Below, in pieces: positions 1-15,665 of a stretch of DNA of 15,665 nucleotides. The first letter of the stretch is position 1. Every line of letters starts with the position of its first letter. The stretch is from the IMG/VR virus record IMGVR_UViG_3300031998_000029, positions 1 to 15,665 of that record. The stretch is one strand, 5' to 3'. Under the pieces are notes generated by a model. That model was not told where the DNA came from. It made no database searches and saw nothing but the letters and a program-made list of their open reading frames with translations. Both the position numbers and the translations under genes were made by a program. Source of the stretch: a virus. Lineage: Duplodnaviria; Heunggongvirae; Uroviricota; Caudoviricetes.

Positions 1-4
1 AGTG

Positions 5-104
5 TCGGTCGCTCGGTCGGTCGGTCGCTCGGTCGGTCGGTCGCTCGGTCGGTCGGTCGCTCGGTCGGTCGGTCGCTCGGTCGGTCGGTCGCTCGGTCGG
101 TCGG
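5..104. repeat. Perfect tandem repeat, 16-nt unit TCGCTCGGTCGGTCGG x6 (9-104) plus a leading TCGG
   Basis: Read directly: 4-mers TCGG/TCGC arranged as one TCGC followed by three TCGG, with no spacers. Confidence 0.95.
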
Positions 105-126
105 TATGTTGTCCTTTATTGGATAG

Positions 127-165
127 CTTATACCGAAACAACAGAATGGTGTGTTTCGGTATGGG
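127..165. promoter_or_regulatory. Inverted repeat / 5'-leader hairpin upstream of the first gene
   Basis: ATACCGAAACA (130-140) pairs with TGTTTCGGTAT (152-162), an 11-bp perfect stem extendable by G-U pairs. Function is unknown. Confidence 0.5.
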
Positions 166-196
166 TTACCCCAACAAAATAAAGGAGGACATAATC

Positions 197-1033
197 ATGG
201 CAAAGACCAAGAAAGCAACCGCAGTAGCAGAGGCAGAGGAGACCGTCGCAGTCGTTACGACGAAGCTCGAAAAGCTCAGAAAAGACATGCGCGACACGGC
301 AACTGCATACGCCGCCGCATACAATCGTCGCGAGTCGAAAAGAAACCTCAAGCCCCTCCGTGAAGCAGCCAACGCCGCACTTCAGGAGTACAACCTGGAG
401 CTCGCAGCAGAGACATTCCGCAGGTGGGACAAAGAGGGCGAGCCGGTGAAAACCGCAATCCGCGAGAGGTATGTGCCTCATGCGCAGAAGTGCAGCTTCA
501 AGACCAACGACGACGATGTAATGACGGTCGTCTTCAGTGACACCGATTACAAGGTCAATCTCCCCATGCTCTGCAAAATCGTCGGGATCGAAAAGTTCGC
601 AAGTCCGAACTGGTTCGAAAAGGTGGAACGCCTTGCATGGCTTCTCGCAGGAAGTCTCAACAAGGAACTCGGAGACAATCCGATGTTCGACTATGAGATA
701 TCAGAGGCCACCAAAGCATTCAACTTCCCCGAAGAGATCAACCCGCATTCCGATGAGGGGACTCTCGCAGCACTCCAGCAGGTGTTCGACTCCATCCTGT
801 TTATCCCCGATGAAAAGGGCGATAACATCATTCAGGTCAAGAGTAAGACCCTTGATAACAACCACGTATCCGCAAAAGAGTGGGCGTCCATCAAGAACTC
901 TATGACTTACAAGGGCAAGCGCCCGGGTGAAGTCGTAATCGGCAACACCGGCTTGATGACTGAGCTTGTGGCAGACGCCATGCACGTCATATCCACGCTC
1001 GGCGACTTCAAGCTGTGCACTGCTGACAAGTAA
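197..1033 (+). CDS. Hypothetical phage protein, 278 aa (MAKTKKATAVAEAEE...), probably highly expressed
   Basis: SD AAAGGAGG at 181-188 precedes ATG 197. Codon use is strongly biased to AAG/AAC/ATC/TTC. The upstream extension in the ORF track is just translation of the tandem repeat. Confidence 0.85.
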   Translation: MAKTKKATAVAEAEETVAVVTTKLEKLRKDMRDTATAYAAAYNRRESKRNLKPLREAANAALQEYNLELAAETFRRWDKEGEPVKTAIRERYVPHAQKCSFKTNDDDVMTVVFSDTDYKVNLPMLCKIVGIEKFASPNWFEKVERLAWLLAGSLNKELGDNPMFDYEISEATKAFNFPEEINPHSDEGTLAALQQVFDSILFIPDEKGDNIIQVKSKTLDNNHVSAKEWASIKNSMTYKGKRPGEVVIGNTGLMTELVADAMHVISTLGDFKLCTADK

Positions 1034-1049
1034 TCCATAGCACGCGCAA

Positions 1050-1071
1050 AAGCCGGGAGCAATCCCGGCTT
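1050..1071 (+). other. GC-rich hairpin immediately 5' of twister ribozyme 1
   Basis: AAGCCGGGA-GCAA-TCCCGGCTT, a 9-bp stem with no U-tract. Confidence 0.75.
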
Positions 1072-1123
1072 CCTTAATGCAGCCAATGACGGTCACAAGC
1101 CCGTATAAATGCAGAGTGAGGAA
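1070..1123 (+). ncRNA. Twister ribozyme (type P1), copy 1; predicted cleavage U1075|A1076
   Basis: P1 TTCCT/AGGAA; UAA; P2 TGCA/TGCA; P4 ACGG/CCGT; loop TCACAAGC; pseudoknots CAC/GTG and GC/GC; conserved GA after P2. This matches the known twister core (UAA-P2-GC...CGG-U-NNN-AAGC-CCG...P2'-GA-NNN-P1'). Confidence 0.9.
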
Positions 1124-1325
1124 CGCACTTATAAGCGCATGTTATAAGAGTACATTTGCTATCAAATGCGTCGCCGGCAGCATGAGGAATTAAGCCCATG
1201 GTTCGGATAGTGAAAACCGCCGGAGTTAAACCGAGTTAGATGTGAAACAAGGTCGCATATGGTTTAAATGCGTCAACAAAACTAACCGAAAATAGAGATT
1301 ATTAGGTTTTATAAACCTATAAATC

Positions 1326-1369
1326 AAGCAGTCAACCGCCGGGCTTTCTGGTCTGTTGACTGCTTTCTT
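1326..1369 (+). terminator. Intrinsic terminator-like hairpin, possibly bidirectional
   Basis: AAGCAGTCAAC (1326-1336) / GTTGACTGCTT (1355-1365), followed by TCTT. Confidence 0.6.
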
Positions 1370-1481
1370 ATAGGCTTATAGGGTTTTTCATATCCAATCC
1401 TACAACCAACAACACCTCCGGGTTTTTGAAATATCAGGCTTCATGTGCTACCTCCTTCTTAAGCCGGGTTTTTTCCCGGCG

Positions 1482-1531
1482 TCCTAATGCAGCCGTTGGC
1501 GGTCACAAGCCCGCATAAATGCAGAGTGGGA
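1482..1531 (+). ncRNA. Twister ribozyme (type P1), copy 2; predicted cleavage U1485|A1486
   Basis: Same core as copy 1, with a compensatory change in P4 (GCGG/CCGC vs ACGG/CCGT). P1 is short (TCC/GGA). Preceded by hairpin GCCGGG-TTTTTT-CCCGGC (1463-1480). Confidence 0.88.
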
Positions 1532-1571
1532 ATTTAAGACAACTATCGACGATTTATTAAGAGGGTTTTTC

Positions 1572-1757
1572 ATGTCATACGAAAGCTTTAAATGCTGGGT
1601 TTTTTCCCTAGCAAGCAACAGCGGTTCGTTTGTTGTGGTTTCTAAGGATGACTCAACGCATACATATTGCGCGGATTTTCCAGACGGAACCAGACTTACG
1701 GTAAACCCTGACAGCGGGAAAACAAGGTTGGATTTTGGGAAAAAGGTGATTTGTTGA
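1572..1757 (+). CDS. Small hypothetical protein, 61 aa; paralog of 3265-3468
   Basis: SD-like AAGAGGG precedes the ATG. Shares FK...Y.A.FPDGTR with 3265-3468. Confidence 0.7.
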   Translation: MSYESFKCWVFSLASNSGSFVVVSKDDSTHTYCADFPDGTRLTVNPDSGKTRLDFGKKVIC

Positions 1758-1777
1758 GAAACATTTTAGGGTTTTCA

Positions 1778-1806
1778 TTGAATTATATCGCCCAGCTTGA
1801 TATAAT
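1778..1806 (+). promoter_or_regulatory. sigma70/sigmaA-type promoter with extended -10
   Basis: TTGAAT (1778-1783), 17-nt spacer, TG at 1798-1799, TATAAT (1801-1806). Confidence 0.75.
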
Positions 1807-1835
1807 TTATCACAGAAGGGCGGTGTGCGGGAAAT

Positions 1836-2525
1836 ATGGAATTTGAAAAAATCCGCATGGTTTTTTCAAAAGGGAATATCATAACGACTCCGAAAGGGTT
1901 GTCGGCGGTATATACAAGCCGGGAATCCTGGGTTGTGCAGAATATAACGGAAAACGCCTTTGAAGTTCTAAAGGAAATGATAAGGGTTTCCGACGGGTTT
2001 ACATTCGATACATCCGGGAATTTGATTTGCTTTACATTTCACGGGTATTTTGCAACAGAAAACATGGTTTTATATCCTGCGGTGGAAAATCAGATGTCCA
2101 TCGAGGAAATGAAAAATATGGTTTCGGCTTTTTCAAACCCCGACAAAGAGAGGGAATTTGCCGATTTTTTCATAGGCGTGGATATTAACGATCCGGACGC
2201 TTCTCTGTCGAGGCTTTTGGAATGGTATAACGAGAAAATAAAAGTAAATACGCTCGATTTTTCGGCTTTTAAACGCTGGAAAGATATGATTCGGTTTTTC
2301 AGGGTTCTCAAATCTCAGGGTTTTTTTGCAGACGCGGAAATTTCAGAGCCGGAAGACGGGTTTAACGGGTGTATTTCGATTCATATAACCCCGGAAATTC
2401 AGGATAACAGGGTTTTTCGCGGGAAATCAAAAGACGACTTGTTAAATCTTATTAATGCGTCCGGGGCTTTTGATTTTGAATGTTTGGTTTCCGAGGGTTT
2501 TTTAAATCTTGATTTTTACTCATAA
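1836..2525 (+). CDS. Hypothetical protein, 229 aa
   Basis: Long ORF downstream of the promoter and ending before a terminator. No family recognised. Confidence 0.75.
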   Translation: MEFEKIRMVFSKGNIITTPKGLSAVYTSRESWVVQNITENAFEVLKEMIRVSDGFTFDTSGNLICFTFHGYFATENMVLYPAVENQMSIEEMKNMVSAFSNPDKEREFADFFIGVDINDPDASLSRLLEWYNEKIKVNTLDFSAFKRWKDMIRFFRVLKSQGFFADAEISEPEDGFNGCISIHITPEIQDNRVFRGKSKDDLLNLINASGAFDFECLVSEGFLNLDFYS

Positions 2526-2544
2526 GTACATATAAATCAAAACG

Positions 2545-2575
2545 GCAACCGGCGGATTTTCGCTGGTTGCTTTTT
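2545..2575 (+). terminator. Intrinsic terminator
   Basis: GCAACCGGCG-GATTTT-CGCTGGTTGC followed by TTTTT. Confidence 0.75.
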
Positions 2576-2644
2576 AATTTGAATTACCTTCATTCTTCAT
2601 ATTGGTTTCCTCCTTTCGATTGCCCGGGGTTTCCCGGGCTTTAT

Positions 2645-2697
2645 GCCACCATGTGTATGCCTCCTCGTGGCGGTGGCGGGTAATGCAAAATACACAT
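2645..2697 (+). ncRNA. Minimal HDV-like ribozyme lacking P4 (theta/minimal-type fold); predicted cleavage 5' of G2645
   Basis: P1 GCCACC/GGTGGC (2645-2650/2672-2677); P2 ATGTGTAT/ATACACAT (2651-2658/2690-2697); P3 GCC/GGC; L3 TCCTCGT; P1.1 CC/GG (2663-2664/2678-2679); candidate catalytic C2686 in G-C-AAA. This is the nested double pseudoknot of HDV ribozymes. Preceded by hairpin GCCCGGG-GTTT-CCCGGGC. Confidence 0.87.
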
Positions 2698-2716
2698 TAT
2701 ATTTAGGAGGGATTTT

Positions 2717-2950
2717 ATGGAAAATCCGAGAGGCGATAAGCTCGCAATCGTAATAGGCAGGAATCGCAGGGTTTATACGCGGTTTCTCAAAAAGGAAAGT
2801 TCTATCCGAGACTTTGCAAATCGATATGCGGATAGAGAGAGGGAAAAGTCCCGCGCCGAGGGATTCGAGCCGGTGGGTATGGAATTAGAAAAACCTAACG
2901 AAACCACCTTTATATTCACGATCAAATACTCGGAGGGAATTTTAAAATGA
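2717..2950 (+). CDS. Hypothetical protein, 77 aa
   Basis: SD AGGAGG directly downstream of the ribozyme. Confidence 0.75.
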   Translation: MENPRGDKLAIVIGRNRRVYTRFLKKESSIRDFANRYADREREKSRAEGFEPVGMELEKPNETTFIFTIKYSEGILK

Positions 2951-3186
2951 CGTATTATGAAGTTTCGCGTCGTATCGCCGACGCGATTAACTGGAATCAG
3001 GTGGATCCCGAGACTATCCTTAAGTTTCGGAGGGGCTTTTTAGACCCTTATGAAGTGGTATTAAAGCACCCCGATTGCGCGTCATCATATTATCAAAGGC
3101 TTTCCGAAAAGGTAAAAGAAGGCGTCAGGGTAGACGCGGAAAATGACGCGAGAATTGCTAAACAAATGAAAGCACGGGGTTTATAA
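2947..3186 (+). CDS. Hypothetical protein, 79 aa
   Basis: SD GGAGGG and an ATGA overlap with the previous stop codon. Confidence 0.75.
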   Translation: MTYYEVSRRIADAINWNQVDPETILKFRRGFLDPYEVVLKHPDCASSYYQRLSEKVKEGVRVDAENDARIAKQMKARGL

Positions 3187-3211
3187 CCCGGGAAAGCATT
3201 ACTGTAATCAC

Positions 3212-3243
3212 ACACCGGCAGGGTTTTTGCCGGTGTATTTTTT
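3212..3243 (+). terminator. Intrinsic terminator
   Basis: ACACCGGCA-GGGTTTT-TGCCGGTGT, then A and T6. Confidence 0.7.
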
Positions 3244-3264
3244 ATGCATTCGGGAGGGATTTGC

Positions 3265-3468
3265 ATGTTATTTAATGAGTTCAAAAGGAAAATCGCCGGC
3301 TATGTAAAAGCCGCCGGCGGAAACACCCCCGTGTCGTTCATCAACGACACAATAAAAGGGAAATACATTGCGGTTTTTCCCGACGGCACGCGCATTTCCG
3401 GACATCCTTCGGGTCTGAAAATGACGGTGACGTTTGGCGATCACCATCAGATGATGGTGAACGCATAA
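3265..3468 (+). CDS. Hypothetical protein, 67 aa; paralog of 1572-1757
   Basis: SD GGGAGGG precedes ATG 3265. Shares the FPDGTR motif. Confidence 0.75.
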   Translation: MLFNEFKRKIAGYVKAAGGNTPVSFINDTIKGKYIAVFPDGTRISGHPSGLKMTVTFGDHHQMMVNA

Positions 3469-3477
3469 GGAGGGAAT

Positions 3478-3672
3478 ATGAACAGCAGGCTTTTACTCAT
3501 ACCTACCAAAGACCGGAAGCGCGAGTGTTGTTACTGTGGCACTGATAACGTGAAGTATCTTATACGGTTTTTCGATCCCGACACAAAAGAGGATATAACC
3601 ATGCGGCAAGAGCGAAAAGTCGCGTGCTGCACTAGATGTGCAGCGCTTTTCATGAACTTCCGCACGATATAG
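3478..3672 (+). CDS. Putative zinc-ribbon protein, 64 aa (CCxC...CCxxC); paralog of 4039-4233
   Basis: SD AAGGAGGG. Two Cys clusters. Near-colinear with 4039-4233 (IRFFDPDTK, RKVACC.RCAALFM). Confidence 0.8.
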   Translation: MNSRLLLIPTKDRKRECCYCGTDNVKYLIRFFDPDTKEDITMRQERKVACCTRCAALFMNFRTI

Positions 3673-3697
3673 TCCATAAATATATGGAGGAGGGAAT

Positions 3698-4003
3698 ATG
3701 AACAGCAGCATAAGAAATGGTCGCACACTTTTTATTCCCCACCCGTGGGAAATCGAATCGCAGATATTCCTCATGATAGACTGGGAAAAGGTCGATTATG
3801 ACTATATCCGCGCATACAACCGCGGGAATATCACGGCTCCCGAAGTGGCGGTCAGGTTTCCTGAGTCAGTCCCGGATTATTACTTTCAGCTCGCCACGGA
3901 AATGACGAAAAAGCTGAGAACCAGATCGTGGTGGGACGTTTACGAGTTCATCAATAAGGACAGCACGTTTCGCAGGGATTACGCGAAACGCTGCGAGTTA
4001 TAA
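3698..4003 (+). CDS. Hypothetical protein, 101 aa
   Basis: SD GGAGGAGGG; fits the operon spacing. Confidence 0.75.
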   Translation: MNSSIRNGRTLFIPHPWEIESQIFLMIDWEKVDYDYIRAYNRGNITAPEVAVRFPESVPDYYFQLATEMTKKLRTRSWWDVYEFINKDSTFRRDYAKRCEL

Positions 4004-4038
4004 AATAAGGGTTTTACCCATAAAAACGGAGAGATCTT

Positions 4039-4233
4039 ATGGCAAATAATCTTCTTATTATTCCCACGGAAAATCGGAATAAGTATACATGCTGCTTTTG
4101 CGGCACACAGAAAGTCAAGTATTTCATCCGGTTTTTCGATCCCGACACCAAGCAGGAAACGACTATGCAGATGGATAGGAAAGTTGCTTGCTGTAACAGA
4201 TGTGCAGCACTTTTTATGGGAGGCAATTCATGA
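4039..4233 (+). CDS. Putative zinc-ribbon protein, 64 aa; paralog of 3478-3672
   Basis: SD GGAG. Cys clusters are conserved between the paralogs. Confidence 0.8.
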   Translation: MANNLLIIPTENRNKYTCCFCGTQKVKYFIRFFDPDTKQETTMQMDRKVACCNRCAALFMGGNS

Positions 4234-4361
4234 AATACTACCTCAATCGTGACACCGGGGAAATGACATGGAATCACGCGGAAGCGGTCGAATGGTATCG
4301 CTCCGGCGTGGAAGTGGAAATCTGGAAAGACGAGAAGATGGTTCTCGCATGGGTTTTCTGA
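4230..4361 (+). CDS. Small hypothetical protein, 43 aa (MKYYLNRDTGEMTWNHAEAVEWYRSGVEVEIWKDEKMVLAWVF); not in ORF track
   Basis: SD GGGAGG and an ATGA overlap with the previous stop. Fills the gap between 4233 and 4372. Confidence 0.7.
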   Translation: MKYYLNRDTGEMTWNHAEAVEWYRSGVEVEIWKDEKMVLAWVF

Positions 4362-4371
4362 GGAGAGCAGC

Positions 4372-4554
4372 ATGCAGGTTTATCTTGTTTTCGACATTAT
4401 CCCGACGCCGCACGAGGTTGTCGGGGTTTTTTCTACCGAACAAAAGGCAAGAGAATGGCTTGACAGGGCACACGACGATTTCGGGTGGACTTTAGGCGAA
4501 GTTGCAGGTGCGATAATCGAGCCGTGGACTGTCGACGCGGATATATATCAATAA
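4372..4554 (+). CDS. Hypothetical protein, 60 aa
   Basis: SD AGGAG at 4361; follows the preceding small ORF. Confidence 0.7.
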   Translation: MQVYLVFDIIPTPHEVVGVFSTEQKAREWLDRAHDDFGWTLGEVAGAIIEPWTVDADIYQ

Positions 4555-4579
4555 AACTATACTTTCATAGGAGGGCATT

Positions 4580-4726
4580 ATGAATCAGCTTGTATATTTA
4601 CTCATCGCTGTTTGTGGGATTTGTCTTTTCCTTCCCGTGACGGCGGGGATTTTCGAGATTACATATCGGATATCCCCGGTTTTCCGCCGCATGGTCGACG
4701 GGTTTATCAATCATGTTCGGCAGTAA
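4580..4726 (+). CDS. Small predicted membrane protein, 48 aa (MNQLVYLLIAVCGICLFLPVTAGIF...); not in ORF track
   Basis: SD AGGAGGG; hydrophobic N-terminal half. Fits better than the overlapping track ORF 4612-4836. Confidence 0.65.
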   Translation: MNQLVYLLIAVCGICLFLPVTAGIFEITYRISPVFRRMVDGFINHVRQ

Positions 4727-4738
4727 AACGAGGTGGAC

Positions 4739-5023
4739 ATGTCACGAATAGATATATCCGCAAACAGGAATTGCTATGCTTTGGCATGGAGCTATGGCGA
4801 AATATGTGTAGGCTGCGGATGTTGCTCTACCAATAAAAAGAAACGAATAAAGGCAAGAATCAAATATCATGAAGACTTACTCCGGGATTGCCGAAACTTC
4901 AATTTCTGGGACGATAATCCTGAATGGAGAGCAGCACAAGAAAGAAAGATAGCTGAGGATATCAATCATCATGAGAAATGCCTGAGAAAACTACGAGAAG
5001 AATTAAGGCAACTGGAAAAATAA
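4739..5023 (+). CDS. Hypothetical Cys-cluster protein, 94 aa (CVGCGCC) with C-terminal coiled coil
   Basis: SD GAGGTG precedes ATG 4739. Confidence 0.72.
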   Translation: MSRIDISANRNCYALAWSYGEICVGCGCCSTNKKKRIKARIKYHEDLLRDCRNFNFWDDNPEWRAAQERKIAEDINHHEKCLRKLREELRQLEK

Positions 5024-5035
5024 AGGAGAAGTGAT

Positions 5036-5314
5036 ATGTGGTATGCCGATCTTCCGATTGATAAATGCGAACATTCATTCGTGTGCGTGCTCTACACAGA
5101 TAAATTTGATAATATCGGAATCGAGTATAAATTAGGCACAAATCAAATAAATCCAAAGGGATGTGATACGTTACAGGAAATAGTAGAACTGGTCAAACGG
5201 GAATTGCAGAAGTTTCACCCGGACTGGTATATATGTACCAACGTATGCTATCCTCCGAAAGATTATGGCGGTATGTCATTTTTGATCATTCGCCGCCGAT
5301 ATTATGGTGAGTGA
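5036..5314 (+). CDS. Hypothetical protein, 92 aa
   Basis: SD AAAGGAG. Confidence 0.7.
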   Translation: MWYADLPIDKCEHSFVCVLYTDKFDNIGIEYKLGTNQINPKGCDTLQEIVELVKRELQKFHPDWYICTNVCYPPKDYGGMSFLIIRRRYYGE

Positions 5315-5338
5315 CACAGGAAGAAAGGTAGGTGTGGT

Positions 5339-5674
5339 ATGTCACAAACTTTGATAATCGAAAACAACATTAAACATATATGTTGTGATGTTGCTTTTGA
5401 CGACGGAGAGTTTTCAATAATATTTCCTTGCACTATAGATGAATCTTTCCTTAAAGGAGAGTATGAGAAAACAGTGTTAGGAACGATATACGGCTGTATA
5501 TATTTCTACACATTCAAACAGGTACAGACATTACGAGATCTCATGCATTGCGTAGGTATTGAGTATGGGGTAGGTAAGACGTTTTTCGACGGCGCATTCT
5601 TTAACGAACATGAAATTGACGCGCCATATCCTGTTCTTGACAGCCGTACGCATATTTTGACGACCGTGCGGTGA
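5339..5674 (+). CDS. Hypothetical protein, 111 aa
   Basis: SD AGGTAGGTG; operon context. Confidence 0.7.
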   Translation: MSQTLIIENNIKHICCDVAFDDGEFSIIFPCTIDESFLKGEYEKTVLGTIYGCIYFYTFKQVQTLRDLMHCVGIEYGVGKTFFDGAFFNEHEIDAPYPVLDSRTHILTTVR

Positions 5675-5693
5675 GCGGAAAGGAATCGATGAT

Positions 5694-5918
5694 ATGGAAA
5701 ATGAACGTAGCCTTTATGACGATATATGCTCTGAACTTACCAACTATGAAACCGGTGAGGGTCAGGAAATGACGGACGAGGAACGGATAGATGTTTTTTA
5801 CAATTTACTGTGCCGTGTCCAGAACGCGATAGATTTCGGGGATTTAACTTTCGATTGGGAAAGACATCCACTTTTACACAAAGGAGTGTCATATGACGGA
5901 AACACGATACGCAAATGA
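5694..5918 (+). CDS. Hypothetical acidic protein, 74 aa
   Basis: SD AAAGGA; operon context. Confidence 0.65.
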   Translation: MENERSLYDDICSELTNYETGEGQEMTDEERIDVFYNLLCRVQNAIDFGDLTFDWERHPLLHKGVSYDGNTIRK

Positions 5919-6075
5919 TCCGAACAACTCCGGGTTTTACAAAGTGAAATTCATGGTAAATGAAACCGGGGTTTTACTTACTCGGGGATTTGACTCCCCA
6001 TATTTCGCAGAGAAATTCGTAAACAAGTTAAAGCACAGTAAAAAGTGTACACTGGTTTCATATCCGATATTTTAG
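5893..6075 (+). CDS. Hypothetical protein, 60 aa
   Basis: SD AAAGGAG at 5880-5886; overlaps the preceding ORF by 26 nt. Confidence 0.7.
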   Translation: MTETRYANDPNNSGFYKVKFMVNETGVLLTRGFDSPYFAEKFVNKLKHSKKCTLVSYPIF

Positions 6076-6085
6076 GAGGCTTGCA

Positions 6086-6508
6086 ATGTTTTCAAAACAG
6101 TTTATAGATGAGGCGAAAGCTTTATATCCCACATGGCATGCTCTTCATGAAGCAATAGCAAATGGTTCTGGAATCATAGGCAGGTATCTTGATGATAGCA
6201 CGCCGACGGCGATTGATTATCGCGAAGTTCTCGCCGCAGCTTCCCTTGAGGAACTCAAAAGAAAAGCCATAATAATCAAACGGAAGAACGATTTATATAA
6301 TGCGTATAGATCCGGTTCTTGCTACCAGACAGAAAGCGATAAGCGTAAAGGTGTAGGTTGTCCGCGTCTATACGCACAAATGACGGACGACGAAGCCGCG
6401 CTCGATGCTTTCCATTGTTATGGAGTTTATCATATTCCCGACTGCAAAAGGTTTGATACCGGTGAATGCTGGGAACTCTTTGATGCTCTCGGCTTAAAGA
6501 TGAAATAG
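6086..6508 (+). CDS. Hypothetical protein, 140 aa
   Basis: SD AGGAGG; Cys/His-containing C-terminal part. Confidence 0.75.
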   Translation: MFSKQFIDEAKALYPTWHALHEAIANGSGIIGRYLDDSTPTAIDYREVLAAASLEELKRKAIIIKRKNDLYNAYRSGSCYQTESDKRKGVGCPRLYAQMTDDEAALDAFHCYGVYHIPDCKRFDTGECWELFDALGLKMK

Positions 6509-6521
6509 GCAGCGAACATTC

Positions 6522-6642
6522 GCCCCGATAGCTCAATTGGTTAGAGCACGTAAAATAAGGTTTGTTTATGAAAATCTTTGACAGCAAAAAGATAATTGCT
6601 CTTGTAAAGCCGAGGTTGCAGGTTCGAGTCCTGCTCGGGGCA
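6522..6642 (+). tRNA. tRNA-Thr(TGT) interrupted by a 47-nt insertion in the anticodon stem (intron-like element or pseudo-tRNA); no encoded CCA
   Basis: Acceptor GCCCCGA/TCGGGGC; D arm GCTC/GAGC; T arm GCAGG-TTCGAGT-CCTGC. Removing 6551-6597 restores a perfect anticodon stem CGGCT/AGCCG with loop CT-TGT-AA. Confidence 0.75.
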
Positions 6643-6649
6643 TTTTTAT

Positions 6650-6713
6650 CCGGCGGTAGCTTAACAGGTAAAGCGTGGAGCGATGGTTGCGGGTTCGAGA
6701 CCCGCCCGCCGGC
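6650..6713 (+). ncRNA. tRNA-like element lacking the anticodon arm
   Basis: Acceptor CCGGCGG/CCGCCGG; TA; D arm GCTT/AAGC; T arm GCGGG-TTCGAGA-CCCGC. Only 13 nt (6676-6688) lie between position 26 and the T stem, where a normal tRNA has about 22. Confidence 0.7.
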
Positions 6714-6726
6714 TAGTTTTCATGAG

Positions 6727-6973
6727 GAGATGCCAACAGCAAAAAAGAACACAAAATATTCTGATTTTGAACAAACGGCATCTCGTGTATTTCAAAAGGC
6801 ACATACAGCAACAAAAAAACGTTATCAAAAAGGTTGATTTTGATGAACTCGGTTTATCTTGCCTTCCTGATAAACCGAGTGAAATGTGCCTTGTAAATAA
6901 CTAACCCCTGATAAAGACGCCGAAGAAAAACAAGACTGCAAATCTTTTTAAGTTCAAAAAACTTCGGCGTCTT
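6727..6973 (+). ncRNA. Array of three long-stem hairpins, each carrying an ACWGCAA motif, in the leader of the DUF2828-type gene
   Basis: GAGATGCC/GGCATCTC (6727-6734/6777-6784) with ACAGCAA at 6736. AAGGCACAT/ATGTGCCTT (6796-6804/6884-6892) with ACAGCAA at 6805 and an inner 12-bp hairpin (6847-6880). AAGACGCCGAAG/CTTCGGCGTCTT (6914-6925/6962-6973) with ACTGCAA at 6935. Confidence 0.65.
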
Positions 6974-7006
6974 GTGGGGTTAAAAAACAGAAAGGGGTTA
7001 ATTAAA

Positions 7007-8575
7007 ATGGGTTTTTATGACGCGATTAACGACGAGCTTCTCGAAGGCTCAAACGTATCCGTGACTGAAAACGGAGCGATAGGCTACCGAACTACCGGCA
7101 AAAATCTGCTCGATTTAAACTTTGCGGTTGCTTCTTTGCGTTTCGCATCCGACGAGGATATTATTGCCAGATTCAAGAAAGCCTTTTTTGAGGATAAAAT
7201 GCTTGCCATGAAGTGGCTGTTCTTCGCTCGTGATATCAGGGGCGGTCTCGGAGAGCGTCGGCTTTTCCGCACAGCCATGCGGTTTATAGCAGACTACGAT
7301 CCCAGCATTGTTATAAACCTGATTCCCCTTATCGCAGAATACGGCAGGTTTGATGACCTGTGGGAATTTCTTGAATATCCGGAGATATATCCGGAGATCA
7401 TCGACTACATTCGCGCCCAGCTTCTCTCAGACATAGAAGACCGACGGGACGGCAATTCGATTTCTCTTCTTGCCAAATGGCTGCCGTCCGTAAACGCATC
7501 TTCCGCAAGAAGTAAGAAGTATTCAAGGATGATTTGCAACGGGCTCGGAACGAAAGTGTCTACGTATCGCAAGACTCTCAGCAGCCTCAGACGATATCTC
7601 AATGTCGTTGAACAGAAGATGTCTGCCGGAGAATGGAGAAATATAAATTACGAAGCCGTCCCGTCCCGTGCCAACCTTATCTATAAGGATGCATTCCTTC
7701 GCCACGACGAAAAGAGGCGCCGGAAATTTTTGTCAGCGCTTGAAAGGGGCGAAGCGAAAATCAACTCAGCCGTGCTTTATCCGCACGATATAGTCCATAA
7801 ATATATGGTTGATAATTTTTACCGTATGGATTTACGTTATCGCGACGAAGCCATAGAAGCAATGTGGAAATCGCTTCCCGATATGGTTAAAGGCGGCGGA
7901 AATACTATCGTAGTCGCTGACGGTTCCGGGTCAATGTGTTGCAAAGTGGGAGACGGAAACAGCTCACTAACCGCACTGGAAGTAGCCGACGCATTGGCGA
8001 TCTATTTTGCAGAACATTCGTCCGGTGAATTTCGGAATAAATATATCACATTCTCCGAGCACCCGCAGCTCGTTGATTTTTCAAAAGCATCGAGCTTGCA
8101 TGACAAGCTCAACATTGCATTGTCACACAACGAAGTCGCAAACACTAACATAGAGGCAGTCTTCGACCTGATTCTGAAAACCGCAGTCAGCAATCATATG
8201 CGTCAGGATGAAATTCCCGCAAACATTCTGATCATATCCGATATGGAATTCGATGGGTGCGCGTGCACTAATGACGGATACTGCTGGGGCGGCTTGCCTC
8301 AGAATTTATTCAAGACAATCGAGCAGAAATATATAGCAGCGGGGTACAAGCTCCCCAGGCTCGTATTCTGGAACGTCAATTCCCGCACCAACACAATTCC
8401 CGTACGCGAAAATGATATGGGCGTCGCGCTTGTCAGCGGTTTTTCTGTCAATATCTGCAAAATGATCATGAGCGGCAAGACCGACCCGTACGAGTGCCTT
8501 TTGGAAACCATCAACTCCGAGAGATATCAGCCTGTTGAGGATGTGTTAAAAGAAAATAAGAGGGTTTTCATATGA
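7007..8575 (+). CDS. DUF2828-family protein (TROVE/Ro60-related helical region plus C-terminal vWA domain), 522 aa
   Basis: Recognised motifs TENGA..Y.TTG..LLDL, RDIRGGLGER, YGRFDDL, AKWLPS, LYPHDIV, the vWA MIDAS-like VVADGSGSM, ISDMEFD, LVFWNV and LVSGFS. ATG 7007 follows SD AAAGGGG. Confidence 0.85.
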   Translation: MGFYDAINDELLEGSNVSVTENGAIGYRTTGKNLLDLNFAVASLRFASDEDIIARFKKAFFEDKMLAMKWLFFARDIRGGLGERRLFRTAMRFIADYDPSIVINLIPLIAEYGRFDDLWEFLEYPEIYPEIIDYIRAQLLSDIEDRRDGNSISLLAKWLPSVNASSARSKKYSRMICNGLGTKVSTYRKTLSSLRRYLNVVEQKMSAGEWRNINYEAVPSRANLIYKDAFLRHDEKRRRKFLSALERGEAKINSAVLYPHDIVHKYMVDNFYRMDLRYRDEAIEAMWKSLPDMVKGGGNTIVVADGSGSMCCKVGDGNSSLTALEVADALAIYFAEHSSGEFRNKYITFSEHPQLVDFSKASSLHDKLNIALSHNEVANTNIEAVFDLILKTAVSNHMRQDEIPANILIISDMEFDGCACTNDGYCWGGLPQNLFKTIEQKYIAAGYKLPRLVFWNVNSRTNTIPVRENDMGVALVSGFSVNICKMIMSGKTDPYECLLETINSERYQPVEDVLKENKRVFI

Positions 8576-8862
8576 ATAAACAGGAGTTGATCAACCGTGT
8601 CTCCCGCGACACGGGGCTGACAAAAAACATCGCGGAAATCGTTATGGACTCCATAACGAAAAACATCACCGAAGCTCTTTCGGACGGCGACGACGTCAGA
8701 ATAATGGGATTCGGAATTTTCGAACTCAAACGGTATTCTGCACGAATGGGCAGAGTCCCCGGAACAGGGGAGACCGTAGAGATACCGCCGAGAACCAGTC
8801 CGGTTTTTCGGGCGGGAACAAAATTAAAAAAGGCAGTTGCCGGAAAGGATGAAAGATGTTAA
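8572..8862 (+). CDS. hup: HU-family histone-like DNA-binding protein
   Basis: MNKQELI...; GFGIFE; R.GR.P.TGE.VEIP....PVFRAG..LK is the HU/IHF signature. Confidence 0.92.
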   Translation: MNKQELINRVSRDTGLTKNIAEIVMDSITKNITEALSDGDDVRIMGFGIFELKRYSARMGRVPGTGETVEIPPRTSPVFRAGTKLKKAVAGKDERC

Positions 8863-9413
8863 GCATAATAATCAAGCCCGAAGGGGTATGGGGGTATTTC
8901 CAGCGTCATAAGCTGGAACTCAAGGAAGCGATGCATCTTATCGCGAAAGACGAAGCTCTTGCGATAAAGATATACGTCACGGAAGAAAAGGGGTTTCCCG
9001 AAATAATCCTTACCGACGGAGATATCGAGGTGTATAAGGAAAATACCGAGAACTCCACAGACTGCTGTGAAACGGTCTCCACGATCTACGATGATTACAA
9101 GGAGTACGTGGGATTAGGAGAGGAATCCTATGCCCTGAACGATGAACTTCCGGAAGAGTATATCATTCTCGAACGCGAAGAGGAGCTCGACGATGCGTTC
9201 ACGGAGCTCATGCTTACCATCCTCGATGAGCAGTGCGATCCCGGCGTGATGGAAGATATCAAAGAACATGTGCTCGAATACATCGCCAGGAAACACAAGC
9301 TCGAAATCTGGCGCCCAATGTACCTCGAAGACGAAAACGGACAGGAATTCTACGAAGAATATCCATACGAGTGCATGGAGTTCGAGGACGAAGACAATCC
9401 GATATATCAGTAG
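8856..9413 (+). CDS. Hypothetical acidic protein, 185 aa
   Basis: SD AAGGA; overlaps the end of hup; rich in Glu, Asp and Tyr. Confidence 0.8.
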   Translation: MLSIIIKPEGVWGYFQRHKLELKEAMHLIAKDEALAIKIYVTEEKGFPEIILTDGDIEVYKENTENSTDCCETVSTIYDDYKEYVGLGEESYALNDELPEEYIILEREEELDDAFTELMLTILDEQCDPGVMEDIKEHVLEYIARKHKLEIWRPMYLEDENGQEFYEEYPYECMEFEDEDNPIYQ

Positions 9414-9530
9414 TCCGCCCGGCGTTTTCGTGACGCTGCGGCGCGAGCCCCTACGCTGCCAGAGGTTATGTCTGGACTGGGGCTTTTTACATAGTCCGCC
9501 GGCAACACTCCCTCCCACCGCCGGCGGACT
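9412..9530 (+). other. Structured intergenic region: terminator-like hairpin plus an 11-bp hairpin with a C-rich (anti-SD-like) loop
   Basis: AGCCCC/GGGGCT (9446-9451/9479-9484) with inner CCAGA/TCTGG, followed by Ts. AGTCCGCCGGC/GCCGGCGGACT (9493-9503/9520-9530) with loop AACACTCCCTCCCACC. Confidence 0.5.
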
Positions 9531-9588
9531 TTCCTGTGTTCTTGCCTCCGTAAACAAACGGAGAGTATATAAAAAAGGAGAAAAAAGT

Positions 9589-9990
9589 ATGGCAAAAATC
9601 ACTATTCTTCCCGAGGGTGCAGTAATCGTAACTCTCGCAACCAAGCTTGAGGATCTCAAGATGGTGGAGAAGTATCATCCGGAGGCGCTTGTCGTCAAGG
9701 GCGGAGAGGATGGTAAGGAAGAGCTTTTCAAGCTCACCACCACCGAACCGAACGGCCACATCAACCGTTACGGCGCGGCATTCACCAAGGCAACGCACGG
9801 CGAGGGTTTCGCGGTAGTCACCACCACCCTTGAGAAGCTCGGCGGCAGCGGAGACCCCGTGGATATCGTCGCGGACAAGCTCGGTTCTGCGGTGATGTAT
9901 CTGAACAAGATCGAAGAGGGTATTCCCGCCGTTCTCGCCGAGACCGCCGCAGCAAAGGCAGCCGTCGTCGGCTGCATCACCGTGGTCTGA
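9589..9990 (+). CDS. Hypothetical protein, 133 aa, directly upstream of the Ubl gene; probably highly expressed
   Basis: SD AAAGGAG precedes ATG 9589; strong codon bias. The GTG 9268 extension in the track overlaps the previous gene and non-coding hairpins. Confidence 0.85.
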   Translation: MAKITILPEGAVIVTLATKLEDLKMVEKYHPEALVVKGGEDGKEELFKLTTTEPNGHINRYGAAFTKATHGEGFAVVTTTLEKLGGSGDPVDIVADKLGSAVMYLNKIEEGIPAVLAETAAAKAAVVGCITVV

Positions 9991-10009
9991 TAACCACGGT
10001 TCCCTGCAT

Positions 10010-10042
10010 GAGCTGCCGCAGGCTTCGCGGCAGCTCTTTATT
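10010..10042 (+). terminator. Intrinsic terminator-like hairpin
   Basis: GAGCTGCCGC-AGGCTTC-GCGGCAGCTC followed by TTTATT. Confidence 0.7.
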
Positions 10043-10086
10043 ATTACATCAAACTACATAAATTAATGTGAAAAGGAGATTTTATC

Positions 10087-10311
10087 ATGATCAGAGTCAA
10101 CATCAGAAACAATATGTCCGAAAAGGTGTTCGTCGTTTCCCCCGAAACCACCGTCGCGGCCGCAATCGAGCAGTCGGGCATGACGCTCGCAAGAGAGATC
10201 TATCTCAACGGCTCCCCGGTTTCCGCCGCCGATCTCAACAAGAGCTTCGCCGAACTCGGCGTCGAGTCGGAAGCGTTCATTCGCGGAATCGCAAAGGCCG
10301 TCAACGCCTGA
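10087..10311 (+). CDS. Putative ubiquitin-like (beta-grasp, MoaD/ThiS-like) protein, 74 aa, ending ...FIRGIAKAVNA
   Basis: SD AAAGGAG. Pattern fits a beta-grasp fold (IRVNI, VFVVS, TTVAAAIEQ helix, IYLNG, L.KSFAELGV). Lies upstream of E2-like, JAB and E1 genes. Confidence 0.75.
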   Translation: MIRVNIRNNMSEKVFVVSPETTVAAAIEQSGMTLAREIYLNGSPVSAADLNKSFAELGVESEAFIRGIAKAVNA

Positions 10312-10323
10312 TCTCACGTATTT

Positions 10324-10353
10324 CCCGCCGCTGTCAATCAGCGGCGGGTTTTT
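10324..10353 (+). terminator. Intrinsic terminator after the Ubl gene
   Basis: CCCGCCGCTG-TCAAT-CAGCGGCGGG-TTTTT. Confidence 0.8.
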
Positions 10354-10356
10354 CAT

Positions 10357-10441
10357 GGGGAATTGATGGAATGGCAGACATAGGGGACTTAAAATCCCTT
10401 GGGTCAAACCCGTATCGGTTCGAGTCCGATATTCCCCACCA
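10357..10441 (+). tRNA. tRNA-Leu(TAA) with encoded CCA
   Basis: Acceptor GGGGAAT/ATTCCCC; anticodon arm GGGGA-CTTAAAA-TCCCT; long variable arm GGG-TCAAA-CCC; T arm ATCGG-TTCGAGT-CCGAT; ends in ACCA. Confidence 0.95.
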
Positions 10442-10472
10442 ACCACATTAAATAAAAGAGGGAGAGTTGATA

Positions 10473-11939
10473 ATGTTCAGAAACAGAATTGAGCTGACGC
10501 CGTTTAACGACGGCGTAGCGGAATCGCTATTCGGCGAGAAAATAATGGGCGGCAGTTTTCAGTACGACTGGTCGTTTCTCGCCACTCTGCGGGCGCTGAC
10601 GTATCCGAGGATGCCCCAGGGCGATGTTTTAACGCTGAATTTTTCGGCGTCAAGCTATAGCGGACTCGATACACAAAACTACAACGACGAGAGTCTGGCA
10701 AACGCTCTTTTGCAAAAGGGCTCAGCTCCGAGGAATATGTTGAGGGTTCACAATTTCAATAATTCCCGGCATGAGGCAAACGTCTCATGGGTAGATTATG
10801 TGGAAAAAAACTTTTCCCGTCTGCGCCCCGGCTGGGTAAGATTTGAAAAGGCGTCTCTCTGGTTCAGCCAGAAGAAATTCAGTGGGGCGGTTTTCATCAA
10901 CGCGGAGCTTAAAAGCGCCATAGTGTTCGTTGCGGATATGGATATACCGCGCATGCACTGCATTCAGAGCGCGATACCGGCGTACCTTCCGTGGTATTTT
11001 GACCCCGAAAAGGGTATGACGGAAACGGAAATACAGCTTCTCCAGTCGCTCAGGGAAAACACAGATGTAAATTATCGCAAATGTATGTCTGAGCTTGCTC
11101 AGAAATACAACTTCCGCGAAGAGATAATCCGCACCAAGCTTGCGGGGTTCGAAACGGCATACGAGAGAGCCGAAATGAATCGCGTGCAGACAAAAATCGA
11201 AGAACTTTTAGACAGGATCAGCGCGGCGAAAAGAAATATGCTCGAAGCGCTCGAAAGGAAAAAAGAATACGACATCAGAGCGCTCGGGCTTCAGGAAAGG
11301 ATCAACAACAGTCCGTCCGGAGACTCGGAAATAATGAATTATTTCCTTGTAAACCCGAAGCTGACGCTCGTAGACGTATCCGGAACGTTAATCACCTTTT
11401 ATGTCAGGGACTATCTGGAATACTACAATGAAGACGAAGCAAAGATATGTATAAACAACAGAAACAGTTGTATCTATCCGTATAGCAATAATGGTCGCCA
11501 CAGCGATATGGAGCGCCTGATGAGGGCGATATTCATCGACAAAAAACTGCGTATCCGGTTTTGTGCCGCATACCAGTTCAATATTAACGGGTACGTAAGC
11601 GCGCTTGCGGGGTTCTCGGGATACGGGTTTGACTGTGCTGAGTTTACTCCGAATCCCCACATAGACCGGTATGCTTGTATGGGGGATTACGAACGGTTTG
11701 TAAACGAATATCTCGCGCAGAACGATTATATTGGCGCGATAGAACAGACCGTAGCTTCGTGCAAAAGCCTTAATTTCGGAGATGCCTATGTTATGCAGGA
11801 GTTTATGGGGCGGATGTACAGGGGCTCCAGAGACGATGTGAATATGCGGTGTATCGAACTTCCGGACGGCAAGGTAGTAACGCCCGAAGAGGCAATCGGA
11901 TATTTAAAGCAGGAGGATAACAATGGCAAAGATAATTAA
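10473..11939 (+). CDS. Putative E2-like conjugating enzyme: unknown N-terminal domain, central coiled coil and C-terminal E2/UBC-like domain, about 488 aa
   Basis: C-terminal PNPHIDRYACMG resembles the E2 HP(N/H)(I)...CL motif, with Cys codon at 11676-11678. It is followed by helices and an LN..D segment. Operon context supports the call. ATG 10473 fits the SD better than TTG 10467. Confidence 0.6.
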   Translation: MFRNRIELTPFNDGVAESLFGEKIMGGSFQYDWSFLATLRALTYPRMPQGDVLTLNFSASSYSGLDTQNYNDESLANALLQKGSAPRNMLRVHNFNNSRHEANVSWVDYVEKNFSRLRPGWVRFEKASLWFSQKKFSGAVFINAELKSAIVFVADMDIPRMHCIQSAIPAYLPWYFDPEKGMTETEIQLLQSLRENTDVNYRKCMSELAQKYNFREEIIRTKLAGFETAYERAEMNRVQTKIEELLDRISAAKRNMLEALERKKEYDIRALGLQERINNSPSGDSEIMNYFLVNPKLTLVDVSGTLITFYVRDYLEYYNEDEAKICINNRNSCIYPYSNNGRHSDMERLMRAIFIDKKLRIRFCAAYQFNINGYVSALAGFSGYGFDCAEFTPNPHIDRYACMGDYERFVNEYLAQNDYIGAIEQTVASCKSLNFGDAYVMQEFMGRMYRGSRDDVNMRCIELPDGKVVTPEEAIGYLKQEDNNGKDN

Positions 11940-13038
11940 ACTGACGCCGAAGTATATATCGGAACTTCAGACGGACTTCCTGAACGCGATTCAGAAGTCG
12001 AAGCTCTCCGACGGAAAGATAACTTTTTCAAAGTCCTTCGGGAACATCGACGAAAAAGCCACCGTGTTCTTCACTTCGCCAGCGTGGGCTAAGATACAGG
12101 CGCTTGTCGACGGATTCAGCAAGGAAGTGGCGTGGCATGCTTTAGCTTCTCGCGGAAGAGACCCGGAAAAGAACGAATATTTCGTTTCAAACGTAATAGT
12201 TTATCCGCAGATAGTTACGGGAATCGACGTGGACACGGATCAGGAAGAGTATCAGAAGTGGCTCGATTCTTATGACGGAAATACTTTAAACAGCATACGT
12301 TTTCAGGGGCATTCGCATGTGAATATGGGCGTCAGCCCGTCCGCCAAAGACACCGGATTCTATAATGAACTGCTTGCGCAGCTCGACGACACGGGCTTCT
12401 ATATCTTCATGATATTCAACAAGCGCGGCGAGAAGATGGTAAAGATATACGATATGGCGAAGAACCGCCTGTTTGAGACGTCCGACGTCAAGATTGAAGT
12501 TCTTCTCAACCCAAGCTGCGCCGGAACCGTAAGTCTGACCGGAAAGAACGGAGAAGCCGCATCTCTGAGCGAAGAAGAGCAGACAGTCATGCTCGACGCT
12601 CTCCGCACGTTCAGAGAAAAGCAGATAACCGACGAGTTTATCAAGGAAGCGAAGGCTGTGGTGAAGGAAAAAACATATGCCGCGAATTCACAGTACCCCG
12701 CGAATTCATACGGTTATCCGTATGACCACAGCTACTGGGGCGAAACCTGGGCGGGAGCCAAGACCTATCCGGCTCAGAACACTAACCCCGCAGACAAAAC
12801 TCCCGAGCCCGTCAAGCCCGCACCGGCTTCACCCAAAACGCAGGAGACAAAACCCGCGCCTGCCGCTCAGGGAGCCGCCGCAACCGGCGGAAAGAAGAAA
12901 AAGGGAAAGAGGAAGAAGTCCGGAGGCCTGAAGTATTACGGTGCAACCGAGATAAAATACAATTCCCCCGCCGCGAACGACGATGACGACGAAGATGATC
13001 CGTACGGGCCGTACGGATATCGCGACGGACGCTGGTAA
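11923..13038 (+). CDS. JAB/MPN+ (JAMM) metalloprotease with a long low-complexity C-terminal tail, 371 aa
   Basis: Exact JAMM motif HSH-x7-S-x2-D (GHSHVNMGVSPSAKD, first His codon at 12310) and an upstream Glu in KEVAWH. SD AGGAGG. Confidence 0.88.
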   Translation: MAKIIKLTPKYISELQTDFLNAIQKSKLSDGKITFSKSFGNIDEKATVFFTSPAWAKIQALVDGFSKEVAWHALASRGRDPEKNEYFVSNVIVYPQIVTGIDVDTDQEEYQKWLDSYDGNTLNSIRFQGHSHVNMGVSPSAKDTGFYNELLAQLDDTGFYIFMIFNKRGEKMVKIYDMAKNRLFETSDVKIEVLLNPSCAGTVSLTGKNGEAASLSEEEQTVMLDALRTFREKQITDEFIKEAKAVVKEKTYAANSQYPANSYGYPYDHSYWGETWAGAKTYPAQNTNPADKTPEPVKPAPASPKTQETKPAPAAQGAAATGGKKKKGKRKKSGGLKYYGATEIKYNSPAANDDDDEDDPYGPYGYRDGRW

Positions 13039-13049
13039 AGGAGGTTTTT

Positions 13050-13631
13050 ATGACTCGGGGAGAGTTTTTTGAAAATGTTATAGACTGGAGCGATCTGAAA
13101 GATGTCTGCGAAGAGTACGGATGTGACATCTGCGATGACATATATAACGACGACGGCAGAGACGACATAATAGAAGACCGCCTGTATGACTGGGTAAGGA
13201 GCGAATCATGGAGAGATGTGAGAGACTATCTCACTTGCTACAGTACCAACTCATACGACTGGTGGATATATGACGATAATTATGACGAATGGGAAGAGGC
13301 AGGCGACGGCCTGTTCGAAGTGCGCAAAAATGACGTCGCAGAGTGGCTGAGCGAAAACGGTCATTTTGAAGACGAAGAAGTATGCGACGAAACCGAAGAC
13401 GAAGATTTCTTCGGACAGGAAGAAATACACGACGAGCCCGAAGAGGACGCCGAGCCTGATAACTTCGACTTCGGAGAAATGTTATCGTCTTCCGCAGTTT
13501 TCATACGCGAGGCCGAAGAGCAGCTTAAAAAGAAAGAAGAAGAAGACAGGCAGAGACAGGCAGAAGAAATGCGCAGCGAGTCCGAGGCCGCCGCCGCGTT
13601 CAATGATTTCGTATCGGGTTTCCAGATTTAA
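13050..13631 (+). CDS. Highly acidic hypothetical protein, 193 aa
   Basis: SD AAGGAGG. About one third Asp/Glu by hand count. N-terminal C-x4-C-x2-C. Confidence 0.8.
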   Translation: MTRGEFFENVIDWSDLKDVCEEYGCDICDDIYNDDGRDDIIEDRLYDWVRSESWRDVRDYLTCYSTNSYDWWIYDDNYDEWEEAGDGLFEVRKNDVAEWLSENGHFEDEEVCDETEDEDFFGQEEIHDEPEEDAEPDNFDFGEMLSSSAVFIREAEEQLKKKEEEDRQRQAEEMRSESEAAAAFNDFVSGFQI

Positions 13632-13649
13632 GGATTGAAAGGAGTACAA

Positions 13650-14324
13650 ATGAATCTTAGTAAGTCATATGATTTTTTCCAGCCGGAAAAGGATAAGGCG
13701 CGTATACACATCATAGGCTGCGGCTCCGTCGGCAGCACCCTTGCGGAAAATCTGGCAAGGTGCGGCGTCACGAGGATGACGCTGTGGGACTTCGACAACG
13801 TCGAATCGAAGAACATAGTCAACCAGATGTTCCGTCAGCAGGATATCGGCAAGCCTAAGGTAGAGGCTCTGCGCGATATACTGCTTGAGATCAATCCGGA
13901 AATAGAGGAGGATCTCGAACTCAAGCCCGAGGGATGGCAGGGAAATATGCTGTCCGGATACATCTTTCTTGCCGTCGACAATATCGATCTTCGACGCAAA
14001 ATAGTAGAGCAGCATATGAATAACGCATATGTAAAGGCGGTTTTTGACTTCCGAACTCTGCTCGAAAGCGCACAGCACTTCGCGGCTGACTGGAGCAGTC
14101 CGGCTTCAAAAAAGAATCTGCTGAGCACGATGCAGTTTTCGCAGGAAGAGGGTCTTGAAGAAACTCCCGTTTCGGCGTGCGGCATAACGCTCGGAGTTGC
14201 CACGACCGTCCGCCTTATATGTGCACTCGGCGTGAACAACTATATAAACTTCGTCAAGGGCAACGGCATCTGGAAGTTCTGTCAGATAGACGGCTTCACC
14301 GGCACGCTCGACTGTTTCAAGTAA
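13650..14324 (+). CDS. ThiF/MoeB/E1-family adenylating enzyme, 224 aa
   Basis: IIGCGSVG nucleotide-binding loop, WDFD, KNIVNQ, GKPKV and AVDN..LR motifs. Candidate catalytic Cys in PVSACG (codon 14178-14180). No CxxC Zn pairs. SD GAAAGGAG precedes ATG 13650. Confidence 0.92.
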   Translation: MNLSKSYDFFQPEKDKARIHIIGCGSVGSTLAENLARCGVTRMTLWDFDNVESKNIVNQMFRQQDIGKPKVEALRDILLEINPEIEEDLELKPEGWQGNMLSGYIFLAVDNIDLRRKIVEQHMNNAYVKAVFDFRTLLESAQHFAADWSSPASKKNLLSTMQFSQEEGLEETPVSACGITLGVATTVRLICALGVNNYINFVKGNGIWKFCQIDGFTGTLDCFK

Positions 14325-14379
14325 AGCAGAGATGAAAGAATCGAATCCGGAAAGTTAAATCCATGCTGGTAAACAAAAC

Positions 14380-14412
14380 TCACGCAGAAAGAAATATCTG
14401 CGTGAAATTTTT
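14380..14412 (+). terminator. Terminator-like hairpin after E1
   Basis: TCACGCAGA-AAGAAATA-TCTGCGTGA followed by AATTTTT. Confidence 0.6.
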
Positions 14413-14444
14413 ACAAACTGATAAAACAGATTTTTACAGGAGGG

Positions 14445-14648
14445 ATGCCTATGAATCGCGATTTTGACCCGATCCCGCTGAGCGCAGCGATAGTCCGGCA
14501 GGCTTTCGACGATTATCAGGAATTGCGCAGGAATAATATCGAGGAAAGGAAGACCAGAGACAGAGGAGAATACTCTATGGAAGAGCTGAGAGTATTTTTT
14601 TCAAGCGACTGGGGCAGATTCCTATTGATGATGACGCACAACATATGA
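14445..14648 (+). CDS. Small hypothetical phage protein, 67 aa
   Basis: SD AGGAGGG; helical pattern AIVRQAFDDY...FFSSDWG. Confidence 0.65.
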   Translation: MPMNRDFDPIPLSAAIVRQAFDDYQELRRNNIEERKTRDRGEYSMEELRVFFSSDWGRFLLMMTHNI

Positions 14649-14654
14649 AAAACA

Positions 14655-14961
14655 GACTGTAATGATATTTATGTAACCAAAAGTTACATGGCTCTTCGCC
14701 GTCGGCAAGAGTAACGCCATGACGAGGGGACGTATGTCCGGAGACGACCCGTATCCTGAAGAAAAAAACACCTCAAGAAAACGACAAAAAAAAAAAAAAC
14801 ACAGTATCAAAACAAAGCTGAAAACAACAACAAAGCACCCACCAGCACAAACCCCAGGATACAAAACGCGGATTTCCCGGAAGAAAAGACCACAAACATC
14901 GTACACCAGATCTTCAGACCATACCTCCCACATCCTAAATAAAGATAACTAGATTACAGTC
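14655..14961 (+). ncRNA. Putative retron-like msr-msd ncRNA upstream of the RT
   Basis: Terminal inverted repeats GACTGTAAT (14655-14663) / ATTACAGTC (14953-14961), with G14664 directly after the 5' repeat. Two short hairpins (ATGTAAC/GTTACAT 14671-14689; GCTCTT..AAGAGT 14691-14712). An internal stem GTATCCTG/CAGGATAC encloses a 96-nt loop. Ends 19 nt before the RT start. Confidence 0.7.
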
Positions 14962-14980
14962 GGCAAGAAAGGAAAAGAAA

Positions 14981-15665
14981 ATGATCTACATTACGACTCC
15001 GCAGTCTCCGGTATATCCGCAGATAACACTGGAAGAACTGCTGTTTATGCCGGATTACAATCCAAAGCCGATATTGTGGAATTTTGCAAACACGCGAACA
15101 AGAGAGGCGGAACGCGCCCCGGCAGAGCTGATGCGCAAGATCGACGTAAACGCGCTGATATCACGGCTTTCCAAGTTCAATGCGGATACGGAATACCTGC
15201 GCAGCAAACCGCGAAAAGAACTTTACAGAGAGTTCTTTATTCCAAAGAAGGGAAGCGAGGGAGGCAGGATAAAGTGGCGCCGTATAGACGCCCCAAACCC
15301 CGATCTCATGAATGCTTTGTACACGCTCAAGTCGATATTTGAAGACAATTTCCGTGTTCTCTATCACACTTCGGCGTTTGCATATATAAAGAAGCGCAGC
15401 ACAATAGACGCAATAAAAAGACATCAGGAAAACGAGAGCAGATGGTTTGGGAAGTACGACCTGTCCGATTTCTTCGGAAGCACGACGCTCGACTTCGTTA
15501 TGGACATGTTCTCGATGGTGTTCCCGATATCAGAAGTCGCAAGGCGTCCGGACGGAAGAGCGGAGCTGAGAAAGGCGCTTGAGCTTGCGTTTCTTGACGG
15601 CGGGCTCCCGCAGGGAACCCCCATATCTCCGCTTATAACGAACGTCATGATGATCCCCATAGACT
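14981..15665 (+). CDS. Retron-type reverse transcriptase, 3'-truncated by the window end (228 codons visible; missing from the ORF track)
   Basis: SD AAGAAAGGA. Open frame MIYITTPQSP... carries RT motifs YREFFIPKKG..WRRIDAP, HTSAFAYIKKRS, KYDLSDFFGS and GLPQGTPISP. The YxDD motif would lie beyond the window. Confidence 0.9.
   Translation, partial: MIYITTPQSPVYPQITLEELLFMPDYNPKPILWNFANTRTREAERAPAELMRKIDVNALISRLSKFNADTEYLRSKPRKELYREFFIPKKGSEGGRIKWRRIDAPNPDLMNALYTLKSIFEDNFRVLYHTSAFAYIKKRSTIDAIKRHQENESRWFGKYDLSDFFGSTTLDFVMDMFSMVFPISEVARRPDGRAELRKALELAFLDGGLPQGTPISPLITNVMMIPID

Follow-up and report, generated by a model that had tools for sequence, protein, structure and literature searches.

Three self-cleaving ribozymes belonging to two unrelated classes, two twisters and one HDV-like ribozyme of the theta type, are located between the first genes of a gut or rumen phage whose 115-kb (114.9 kb) genome is 97% complete. 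All three are intergenic and lie on the + strand, which is the strand of the listed ORFs with relatives in a sister phage, and each is directly preceded by a hairpin with a G+C-only stem (Table 1). The best reading of this arrangement, to which we assign a probability of roughly 55%, is that a polycistronic transcript is cut without protein at hairpin-ribozyme modules, which would give RNAs with stabilised ends. The locus is a clear example of an arrangement already known in phages rather than a new type of system, and the processing and stabilisation hypothesis has already been published for clustered phage ribozymes (PMC3088659, PMC6765202). What most self-cleaving ribozymes do in bacteria and phages is still called elusive (PMC6765202). 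The cluster offers a compact test bed: two unrelated classes occupy the same type of slot, the upstream product would retain the hairpin, and the class is swapped in a sister phage.

The initial annotation of the window (the whole stretch of 15,665 nt that was analysed, positions 1 to 15,665 of the IMG/VR record IMGVR_UViG_3300031998_000029) had recognised the two ribozyme classes, their intergenic position on the coding strand and the adjoining GC hairpins, and in all of this it is borne out by the Rfam matches, the descriptor scan, the ORF list and the position of the stems. Its prediction that upstream products would end in a hairpin and a cyclic phosphate, and downstream products would begin with a 5'-OH on the ribozyme fold, also agrees with the models, since twisters and HDV-like ribozymes alike cleave at their 5' boundary. 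On the other hand, it overlooked a RAGATH-16 RNA and an intrinsic terminator, and the link that it drew to Ro60/RtcB repair did not stand (see below).

Table 1. Position of genes, RNA elements and ribozyme domains in the cluster, in window coordinates.
Feature	Position	Strand	Basis and remarks
geneA (upstream ORF)	2-1033	+	ORF list; ends 17 nt before hairpin 1
Hairpin 1	1050-1071	+	9-bp stem, 4-nt loop, no T-run; -17.7 kcal/mol; abuts P1 of twister 1
Twister ribozyme 1 (type P1, without P3)	1071-1122	+	RF03160, 60.4 bits; predicted cut U1075/A1076
RAGATH-16 RNA	1153-1225	+	RF03047, 68.8 bits (gathering 65.6), E 8e-12, full length
CCUCCUU box	1451-1457	+	5 nt before hairpin 2; also before the orthologous G001 twister
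Hairpin 2	1463-1480	+	6-bp G+C stem, U6 loop; -13.3 kcal/mol
Twister ribozyme 2 (type P1, without P3, P1 of just 3 bp)	1481-1532	+	RF03160, 54.8 bits; predicted cut U1485/A1486
Small MSY ORF, 61 aa	1572-1757	+	Protein family starting MSY; three paralogues in G001
Promoter-like site	1778-1806		Computed
geneB, 229 aa	1836-2525	+	ORF list; 22% identity, E 2e-10, to the G001 counterpart
Intrinsic terminator	2544-2581	+	12-bp stem and T-run; between geneB and the HDV-like unit; position kept in G001
CCUCCUU box	2609-2615	+	6 nt before hairpin 3; also before the second HDV-like ribozyme of G001
Hairpin 3	2622-2639	+	7-bp G+C stem, 4-nt loop; -16.1 kcal/mol
HDV-like (theta-type) ribozyme, minimal, P4-less	2645-2697	+	Descriptor scan; predicted cut U2644/G2645
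HDV-like P1	2645-2650 with 2672-2677	+	6 bp
HDV-like P2	2651-2658 with 2690-2697	+
HDV-like P3	2659-2661 with 2669-2671	+	3 bp
HDV-like P1.1	C2663-C2664 with G2678-G2679	+
HDV-like L4		+	6-nt loop replacing P4
First ORF of the downstream cleavage product	2717-2950	+	Shine-Dalgarno 10-20 nt past the HDV-like ribozyme

Ribozymes, hairpins and neighbouring genes

Both twisters are readily detected with the Rfam model RF03160, with E-values of 1e-12 for twister 1 and 5e-11 for twister 2 in a 2-kb search, and of 1.7e-14 and 6e-13, respectively, when the whole genome is searched. Their scores, like that of the HDV-like element, are below the Rfam gathering cut-offs (67.2 bits for RF03160), in the case of the twisters solely because the optional P3 hairpin is absent. 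In the cmscan alignments P1, P2 and P4 follow in type-P1 order, and the pseudoknots T1 and T2, all of the invariant model positions and the U-A cleavage dinucleotide are present in both, so that helices, cut site and conserved core are those of the family. Across 16 related twister sequences 93% of the helix cells are paired, a value reached by none of 500 shuffles, with T1 and T2 paired at 100%; P1 and the outer P4 pair covary, changing on both sides, and all 16 carry A-U as the middle pair of T2 instead of the C-G of the Rfam consensus, again a two-sided change. Type-P1 twisters, reportedly presented by Roth et al. in 2014, also occur near phage genes; what sets those of the window apart, besides the missing P3 and the A-U pair in T2, is the conserved hairpin directly 5' of P1, which is absent from the family model.

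At the HDV-like site, instead, the Rfam matches are weak (RF02682, 20.6 bits against a gathering score of 44, E 0.62; RF00094, 20.2 bits against 50). Both of these models expect a P4. Because the variable J1/2 of HDV-like sequences was aligned inconsistently by MAFFT, the assignment was based on a descriptor with controls, built from the published theta layout (perfect P1 of 6 bp, P2 of 6-8 bp and P3 of 3 bp, and CC/GG for P1.1). The descriptor finds exactly one site in the 114.9 kb genome, the one listed here; it has no match in 707 kb of DNA from unrelated phages and one in 150 shuffled genomes (about 0.007 per genome). The catalytic cytosine is expected to be C2686, the first residue of J4/2, which is followed by AAA. 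In the orthologue of the related phage G001 both P1 and P2 covary fully, and most of the 69 pattern matches in IMG/VR fold alike with different P1 and P2 sequences.

Domain by domain, the element corresponds to the theta ribozymes described from phages of the gut (Kienbeck et al. 2024, PMC10879173; drz-Mtgn-1): its domains agree with theirs in length and succession, L3 and L4 are of the same types, and J4/2 likewise begins with the catalytic C. Like them, it lies on a gut-type contig of the Caudoviricetes, in a genome with a DRB0094-type RNA ligase, an enzyme 140-fold enriched in theta-ribozyme phages (PMC10879173). P1 opens with a G-C pair (G2645-C2677) and not with the usual G-U wobble; the same G-C is found in one published theta sequence and in a further sequence, L077, and it can thus be regarded as variation within the theta family. 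In the tRNA subgroup of theta ribozymes the cut falls no more than 5 nt from the 3' end of a tRNA, whereas this ribozyme, with its 6-bp P1 starting with G-C, has a G+C hairpin in the place of the tRNA, in a genome in which a search for a CCA-adding enzyme found none. It belongs to the ‘isolated’ subgroup, which comprises about 500 ribozymes without a proposed function (PMC10879173). As modelled, the twisters and the HDV-like element look active, and a genome-wide search of the 115-kb phage, as the initial annotation had proposed, found no further self-cleaving ribozymes.

The three hairpins end 4-5 nt 5' of the predicted cleavage sites, and a GCC(C)GGG arm occurs in just three of the 43 perfect G+C-rich hairpins of the genome, which are the ribozyme-adjacent ones. 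None of the three has a T-run, whereas true terminators made of a hairpin and a T-run exist elsewhere in the genome. The association extends to other phages: in 26 other viral contigs, 17 of the 19 distinct twister contexts, mostly of one subtype chosen by exact pattern, have an upstream hairpin of -12 kcal/mol or below, in comparison with 11% of random 46-mers, and the hairpin sequences are unrelated to each other. Among twisters of a different core variant an upstream hairpin is present in three out of four, the fourth being placed behind a promoter-like AT-rich stretch, and minimal HDV-like ribozymes are preceded by a tRNA 3' end or by a hairpin ending 2-5 nt before the cut, the latter in about half of those not adjacent to a tRNA. 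Shine-Dalgarno or ribosome-binding sites are found soon after many such ribozymes. In the minimum-energy folds of all three sites the stretch ahead of the hairpin pairs with that after the ribozyme as a clamp helix; in 21 twister units this pairing is no stronger than in cross-locus controls, and it was rejected as a general feature.

As for the genes, the MSY ORF and geneB have no match in Pfam or PHROGs, and neither database points to a function for geneA or for the small ORFs downstream. The first ~100 nt of geneA are a tandem repeat (4-105), so its true start is probably further in than listed. The RAGATH-16 RNA is part of a conserved block (~1150-1279), with compensatory changes with respect to a 121-kb phage, G002, and sits within the 410-nt segment between the two predicted twister cuts (1076-1485). 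Between the end of the terminator at 2581 and the HDV-like unit neither prediction nor reading of the sequence revealed a convincing sigma-70 promoter; since the terminator lies before it, this unit would be fed only by read-through or by an unseen promoter.

Exchange of ribozyme class between related phages

In G001, a related phage of 117 kb, the same ~1.7-kb cluster (1.74 kb) is found with the same gene order, but its ribozymes are a single twister, orthologous to twister 2, and two of the HDV-like class. The gene upstream of the G001 cluster is 32% identical to geneA (E 7e-39), and the slot that follows it contains an HDV-like ribozyme where the window has twisters, so in this slot the ribozyme class has changed. 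The view that unrelated ribozymes in the same place reflect selection for cleavage itself, already put forward by the initial annotation, gains support from this exchange. Neither part of the module is obligatory, because the first HDV-like ribozyme of G001 has no adjacent hairpin and a closer relative of geneA (L240, 49% identity) is followed by a hairpin but by no ribozyme in the next 550 nt.

The comparative set is small. Searched one by one against IMG/VR, the proteins of geneA and geneB gave no relatives; an alignment query returned just G001 again and two short metagenome contigs, and nothing from bacterial genomes; in a phage collection there was no DNA match and no useful protein match to this phage.

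Possible processing of the transcript

Each ribozyme, together with the G+C hairpin immediately 5' of it, can be viewed as a two-part module. A long transcript of the leftward operon, if the interval is co-transcribed, would be cut without protein at the three predicted sites into four parts: the geneA mRNA, with hairpin 1 at its 3' end; a 410-nt non-coding RNA containing RAGATH-16 and ending in hairpin 2; an mRNA for the MSY ORF and geneB, whose end would be its own terminator or, upon read-through, hairpin 3; and the mRNA of the next small genes. On the upstream pieces a terminator-like hairpin, followed by a few nucleotides and a 2',3'-cyclic phosphate, would provide resistance to 3' exonucleases without halting RNA polymerase. 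Each downstream piece would have at its head the compact fold of the ribozyme with a 5'-OH, and a ribosome-binding site 10-40 nt further on; this cap may confer resistance to RNase E and RNase J, which depend on a 5'-monophosphate. The formation of protected 3' ends without a terminator, and of 5'-OH-capped mRNAs, would be a concrete and falsifiable function.

A requirement for 3' structure has some precedent: Felletti, Bieber and Hartig (RNA Biol, 2017) are said to have found expression to depend on stabilising structure that remains at the 3' end once a twister in a bacterial 3' UTR has cut, which is the role proposed here for the hairpins. Their study reportedly concerned reporters and few bacterial twisters, and included neither a survey of natural hairpin-ribozyme pairs nor HDV-like ribozymes.

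Among the closest known arrangements is that of the clustered hammerhead (and twister) ribozymes of prophages, in which several ribozymes are found within 1-2 kb on the coding strand (Perreault et al. 2011, PMC3088659; PMC6765202). There, too, single genes or short blocks are flanked and cutting into gene-length RNAs has been proposed, and clustered hammerheads flanking prophage genes do cleave in ~2-kb transcripts (PMC3088659). Unlike those clusters, the present one mixes twisters with an HDV-like ribozyme, each with its upstream hairpin, and one of the bounded segments is non-coding, with the RAGATH-16 RNA. More tentatively, phages in general might use a hairpin (or a tRNA) joined to a ribozyme with its cleavage site at the 5' boundary, whatever the class, to form structured 3' ends that resist exonucleases, without termination of transcription. 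In such a device twisters and minimal HDV-like ribozymes would be interchangeable, and in this lineage it may also be coupled to an upstream anti-Shine-Dalgarno box, which could control translation or leave as part of a small RNA. Of this wider rule the theta ribozymes next to tRNAs may be a single instance.

Alternative readings of the modules

Other explanations start from the same elements. The hairpins could serve the ribozyme and not the upstream RNA, as folding insulators that lock away upstream sequence, may stack on a short P1 and speed co-transcriptional folding. They directly abut P1, which in twister 2 has just 3 bp, the minimum-energy fold with the hairpin included has the native P1, P2 and P4, and Chadalavada et al. 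reportedly observed in 2000 that an upstream helix sequestering an inhibitory sequence makes the genomic HDV ribozyme fold faster. This reading is nevertheless unlikely: the stems are as long and G+C-rich as those of terminators, beyond the needs of insulation, and one twister, that behind the promoter-like stretch, has no hairpin at all. Moreover, as the tRNA-adjacent theta ribozymes show, what lies ahead of the ribozyme may be a product in its own right (PMC10879173). We give still less credit to the idea that the modules are selfish or neutral cassettes of fast turnover, of little benefit to the phage. Presence, absence and class do vary among the three available relatives and the flanking genes are ORFans, but the catalytic residues are preserved, as are the helices, in which compensatory changes occur, the modules keep strictly to one strand and to the spaces between genes, and two modules are held in positions orthologous with G001 at 22-32% identity of the neighbouring proteins. 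About equally improbable is that the twister pair mainly excises and matures the 410-nt RAGATH-16 RNA, the ends of which might be healed and then sealed by the phage RNA ligase, for example into a circle. The RNA lies exactly between the two cuts and a DRB0094-type ligase gene is present; however, the RNA is kept in G002, which has no twister and no HDV-like ribozyme, the ribozymes of G001 occur in the absence of RAGATH-16, and ligases of the DRB0094 type seal 3'-OH/5'-phosphate nicks and are not known to join cyclic-phosphate/5'-OH ends. In addition, circular or spliced products from clustered hammerheads went undetected (Perreault et al., PMC3088659).

A translational switch, in which the CCUCCUU box before hairpins 2 and 3 pairs across the ribozyme with the downstream Shine-Dalgarno and the cut frees this site, appears very unlikely. 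The box lies 5-6 nt before hairpins 2 and 3 and also, at 4 and 10 nt, before the hairpins of the two orthologous G001 modules, in spite of ~22% identity of the neighbouring protein, and at both window sites it pairs with the downstream ribosome-binding site in the minimum-energy folds. Any CCUCC, however, pairs with any Shine-Dalgarno by definition, and the complementarity between pre-hairpin and post-ribozyme sequences does not exceed the cross-locus control. An intermolecular helix of 8-9 bp would not readily dissociate after the cut, the box on the minus strand reads as a ribosome-binding site followed by ATG, and twister 1 has no box. A search of IMG/VR for the box combined with the twister 5' end gave chance matches only, mostly antisense gene starts, among the matches listed. 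The minus-strand ORFs behind the boxes have start codons, are 8-18 aa long and are not conserved between this phage and G001.

Least credible of all, with only a slight chance, is that the ribozyme ends feed RNA repair by phage-encoded RtcB and Ro60, as the initial annotation had suggested. A Ro60-like protein (DUF2828 and DUF7788) is indeed encoded at 6974-8575, and this gene, 4 kb downstream of the cluster and with adjacent tRNA-like RNAs of its own, recalls the bacterial rsr (Ro60)-Y RNA-rtcBA operons. Unlike those operons, it is without an RtcB or RtcA partner, and there is no sign that ribozyme products are substrates of the Ro60-like protein. A search of the 97%-complete genome with PF01139 (RtcB) is negative, although it finds matches in 10 of 14 genomes used as controls. 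Of enzymes acting on RNA ends, the genome yielded just the ATP-dependent DRB0094-type RNA ligase, which is encoded 27 kb away.

Layout of the ribozyme interval

The IMG/VR phage record comprises 114.9 kb and is estimated to be 97% complete, the window being its first 15.7 kb. At its left end, three predicted self-cleaving ribozymes, each directly 3' of a G+C hairpin with which it forms a module, lie among three ORFs of no known function (geneA, the MSY ORF and geneB). The initial annotation had claimed the three ribozymes and their hairpins, and the positions are borne out by Rfam model matches for the twisters, a descriptor for the HDV-like ribozyme and a listing of hairpins; the RAGATH-16 RNA and the intrinsic terminator of the same interval were absent from it.

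Features of the first 3.3 kb of the window and CCUCCUU boxes of the related 117-kb phage G001
Feature	Position	Strand	Remark
geneA	2-1033	+	
Hairpin 1	1050-1071	+	
Twister 1	1071-1122	+	
RAGATH-16 RNA	1153-1225	+	followed by about 230 nt of non-coding sequence
CCUCCUU box, first	1451-1457	+	
Hairpin 2	1463-1480	+	
Twister 2	1481-1532	+	
MSY ORF	1572-1757	+	61 aa
geneB	1836-2525	+	
Intrinsic terminator	2544-2581	+	
CCUCCUU box, second	2609-2615	+	
Hairpin 3	2622-2639	+	
Minimal HDV-like ribozyme	2645-2697	+	
Next small ORFs	from 2717	+	
CCUCCUU boxes of G001	L031 (locus of G001), about 389-395 and 1526-1532		

The record opens with a perfect 16-nt tandem repeat (6.4 copies, window 4-105), possibly the end of the genome or an edge left by assembly; the ORF reads through it, so the true start of geneA is probably further in. 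Between the MSY ORF and geneB there is a sigma-70-like promoter match (1778-1806, +; 10/12, extended -10 TG) and, if this is real, geneB may have its own transcript start as well. The Shine-Dalgarno sites are strong, which suggests a host of Bacillota type.

Ribozymes and their hairpin partners

Both twisters match the Rfam type-P1 model at full length, with 60.4 bits for twister 1 (E 1e-12 in a 2-kb search, 1.7e-14 per genome) and 54.8 bits for twister 2 (5e-11 and 6e-13, respectively), under the gathering score of 67.2 because four nucleotides stand in for the optional P3 hairpin. An exact-pattern search for this P3-less core, which fixed most core positions and left freedom to vary only in P1 and part of P4, gave 26 more viral contigs. 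Among the 16 distinct twister sequences both sides of P1 and of the outer P4 pair vary, the pseudoknot pairs are formed throughout and 93% of cells are paired, a value equalled by none of 500 shuffles; the middle pair of T2 is A-U here and C-G in the family consensus, both sides being altered. The predicted cleavage sites are U1075/A1076 and U1485/A1486.

The HDV-like element reaches only 20-21 bits with the two HDV models of Rfam, both of which expect a P4 helix, and agrees domain for domain with delimited sequences of theta ribozymes, the minimal, P4-less HDV-like ribozymes (Kienbeck et al., 2024, supplement; PMC10879173). P1, P2 and P3 have 6, 8 and 3 bp, the 7-nt L3 carries the CC of P1.1, whose second strand is GG, a 6-nt L4 of common type replaces P4, and J4/2 opens with cytosine C2686. 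The descriptor, which requires all theta-type domains together, found a single site in the whole genome; the controls gave no hit across 707 kb of unrelated phage DNA and a single hit among 150 block-shuffled genomes. A pattern of 15 specified bases, spanning L3 to L4 only, retrieved 69 viral loci, most of which share the fold and have diverse P1 and P2 sequences. The sole departures from theta ribozymes are the lack of an adjoining tRNA and a P1 closed by G-C instead of G-U, as in one published theta sequence and another minimal HDV-like locus (L077).

All three hairpins have stems of 6-9 bp built of G+C alone, carry no T-run and end 4-5 nt 5' of the cut; their GCC(C)GGG arm is confined to them among the 43 perfect G+C-rich hairpins of the genome, and genuine terminators with T-runs are present elsewhere in it. 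The association of hairpin and ribozyme is wider than the studied phage. Upstream of related twisters, 17 of 19 distinct contexts (26 contigs) fold to -12 kcal/mol or better, compared with 11% of 46-mers drawn at random from those loci, the statistics deriving mainly from one twister subtype picked by exact pattern; the hairpin sequences are mutually unrelated. The commoner core variant has such a hairpin at three of four twisters, the fourth being preceded by a promoter-like AT-rich stretch. Among the minimal HDV-like ribozymes examined, nine follow a tRNA 3' end, a context already published, and nine follow a hairpin whose end is 2-5 nt before the cut.

Module turnover and proposed role

The one full syntenic relative in the comparison, G001 (geneA 32% identity, E 7e-39; geneB 22%; MSY ORF with three paralogues), has two HDV-like ribozymes and one twister inside 1.74 kb. 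Its slot after geneA holds a terminator and an HDV-like ribozyme, whereas that of the studied phage holds the RAGATH-16 RNA between two twisters. Two ribozymes are orthologous between the phages, namely the twister that precedes the last MSY gene and the HDV-like ribozyme 3' of geneB, with cores and CCUCCUU box kept and P1, P2 and hairpin sequences replaced. A short metagenome contig (L240), whose geneA is closer at 49% identity, shows a hairpin and no ribozyme within 550 nt after geneA, and in the 121-kb phage G002, in which the RAGATH-16 RNA is present, no twister or HDV-like ribozyme was found. The modules are thus subject to gain, loss and swapping of ribozyme class, and two of them have persisted across deep divergence. 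The L240 slot (L240:3150-3285) contains, besides its hairpin without T-run, a 16-nt motif with the end GGTTTTTCATAA, repeated once in tandem; similar strings, GGTTTTTCAT, occur at window 1383, 1565 and 1771.

Type-P1 twisters and HDV-like ribozymes both cleave at their own 5' edge. Because of this established chemistry, each upstream product would end in the hairpin, 4-5 nt and a 2',3'-cyclic phosphate, and each downstream product would begin with a 5'-OH on the ribozyme fold, which in the case of twister 2 and the HDV-like ribozyme has a ribosome-binding site after it. Judging from general bacterial mRNA decay, the former ends would guard against 3' exonucleases and the latter against 5'-monophosphate-dependent RNase E or RNase J; a 2017 reporter study by Felletti et al. 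is reported to point the same way. Transcript processing and end capping is the reading that we favour, with a probability of about 0.55.

The hairpins, adjacent to the cut as they are, might serve ribozyme folding instead, which we consider unlikely. It is quite improbable that the twister pair chiefly matures the RAGATH-16 RNA that it flanks, and equally so that the modules, with their turnover, are near-neutral cassettes. A translational switch acting via the CCUCCUU box, weakened by a failed clamp test, is very improbable. The Ro60/RtcB link put forward by the initial annotation is unsupported and hardly credible: RtcB was not found in the genome by a search that was positive in 10 of 14 control genomes.

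Ribozyme clusters flanking prophage genes were described in 2011, together with the proposal that they divide long phage transcripts into RNAs of gene length and with proof in vitro for hammerheads (PMC3088659); a 2019 review repeats this, terming the roles elusive (PMC6765202). Earlier work had already placed twisters close to phage genes and minimal HDV-like ribozymes in gut phages; added here are a hairpin partner recurring in two ribozyme classes, possibly mentioned in the original twister papers, the swap of class between orthologous slots, a RAGATH-16 RNA flanked by two twisters and a lineage-specific CCUCCUU box.

RNA-end enzymes and further sequence elements

Scanned permissively with Rfam, the full 115 kb gave no other self-cleaving ribozyme but just tRNAs and one group I intron (86.5 bits with RF00028; L007:8944-9230, -, genome about 101.9-102.2 kb), and no CCA-adding enzyme was found in the genome. 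An ORF at genome 29837-30940 (L220:946-2049, +) combines a PF21189 OB domain and a PF09414 adenylyltransferase, as in DRB0094-type RNA ligases, scoring 135 bits with TIGR02306, below the equivalog cut-off of 151; such ligases occur in 54.5% of theta-ribozyme phages and are reported as 140-fold enriched in them (Kienbeck et al., PMC10879173). A weak YrlA (Y RNA-like) match (window 6610-6682, +; 27 bits, E 0.12) lies beside tRNA-like hits 5' of the Ro60-like gene.

The RAGATH-16 match is one portion of a conserved RNA that measures about 130 nt (window 1150-1279, +) and recurs with compensatory changes near the left end of G002 (L103), a genome with direct terminal repeats. The CCUCCUU box precedes the ribozyme hairpin by 4-10 nt at two sites of the studied phage, whose first 41 kb contain no other + strand copy, and at both orthologous G001 sites. 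On RNA the box may be an anti-Shine-Dalgarno element, or it may be a minus-strand ribosome-binding site; the tiny minus-strand ORFs at the boxes lack conservation.

GGGTTTT occurs nine times in 1.15 kb (window 1380-2530, +), against 0.24 expected from the remaining genome, and again at 3221 and on to about 10.4 kb (+), with 33 copies on the + strand and 13 on the minus strand genome-wide. These sites fall in coding sequence (in different frames), in non-coding sequence and in the loops of hairpin 2 and of a hairpin at 3212-3236; hairpin 3 bears a shorter GGGGTTT. In G001, three of five copies lie within the ribozyme cluster.

What the first reader, a model, noticed from the sequence alone, without database searches (positions are those of the whole stretch)
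6522..8575. ACWGCAA hairpin array plus modified tRNAs forming the leader of a Ro/TROVE-related (DUF2828) gene
Four ACWGCAA motifs (6581, 6736, 6805, 6935) occur within about 360 nt. Each lies in an unpaired segment enclosed by a stem of different sequence (6, 8, 9 and 12 bp). A conserved motif in non-conserved stems suggests a repeated protein-binding RNA element. The array ends 33 nt before the start codon. Ro60/Rsr proteins are established binders of Y RNAs, and bacterial YrlA RNAs contain tRNA-like domains and lie beside rsr. This block could therefore be a Y-RNA-like partner set or an autoregulatory leader for the DUF2828 protein, possibly linked to tRNA damage or repair. I do not recognise it as a named RNA family.
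Basis: partly seen in the sequence, partly recalled or inferred. Interest (0 to 1): 0.85.

Follow-up and report, generated by a model that had tools for sequence, protein, structure and literature searches.

The report
Phage Ro60-like gene with ACAGCAA-tagged RNAs
A large gut or rumen phage carries a gene for a Ro60-shaped RNA-binding protein, and just upstream of it sits a tight row of small RNA genes (one built into a threonine tRNA) that share one tag, a short helix followed by ACAGCAA; the same pairing recurs in hundreds of very different phages and probably marks an undescribed Y-RNA-like partner family of a counter-defence protein.

Summary
Four ACWGCAA motifs lie at the stated coordinates, far more tightly clustered than the genome background allows.

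The block 6522-6982 is non-coding. It holds:
- a tRNA-Thr(UGU)-shaped gene with a 47-nt insert (6551-6597) after position 28;
- a tRNA-like element with no anticodon arm;
- two stand-alone RNAs closed by 8- and 9-bp stems;
- one atypical long hairpin.

The shared tag is a helix strand, 1-2 nt, then ACAGCAA. Stem sequences differ, but pairing is kept through compensatory changes.

The downstream protein (DUF2828+DUF7788) has no sequence match to Ro60, yet its model matches Ro60 structures over both domains (Z 14.6-9.8).

The tag accompanies homologs in 33 related metagenomic phages and in all 9 cultured phages I inspected (Mycobacterium, Felix O1-like, Listeria, Campylobacter, Staphylococcus, Bacillus, Sinorhizobium, Aeromonas). 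In 5 of 5 whole genomes mapped, the tightest motif cluster abuts the gene. Rfam has no family for it.

A preprint shows that the Bas63 ortholog (gp130) counters the Ppl defence and guesses at nearby Y RNAs. I found two unannotated tagged RNAs there.

This scan has reported the same pairing before on other DNA, in at least 26 genomes.

The parts
6522..6642 (+). tRNA-Thr(UGU)-shaped RNA gene with intact acceptor, D and T arms. The anticodon stem is interrupted after position 28.
   Evidence: Rfam tRNA model scores 49.9 bits, with 60 nt in place of 13. ARAGORN does not call it. Removing 47 nt restores a 5-bp anticodon stem and the loop CUUGUAA. The arms and the 3-bp inner anticodon stem covary across 11 orthologs.
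6551..6597 (+). 47-nt insert carrying the tag: helix 6557-6563 with 6572-6578, then UG, then ACAGCAA at 6581-6587.
   Evidence: An equivalent insert of 41-54 nt lies in the long tRNA-like genes of the related loci.
6650..6713 (+). 64-nt tRNA-like element with acceptor, D and T arms but no anticodon arm and no tag.
   Evidence: Rfam tRNA model scores 43.9 bits, with 6 nt in place of 15. It is not closely similar to the anticodon-less tRNA-Leu mimics elsewhere in this genome.
6727..6784 (+). Stand-alone tagged RNA A: 8-bp closing stem (6727-6734 with 6777-6784), then A, then ACAGCAA at 6736-6742.
   Evidence: It is a row of alignment A2, where all 7 stem pairs show compensatory changes.
6796..6892 (+). 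Stand-alone tagged RNA B: 9-bp closing stem (6796-6804 with 6884-6892), ACAGCAA at 6805-6811, and two inner hairpins.
   Evidence: It holds the only genome-wide match to RCRCNNACAGCAA.
6902..6982 (+). Long hairpin C: 7-bp outer stem plus 12-bp inner stem beginning AAGACGC, with ACTGCAA at 6935-6941, 9 nt from the stem. It is an atypical or decayed copy, sitting where relatives have a short canonical unit just before the ribosome-binding site.
7007..8575 (+). Gene for a 522-aa Ro60-like protein: a helical DUF2828 domain plus a DUF7788 vWA domain with an invariant MIDAS DxSxS motif. Ribosome-binding site GAAAGGGG at 6990-6997.
   Evidence: Pfam. Invariant D305, S307 and S309. Model at pLDDT 74. 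Ro60 chains are the top matches over both domains.

Best explanation
Positions 6522-6982 are an array of small non-coding RNA genes. They are not a conventional mRNA leader and not a broken tRNA cluster.

Four of the five elements carry one recognition tag, here called the handle. It consists of a helix of variable sequence whose strand runs, after 1-2 nt, into single-stranded ACAGCAA.
- In two stand-alone RNAs, the partner strand lies downstream and closes the RNA.
- In the tRNA-Thr-shaped RNA, the handle is a capped hairpin grafted into the 5' strand of the anticodon stem.
- The last copy is degenerate.

The most likely reading is that these RNAs are the cognate partners (Y-RNA analogues) of the Ro60-shaped DUF2828/DUF7788 protein encoded immediately downstream.
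- Inferred: they are cut out of a polycistronic transcript, helped by the tRNA-like ends.
- Inferred: the protein binds the handle.
- Inferred: the variable body (a whole tRNA shape, an anticodon-arm mimic or other hairpins) engages a second factor that recognises tRNA, as a Y RNA tethers Ro60 to an effector.
- By analogy with the Bas63 ortholog, the particle probably serves counter-defence.

What is shown here: the fold of the protein, the conservation and covariation of the handle, and its co-location with the gene across phage families. What is inferred: binding, processing and function.
For: Protein.
- Pfam finds DUF2828 and DUF7788.
- The MIDAS residues are invariant in 15 homologs.
- By Foldseek, the 13 matches with E of 1e-4 or better are all Ro60/TROVE chains.
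- By VIA-align, the top ten entries are Ro60, with Z 14.6-9.8 over 371-410 residues spanning both domains. The rows below them match the vWA domain only.

RNA.
- In 33 loci with 47-64% identical homologs, long tRNA-model hits and ACAGCAA copies fill the 1.5 kb upstream on the gene strand.
- Stand-alone units have 7-12-bp closing stems ending 1-2 nt before the motif.
- On 24 such units, all 7 stem pairs change on both sides, and 0 of 500 shuffles reach the observed score.

Specificity.
- RCRCNNACAGCAA occurs once in this genome, 200 nt before the gene.
- It occurs 6-10 times in each of five relatives, against 0-1 for the reversed control.

Distant phages.
- 711 cultured phage records encode a homolog.
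- In 8 of 8 sampled from eight host genera, ACAGCAA occurs 24 times on the gene strand and twice on the other strand within 4 kb. Most copies lie in unannotated gaps and have 7-9-bp closing stems.
- In 5 of 5 whole genomes, the tightest same-strand cluster abuts the gene.
- T5, T4 and Bxz1 lack both the gene and any such cluster.

Architecture parallels Y RNAs.
- In phage Clautastrophe and in Bas63, one unit encloses a permuted T-arm/D-arm domain like YrlA.

Not needed for decoding.
- An intact tRNA with the same anticodon exists elsewhere in 4 of 4 genomes.
- Orthologous tRNA bodies carry different anticodons: GUU, UGU, GCU, UUU.

Not protein-coding.
- The ORFs overlapping the array have no protein-level conservation in the 33 related loci.

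Literature.
- Bas63 gp130 is Ro60-like and counters the Ppl defence (10.1101/2024.10.10.617714).
- bas63_0130 is the homolog.
Against:
- Co-location is confounded with tRNA arrays. In relatives, a second cluster of handles lies in the main tRNA array, tens of kb from the gene. Another factor that acts on tRNA-array transcripts could therefore be the reader of the tag.
- The units used for the covariation count were preselected for 7 bp or more. Random positions in these structured regions also find stems fairly often: 29% against 55% for 7 bp or more.
- The structure model is of moderate quality (pLDDT 74, TM about 0.5).
- The canonical Ro60-binding motif of YrlA is absent, and the window's YrlA match is a 27-bit artefact of two adjacent tRNA-likes.
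- Exact excision of the insert would give a perfect tRNA-Thr, which is what an intron would look like.
Confidence: 0.6

Rival explanations
1. The handle copies are cis-acting operators in the 5' leader. The protein binds its own mRNA near the ribosome-binding site and represses translation. Under this reading the RNAs are not separate molecules.
For: In most relatives, a short canonical unit ends 3-60 nt before the Shine-Dalgarno sequence of the gene: L030, L028, L023, L013, L024, L014. KVP40 has a copy 48 nt upstream. In the window, hairpin C ends 24 nt before the ATG, and its 5' strand AACCCC could also pair with the GGGGUU of the ribosome-binding site. No sigma-70-like promoter or terminator above chance separates the array from the gene.
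Against: In Clautastrophe, VpaE1, Bas63 and S-CoN_Ph5, the units lie downstream of the gene. In relatives, further units sit in a distant tRNA array. Units embedded in complete tRNA shapes, with 7-13-nt spacing, look like processed RNA genes. The window's leader-proximal copy is the least canonical one. This reading can coexist with the best explanation.
Confidence: 0.14
2. The 47-nt insert is a protein-dependent tRNA intron, and the handle is its splicing or processing signal. After excision and ligation the phage gains a working tRNA-Thr(UGU). The stand-alone copies are processing sites.
For: Exact removal of 6551-6597 restores a 5-bp anticodon stem and a canonical 7-nt loop with U33 and A37. 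The same holds for Asn, Lys, Leu and Gly versions in relatives. The phage encodes an RNA-ligase-family protein at 30392-30907. Listeria phage LMSP-25 has an annotated tRNA-splicing ligase 1.3 kb from its homolog.
Against: The same handle occurs in many units with no exons around it. The insert is too short for a group I intron, sits at 28/29 rather than in the anticodon loop, and I saw no bulge-helix-bulge in the sequence (established knowledge of tRNA introns). There is no RtcB in this genome. An intact tRNA with the same anticodon is present in 4 of 4 genomes. The orthologous body carries changing anticodons, which fits poorly with stable aminoacylation identity (inference).
Confidence: 0.12
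3. The tag is read by some other factor, such as a host or phage ribonuclease, a modification enzyme or a ligase acting on tRNA-array transcripts. On this view its nearness to the DUF2828 gene only reflects that this gene habitually sits beside tRNA arrays.
For: Handles also occur in the main tRNA array, far from the gene, in G001, G003 and G004, next to tmRNA and ROOL RNA. In many phages the gene borders a tRNA array.
Against: In Clautastrophe, CP30A, S-CoN_Ph5 and phiN3, the units abut the gene where there is no array beside it, only zero to four single tRNA genes within 4 kb. T5, T4 and Bxz1, which have tRNA arrays (my own knowledge) but no homolog, show no cluster. Every genome in which I saw handles also encodes the protein.
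Confidence: 0.1
4. Chance motif clustering in an A-rich, structured intergenic region with no shared function.
For: The window-wide count alone is not significant.
Against: Local clustering, the extended consensus, strand bias, covariation and recurrence across eight host genera all argue against chance.
Confidence: 0.02

Closest known systems
Ro60 (Rsr)/Y-RNA ribonucleoproteins, including bacterial and phage YrlA RNAs (Rfam RF02553; Chen et al. 2014, PMC4201824) and Thermus phage phiLo Ro60 with Yrl1/Yrl2 (PMC12135203; PDB 9KOP, 9L5Y)
   Same: - A ring-plus-vWA protein with the partner RNA genes on the same strand within a few hundred bases.
- RNAs closed by a 5'/3' stem with a short conserved single-stranded motif next to its 5' strand.
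- RNA bodies that mimic tRNA. In Clautastrophe and Bas63, one unit even has the permuted T-arm/D-arm layout of YrlA.
- phiLo Ro60 is the best structural match (Z 14.6).
   Different: - The protein belongs to Pfam DUF2828/DUF7788, not TROVE, and has no sequence-level match to any solved Ro60.
- The RNA motif is ACAGCAA, not GNCGAAN0-1G or CGAA.
- Rfam YrlA scores only 27 bits here, an artefact, and 36-39 bits in other phages, against a threshold of 69.
- Many bodies are ordinary-order tRNAs or bare anticodon-arm mimics.
Bas63 (Escherichia phage JohannRWettstein) gp130, reported as Ro60-like and as a counter to the Ppl defence (PhageMaP preprint, 10.1101/2024.10.10.617714)
   Same: It belongs to the same protein family: bas63_0130 is 34% identical over 93% of the window protein. 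The gene sits directly beside a tRNA array, and the authors already suspected Y RNAs among the neighbouring genes.
   Different: The preprint names no RNA and no motif, and suggests that annotated tRNA genes might be the Y RNAs. I find two unannotated ACAGCAA units in gaps of that array, at L050 4879-4936 and 5421-5546. Whether the window's phage meets a Ppl-type defence is unknown.
Class I RNAs of dictyostelid social amoebae (Rfam RF01414; Kjellin et al. 2021, PMC7919456)
   Same: These are small RNAs of about 60 nt closed by a short 5'/3' stem of variable, covarying sequence. An unpaired, conserved 11-nt motif follows the 5' strand directly. Its near-invariant letters at positions 6, 9, 10 and 11 (C, C, A, A) fit ACAGCAA placed at positions 5-11.
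   Different: RF01414 does not match this window even at E up to 10 on 511 bases. The near-invariant T at motif position 3 is not kept here. The known binding protein of Class I RNAs is an RRM protein. Homology is untested; this is a resemblance only.
Intron-containing tRNA genes (group I introns in bacterial and phage tRNAs; archaeal bulge-helix-bulge introns)
   Same: A tRNA gene interrupted near the anticodon. Precise excision would restore a canonical anticodon arm. GenBank already annotates one such gene, in Aeromonas phage PX29, as a two-piece tRNA-Leu.
   Different: The insert is 41-54 nt, far too short for a self-splicing intron. It usually lies between positions 28 and 29. I saw no bulge-helix-bulge in the sequence. 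The conserved module also occurs outside any tRNA.

Membership tests
Ro60/TROVE protein family | Two-domain architecture: an alpha-helical HEAT-repeat ring followed by a vWA domain with a MIDAS motif | tested here: met
   In the model, helices span residues 33-288 and an alpha/beta domain spans 300-515. Ro60 chains align over residues 31-511 with Z 14.6-9.8 and Foldseek E 3e-7 to 1e-4. D305, S307, S309, T380 and D412 are invariant.
Ro60/TROVE protein family | Sequence membership (Pfam TROVE, or a detectable match to solved Ro60 sequences) | tested here: not met
   Pfam gives only DUF7788, DUF2828 and a weak VWA_2 hit. A profile of 15 homologs finds no Ro60 among PDB sequences at E up to 10.
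Ro60/TROVE protein family | Binds Y RNA through a conserved stem and threads single-stranded RNA through the ring | not testable with these tools
   No RNA-protein tool was available. The claim is inferred only from gene-RNA co-location.
YrlA Y RNA (Rfam RF02553) | Covariance-model score at or above the gathering threshold (69 bits) | tested here: not met
   The match at 6610-6682 scores 27 bits and covers model positions 23-89 only. It is made of the T arm of one tRNA-like element and the D arm of the next.
YrlA Y RNA (Rfam RF02553) | GNCGAAN0-1G motif beside the 5' strand of the closing stem | tested here: not met
   ACAGCAA occupies that place in units A and B. GCCGAAG at 6919 in hairpin C is uninformative, because the pattern occurs 27 times in the window.
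YrlA Y RNA (Rfam RF02553) | Gene within about 4 kb of the Ro60-type gene and on the same strand | tested here: met
   All five elements lie 25-485 nt upstream of the ATG at 7007, on the + strand.
Functional tRNA-Thr | Continuous anticodon arm, recognised by a tRNA finder | tested here: not met
   ARAGORN does not call 6522-6642. The arm is restored only after deleting 47 nt. Whether that deletion happens in RNA could not be tested.
Dictyostelid Class I RNA (Rfam RF01414) | Match to the family covariance model | tested here: not met
   No RF01414 match in 6500-7010 at E up to 10.
Dictyostelid Class I RNA (Rfam RF01414) | Short terminal stem followed directly by a conserved unpaired motif with C, C, A, A at positions 6, 9, 10, 11 | tested here: met
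   Units A and B show this, compared with the description in PMC7919456. This is a resemblance in layout, not evidence of common descent.

The most novel reading that the evidence does not exclude
The helix-plus-ACAGCAA RNAs and the DUF2828 Ro60-like protein form a widespread phage counter-defence particle. Its tRNA-shaped or anticodon-arm-shaped bodies would act as decoys or tethers for host defence enzymes that recognise tRNA, for example systems of the Ppl type countered by Bas63 gp130. The same recognition tag may be shared with the unexplained Class I RNAs of social amoebae. That would point to an old RNA-protein recognition pair spanning viruses and eukaryotes.
Probability: 0.2. Interest if true: 0.85.

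Novelty: new variant of a known kind. Interest (0 to 1): 0.68.

Why it matters
Homologs of this protein are encoded by at least 711 cultured phage records, including Felix O1-like, Listeria, Staphylococcus, Campylobacter and Mycobacterium phages. They are also represented by thousands of metagenomic protein clusters.

One ortholog is already linked by genetics to escape from a bacterial defence system, with no mechanism known. A defined, short and easily mutated RNA tag beside the gene turns that problem into direct experiments: which RNAs the protein binds, and what the tRNA-like bodies recruit or block.

The finding also explains a class of "tRNAs with introns" and "tRNA-OTHER" annotations in phage genomes. 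And it would extend the Ro60/Y-RNA principle to a second protein family with a different RNA code.

Tried and rejected
- An exhaustive ARAGORN scan of all deletions of the long tRNA-likes was far too permissive to be useful. I replaced it with a strict anticodon-arm test. The first version had an offset error; the corrected one is.
- Rfam at permissive thresholds gave no family for the units, only chance-level microRNA or snoRNA rows. RF01414 was not matched.
- The YrlA hit in the window is an artefact of two neighbouring tRNA-likes.
- The sigma-70 promoter and terminator scan was at chance level.
- GNCGAAG in hairpin C is uninformative: 27 copies in the window.
- blastn of the region against cultured phages found no match.
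- A full-text search for ACAGCAA returned only primer lists. A search for DUF2828 returned only plant and tardigrade papers. A search for phage tRNA introns returned nothing relevant.
- The supplements of Chen et al. 2014 are not held. I could not check whether any of their 22 phages carries a DUF2828-type protein.
- RtcB, T4 Rnl1-type ligase and AAA_33 kinase families gave no match in this genome. The Rnl1 search also rang in no control genome, so it says little.
- The extra ACAGCAA cluster at 119.4 kb in Listeria phage LMSP-25 lies inside a protein-coding gene and is not a handle cluster.
- The protein-atlas search returned only DUF2828 clusters and gave no lead to eukaryotic relatives.
- The tRNA-like element 6650-6713 is not a close copy of the anticodon-less tRNA-Leu mimics noted elsewhere in this genome.
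Full report
**What is in the window**

The window is the first 15.7 kb of a 114,910-nt virus record, 97% complete by CheckV. The gene at 7007-8575 (+) matches Pfam DUF2828 and DUF7788, with a weak VWA_2 hit.

Upstream, Rfam's tRNA model hits two elements. One is 6522-6642 (49.9 bits), with 60 nt where the anticodon stem-loop should be. The other is 6650-6713 (43.9 bits), with only 6 nt there. ARAGORN calls neither.

ACWGCAA lies at 6581, 6736, 6805 and 6935, exactly as reported. The whole-window count is unremarkable. But the genome has only 19 + strand copies, so four within 361 nt is very unlikely: about 7e-4 by my arithmetic. The extended form RCRCNNACAGCAA occurs once in 115 kb, at 6799. 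The stretch 6715-7010 folds far better than shuffles, with z = -6.2, into three large hairpins. The ORFs that overlap the array (6562-6837 and 6683-6904) have no protein-level relatives in 33 related loci.

**Anatomy of the elements**

- *tRNA-Thr-shaped RNA.* Deleting 47 nt (6551-6597) from 6522-6642 restores a perfect 5-bp anticodon stem and the loop CUUGUAA. The result is a tRNA-Thr(UGU) interrupted between positions 28 and 29. The insert holds a 7-bp helix (6557-6563 with 6572-6578), then UG, then ACAGCAA.
- *Units A and B.* Unit A (6727-6784) has an 8-bp closing stem and unit B (6796-6892) a 9-bp one. In both, the 5' strand runs straight into ACAGCAA.
- *Hairpin C.* Hairpin C (6902-6982) has a stem that begins with the family's usual AAGACGC. 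However, its motif is ACTGCAA and sits 9 nt away, so this copy is atypical.
- *Spacing.* The elements are separated by 7-13 nt, and the last one ends 24 nt before the ATG.

It competes with the helix that both the fold and the family pattern favour.

**Relatives**

Thirty-three IMG/VR loci encode homologs of 47-64% identity. Nearly all have, upstream and on the same strand, arrays of 111-125-nt tRNA-model hits, each with ACAGCAA about 60 nt in, plus further copies between genes.

Removing 41-54 nt from these long elements restores canonical anticodon arms for Asn(GUU), Lys(UUU), Leu(GAG), Gly(GCC or UCC) and others. Orthologous bodies carry different anticodons. The cloverleaf arms and the inner 3 bp of the anticodon stem covary.

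The stand-alone copies share a consensus: AAGRCRC, 1-2 nt, then ACAGCAA. Their partner strand lies 40-70 nt downstream. Their interiors often look like anticodon stem-loops or T arms.

On an alignment of 24 units, all seven stem pairs show changes on both sides, and no shuffle reaches the observed covariation. Two caveats apply. I had selected units with at least 7 bp. And random positions in these structured regions also find stems fairly often.

The common feature is therefore a helix whose strand exits into single-stranded ACAGCAA. The other strand may come from upstream, giving a capped hairpin as inside tRNAs. Or it may come from downstream, giving a terminal stem as in stand-alone RNAs.

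**The protein**

A profile of 15 homologs finds no solved relative by sequence. The AlphaFold model (pLDDT 74, pTM 0.68) is matched first and only by Ro60 structures. Foldseek E values run from 3e-7 to 1e-4 for 13 chains. VIA-align gives Z 14.6 for phage phiLo Ro60 and 12.3 for Deinococcus Rsr, down to 9.8, over about 371-410 residues spanning both domains. The following rows align the vWA domain alone. The MIDAS residues are invariant. The family is very large: 6,873 clusters at 50% identity, at E of 0.001 or better.

**Does the tag travel with the protein outside this phage lineage?**

- tblastn finds homologs in 711 cultured phage records.
- I fetched eight from eight host genera. ACAGCAA occurs 24 times on the gene strand and twice on the other. 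Nearly all copies are in unannotated gaps within a few hundred bases of the gene, with 7-9-bp closing stems 1-2 nt before the motif.
- In Aeromonas phage PX29, the copy lies inside a 117-nt "two-piece tRNA-Leu".
- Whole-genome maps of five of these phages show that the tightest same-strand cluster abuts the gene in every case. One other cluster is inside a coding gene.
- T5, T4 and Bxz1 have no homolog and no such cluster. KVP40, chosen as a control, turned out to have a homolog, with a copy 48 nt upstream of it.
- In five relatives of the window's phage, the strict tag occurs 6-10 times against 0-1 for the reversed control. It falls in two clusters, one next to the gene and one in the main tRNA array, beside tmRNA and ROOL RNA. 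That second cluster is the main reason to keep open the rival that another factor reads the tag.

**Relation to known RNAs**

- *YrlA in the window.* The window's YrlA hit (27 bits) is made of the T arm of one tRNA-like element and the D arm of the next.
- *YrlA elsewhere.* In mycobacteriophage Clautastrophe, one of three units just after the "Ro-like RNA binding protein" gene encloses a permuted T-arm/acceptor/D-arm domain. That domain matches YrlA end to end at 39 bits, below the threshold. ACAGCAA sits where YrlA has its GNCGAA motif. Bas63 has the same kind of unit.
- *Published Y RNAs.* Chen et al. 2014 describe YrlA RNAs next to TROVE proteins in 22 phages and give GNCGAAN0-1G as the candidate Ro site. 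The phiLo study uses a CGAA motif. Neither mentions ACAGCAA.
- *Class I RNAs.* The layout also resembles dictyostelid Class I RNAs: a terminal stem and then an 11-nt motif with C, C, A, A at positions 6, 9, 10 and 11. Rfam's model does not match here.

**Function**

- The PhageMaP preprint reports that Bas63 gp130 resembles Ro60 and counters the Ppl defence. The authors suggest that some neighbouring tRNA genes may be Y RNAs.
- bas63_0130 is the homolog of the window's protein.
- Two ACAGCAA units lie in unannotated gaps of its tRNA array.
- LeBron's Ro-like gp53 is toxic when overexpressed, and that phage also has an RNA ligase and a polynucleotide kinase.
- The window's phage has no RtcB but has an RNA-ligase-family gene at 30392-30907.

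**Spliced tRNA or stable RNA?**

In favour of splicing: exact excision gives a perfect tRNA.

Against splicing:
- The same module occurs without exons.
- The insert is short, sits at an unusual place, and I saw no bulge-helix-bulge in the sequence.
- An intact tRNA-Thr(UGU) exists at 28196-28270 in this genome. Intact tRNA-Asn(GUU) genes exist beside the tagged Asn-shaped genes in three relatives.

**Verdict**

The interpretation as a set of Y-RNA-like partners of a Ro60-like protein is the best-supported reading, at about 0.6. An autoregulatory role for the copy nearest the gene is possible in addition.

Relative to the literature, this is a new variant of a known kind. The protein's Ro60 likeness and a counter-defence phenotype are in print, but I found neither the RNA tag nor its RNA family described. 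This scan has already reported the same pairing on other DNA, in at least 26 genomes. I used those notes as leads and re-tested the central claims here.

Noticed in passing
window 1071-1122, 1153-1225, 1481-1532: There are two type-P1 twister ribozyme matches (60.4 and 54.8 bits, just under the 67.2-bit threshold, with P1 shortened). Between them lies a RAGATH-16 RNA above its threshold (68.8 bits). All are on the + strand among small genes.
   Followed up: no
window 6650-6713: A 64-nt tRNA-like element has acceptor, D and T arms but no anticodon arm and no ACAGCAA tag, wedged between tagged RNAs. No equivalent appeared among the Rfam hits in 20 related loci. It is not a close copy of the anticodon-less tRNA-Leu mimics elsewhere in this genome.
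   Followed up: partly
L036 5720-6001, L034 5359-5762 and L036 4117-4537; L039 2455-3006: Relatives of this phage carry a ROOL RNA and a tmRNA inside their main tRNA array, next to tagged units. Listeria phage LMSP-25 has a ROOL-like match (88.5 bits, under the 99.1-bit threshold) between its tRNA array and its DUF2828 gene.
   Followed up: no
L035 2801-2849: A 6A RNA (Rfam RF02925, 47.3 bits, above threshold) lies immediately 5' of a tagged unit (ACAGCAA at about 2860) in a related phage's tRNA array.
   Followed up: no
L044 7904-8020 (Aeromonas phage PX29): GenBank annotates a 117-nt tRNA-Leu joined from two pieces. Its 'intron' holds a 7-bp hairpin, 2 nt and ACAGCAA, so this is the same tag embedded in a tRNA of a T4-like phage.
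   Followed up: partly
L050 5388-5662 (Bas63): Two small minus-strand ORFs (bas63_0137 and bas63_0138) are annotated over a stretch that on the + strand forms a 126-nt tagged, YrlA-like RNA (5421-5546). The ORFs are probably spurious.
   Followed up: partly
genome 30392-30907 (outside the window): An RNA-ligase-family (PF09414) gene in a 367-aa frame lies about 2 kb from the intact tRNA-Pro and the two intact tRNA-Thr genes at 27758-28435.
   Followed up: no
NC_005083.2 168289-169692 (Vibrio phage KVP40): KVP40 was picked as a negative control, but it encodes a 37%-identical DUF2828 homolog with ACAGCAA 48 nt upstream of its start.
   Followed up: partly

What the first reader, a model, noticed from the sequence alone, without database searches (positions are those of the whole stretch)
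6522..6642. tRNA-Thr(UGU) split by a 47-nt insert between positions 28 and 29 of the anticodon stem
All tRNA arms are intact, and exact removal of 6551-6597 regenerates a perfect anticodon arm. The insert is far too short for a group I or II intron and shows no obvious bulge-helix-bulge. It carries a hairpin ATCTTT/AAAGAT whose loop holds ACAGCAA, and ACA is the codon read by this tRNA. AGCAA could alternatively pair with TTGCT (6596-6600). The first 10 nt of the insert (TAAAATAAGG) also match 4001-4010. Options are a novel protein-spliced tRNA intron, a tRNA scaffold repurposed to display the motif, a decoy for anticodon nucleases, or a decayed gene. Standard tRNA scanners would probably miss it.
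Basis: partly seen in the sequence, partly recalled or inferred. Interest (0 to 1): 0.8.

Follow-up and report, generated by a model that had tools for sequence, protein, structure and literature searches.

The report
tRNA-shaped partner RNA of Ro60-like protein
The "split threonine tRNA" is real and conserved, but its 47-base insert is a protein-binding handle that many phages graft onto tRNA-shaped and other small RNAs next to a Ro60-like ring-protein gene, so it is most likely a tRNA mimic bound by that protein and not a tRNA with a new kind of intron.

Summary
Bases 6522-6642 form a complete tRNA cloverleaf (Rfam tRNA, 49.9 bits; ARAGORN misses it). A 47-nt insert sits between positions 28 and 29, and only its exact removal restores a perfect Thr(UGU) anticodon arm.

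The insert is not unique. About 30 related phages carry 2-4 such over-long tRNA genes, and each insert holds a covarying 7-bp hairpin, a 1-2-nt spacer and AC[A/U]GCAA. The same helix-plus-motif "handle" also occurs without any tRNA body. Two more copies (6727-6784, 6796-6892) and an anticodon-less tRNA-like RNA (6650-6713) follow in this window.

All lie just upstream of a gene (7007-8575) whose predicted fold is Ro60/TROVE plus vWA. Across 160 diverse loci holding this gene the handle is strongly strand- and position-linked to it (302 vs 19, and 178 vs 21).

Canonical tRNAs of these phages encode CCA (24 of 25); handle-bearing ones mostly do not (8 of 28). The genome has an ordinary tRNA-Thr(UGU) and no RtcB or splicing endonuclease.

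Best reading: an undescribed analogue of Y RNA (YrlA). A protein-dependent intron is not excluded. Earlier agents of this scan found the same family on other DNA. I found it neither in Rfam nor in the papers searched.

The parts
6522..6642 (+). tRNA-shaped RNA (body of a tRNA with a Thr UGU anticodon loop) carrying the 47-nt handle insert. No encoded CCA; the gene is followed by TTTTTAT.
   Evidence: Rfam tRNA 49.9 bits. Cloverleaf pairs covary across 15 relatives: 97.5% of cells paired. Ortholog with the same body and insertion site at L044 3491-3616. CCA absent.
6551..6597 (+). Insert between tRNA positions 28 and 29. It starts with the UA that follows the conserved CG in all 15 type-A relatives.
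   Evidence: Unique exact excision. Junction columns are invariant in alignment A4.
6557..6578 (+). Handle hairpin: AAGGTTT (6557-6563), 8-nt loop, AAATCTT (6572-6578).
   Evidence: Chosen by the MFE fold. It is in register with the covarying 7-bp helix of relatives: A2 has 96.4% of cells paired and 7 of 7 pairs with compensatory changes. L044 shows U-A changed to C-G at pair 5.
6581..6587 (+). Single-stranded conserved motif ACAGCAA, 2 nt after the helix.
   Evidence: A, C, G, C and the final A are invariant in 20 aligned modules. The variant ACTGCAA occurs in L044, L026 and L128.
6598..6612 (+). Remainder of the anticodon arm: GCT, loop CTTGTAA, AGCCG.
   Evidence: The three inner pairs all show compensatory changes across relatives, 95.6% paired. 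The loop keeps U33 and A37.
6650..6713 (+). tRNA-like RNA with acceptor, D and T arms but no anticodon arm. It has no handle and no CCA.
   Evidence: Rfam tRNA 43.9 bits, with 6 nt where the model has 15. Fold. Absent from L044.
6727..6784 (+). Handle module without a tRNA body. Closing stem GAGATGCC (6727-6734) pairs with GGCATCTC (6777-6784). ACAGCAA lies at 6736-6742, followed by a small internal hairpin.
   Evidence: Motif scan. MFE fold of 6714-6900 has z = -5.07. The same architecture occurs in L044, L005, Lumos and Listeria phage.
6796..6892 (+). Handle module without a tRNA body. Closing stem AAGGCACAT (6796-6804) pairs with ATGTGCCTT (6884-6892). ACAGCAA lies at 6805-6811, with two internal hairpins.
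   Evidence: Weak model hits over 6781-6816: 15.5 bits with R1, 13.9 bits with R2. L044 has near-identical closing-stem ends, AAGGCAC../..GTGCCTT.
6914..6973 (+). 12-bp hairpin (AAGACGCCGAAG / CTTCGGCGTCTT) whose interior holds ACTGCAA (6935-6941), here as part of an anticodon-loop-like CTGCAAA. It is a looser fourth element in the leader.
   Evidence: Read from the sequence. Not scored by the models.
7007..8575 (+). Ro60-like gene: alpha-helical TROVE-type domain plus vWA domain with an intact MIDAS motif. The ORF is open from GTG 6974. The likely start is ATG 7007, behind the ribosome-binding site AAAGGGG.
   Evidence: PHROG 850 'RNA-binding protein', E 5e-133. Pfam DUF2828 + DUF7788. AF2 model pLDDT 91. 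Foldseek top 13 hits are all Ro60/TROVE: 9kop E 1.2e-8, 1yvp 4.9e-8, phage phiLo Ro60 9l5y. D316/S318/S320 are invariant. Start read from the sequence.

Best explanation
Bases 6522-6642 encode a stable, non-decoding, tRNA-shaped small RNA. It is the first unit of an RNA array (6522-6973) that also holds an anticodon-less tRNA-like RNA and two to three stem-enclosed modules.

The 47-nt insert is a protein-binding handle: a 7-bp helix, a 2-nt spacer and single-stranded ACAGCAA. It projects from the anticodon stem as the third arm of a three-way junction. The handle is proposed to be the docking site for the Ro60-like ring protein encoded directly downstream (7007-8575). The tRNA body, with its intact elbow and a canonical anticodon loop, is the displayed cargo.

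By analogy with Ro60 and YrlA, the resulting particle would present a tRNA look-alike to enzymes that recognise tRNAs. These could be processing or repair enzymes or exonucleases, or host anticodon nucleases, for which it would act as bait or sensor.

Shown here:
- the anatomy;
- covariation of the helix and the cloverleaf;
- the genomic link to the gene;
- the predicted Ro60 fold;
- the non-tRNA copies of the handle;
- the lack of encoded CCA.

Inferred:
- that the protein binds the handle;
- that the RNA is not spliced;
- what the particle does.
For: 1. The neighbouring gene has a Ro60/TROVE + vWA fold. The AF2 model has pLDDT 91. The Foldseek top 13 PDB hits are all Ro60/TROVE (E 1e-8 to 2e-5), including a phage Ro60. 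The MIDAS residues are invariant.

2. The handle is a family. Twenty modules align with an invariant AC-GC-A core and a helix in which all 7 pairs show compensatory changes: 96.4% paired against 31-53% when the partners are slid.

3. The handle is tied to the gene, not to tRNAs.
- In 80 IMG/VR loci with a 36-70% identical protein, helix + AC[AT]GCAA occurs 302 times on the gene strand and 19 times on the other. It is present in 76 of 80 loci, 165 times within 1 kb upstream and 34 times within 0.5 kb downstream.
- All 127 hits of the covariance model lie on the gene strand.
- In 80 bacterial or MAG loci the counts are 178 vs 21, in 67 of 80 loci.
- Handles also lie within 0.05-1 kb of the gene in Mycobacterium phage Lumos, a Felix O1-like coliphage and Listeria phage LP-048.
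- In this 115-kb genome the model hits only this leader.

4. The cargo is interchangeable. There are four tRNA body types with the handle at positions 28/29, 31-34 or in the D-arm region. There are also permuted YrlA-like tRNA domains (Lumos), bare anticodon-arm mimics and plain stems.

5. Handle-bearing tRNA-likes encode CCA in 8 of 28 cases. Canonical tRNAs of the same phages do so in 24 of 25. This one and its armless neighbour have none.

6. In 11 of 29 relatives no single excision yields a canonical anticodon arm.

7. The genome has an ordinary tRNA-Thr(UGU), and no RtcB or splicing endonuclease.
Against: - No binding data exist. The protein-RNA pairing rests on gene neighbourhood and on analogy with Ro60 and Y RNA.
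- A covariance model built without the window's own sequence scores this handle at only 11.8 bits (E about 1.2). Its helix is A/U-rich and its loop is long. Membership therefore rests on three things: the ortholog in L044, which scores 20.7 bits; the rule-based match (7 bp, 2-nt spacer, exact ACAGCAA); and the context.
- The exact restoration of a perfect arm, the covarying inner anticodon stem, the canonical U33/A37 loop and the conserved CG|UA junction in type-A elements are what a spliced tRNA would also show.
- The loci compared are partly related by descent, so the counts and P values overstate independence.
Confidence: 0.6

Rival explanations
1. A protein-dependent tRNA intron. The handle marks an intervening sequence that an endonuclease excises and a ligase seals, possibly with the Ro60-like protein as the recognition subunit. 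The product would be a functional tRNA-Thr(UGU).
For: - There is one and only one exact excision, and it gives a perfect 5-bp stem and a 7-nt loop.
- The inner anticodon-stem pairs covary, and U33 and R37 are kept.
- The tRNA body is far better conserved than the insert between the window and L044.
- The 5' junction CG|UA is conserved in 15 type-A elements.
- Orthologous bodies carry different but always canonical anticodon loops: UGU here; GUU, UCU and UUU elsewhere.
- One phage (Listeria LP-048) has RtcB 1.3 kb from the Ro60-like gene.
Against: - The same handle sits on RNAs with no tRNA to splice, two of them in this array.
- The insertion site varies between body types, and 11 of 29 relatives cannot be turned into a canonical arm by one excision.
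- No bulge-helix-bulge can be drawn at the junctions.
- The genome has no EndA-type endonuclease and no RtcB.
- RtcB lies within 4 kb in only 1 of about 120 loci.
- Encoded CCA is mostly lost, while real tRNAs keep it.
- The genome already has a canonical tRNA-Thr(UGU).
- No uninterrupted allele was found in IMG/VR.
Confidence: 0.15
2. A cis-acting leader. The handles are operator sites in the 5' untranslated region, through which the Ro60-like protein (or another factor) feeds back on its own translation or mRNA stability. The tRNA-like bodies serve mainly as RNase P/Z processing punctuation.
For: - The whole array lies between the previous ORF (ends 6508) and the gene start (7007), on the same strand. 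No better-than-chance promoter or terminator was found between them.
- Most handles in other loci lie within 1 kb upstream of the gene.
Against: - In Lumos and the Felix O1-like phage the handles lie downstream of the gene. One search counts 34 handles within 0.5 kb downstream.
- Elaborate, covarying tRNA bodies and anticodon-arm mimics are not needed for an operator.
Confidence: 0.1
3. The handle is recognised by a factor other than the Ro60-like protein, for example a host RNase or chaperone or another phage protein. In that case the gene linkage reflects co-regulation only.
For: Binding was not tested. The motif contains ACA, a common endoribonuclease site.
Against: In the phage groups compared, the Ro60-like gene is the only neighbour that recurs beside the handles. 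In the three annotated examples (Mycobacterium, Listeria and Escherichia phages) the flanking genes differ.
Confidence: 0.08
4. A decayed tRNA pseudogene, an assembly chimera, or a protein-coding ORF (6562-6837) that starts in the insert.
For: The element is missed by ARAGORN. An ORF of 91 codons, with AAGG 7 nt before an ATG, runs from the insert through the downstream RNAs.
Against: - The architecture is conserved with compensatory changes in dozens of phages.
- The ortholog in L044 closes the corresponding reading frame after 12 codons.
- The ORF has no Pfam hit.
Confidence: 0.02

Closest known systems
YrlA-type Y RNAs bound by Ro60/Rsr in bacteria and mycobacteriophages (Rfam RF02553; Chen et al. 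2014, PMC4201824)
   Same: - A small RNA encoded next to a Ro60-fold gene.
- Modular design: a protein-binding module plus a tRNA-mimicking module with intact D and T arms.
- Several different RNAs per locus.
- A genomic link to tRNA biology and, in one phage, to RtcB.
   Different: - The protein belongs to Pfam DUF2828/DUF7788, not the Pfam TROVE family. It matches Ro60 only by fold, at 11-17% identity.
- The docking module is a 7-bp helix plus single-stranded ACAGCAA, not the Y-RNA helix formed by the RNA's two ends.
- The tRNA here is not permuted: it has free acceptor ends and the handle is grafted into the anticodon stem.
- It retains a canonical anticodon loop.
- RF02553 scores only 27 bits here against a cut-off of 69.
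Archaeal and eukaryal protein-spliced tRNA introns (bulge-helix-bulge, EndA/TSEN plus RtcB or Trl1; review PMC4090602)
   Same: A short insert in the anticodon arm whose exact removal restores the arm. Non-canonical positions such as the anticodon stem are known in archaea.
   Different: - There is no bulge-helix-bulge, no splicing endonuclease and no ligase in the genome.
- The insert is a conserved module that also occurs outside tRNAs.
- The setting is a phage of bacteria.
Group I introns in bacterial and phage tRNA genes (PMC3984707)
   Same: They interrupt the anticodon region of bacterial-type tRNA genes.
   Different: They are 200 nt or longer, with a catalytic core. Here the insert is 47 nt and has no RF00028 match, although the same kind of scan found a group I intron elsewhere in this genome.
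Phage tRNAs that counter host anticodon nucleases
   Same: They are phage-encoded, lie close to the phage's tRNA genes, and display anticodon loops of types that such nucleases attack (my knowledge, not tested here).
   Different: Those are ordinary, chargeable tRNAs. This RNA has a disrupted anticodon stem and no encoded CCA, and it is paired with a Ro60-like gene.

Membership tests
Decoding tRNA (tRNA-Thr UGU) | Cloverleaf with acceptor, D and T arms and conserved elbow nucleotides | tested here: met
   Rfam tRNA 49.9 bits. Pairs covary across relatives.
Decoding tRNA (tRNA-Thr UGU) | Contiguous 5-bp anticodon stem with a 7-nt loop in the gene product | tested here: not met
   47 nt interrupt the stem between positions 28 and 29. 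The arm is canonical only after a hypothetical excision.
Decoding tRNA (tRNA-Thr UGU) | 3' CCA encoded, as in the other tRNAs of this phage group | tested here: not met
   The gene is followed by TTTTTAT. Canonical tRNAs encode CCA in 24 of 25 cases, handle-bearing ones in 8 of 28.
Decoding tRNA (tRNA-Thr UGU) | Aminoacylation and use in translation | not testable with these tools
   Needs a charging assay or tRNA-seq.
Protein-spliced tRNA intron (BHB type) | Bulge-helix-bulge at the two junctions | tested here: not met
   The junction sequences GCACG|TAAAAT and ATAATT|GCTCTT cannot form two 3-nt bulges around a 4-bp helix. The MFE fold shows none.
Protein-spliced tRNA intron (BHB type) | Splicing endonuclease and RNA ligase available from the element's own genome | tested here: not met
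   PF01974 and PF01139 are absent from the 115-kb genome, which is 97% complete. Host enzymes are unknown.
Protein-spliced tRNA intron (BHB type) | Spliced product exists | not testable with these tools
   Needs RNA from infected cells.
Group I intron | Catalytic core of about 200 nt or more matching RF00028 | tested here: not met
   The insert is 47 nt and has no RF00028 hit at E <= 10.
YrlA / Y RNA (RF02553) | Encoded beside a Ro60-fold protein gene | tested here: met
   The gene starts 365 nt downstream of the RNA (6642 to 7007). Fold match to Ro60.
YrlA / Y RNA (RF02553) | Score at or above the Rfam gathering threshold (69 bits) | tested here: not met
   27 bits, and the match spans two neighbouring elements.
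YrlA / Y RNA (RF02553) | Permuted tRNA-like domain with the 5' and 3' ends forming the Ro-binding stem | tested here: not met
   Topology is that of an ordinary tRNA, with the handle inside the anticodon stem. The permuted form with the same handle does occur in phage Lumos.
YrlA / Y RNA (RF02553) | Physical binding to the Ro60 protein | not testable with these tools
   Needs pull-down, CLIP or EMSA.
Helix-ACAGCAA handle RNAs beside DUF2828-type Ro60-like genes (not in Rfam; defined by this scan) | 7-bp helix, 1-2-nt spacer, AC[A/U]GCAA | tested here: met
   Helix 6557-6578, spacer TG, ACAGCAA at 6581-6587.
Helix-ACAGCAA handle RNAs beside DUF2828-type Ro60-like genes (not in Rfam; defined by this scan) | Significant score with a covariance model built from other members only | tested here: inconclusive
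   R2, built without the window, gives 11.8 bits (E about 1.2). The ortholog in L044 gets 20.7 bits (E 0.0018) and L128 gets 27.4 bits. R1 gives 25.7 bits but included the window in its seed.
Helix-ACAGCAA handle RNAs beside DUF2828-type Ro60-like genes (not in Rfam; defined by this scan) | Same strand as the Ro60-like gene and within about 1 kb of it | tested here: met
   426 nt upstream of the start (6581 to 7007), on the same strand. Family-wide counts are 302 vs 19 and 178 vs 21.
Ro60 / TROVE proteins (for the neighbouring gene) | Ro60/TROVE alpha-helical domain plus vWA domain with a MIDAS motif | tested here: met
   Foldseek TM 0.49-0.54 to 1yvp and 9kop, probability 1.0. DxSxS is invariant.
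Ro60 / TROVE proteins (for the neighbouring gene) | Match to the Pfam TROVE domain or sequence similarity to solved Ro60 | tested here: not met
   Pfam gives DUF2828 + DUF7788 only. phmmer against PDB sequences finds no Ro60.

The most novel reading that the evidence does not exclude
The handle marks a caged 'pro-tRNA'. The Ro60-like ring holds an inactive tRNA that anticodon nucleases cannot use. On demand, for example when host anticodon nucleases deplete tRNAs, the handle is cut out and the halves are sealed by a host or phage ligase. This would be a protein-guided tRNA splicing or activation system in bacteria and their phages, with the Ro60-like protein as the intron-recognition subunit.
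Probability: 0.1. Interest if true: 0.9.

Novelty: new variant of a known kind. Interest (0 to 1): 0.65.

Why it matters
Ro60 and Y RNAs are a long-studied but functionally murky ribonucleoprotein. In bacteria they are linked to RNA decay and to the RtcB repair operon, which responds to damaged tRNAs.

The protein family here is large: 6871 clusters at 50% identity. It is present in 711 sequenced phages, including tractable ones such as Felix O1-like coliphages, P100-like Listeria phages, cluster L mycobacteriophages and KVP40. There it is annotated only as 'RNA-binding protein' or 'DUF2828'.

A simple, recognisable RNA handle would name this protein's partner RNAs. It would explain many over-long or 'pseudo' tRNA calls in phage genomes. 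It would also make the function of phage Ro60-like proteins directly testable, for example as tRNA mimicry in the conflict over tRNA cleavage.

For annotation, these loci should not be called intron-bearing tRNAs or pseudogenes.

Tried and rejected
- blastn of 6400-6850 against 50,697 phage records: no match.
- Exact-pattern scans of IMG/VR. No uninterrupted allele of this tRNA body was found. The 3' half occurs only in the L044 contig.
- A 19-mer from the armless tRNA-like RNA hit only unrelated tRNAs.
- Rfam in E-value mode over 6300-7000 gave nothing beyond tRNA and a sub-threshold YrlA hit.
- RtcB and the tRNA-intron endonuclease are absent from the genome.
- tblastn with a phage RtcB across about 120 loci matched only its own locus.
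- The hairpin-type covariance model does not detect stem-enclosed handles.
- ORF 6562-6837 was rejected as coding.
- PHROGs, Pfam and NCBIfam gave no hits for most neighbouring ORFs.
- Paper searches for DUF2828, tRNA intron plus bacteriophage, Ro60 plus phage, Ro-like, and YrlA plus phage found no description of the handle.
Full report
**What is in the sequence**

Bases 6522-6642 on the + strand match the Rfam tRNA model over its full length (49.9 bits, E 2.6e-8). The match has 60 nt where the model expects the 13 central nucleotides of the anticodon arm. ARAGORN reports only a tRNA-Leu(UAA) at 10357-10441 and misses this element.

Reading the sequence gives a 7-bp acceptor stem, a normal D arm and T arm, and a discriminator A. 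The anticodon stem is split into two outer pairs (CG 6549-6550 with CG 6611-6612) and three inner pairs (GCT 6598-6600 with AGC 6608-6610), around the loop CTTGTAA. A scan of every possible single excision found exactly one that yields a 5-bp stem and a 7-nt loop with U33 and a purine at 37. That excision is 6551-6597 and the anticodon is UGU.

**The insert is a conserved module, not an accident**

The 533-codon ORF just downstream (6974-8575) was used to fetch 33 related loci from IMG/VR, at 47-64% protein identity. In most of them the Rfam tRNA model finds two to four hits of 111-124 nt within about 1 kb upstream of that gene, and ARAGORN misses all of them. Every one carries a 41-52-nt insert with the same plan:
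- an A-rich start;
- a 7-8-bp hairpin of variable sequence;
- one or two spacer nucleotides;
- ACAGCAA, or ACTGCAA in a few lineages;
- a short linker.

In an alignment of 20 modules the letters A, C, G, C and the final A of the motif are invariant. The helix is paired in 96.4% of cells, and compensatory changes occur at all seven pairs. When the 3' partners are slid by 1-3 columns, only 31-53% pair.

In the window, the hairpin in register with this family is AAGGTTT (6557-6563) / AAATCTT (6572-6578), followed by TG and ACAGCAA (6581-6587). The minimum-free-energy fold picks the same hairpin. It has no counterpart in the closest ortholog.

**The closest ortholog**

L044 has a 70% identical protein. 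It carries the same tRNA body with the insert at the same 28/29 site (L044 3491-3616). The differences are:
- The body differs at a few positions, including a compensated acceptor pair.
- The insert is much more diverged, but it keeps a 7-bp helix (one U-A pair becomes C-G) and ACTGCAA.
- The anticodon loop reads CTGTTAA (GUU) instead of CTTGTAA (UGU).

No uninterrupted allele of this body exists in IMG/VR by exact-pattern search.

**The handle is not tied to tRNAs**

Among the relatives the module sits at different places:
- between positions 28 and 29, in bodies with Asn-, Thr-, Lys- and Arg-type loops;
- at 31-34, in two other body types;
- in the D-arm region of a fourth body type, which Rfam does not recognise.

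It also occurs with no tRNA at all. In that form a 7-12-bp closing stem has its 5' strand followed by ACAGCAA, then a linker and often an anticodon-arm-like hairpin, before the 3' strand closes the stem.

This window contains two such units:
- 6727-6784, with ACAGCAA at 6736-6742;
- 6796-6892, with ACAGCAA at 6805-6811.

It also has a looser hairpin at 6914-6973 that holds ACTGCAA. The stretch 6714-6900 folds far better than shuffles (z = -5.07). Between the first unit and these lies a tRNA-like RNA with acceptor, D and T arms but no anticodon arm (6650-6713; 43.9 bits).

The finding is therefore the first unit of an RNA array that fills the gap between the ORF ending at 6508 and the gene start.

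**The neighbouring gene is Ro60-like**

- PHROGs calls the protein 'RNA-binding protein' (phrog_850, E 5e-133). Pfam gives DUF2828 plus DUF7788 and a weak vWA match.
- Sequence search against PDB chains finds no Ro60.
- An AlphaFold2 model built from 54 homologs (pLDDT 91, pTM 0.90) matches Ro60/TROVE structures as its top 13 Foldseek hits. These include 9kop (E 1.2e-8), 1yvp (4.9e-8) and the Ro60 of Thermus phage phiLo (9l5y), with TM about 0.5 over the whole chain. Isolated vWA domains come next.
- The vWA MIDAS residues (D316, S318, S320) are invariant.
- The likely start is ATG 7007, behind the ribosome-binding site AAAGGGG.
- The family is large: 6871 clusters at 50% identity reach E <= 1e-3. 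It is present in 711 sequenced phages of Escherichia, Salmonella, Mycobacterium, Listeria, Vibrio, Staphylococcus, Campylobacter and others.

**Link between handle and gene**

- In 80 further IMG/VR loci with 36-70% identical proteins, a rule-based scan (7-bp helix next to AC[AT]GCAA) finds 302 modules on the gene strand and 19 on the other. They occur in 76 of 80 loci: 165 lie within 1 kb upstream and 34 within 0.5 kb downstream.
- All 127 hits of the covariance model R1 at E <= 1 are on the gene strand.
- In 80 loci from bacterial genomes and MAGs, mostly gut Clostridia, the counts are 178 against 21, in 67 of 80 loci.
- In three annotated, unrelated phages the handles lie right beside the gene. 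There are three just downstream in Mycobacterium phage Lumos, one of which closes a permuted YrlA-like tRNA domain. There are two downstream in a Felix O1-like coliphage, and three just upstream in Listeria phage LP-048.
- In the window's own 115-kb genome, R1 hits only this leader.

These loci are partly related by descent, so the binomial P values overstate independence. Even so, the pattern holds across very distant phages.

**A caveat on membership**

R1 included the window's sequence in its seed. A model built without it (R2) gives this handle only 11.8 bits (E about 1.2). The L044 ortholog scores 20.7 bits and a Clostridia-MAG relative scores 27.4 bits. The window's helix is A/U-rich and has an 8-nt loop, which the G/C-rich seed penalises. 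I place it in the family on three grounds: the orthology to L044, the exact rule match and the context. The model score is not one of them.

**Intron or handle?**

Points in favour of splicing:
- There is a unique exact excision.
- The three inner anticodon-stem pairs all covary across 15 relatives (95.6% paired).
- The loop keeps U33 and A37.
- The 5' junction CG|UA is invariant in these 15.

Points against splicing:
- The handle occurs on RNAs with nothing to splice, including two in this array.
- Its position varies between body types.
- In 11 of 29 relatives no single excision gives a canonical arm.
- No bulge-helix-bulge can be drawn.
- The genome lacks RtcB and an EndA-type endonuclease. 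RtcB lies within 4 kb of the gene in only one of about 120 loci.
- The genome already has an ordinary tRNA-Thr(UGU).
- Canonical tRNAs of these phages encode CCA in 24 of 25 cases. Handle-bearing tRNA-likes do so in 8 of 28, often with decayed-looking TCA, CAA or ACA. This one and its armless neighbour have none (Fisher P 5e-7).

The last point suggests relaxed selection on the end that a decoding tRNA needs.

**Most likely mechanism**

The array is transcribed with the gene. No convincing promoter or terminator separates them. The tRNA-like bodies probably direct end-processing. Each handle docks one Ro60-like ring, and the vWA/MIDAS domain is free to bind a protein partner.

The displayed cargo is a tRNA look-alike with an intact elbow and a canonical anticodon loop. 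Downstream of handles in general, anticodon-arm-like hairpins are enriched about four-fold over control positions (89 of 274 against 110 of 1370). UUU and GUU are the commonest 'anticodons'. These anticodon types are known nuclease targets (my knowledge, not tested here).

This parallels Ro60 with YrlA, where a tRNA-like domain recruits tRNA-recognising enzymes (PMC4201824). It also parallels the link between the rsr-yrlBA-rtcBA operon and damaged tRNAs (PMC7790460). Binding, lack of splicing and the biological role are all inferences.

**Comparison with what is known**

The closest described system is Ro60 with YrlA. This case differs in four ways:
- the protein family (DUF2828/DUF7788, not Pfam TROVE);
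- the docking module (helix plus ACAGCAA);
- the topology (an ordinary, unpermuted tRNA with the handle grafted into the anticodon stem);
- the retained anticodon loop.

RF02553 scores 27 bits here against a cut-off of 69. No Rfam family matches the handle. The paper searches found no description of it.

Earlier agents of this scan reported the same handle and the same reading on other genomes. I formed the reading before that look-up, and re-tested the main claims here.

**Verdict**

I rate this a new variant of a known kind: a Y-RNA-like partner RNA of a Ro60-like phage protein. Confidence is about 0.6, with a protein-dependent intron at about 0.15.

Noticed in passing
window 6650-6713 (+): tRNA-like RNA with perfect acceptor, D and T arms but only about 9 nt where the anticodon arm should be. 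It has no handle and no CCA. It sits between the handle-bearing tRNA-like RNA and the stem-enclosed handles. It is absent from the closest relative, L044.
   Followed up: partly
window 1153-1225 (+): RAGATH-16 RNA, above the Rfam gathering score (68.8 bits against 65.6).
   Followed up: no
window 8572-8862, 13635-14324, 14981-15664 (+): An HU-like DNA-binding protein lies directly after the Ro60-like gene. Further on are a ThiF/E1-like adenylyltransferase and the start of a reverse transcriptase (RVT_1) that runs off the window.
   Followed up: no
L039 7344-7630 (-), same genome (about 101.9-102.2 kb): Group I catalytic intron (RF00028, 86.5 bits) elsewhere in this phage genome.
   Followed up: no
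L008 2466-2590 versus L010 2493-2617 (and L033): Almost identical handle-bearing tRNA-like genes differ in the anticodon loop: CTGTTAA (GUU) against CTTCTAA (UCU). The displayed anticodon is swapped while the loop shape is kept.
   Followed up: partly
Handle-bearing tRNA-likes in L002-L033 (3' flanks): Canonical tRNAs of these phages are followed by CCA (24 of 25). The handle-bearing ones often read TCA, CAA or ACA instead, as if the CCA had decayed.
   Followed up: yes
L043 (Listeria phage LP-048) 1493-2044, 2696-2861, 5876-7087: A ROOL-like RNA (90 bits, just below the cut-off of 99.1), three handle motifs (ACAGCAA at 2696, 2786 and 2855), the Ro60-like gene and an RtcB ligase lie in one 6-kb stretch.
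   Followed up: partly
L041 (Mycobacterium phage Lumos) 3962-4220: Three handles lie just downstream of the 'RNA-binding protein' gene. The middle one closes a permuted, YrlA-like tRNA domain (RF02553, 39 bits, below the cut-off). This links the handle family to classical YrlA architecture.
   Followed up: partly
L125 and L126 (about 3500-3650 and 1730-1880, minus strand): Another tRNA-like gene with a roughly 60-nt insert of a different kind after the D arm, found by chance with a D-arm probe.
   Followed up: no
L002 1962-2070, L014 1935-2045 and relatives: A fourth handle-bearing body type (TGGGAGC...) that the Rfam tRNA model does not hit. It has acceptor and T arms and a canonical anticodon arm (loops CTGCAAA, CTGGAAA, CTGTAAA, CTTGAAA). 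The handle, with a conserved ACGGCGG loop, sits where the D arm should be.
   Followed up: partly

Follow-up and report, generated by a model that had tools for sequence, protein, structure and literature searches.

Gene content and distribution of the cassette

The stretch of DNA analysed here (the window, 15,665 nucleotides) comes from IMGVR_UViG_3300031998_000029, a genuine tailed phage of gut bacteria with a 115-kb genome in which tape measure, portal, and DNA polymerase genes are present. The phage is temperate and its host belongs to the gut Clostridia. A first-pass annotation, made from the sequence alone, had suspected a phage genome, and this held, as the record is not a chromosomal island, although the phage family is temperate. 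The cassette spans positions 9589-14324, with the genes for p133, a ubiquitin-like protein (Ubl), tRNA-Leu, an E2-like protein, a JAB peptidase, an acidic protein, and an E1 all on the + strand. It lies far from the structural genes, among same-strand phage genes of the early or accessory kind. The same annotation had placed co-oriented Ubl, E2-like, JAB, and E1 genes in this interval, which was correct for every gene. It did not mention the tRNA gene, the non-Gly terminus of the Ubl, or the coupling to a downstream reverse transcriptase (RT).

The first gene of the block encodes p133 (9589-9990, + strand; 133 aa), which is conserved (57% mean column identity in alignment A6) and precedes the Ubl gene in 68 of 71 loci. 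Searches with p133 returned neither a family or PDB match nor a confident fold match, and no profile links it to a known family; its fold is not assigned, and it might be a partner, an adaptor, or a substrate. Terminator-like GC hairpins with a T-run follow both p133 (10010-10036, + strand; 10-bp stem, 8 GC pairs) and the Ubl gene (10324-10348, + strand; 10-bp stem, 9 GC pairs). Between the Ubl and E2-like genes lies tRNA-Leu(UAA) (10357-10441, + strand), called by ARAGORN and matched by the Rfam tRNA model at 54.6 bits. The same tRNA immediately precedes the p490 homologue in 42 of the 71 loci.

The E2-like protein, p490 (10473-11939, + strand), has 488 aa when read from the ATG at 10473, and its open reading frame (ORF) opens with a TTG at 10467. 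Its gene overlaps that of the JAB peptidase (11923-13038, + strand) by 17 nt, an 11-nt gap separates the JAB gene from the acidic gene (13050-13631, + strand), and 3 nt separate the latter from the E1 ORF (13635-14324, + strand), so by computation the enzyme genes are packed like an operon. The p490, JAB, and E1 genes occur as a set in 71 of 71 related viral loci, and such recurrence indicates that the cassette is not a chance arrangement. The acidic gene, which encodes a hyperacidic protein of 193 aa, is a variable accessory gene between JAB and E1, detected in 21 of the 71 loci and without a family match in profile searches.

A further hairpin (14380-14405), terminator-like on both strands, stands after the E1 gene and before the RT gene, and the hairpins thus part p133, the Ubl gene, and the RT gene from the enzyme genes. 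The retron-type RT (14981-15665, + strand; Pfam RVT_1) runs to the end of the window and extends to 16135 in the phage genome, giving an ORF of 384 aa. The best profile for the RT was that of the retron St85 RT (E 7e-19, 68 bits against a cut-off of 235, with a truncated query), and PADLOC retron RT types were matched as well.

When loci were sampled by their RT, the cassette was found upstream in 71 of 71 and 65 of 65 loci, i.e., in 136 of 136 without exception. When sampled by portal, the E1 was present in 14 of 15 contigs of at least 90 kb, the exception being an 80%-complete record. Cassette and RT were both present in a phage in which the portal search found none (G019). These observations show that, in our sample, the block is core to one family of temperate gut Clostridia phages of about 95-139 kb and is not patchily distributed. 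The linkage of cassette and RT was seen almost entirely within this one family, where gene order stays conserved anyway.

Folds and conserved residues of the cassette proteins

The E1 is encoded by a 229-aa ORF with a likely start at the ATG at 13650, chosen from the family consensus, which yields 224 aa. It matches Pfam ThiF (E 8.6e-24, 84 bits, cut-off 28.1), and its PDB matches are MoeB (the best, 3.9e-11) and the adenylation domains of UBA5 and UBA1, as well as MccB and PaaA, the latter two being confined to the Rossmann part (residues ~15-91). The Rossmann part also matches PADLOC E1-E2 models (1e-17). The G28-C-G-S-V-G33 loop, K75, D115, R140, and C182 are invariant. Computation thus places the E1 in the ThiF/MoeB/UBA superfamily, with a Rossmann-type adenylation domain, GxGxxG, Arg/Lys, and a Mg-binding Asp. 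It consists of a single ThiF domain without a ubiquitin-fold domain or a CYS domain for hand-over to an E2, and it contains no CxxC pairs and therefore no Zn site.

The Ubl (10087-10311, + strand; 74 aa) belongs to a family of 1992 clusters, and a 75-aa ORF family occupies the matching position in relatives. Its ESM Atlas model (pTM 0.71) resembles ubiquitin and the UBX, TUG, and DDI1 UBL domains (TM 0.62-0.69), and no known family was linked to the Ubl by sequence profiles. It ends in K-A-V-N-A, the family consensus being K-A-D-N-A. KADNA was present in all 120 inspected relatives, never with a terminal Gly; it forms the very end in 90 of them and is followed by 1-10 further residues in the other 30, which hints, as an inference from sequence, at possible trimming. 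Gly occurs in one of the 120, solely as an extension residue after DNA. Among the aligned locus Ubls, 29 of 30 end in (K)ADNA or AVNA without a terminal Gly, and the exception (L004) ends in KAD.

A predicted complex of E1 and Ubl reached an ipSAE of 0.70, the best control reaching 0.02; a mark of 0.70 is met by 58 of 80 solved complexes and by 2 of 110 mismatched pairs. Three runs shared at least 98% of contacts, and the pLDDT of the partners, the Ubl included, was at least 90. In this model, the Ubl tail (residues 68-74) docks in the nucleotide site of the E1, contacting residues 28, 30-33, 112-117, and 139-142 (the predicted tail site being 28-33 and 112-117), and also touches the loop 170-177/185 that flanks C182. 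The docking geometry is a computed result, and since E1-Ubl complexes have already been solved, the pass may reflect likeness to those structures.

The JAB/JAMM metallopeptidase has its peptidase domain in residues ~1-200; the remainder is a disordered tail that carries a basic patch and closes with an acidic-aromatic end. None of E68, H130-S-H132, S140, and D143 varies among 35 relatives, and the metal site is intact. The family profile matches Rpn11 (E 0.005) with the catalytic motif aligned, and the PADLOC JAB model is matched at an E of 0.0024.

The p490 family has at least 627 members, all of them viral or unnamed. AF2 models (pLDDT 91 over the full length, 92.9 for the C-domain alone) show an N-terminal alpha/beta domain (~1-225), a long helix forming a coiled coil (228-281), and a UBC/RWD-like C-terminal domain (284-490). 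The N-domain resembles Pol-beta-type nucleotidyltransferases only weakly (Z 3.7-5). For the C-domain, nearly all VIA-align matches were UBC, RWD, or UEV folds (Z 4.2-7.3; ~45 of the top 50 rows), including Cap2 (7to3_A, Z 5.9) and BilB (8tyz_C, Z 5.5), and Foldseek linked it to a UBC-core AFDB cluster with a probability of 0.82-0.93. These fold scores are modest, and the highest of them belong to RWD domains without catalytic activity, not to E2s. Sequence profiles linked no known family to the E2-like domain.

The UBC/E2 pattern consists of a helix, a four-strand meander, a loop with (H/N)P(N/H) and then Cys, and further helices. The order of secondary structure in the p490 C-domain (pLDDT-93 model) fits this pattern, and N396, H398, and C404 are placed after strand 4 and before a helix, like the HPN...Cys order of E2s. 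Membership of the C-domain in the UBC/E2 superfold is thus shown by computation, and catalysis is inferred. Within the motif N396-P-H398...C404-x-G406, the residues N396, H398, C404, and G406 are invariant in 60 relatives and also in a set of 65 including proteins that are 27-31% identical, which argues for catalysis without proving it. The placement of C404 at the E2 catalytic position is putative, no residue-level superposition being available. It is also possible that C366, H398, and C404 form a metal site with the near-invariant C432 and C462.

What the first-pass annotation had read from the letters held, as far as computation can show. The Cys codons that it had named at 11676 and 14178 encode C404 of p490 (490-aa numbering) and C182 of the E1, both invariant, and its PNPHI...C motif is present. 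The claims of a minimal ThiF-type E1 without Zn sites, of an intact JAMM peptidase, of a beta-grasp fold in the 74-aa protein, and of an E2-like 488-aa protein are borne out by the findings above.

Comparison with known systems

The cassette is built from diverged protein families that have not been described, and no paper describing it was found in the literature searched. PADLOC models recognised none of it except by generic E1 and RT profiles.

BilABCD (Type I/II Bil, the ISG15-like anti-phage ubiquitination of bacteria) likewise lacks an E3 and has separate genes for an E1, an E2 bearing a catalytic-type Cys, a Ubl, and a JAB that preprocesses the Ubl (PMC10557695, 10.1101/2023.09.04.556158). 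However, the BilD E1 has a tandem IAD-AAD, a mobile CYS domain, and a Zn site, whereas the phage E1 is a single domain of 224-229 aa without Zn. BilA ends in Gly after trimming, whereas the phage Ubl ends in Asn-Ala, and a terminal Gly of the BilABCD kind was seen neither among the 120 relatives nor in the locus sequences, of which 29 of 30 end in (K)ADNA or AVNA and one in KAD. BilB, with its CEHH motif, stands alone as an E2, whereas the E2-like domain here makes up the C-terminal third of a 488-aa protein, has 283 N-terminal residues fused to it, and carries N-P-H...C; the match to BilB (Z 5.5) lacks a residue-level superposition. Bil defends bacteria, whereas the cassette belongs to the core of a phage family and goes together with an RT.

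Type II CBASS (Cap2/Cap3) shares the single-domain ThiF-type E1, the UBC-like E2, and the JAB peptidase. Cap2 is an E2-E1 fusion and its "Ubl" is the C-terminus of the CD-NTase, whereas the phage enzymes are encoded by separate genes beside a free beta-grasp Ubl. No profile match to a CD-NTase or an effector was found in the cassette, and type II CBASS, which has the E2-E1 fusion, the CD-NTase, and the effector, does not describe it. Bub (6E/DUF6527) resembles the cassette as a diverged set of Ubl, E1, E2, and JAB with a minimal E1 (PMC11601596). Its E1 and E2 lack a catalytic Cys, form Tyr/Ser oxyesters, and are accompanied by the serine protease BubE, whereas C182 and C404 are invariant in the phages. 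No cassette protein matched DUF6527 at E values up to 0.1, and with these invariant residues membership in Bub was rejected.

PRTRC, found on plasmids and ICEs (NCBIfam TIGR03734-03742), is likewise a mobile-element set of a ThiF, a small Ubl-like protein, and unknown partners. PRTRC_ThiF was the sole model matched, at 26.7 bits far short of its cut-off of 144.75; the PRTRC A, C, D, E, F, and ParB models did not match cassette proteins, and membership was rejected. The ThiS/ThiF, MoaD/MoeB, and archaeal SAMP/UbaA/JAMM systems have an E1 of MoeB size and a beta-grasp partner that enters the ATP site tail first, as predicted here, with a JAMM protein as a further partner in the SAMP and Ttu systems. 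Their Ubls end in Gly-Gly and need no E2, whereas the phage has an E2-like protein and lacks sulfur-transfer partners. The first-pass annotation had noted no sulfur-transfer genes nearby, and this held among the window ORFs scanned, where sulfurtransferase and cofactor genes are absent; with no Gly-Gly either, the ThiS/MoaD sulfur carriers were rejected as a match. In phages, a beta-grasp Ubl paired with a JAB had been described before only for the lambda/T1 tail proteins I and K (PMC1779556), which have no E1 or E2, belong to a tail module, and include a Ubl ending in Gly, unlike the cassette with its distance from the structural genes.

A putative conjugation pathway and its rivals

We lean, by a limited margin, towards reading the cassette as a phage-encoded ubiquitin-like conjugation pathway of diverged families. 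In this reading, the 74-aa Ubl would be produced, and where it bears a short C-terminal extension, as in many relatives, the JAMM peptidase would trim this to K-A-D-N-A or maybe one residue further to Asn; the peptidase probably would also take the Ubl off conjugates. The E1 would seat the Ubl tail in its ATP site and adenylate the terminal carboxylate, and the Ubl would pass to Cys182, on the loop over the tail, and then to Cys404 in the UBC-like domain of p490. As no E3 is present, the N-domain and coiled coil of p490, possibly with p133, would pick the target. Adenylation, both thioesters, trimming, and conjugation to a target are all inferred.

There is no biochemical evidence of any kind for a conjugation pathway, E1~Ubl and E2~Ubl adducts included. 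The roles proposed by the first-pass annotation, which were modification of host or phage proteins or blocking of host conjugation defences, remain suggestions. E1-dependent Ubls normally need a C-terminal Gly or Gly-Gly, and the absence of either from the phage Ubl speaks against conjugation. The BilA of E. aridi with one extra Ala was unreactive (PMC10557695). The modest fold scores of the E2-like domain, the missing profile links, the alternative of a metal site around C404, and the lack of hand-over domains in the E1 weigh on the same side.

Bacterial Ubl conjugation is so far known as a weapon that hosts use against phages, in Bil, Bub, and CBASS. Here, an abundant family of gut phages carries a complete-looking Ubl pathway of its own as a core trait. 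Should it be active, this would show that bacterial viruses tag proteins on their own account, and it would widen E1/E2 chemistry to include a tag that does not end in Gly; it would also be the first link between Ubl tagging and a reverse transcriptase. With four small soluble proteins, for which the point mutants to make are clear, the system lends itself to direct testing.

The block is core to the family and always joined to a retron-type RT, which is the reason for considering a function tied to the RT. In our opinion, it serves such a function, either in the cycle of the phage itself or in lysogeny, rather than being a sporadic defence island. A bolder reading, which the data leave standing but which is less likely than not, is that the Ubl cassette and the RT are one machine, in which conjugation through an unprecedented Asn-Ala or Asn C-terminus controls, or is controlled by, reverse-transcribed DNA. 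The Ubl might, for example, be attached to the RT, to a protein bound to msDNA, or to a host sensor, and the p490 N-domain or p133 would be a nucleic-acid-linked specificity factor.

The rival that survives best holds that the genes are neighbours by descent only and that the cassette works independently of the RT, p133, and the tRNA. In its favor, all but one of the sampled phages share a 60-73% identical portal, a degree of relatedness at which conserved gene order is expected, and terminator-like hairpins part p133, the Ubl gene, and the RT gene from the enzyme genes. Against it, the linkage is kept despite divergence to 27% (p490) and 37% (RT) identity, endures in the phage for which the portal search found none, and shows no exception among the 136 RT-first loci. 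In one sub-lineage, moreover, an RNase H1 gene is inserted inside the block; maturation of retron msDNA needs RNase H. This leaves descent alone on the weaker side of the balance.

A second, somewhat less likely possibility is that the same enzymology provides prophage-borne immunity, with Bil-like tagging of superinfecting phages beside a retron defence system, much as in a defence island that a temperate phage carries. Each of the systems Bil, Bub, and type II CBASS acts against phages (PMC11601596, PMC10557695, 10.1101/2023.09.04.556158), and the RT next to the cassette belongs to the retron kind, whose usual role is defence. The phages are temperate, 4 of 25 records are classed as proviruses, and the module occurs in Clostridia prophages, with relatives inside bacterial contigs of 359 kb and 499 kb; an identical Ubl is listed from a record that its source names Ruminococcus sp. 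AF12-5. Defence islands are usually patchy, however, whereas this block is core to the family (14 of 15 portal-first contigs of at least 90 kb) and sits among early or accessory same-strand phage genes. PADLOC sees merely generic E1 and RT profiles, and no known retron effector was seen beside the RT within the window.

The weakest rival assumes no conjugation cascade, with the E1 modifying the Ubl C-terminus for another purpose, either as a thiocarboxylate sulfur carrier, e.g., for tRNA thiolation in a tRNA-rich phage, or by chemistry of the MccB/PaaA type at the conserved Asn, with the 488-aa protein as a non-catalytic RWD-like scaffold. It draws on the top fold matches of p490, which are non-catalytic RWD domains (Z at most 7.3), on the Asn-Ala terminus in place of Gly-Gly, on MccB and PaaA among the E1 matches, on the tRNA gene within the cassette, and on the minimal MoeB/ThiF size of the E1. 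MccB and PaaA have an extra N-terminal peptide-clamp domain, for which so short an E1 would have no room. We consider this rival unlikely, as sulfur carriers have a Gly-Gly end and are accompanied by sulfurtransferases, which the window ORFs scanned do not include, the E1 (224-229 aa) is far shorter than the chains of MccB (348-358 aa) and PaaA (381 aa), the invariance of N-P-H...C-x-G down to 27% identity argues for catalysis, and a folded 74-aa beta-grasp protein with a JAMM peptidase is the signature of a Ubl system.

Gene order of the block and its flanks

Almost all long ORFs of the window lie on the + strand. The flagged stretch opens with p133, a conserved 133-aa protein (9589-9990, +), and a strong terminator-like hairpin follows it at 10010-10036. 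Next come the 74-aa Ubl ORF (10087-10311, +), a second strong hairpin (10324-10348) and, directly after it, a tRNA-Leu(UAA) gene (10357-10441), which thus separates the Ubl gene from that of the E2-like protein, p490. The latter runs on the + strand from an ATG at 10473 to 11939 and encodes 488 aa, although its residues are numbered here in the 490-aa ORF. It is followed on the same strand by the genes for a 371-aa JAB protein (11923-13038), a hyperacidic 193-aa protein (13050-13631) and a ThiF-type E1 (229-aa ORF, 13635-14324), for which the family consensus suggests a start at ATG 13650. Because p490 and JAB overlap by 17 nt and the two subsequent gaps, up to the acidic gene and up to the E1 ORF, measure only 11 and 3 nt, these four genes look like one operon. 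Another strong terminator-like hairpin lies behind the E1 gene at 14380-14405. Further downstream lies a retron-type reverse TRANSCRIPTASE (RT), which starts at 14981 and ends, past the window, at 16135 of the genome.

Of 71 related viral loci, 52 have a tRNA gene within the cassette; at this spot it is usually Leu(UAA) (42/71), with Met, Tyr or Lys in ten others. p133 belongs to the block in 68 of the 71 loci. Its Atlas model is of low quality (pTM 0.52), and the START/SRPBCC-like rows that it gave stay at TM <0.5. The hyperacidic protein was found by tblastn in only about a third of relatives and matches no family in Pfam, NCBIfam, PHROGs or PADLOC; it may act as a DNA mimic or have a regulatory role.

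Just upstream of the cassette (6974-8862) are genes for a DUF2828/DUF7788 vWA protein and an HU/IHF-family protein. The vWA protein belongs to a PHROG annotated as "RNA-binding protein" (E 5e-133) and is Ro/TROVE-like. Two tRNA matches (6522-6642 and 6650-6713) lie ahead of these genes, and the small-gene region contains an Rfam RAGATH-16 RNA at 1153-1225 (68.8 bits, above the gathering score).

The four cassette proteins

Pfam ThiF matches the E1 at E 8.6e-24, and the PDB matches of this protein are the adenylation domains of MoeB, UBA5, UBA1, MccB and Cap2. The GCGSVG loop, D52, D54, K75, D115, R140 and C182 are invariant in 36 relatives. There is no CxxC pair, and the protein therefore lacks a Zn site.

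A predicted complex of E1 and Ubl reached an ipSAE of 0.70, whereas none of three controls exceeded 0.02; the mark of the complex is attained by 58 of 80 solved complexes and by 2 of 110 mismatched pairs. The runs share at least 98% of contacts, with partner pLDDT of at least 90. In the model, Ubl residues 68-74 contact E1 residues 28 and 30-33 (P-loop), 112-117 (near D115), 139-142 (near R140) and 170-177/185, the loop flanking C182. The predicted geometry is of the MoaD-MoeB or ubiquitin-E1 adenylation type; adenylation itself has not been shown. Since such complexes have already been solved, the score indicates likeness to known complexes rather than binding.

Neither the Ubl, nor p490, nor p133 has a match in Pfam, NCBIfam, PHROGs or PADLOC, and profiles of the Ubl, of p133 and of the p490 C-domain (residues 284-490) found nothing significant among PDB sequences. 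For the Ubl, a single-sequence homologue search returned only the window's own copy, while an alignment-based search returned 1992 clusters. This is explained by the window's Ubl being a divergent family member: almost all related loci have a 75-aa ORF at the corresponding place, and these ORFs align well with one another, but the window's copy is an outlier with 26-41% identity to relatives that resemble each other far more. The window's E1, in contrast, is 55-78% identical to those of the relatives. The ESM Atlas model of the window's Ubl (pTM 0.71) resembles the TUG-UBL, UBX, DDI1-UBL, ubiquilin and ubiquitin domains at TM 0.62-0.69 over 66-71 residues.

The Ubl terminus is unusual. All 120 relatives inspected carry K-A-D-N-A, with Val replacing the conserved Asp in the window's copy (K-A-V-N-A). 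The motif is the chain end in 90 of them and is extended in the other 30 by A, AA, AAA, G, S, HQ or longer tails. None of the 120 has Gly as its proper end, one of the extensions being G. An invariant motif followed by variable extensions leads us to read the Ubl as a trimmed precursor, an inference for which there are no data on trimming itself. BilA of E. aridi is active only once the one Ala that follows its reactive Gly has been removed (PMC10557695); by this precedent, the reactive residue of the phage Ubl could be Ala74, or Asn73 after removal of the Ala.

p490 belongs to an unnamed, essentially viral family of at least 627 members. Its AF2 model (pLDDT 91) shows an alpha/beta domain at the N-terminus and a second domain at the C-terminus, with one 54-residue helix between them, and Foldseek found no PDB match to the whole 490-aa model at E 0.001 or better. 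The VIA-align comparison of whole p490 was uninformative on the globular domains because the long helix swamped it, which was overcome by folding the C-domain alone (pLDDT 92.9, pTM 0.88). This domain, the last third of p490 rather than a stand-alone protein, is ordered as a helix, four strands with an insert after strand 2, a loop, N-P-H, Cys and three helices. A Pfam scan of all 65 C-domain members yielded nothing but scattered noise, even with E allowed up to 10. When the structure was compared exhaustively with 48,161 PDB representatives, the matches were almost only UBC, UEV and RWD proteins: RWD domains of SEA-complex, Knl1, listerin, RNF25 and GCN2 (Z 5.5-7.2), Cap2 (Z 5.9), FANCL and Ubc9 (Z 5.6), BilB (Z 5.5) and numerous E2s, whose alignments (Z 4.2-5.2) span as many as 125 residues. 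A second comparison, with Foldseek's own PDB candidates, had the same outcome, and Foldseek matched the domain to a "UBC core domain" AFDB cluster (probability 0.82-0.93). N396, H398, C404 and G406 are invariant even among relatives only 27-31% identical. The UBC/RWD-like fold class is thus well supported, but E2 catalysis is only inferred, as the Z scores are modest and the best matches are non-catalytic RWD domains; likewise, where C404 lies with respect to the active site of an E2 is inferred from secondary-structure order without superposition. The N-domain bears weak resemblance (Z 4-5) to Pol-beta nucleotidyltransferases, MogA and glyoxalase folds, and no NTase-type catalytic motif occurs among its invariant residues.

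Library profiles almost miss the JAB, the only match being a marginal one to the PADLOC JAB model (E 0.0024). Across 35 relatives, E68, H130-S-H132, S140 and D143 do not vary, and the sole PDB match of the family profile, Rpn11 (E 0.005), aligns at the glutamate and at the HSH...S..D motif. The C-terminal ~170 residues (12500-13038) are low-complexity or disordered, with a Lys/Arg-rich patch and then an acidic-aromatic end (e.g., DDPYGPYGY). Composition rather than sequence recurs in nearly all relatives, for which reason the tail may be a docking element. Apparent JAB-E1 fusions in two related loci (L033 and L035) were rejected, as translation shows a stop codon between the genes through which the tblastn match had run.

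The first-pass annotation had proposed, from sequence alone, an apparently complete Ubl/E2-like/JAB/E1 conjugation cassette. The gene set held, as did the intact JAMM protease, the minimal ThiF E1 with a candidate catalytic Cys and no Zn sites, the beta-grasp Ubl at the level of a fold model, and the E2-like protein with PNPHI...C as far as fold class and motif invariance are concerned. Its statement that sulfur-transfer pathway genes are absent nearby also held for the window, among whose ORFs no sulfur-transfer or cofactor genes were found. Conjugation activity remains inferred.

Relation to known systems

Judged by its genes and its inferred chemistry, the cassette is closest to Bil in how it would work, as both have a free Ubl, a Cys-bearing E2, a JAB and an E1, and no E3. 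Bil's defining E1 architecture and glycine terminus are nevertheless absent: the BilD E1 has IAD, CYS and Zn features, whereas the cassette E1 is a single domain without them. It retains an invariant Cys, unlike the Bub E1 (PMC11601596), and the cassette also fails the defining features of Bub, type II CBASS, PRTRC and sulfur-carrier (ThiS/MoaD) systems. It is therefore classed here as a phage-carried novel form of prokaryotic ubiquitin-like conjugation, in which adenylation, thioesters, trimming and conjugates are all inferred and none has been shown. A Ubl and a JAB in lambda tail assembly were noted in a 2006 survey (PMC1779556). Our full-text literature search, which retrieved that survey and the Bil, Bub and CBASS papers, turned up nothing describing an E1/E2/JAB/Ubl set in a phage or a Ubl paired with a retron or RT.

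Linkage to the RT and the phage family

Among loci sampled by p490, JAB and E1 were present in 71/71 and RT in 70/71; among those sampled by RT, restricted to loci with enough upstream sequence, p490, JAB and E1 lay upstream in 71/71 and 65/65. Most of this linkage falls within one family, where synteny is expected, since a portal with 60-73% identity is common to 24 of the 25 cassette phages. Yet G019, a complete related phage record with terminal repeats in which no such portal was found, has kept both cassette and RT (p490 27% and RT 37% identical). When loci were instead sampled by the portal, E1 was present in 14 of 15 contigs of at least 90 kb, the exception being an 80%-complete record, which indicates that the block is a core trait of the family and not a patchy island. 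The portal search with a single sequence gave one relative only, and an alignment was used instead.

One widespread sub-lineage has an insertion between the genes for the Ubl and the E2-like protein, namely a gene for an RNase H1 that begins with a hybrid-binding domain (Cauli_VI + RNase_H; L020:5115-5765, L029:5115-5759, L036:5045-5761 and L338:8330-8971). RNase H is an enzyme needed for retron msDNA maturation. The insertion is suggestive given the neighboring retron-type RT; the window's own phage lacks RNase H. A functional tie between cassette and RT is possible, the evidence being moderate and short of proof.

The source IMG/VR virus record (114,910 bp; CheckV completeness 97%), of which the window is the first 15.7 kb, elsewhere encodes a 2416-aa tape measure, portal, tail fibre, minor tail protein, DNA polymerase, exonuclease and NrdD. 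Pfam Phage_capsid and Phage_portal have no match in the genome; PHROGs, unlike Pfam, recognized the portal, tape measure and tail genes. The earlier reading of the context as that of a phage genome was thus borne out by the tail, portal and polymerase genes. A megablast search of phage and plasmid collections with the window found nothing, and among deposited phages tblastn gave p490 a single distant relative, in an unannotated record (27% identity).

Relatives are 95-139 kb in size, some with direct terminal repeats and some classed as provirus, and further relatives are located within MAG contigs from gut Clostridia (Oscillospiraceae, Acutalibacteraceae and Ruminococcus), one of them 359 kb long. 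From the provirus calls and the Clostridia contigs, we regard the family as temperate. One identical 75-aa Ubl occurs on more than 350 contigs (loci L338-L341, around protein P0213), and one record carrying it is named by a source Ruminococcus sp. AF12-5, possibly a culturable lysogen. A YonV_C-domain gene near the same loci suggests kinship with SPbeta-like phages.

Follow-up and report, generated by a model that had tools for sequence, protein, structure and literature searches.

The stretch of DNA analyzed here, which we call "the window", comprises 15,665 nt and corresponds to the first 15.7 kb of an IMG/VR virus record that is 97% complete, with a phage genome of 114,910 bp. Close to the right end of the window, an ORF at 14445–14648 is followed by a non-coding region bounded by two inverted repeats (14655–14961) and by a reverse transcriptase (RT) gene that begins at 14981 on the + strand. 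The stop codon of the ORF is 7 nt upstream of the first repeat. Only 228 of the 384 codons of the RT gene are in the window. Because the record continues beyond position 15,665, the truncated gene can be completed: the full ORF spans 14981–16135 of the record and encodes a protein of 384 amino acids. The YxDD motif that the first-pass annotation proposed to look for beyond the window is present as YADD. A purine-rich stretch on the + strand (14966–14977), read from the sequence, is the putative ribosome-binding region of the RT gene; it lies outside the second repeat, and the spacing between that repeat and the RT start is similar in relatives. We saw no convincing sigma-70-type promoter ahead of the first repeat, and an Rfam scan of positions 13500–15665 matched zero families.

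The carrier is a ~115-kb phage of gut/rumen Clostridia. The phage context had been proposed from the window, and the largely complete virus record bears it out. The hosts are identified as Clostridia by relatives of the RT in metagenome-assembled genomes (MAGs) of that class. The phage may be temperate, since its genome has two integrase-family genes, and it also encodes an ERF-family single-strand annealing protein.

Judged by profiles and structures, the RT is a divergent enzyme of the retron clade. Pfam RVT_1 matches the ORF, and in PADLOC only retron RT types rank among the best models, with RT_II-A at the top (5e-41) and types III-A and I-A next. The NCBIfam model retron_St85_RT (NF038233) gives E = 7e-46, with a score of 156.8 bits that is below its cut-off of 235. 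Indeed, the RT passes none of the curated family cut-offs. We rejected a group II intron RT or maturase, for which TIGR04416 scores 72 bits (4.5e-20) against a cut-off of 300 and Rfam gives no match around the locus. We also rejected the UG/Abi class (DRT2, DRT3, DRT9), with Drt2 at 39 bits (4e-10) against a cut-off of 390 and Drt3a at 23 bits against 200. Among solved structures, the 12 named best matches in the PDB are retron RTs without exception; Ec83 and Ec78 lead, and the matches include Ec83, the Ec78/St85 family, Kva2, Ec86, and Ec67. Profiles and nearest structures alike agree with the earlier call of a retron-type RT downstream of the ncRNA, and they place the enzyme with neither the group II intron nor the DGR RTs.

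The catalytic motifs of the RT are intact. YADD, LPQGTPISP, and other RT motifs are at least 90% conserved across 66 family members, and we take the QGTPISP motif to resemble the retron/group-II form rather than the DGR form. NAxxH and VTG, which Mestre et al. reportedly described in 2020 as signature motifs of retrons, are degenerate throughout the family. In an alignment to Ec83, NAxxH (NAKIH in Ec83) becomes A-I-K-R-H and VTG becomes N-L-G; across the 66 members, only the H and the G are retained. The N terminus is ~65 residues longer than in bacterial retron RTs. Because the scores fall below the cut-offs and the NAxxH and VTG motifs are degenerate, we assign the RT to no named type.

The non-coding region upstream of the RT gene, all of it described here on the + strand, begins with a1, the 5′ arm of the inverted repeat (14655–14663; GACTGTAAT), and ends with a2, the 3′ arm (14953–14961; ATTACAGTC). 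The a1 sequence is the exact 9-bp reverse complement of a2, and the two arms are paired in both the MFE and the centroid folds; the chance of finding such a partner within 420 nt is ~0.002. The a1/a2-like repeats of the first-pass annotation are therefore exact, and the G that it placed immediately after a1 is confirmed at G14664. This candidate priming (branch) guanosine is directly 3′ of a1 and corresponds to a near-invariant G column in the seed alignment of relatives. Two msr-like hairpins, also predicted earlier, appear in the MFE and centroid folds. Msr hairpin 1 (14670–14690) has an 8-bp stem in the MFE fold and varies in sequence among relatives; by eye, a hairpin of differing sequence occupies this site in 16/16 seed sequences. 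Msr hairpin 2 (14691–14712; CTCTTC-GCCG-T-CGGC-AAGAG, with a bulged C) is of a conserved, recognition type and is followed by a TAAC-type motif. The whole msr module (14656–14727) matches our covariance model R1 with 54.4 bits (E = 1.2e-9), a score that is not independent because this copy is a member of the R1 seed.

Downstream of the msr, the region lacks the long stable msd hairpin typical of canonical retrons, as had been noticed from the sequence. Instead, an 8-bp stem (14751–14758, GTATCCTG; 14855–14862, CAGGATAC) encloses an unpaired loop of 96 nt (14759–14854) consisting of 59 A, 25 C, 8 G, and 4 T, with a run of 14 A at 14786–14799. Stem and loop (14751–14862) are kept in the MFE and centroid folds, and TCCGG (14737–14741) and CCGGA (14877–14881) flank the stem on the outside. 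The motif CCUGAAGA (14755–14762) lies at the start of the variable body; its CUGAAG (14756–14761) coincides with the beginning of the A/C tract. A second G-poor tract follows at 14882–14950 (30 A, 21 C, 12 T, and 6 G in 69 nt). The UAG directly 5′ of a2 (14950–14952) provides the predicted first templated bases. The stem, the outer pair, the loop counts, the A-run, and the second tract all stand as noted earlier, when the loop was counted by hand. The loop is the sole 96-nt window with an A+C fraction of at least 0.85 in the 114,910-bp genome.

The folded RNA has an energy of −59.9 kcal/mol (z = −4.0 versus shuffles) and retains a1/a2, both msr hairpins, and the 8-bp stem. The predicted cDNA is close to structure-free and does not exceed shuffles in structure (−10.95 kcal/mol over 225 nt, z = −1.5), in line with the earlier expectation of an unstructured product. 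The A-run itself is seen in contigs from two DNA runs of one bovine-gut sample, perhaps the source of the record. These are the only two sequencing runs listed with the locus, and no RNA run is among them. These contigs show no variants, and both end at the run. Because both assemblies break exactly there, the exact length of 14 is the least certain detail of the locus.

Relatives of the RT are numerous: IMG/VR has 59, metagenomes gave 80 that were retained, and Clostridia MAGs contain 12. Among GenBank phages, the closest RT is 39% identical and sits on an unannotated fecal contig; the ncRNA has no DNA match in the GenBank phage collection. R1 matches 73 + 104 modules in ~140 RT-homologous loci, and every one is on the RT strand. 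A layout recurs in which one module is ~330 nt upstream of the RT gene, another is just past its stop codon, and more lie further downstream. R1 answers the earlier call for a covariance model from homologous loci, and the msr hairpin does covary. Specifically, hairpin 2 has compensatory changes in 7/8 pairs, a level of covariation reached by 0/500 shuffles and not approached by slid registers of the hairpin.

The features on either side of the body also recur. In 124/179 modules, counted at ≥7 bp plus G, an a1/a2 helix of 7–15 bp ends beside a G. Immediately ahead of a2, ~95% of the 107 distinct modules have a G, most often in the context TAG (45), CAG (20), or GAG (9). Such a conserved AG before a2 is what would be expected of an initiation site. 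CUGAAG occurs 17–41 nt past the msr in ~18–22 of 84 representative modules, versus 4.4 expected. A closing stem formed by CUGAAG and a CUUCAG further downstream was considered as a common feature and set aside, because the pairing is not general among modules.

The first-pass annotation took up a single template. In the phage genome, msr hairpin 2 (CTCTYCGCYGNCRGCRAGAG then TAAC) is found at 14692, 16172, 16736, and 27995, all on the + strand, and R1 finds exactly four modules, such that one RT apparently serves four templates. The module described above is module 1. Module 2 (16141–16460 of the record) begins right after the RT stop codon, and its a1/a2 is weak and interrupted (4+4 bp, read partly by eye). 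In modules 3 (16693–16923) and 4 (27957–28147), the a1/a2 has the form CCTACGAT-G ... ATCGTRGG and the msd is a long hairpin of the classical kind; both modules adjoin tRNA genes or tRNA clusters. The cDNA of module 3 is predicted to fold with −43.6 kcal/mol (z = −9.8). Taken with the retron-clade RT, the covarying msr hairpin, and the a1/a2 plus G, the retron architecture first proposed for this one locus proves to be family-wide. We consider that 14655–14961 is probably a genuine msr-msd template RNA of the phage retron-clade RT, and the RT-proximal one of four.

The unusual composition of module 1 is best seen against the bodies of its relatives. Its body (14728–14952) has an A+C fraction of 0.74, the highest of 107 distinct bodies, for which the mean is 0.555; several relatives reach 0.62–0.70, and most bodies in the family are not A-rich. 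By this comparison, module 1 is the extreme of a family-wide A/C skew and no separate kind. On the folding models, the skew would prevent structure from forming in the unpaired stretches of the template and, by extension, in the cDNA. Runs of 9–14 A occur in 6/84 representative bodies, every other base reaches at most 7, and the RNA strand of these bodies has no T-runs. Two near-identical loci, L007 and L008, differ in run length (A9 versus A10).

The bodies are also hypervariable. In the pair L012 and L014, the RT genes agree at 1100/1100 positions, the 400 nt upstream and the msr are identical, and 21/196 body positions differ. Across the closest pairs from nine independent identical-msr groups, the RT differs at 116/9000 positions (1.3%) and the body at 349/2469 (14.1%). 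The body thus diverges ~10–11 times faster than the RT gene between near-identical relatives, with the msr invariant. Divergence at third codon positions is 0–2.2% in the pairs checked. Since body divergence exceeds this, relaxed constraint alone is insufficient as an explanation. The changes are mainly C/T and A/G transitions plus 1-nt indels; they are not adenine-specific and do not look like those of coding sequence. Wobble misincorporation (G>A, U>C) was considered as a source of the A/C skew; for polarized singletons, the per-site rates are 0.093 versus 0.080 and 0.108 versus 0.098, which is no clear bias. Gene conversion between upstream and downstream modules was rejected as the source of variation because their bodies are unrelated. 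These measurements were made on the modules of relatives: an exact-pattern scan of viral contigs found no near relative of module 1, and a metagenome scan returned only an identical fragment without module 1. Given that the body around the A/C tract is of a kind that varies strongly throughout the family, the sequence of the tract is unlikely to be a conserved specific ligand.

Two other ways of reading the tract were rejected. First, two ORFs run through it: one of 77 aa on the + strand (14719–14952), which begins within the msr and has no Shine-Dalgarno sequence, and one of 103 aa on the − strand (14622–14933). We regard both as by-products, since A/C-rich sequence has few stop codons, and we reject coding because 1-nt indels separate the bodies of near-identical relatives. 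Second, the cDNA strand carries a single GCTGGTGG, the E. coli Chi sequence, complementary to 14839–14846. The AddAB Chi sites of Clostridia differ from E. coli Chi. Because the hosts are Clostridia, and since we found no enrichment of Chi-type k-mers across bodies, we take this match to be a coincidence.

By analogy with characterized retrons, the ncRNA and the RT gene would be co-transcribed. The a1 arm would pair with a2, and the conserved msr hairpins would be bound by the RT. Synthesis would be primed from the 2′-OH of G14664, and the body would be copied leftwards from the U/A/G of 14952–14950 to give a branched RNA-DNA molecule. The DNA part would be ~190–225 nt of G/T-rich, nearly structure-free single-stranded DNA with a T14-type run. 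Module 1 would thereby yield an ssDNA without structure, and the DNAs from modules 3 and 4 would be hairpins.

What might these DNAs do? We favor, with low confidence, a decoy or counter-defense role, in which abundant small DNAs would act on nucleic-acid-sensing or DNA-binding proteins of the host or of rival phages. This seems the most likely role because the locus has no effector gene and the carrier is a phage. The first-pass annotation had seen no cognate effector, and this holds on both flanks: within several kb, Pfam and PADLOC recognize no known retron effector family, and only a ThiF/E1 gene upstream.

That E1 gene bears on the leading alternative, i.e., that the unit is a defense retron carried by a phage or prophage for superinfection exclusion, with an effector that goes unrecognized (e.g., the Ubl E1/E2/JAB cassette or a small ORF) and msDNAs that serve as sensors or antitoxins. 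To our knowledge, all characterized retrons are defense systems, and many are on prophages; a temperate phage would suit such a role. The ThiF/E1 gene of a ubiquitin-like cassette is directly upstream of the ncRNA-RT unit in 125/150 related loci, with the ncRNA occupying an E1-to-RT gap of median 465 nt, and the E1 matches CBASS-type E1-E2 defense profiles. This synteny could mean that the effector is present and simply unrecognized, which would make the system one of defense rather than counter-defense. However, among phages of common descent, a conserved gene order argues only weakly for a functional link, and four scattered templates per RT, two of them in tRNA clusters, are unlike any described layout of a defense retron. 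With no known effector family nearby, we consider a defense retron unlikely, albeit the strongest of the alternatives to a decoy.

A decoy role is compatible with a further proposal, which we regard as doubtful and which concerns the origin of the variation. The phage's own ERF-type protein may anneal the small DNAs back into the genome as it replicates, so that the bodies are continually overwritten with RT errors and slippage products. The element would then be a natural, self-targeting "recombitron" yielding a fast-evolving library of decoy DNAs. Annealing-back would explain three observations: hypervariability confined to the reverse-transcribed body, at ~11 times the rate of the RT gene and well beyond that of synonymous sites; long A-runs on the RNA strand only; and the drift of bodies to odd compositions such as the A/C tract.

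The tract may alternatively act as RNA, as a sponge for an Hfq-type protein or as a leader for RT translation, with reverse transcription minor or absent. RNA made of A and C only is incapable of base pairing, (ARN)n-like A-rich tracts are classic ligands of the Hfq distal face, and the tract does lie within the 5′ leader of the RT gene. Against this, the tract is enclosed by a1/a2, with a priming G and an AG before a2, an arrangement identical to that of modules with no ORF downstream; the ribosome-binding region is outside a2; and the bodies are hypervariable and mostly not A-rich. We therefore think it improbable that the tract works mainly as RNA.

Lower still in our estimation is slippage of the RT on the A14 run to give long poly-dT, a DRT9-like homopolymer made from a retron scaffold. 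Homopolymer synthesis by a defense RT has reportedly been documented and would be a precedent, and both the bias of long runs toward A and the A9/A10 difference between near-identical loci fit slippage. Nevertheless, 78/84 modules have no such run and the RT falls outside the UG/Abi class, which makes a homopolymer product quite improbable. Finally, a DGR-like mutagenic template, in which misreading of adenines would diversify a target gene, would account for an A-rich template and a hypervariable region beside an RT, yet the "diversifiable A-rich template" idea of the first-pass annotation fails and is scarcely credible: a whole-genome scan found no variable repeat (the best match at non-A positions, ~60%, is at chance level), relatives differ mainly by transitions rather than at adenines, the variable sequence is the template itself, and the RT has retron profiles and a QGTPISP motif unlike the DGR form.

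Retrons are known as bacterial defense systems with one RT, one RNA, and one effector. Here, as far as sequence comparison goes, a large family of uncultured Clostridia phages keeps a retron RT with several effector-less templates, the bodies of which evolve faster than any neighboring sequence. If the DNAs are made, these phages would use multicopy ssDNA offensively or in competition. In that case, the family might also represent a new mechanism of localized hypermutation, and it would offer a natural precedent for long, unstructured "cargo" in the msd loop, which would be useful to retron editors. Module 1 is the cleanest test case, since its predicted product is an easily recognized ssDNA of G and T only.

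How does this family compare with known systems? A metagenomic survey (Hlife 2024; PMC13681634) describes, in the part available to us, a virus-encoded RT clade that shares ancestry with bacterial retron RTs, and speculates on interference with host defense. That part is silent on template RNAs, multiple modules, hypervariable bodies, and Ubl synteny. The phage RT family may or may not fall within RTC3 or RTC5 of that survey. We found no description of these template RNAs in the searchable literature.

The closest relatives among bacterial systems are retrons of two lineages, Ec83/Ec78 (type I-A) and St85/Sen2, Ec86 (type II-A), whose RTs are of the same clade by profiles and structures. As in bacterial retrons, the ncRNA is directly upstream of the RT gene on the same strand, with a1/a2, a G after a1, and two msr hairpins; long msd hairpins are present in modules 3 and 4. 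Unlike bacterial retrons, the system is carried by a large phage, has no recognized effector, and has four templates for one RT; the RT has the extra N-terminal residues and the degenerate NAxxH and VTG motifs; and the body of module 1 has a 96-nt A/C loop in place of a hairpin, in a family whose bodies are hypervariable. DRT9-type RTs and DGRs resemble the locus in that a non-coding template lies beside the RT and one element is A-rich or homopolymeric. They differ in RT class, and the phage locus has no TR/VR pair, no adenine-specific changes, and a retron-type a1/a2-G.

Engineered retron editors, including recombitrons, provide the last comparison. These carry cargo in the msd loop, and phage genomes have been edited by the combination of RT-DNA and an annealing protein (bioRxiv 10.1101/2023.03.24.534024). 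Module 1 resembles them in having a short msd stem around a long unstructured "cargo" loop, in a phage that encodes an ERF-family annealing protein. Unlike recombitrons, it is a natural element, and the only genomic match of its "cargo" is its own gene.

The reverse transcriptase (RT) that follows the A/C-rich module of the window, i.e., the msr and its template body bounded by the a1/a2 repeats, serves three more msr-msd modules, all located beyond the window. The second module (record positions 16141–16460; positions 476–795 of L062, a piece of the same record) is bounded by a1/a2 repeats of merely 4+4 bp, which are interrupted. The third and fourth modules (record 16693–16923 and 27957–28147; L062 1028–1258 and 12292–12482) each have a long hairpin body and an adjacent tRNA or tRNA-like gene.

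Template bodies diverge rapidly. Across nine independent groups of near-identical phages, body divergence is ~11 times that of the adjacent RT gene, e.g., between the related phage loci L012 and L014 at positions 2714–2976; despite this, the msr is invariant in all nine groups. In four related loci (L010, L011, L012, and L014), the upstream module and the downstream one have bodies that are unrelated to each other apart from a shared short palindromic motif, CCATTGAT(A/T)ATCAA.

A second motif, CUGAAG, is found at 14756–14761 in the window and in ~20 other modules. It is present in 25 of 84 modules, with 4.4 expected, and lies 17–41 nt 3′ of the msr in about one fifth of modules. Among modules carrying the motif, there was no general pairing of CUGAAG with a downstream complement.

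A-runs of 9–14 nt occur in 6 of 84 representative bodies, examples being window positions 14786–14799 and the bodies of L085, L068, L006, and L007. Long runs in these 84 bodies are invariably A on the RNA strand, with runs of other bases reaching at most 7 nt. Run length differs between the near-identical loci L007 and L008. Public contigs from the two bovine-gut runs end precisely at the A14 run of the window (L001 1887–1900), which makes the length of this run the assembly's least certain feature.

Elsewhere, the phage genome carries genes for a single-strand annealing protein of the ERF family and for two proteins of the tyrosine-integrase family, at record positions 43009–43485 (+), 104092–104610 (−), and 112170–112709 (−); no Pfam match to RecT or SSB was found in the phage.

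A ubiquitin-like cassette has its ThiF/E1 gene (window 13635–14324) directly upstream of the ncRNA-RT unit. Between this gene and a small ORF (14445–14648; phrog_7024, function unassigned), whose stop codon is 7 nt 5′ of a1, lies a hairpin that resembles a terminator and has a T-rich tail (14380–14405). ThiF/E1 is immediately 5′ of the ncRNA-RT unit in 125 of 150 related loci, where the median gap between the E1 end and the RT start is 465 nt, occupied by the upstream ncRNA. It is possible that the E1 of the ubiquitin-like cassette is functionally linked to the retron.
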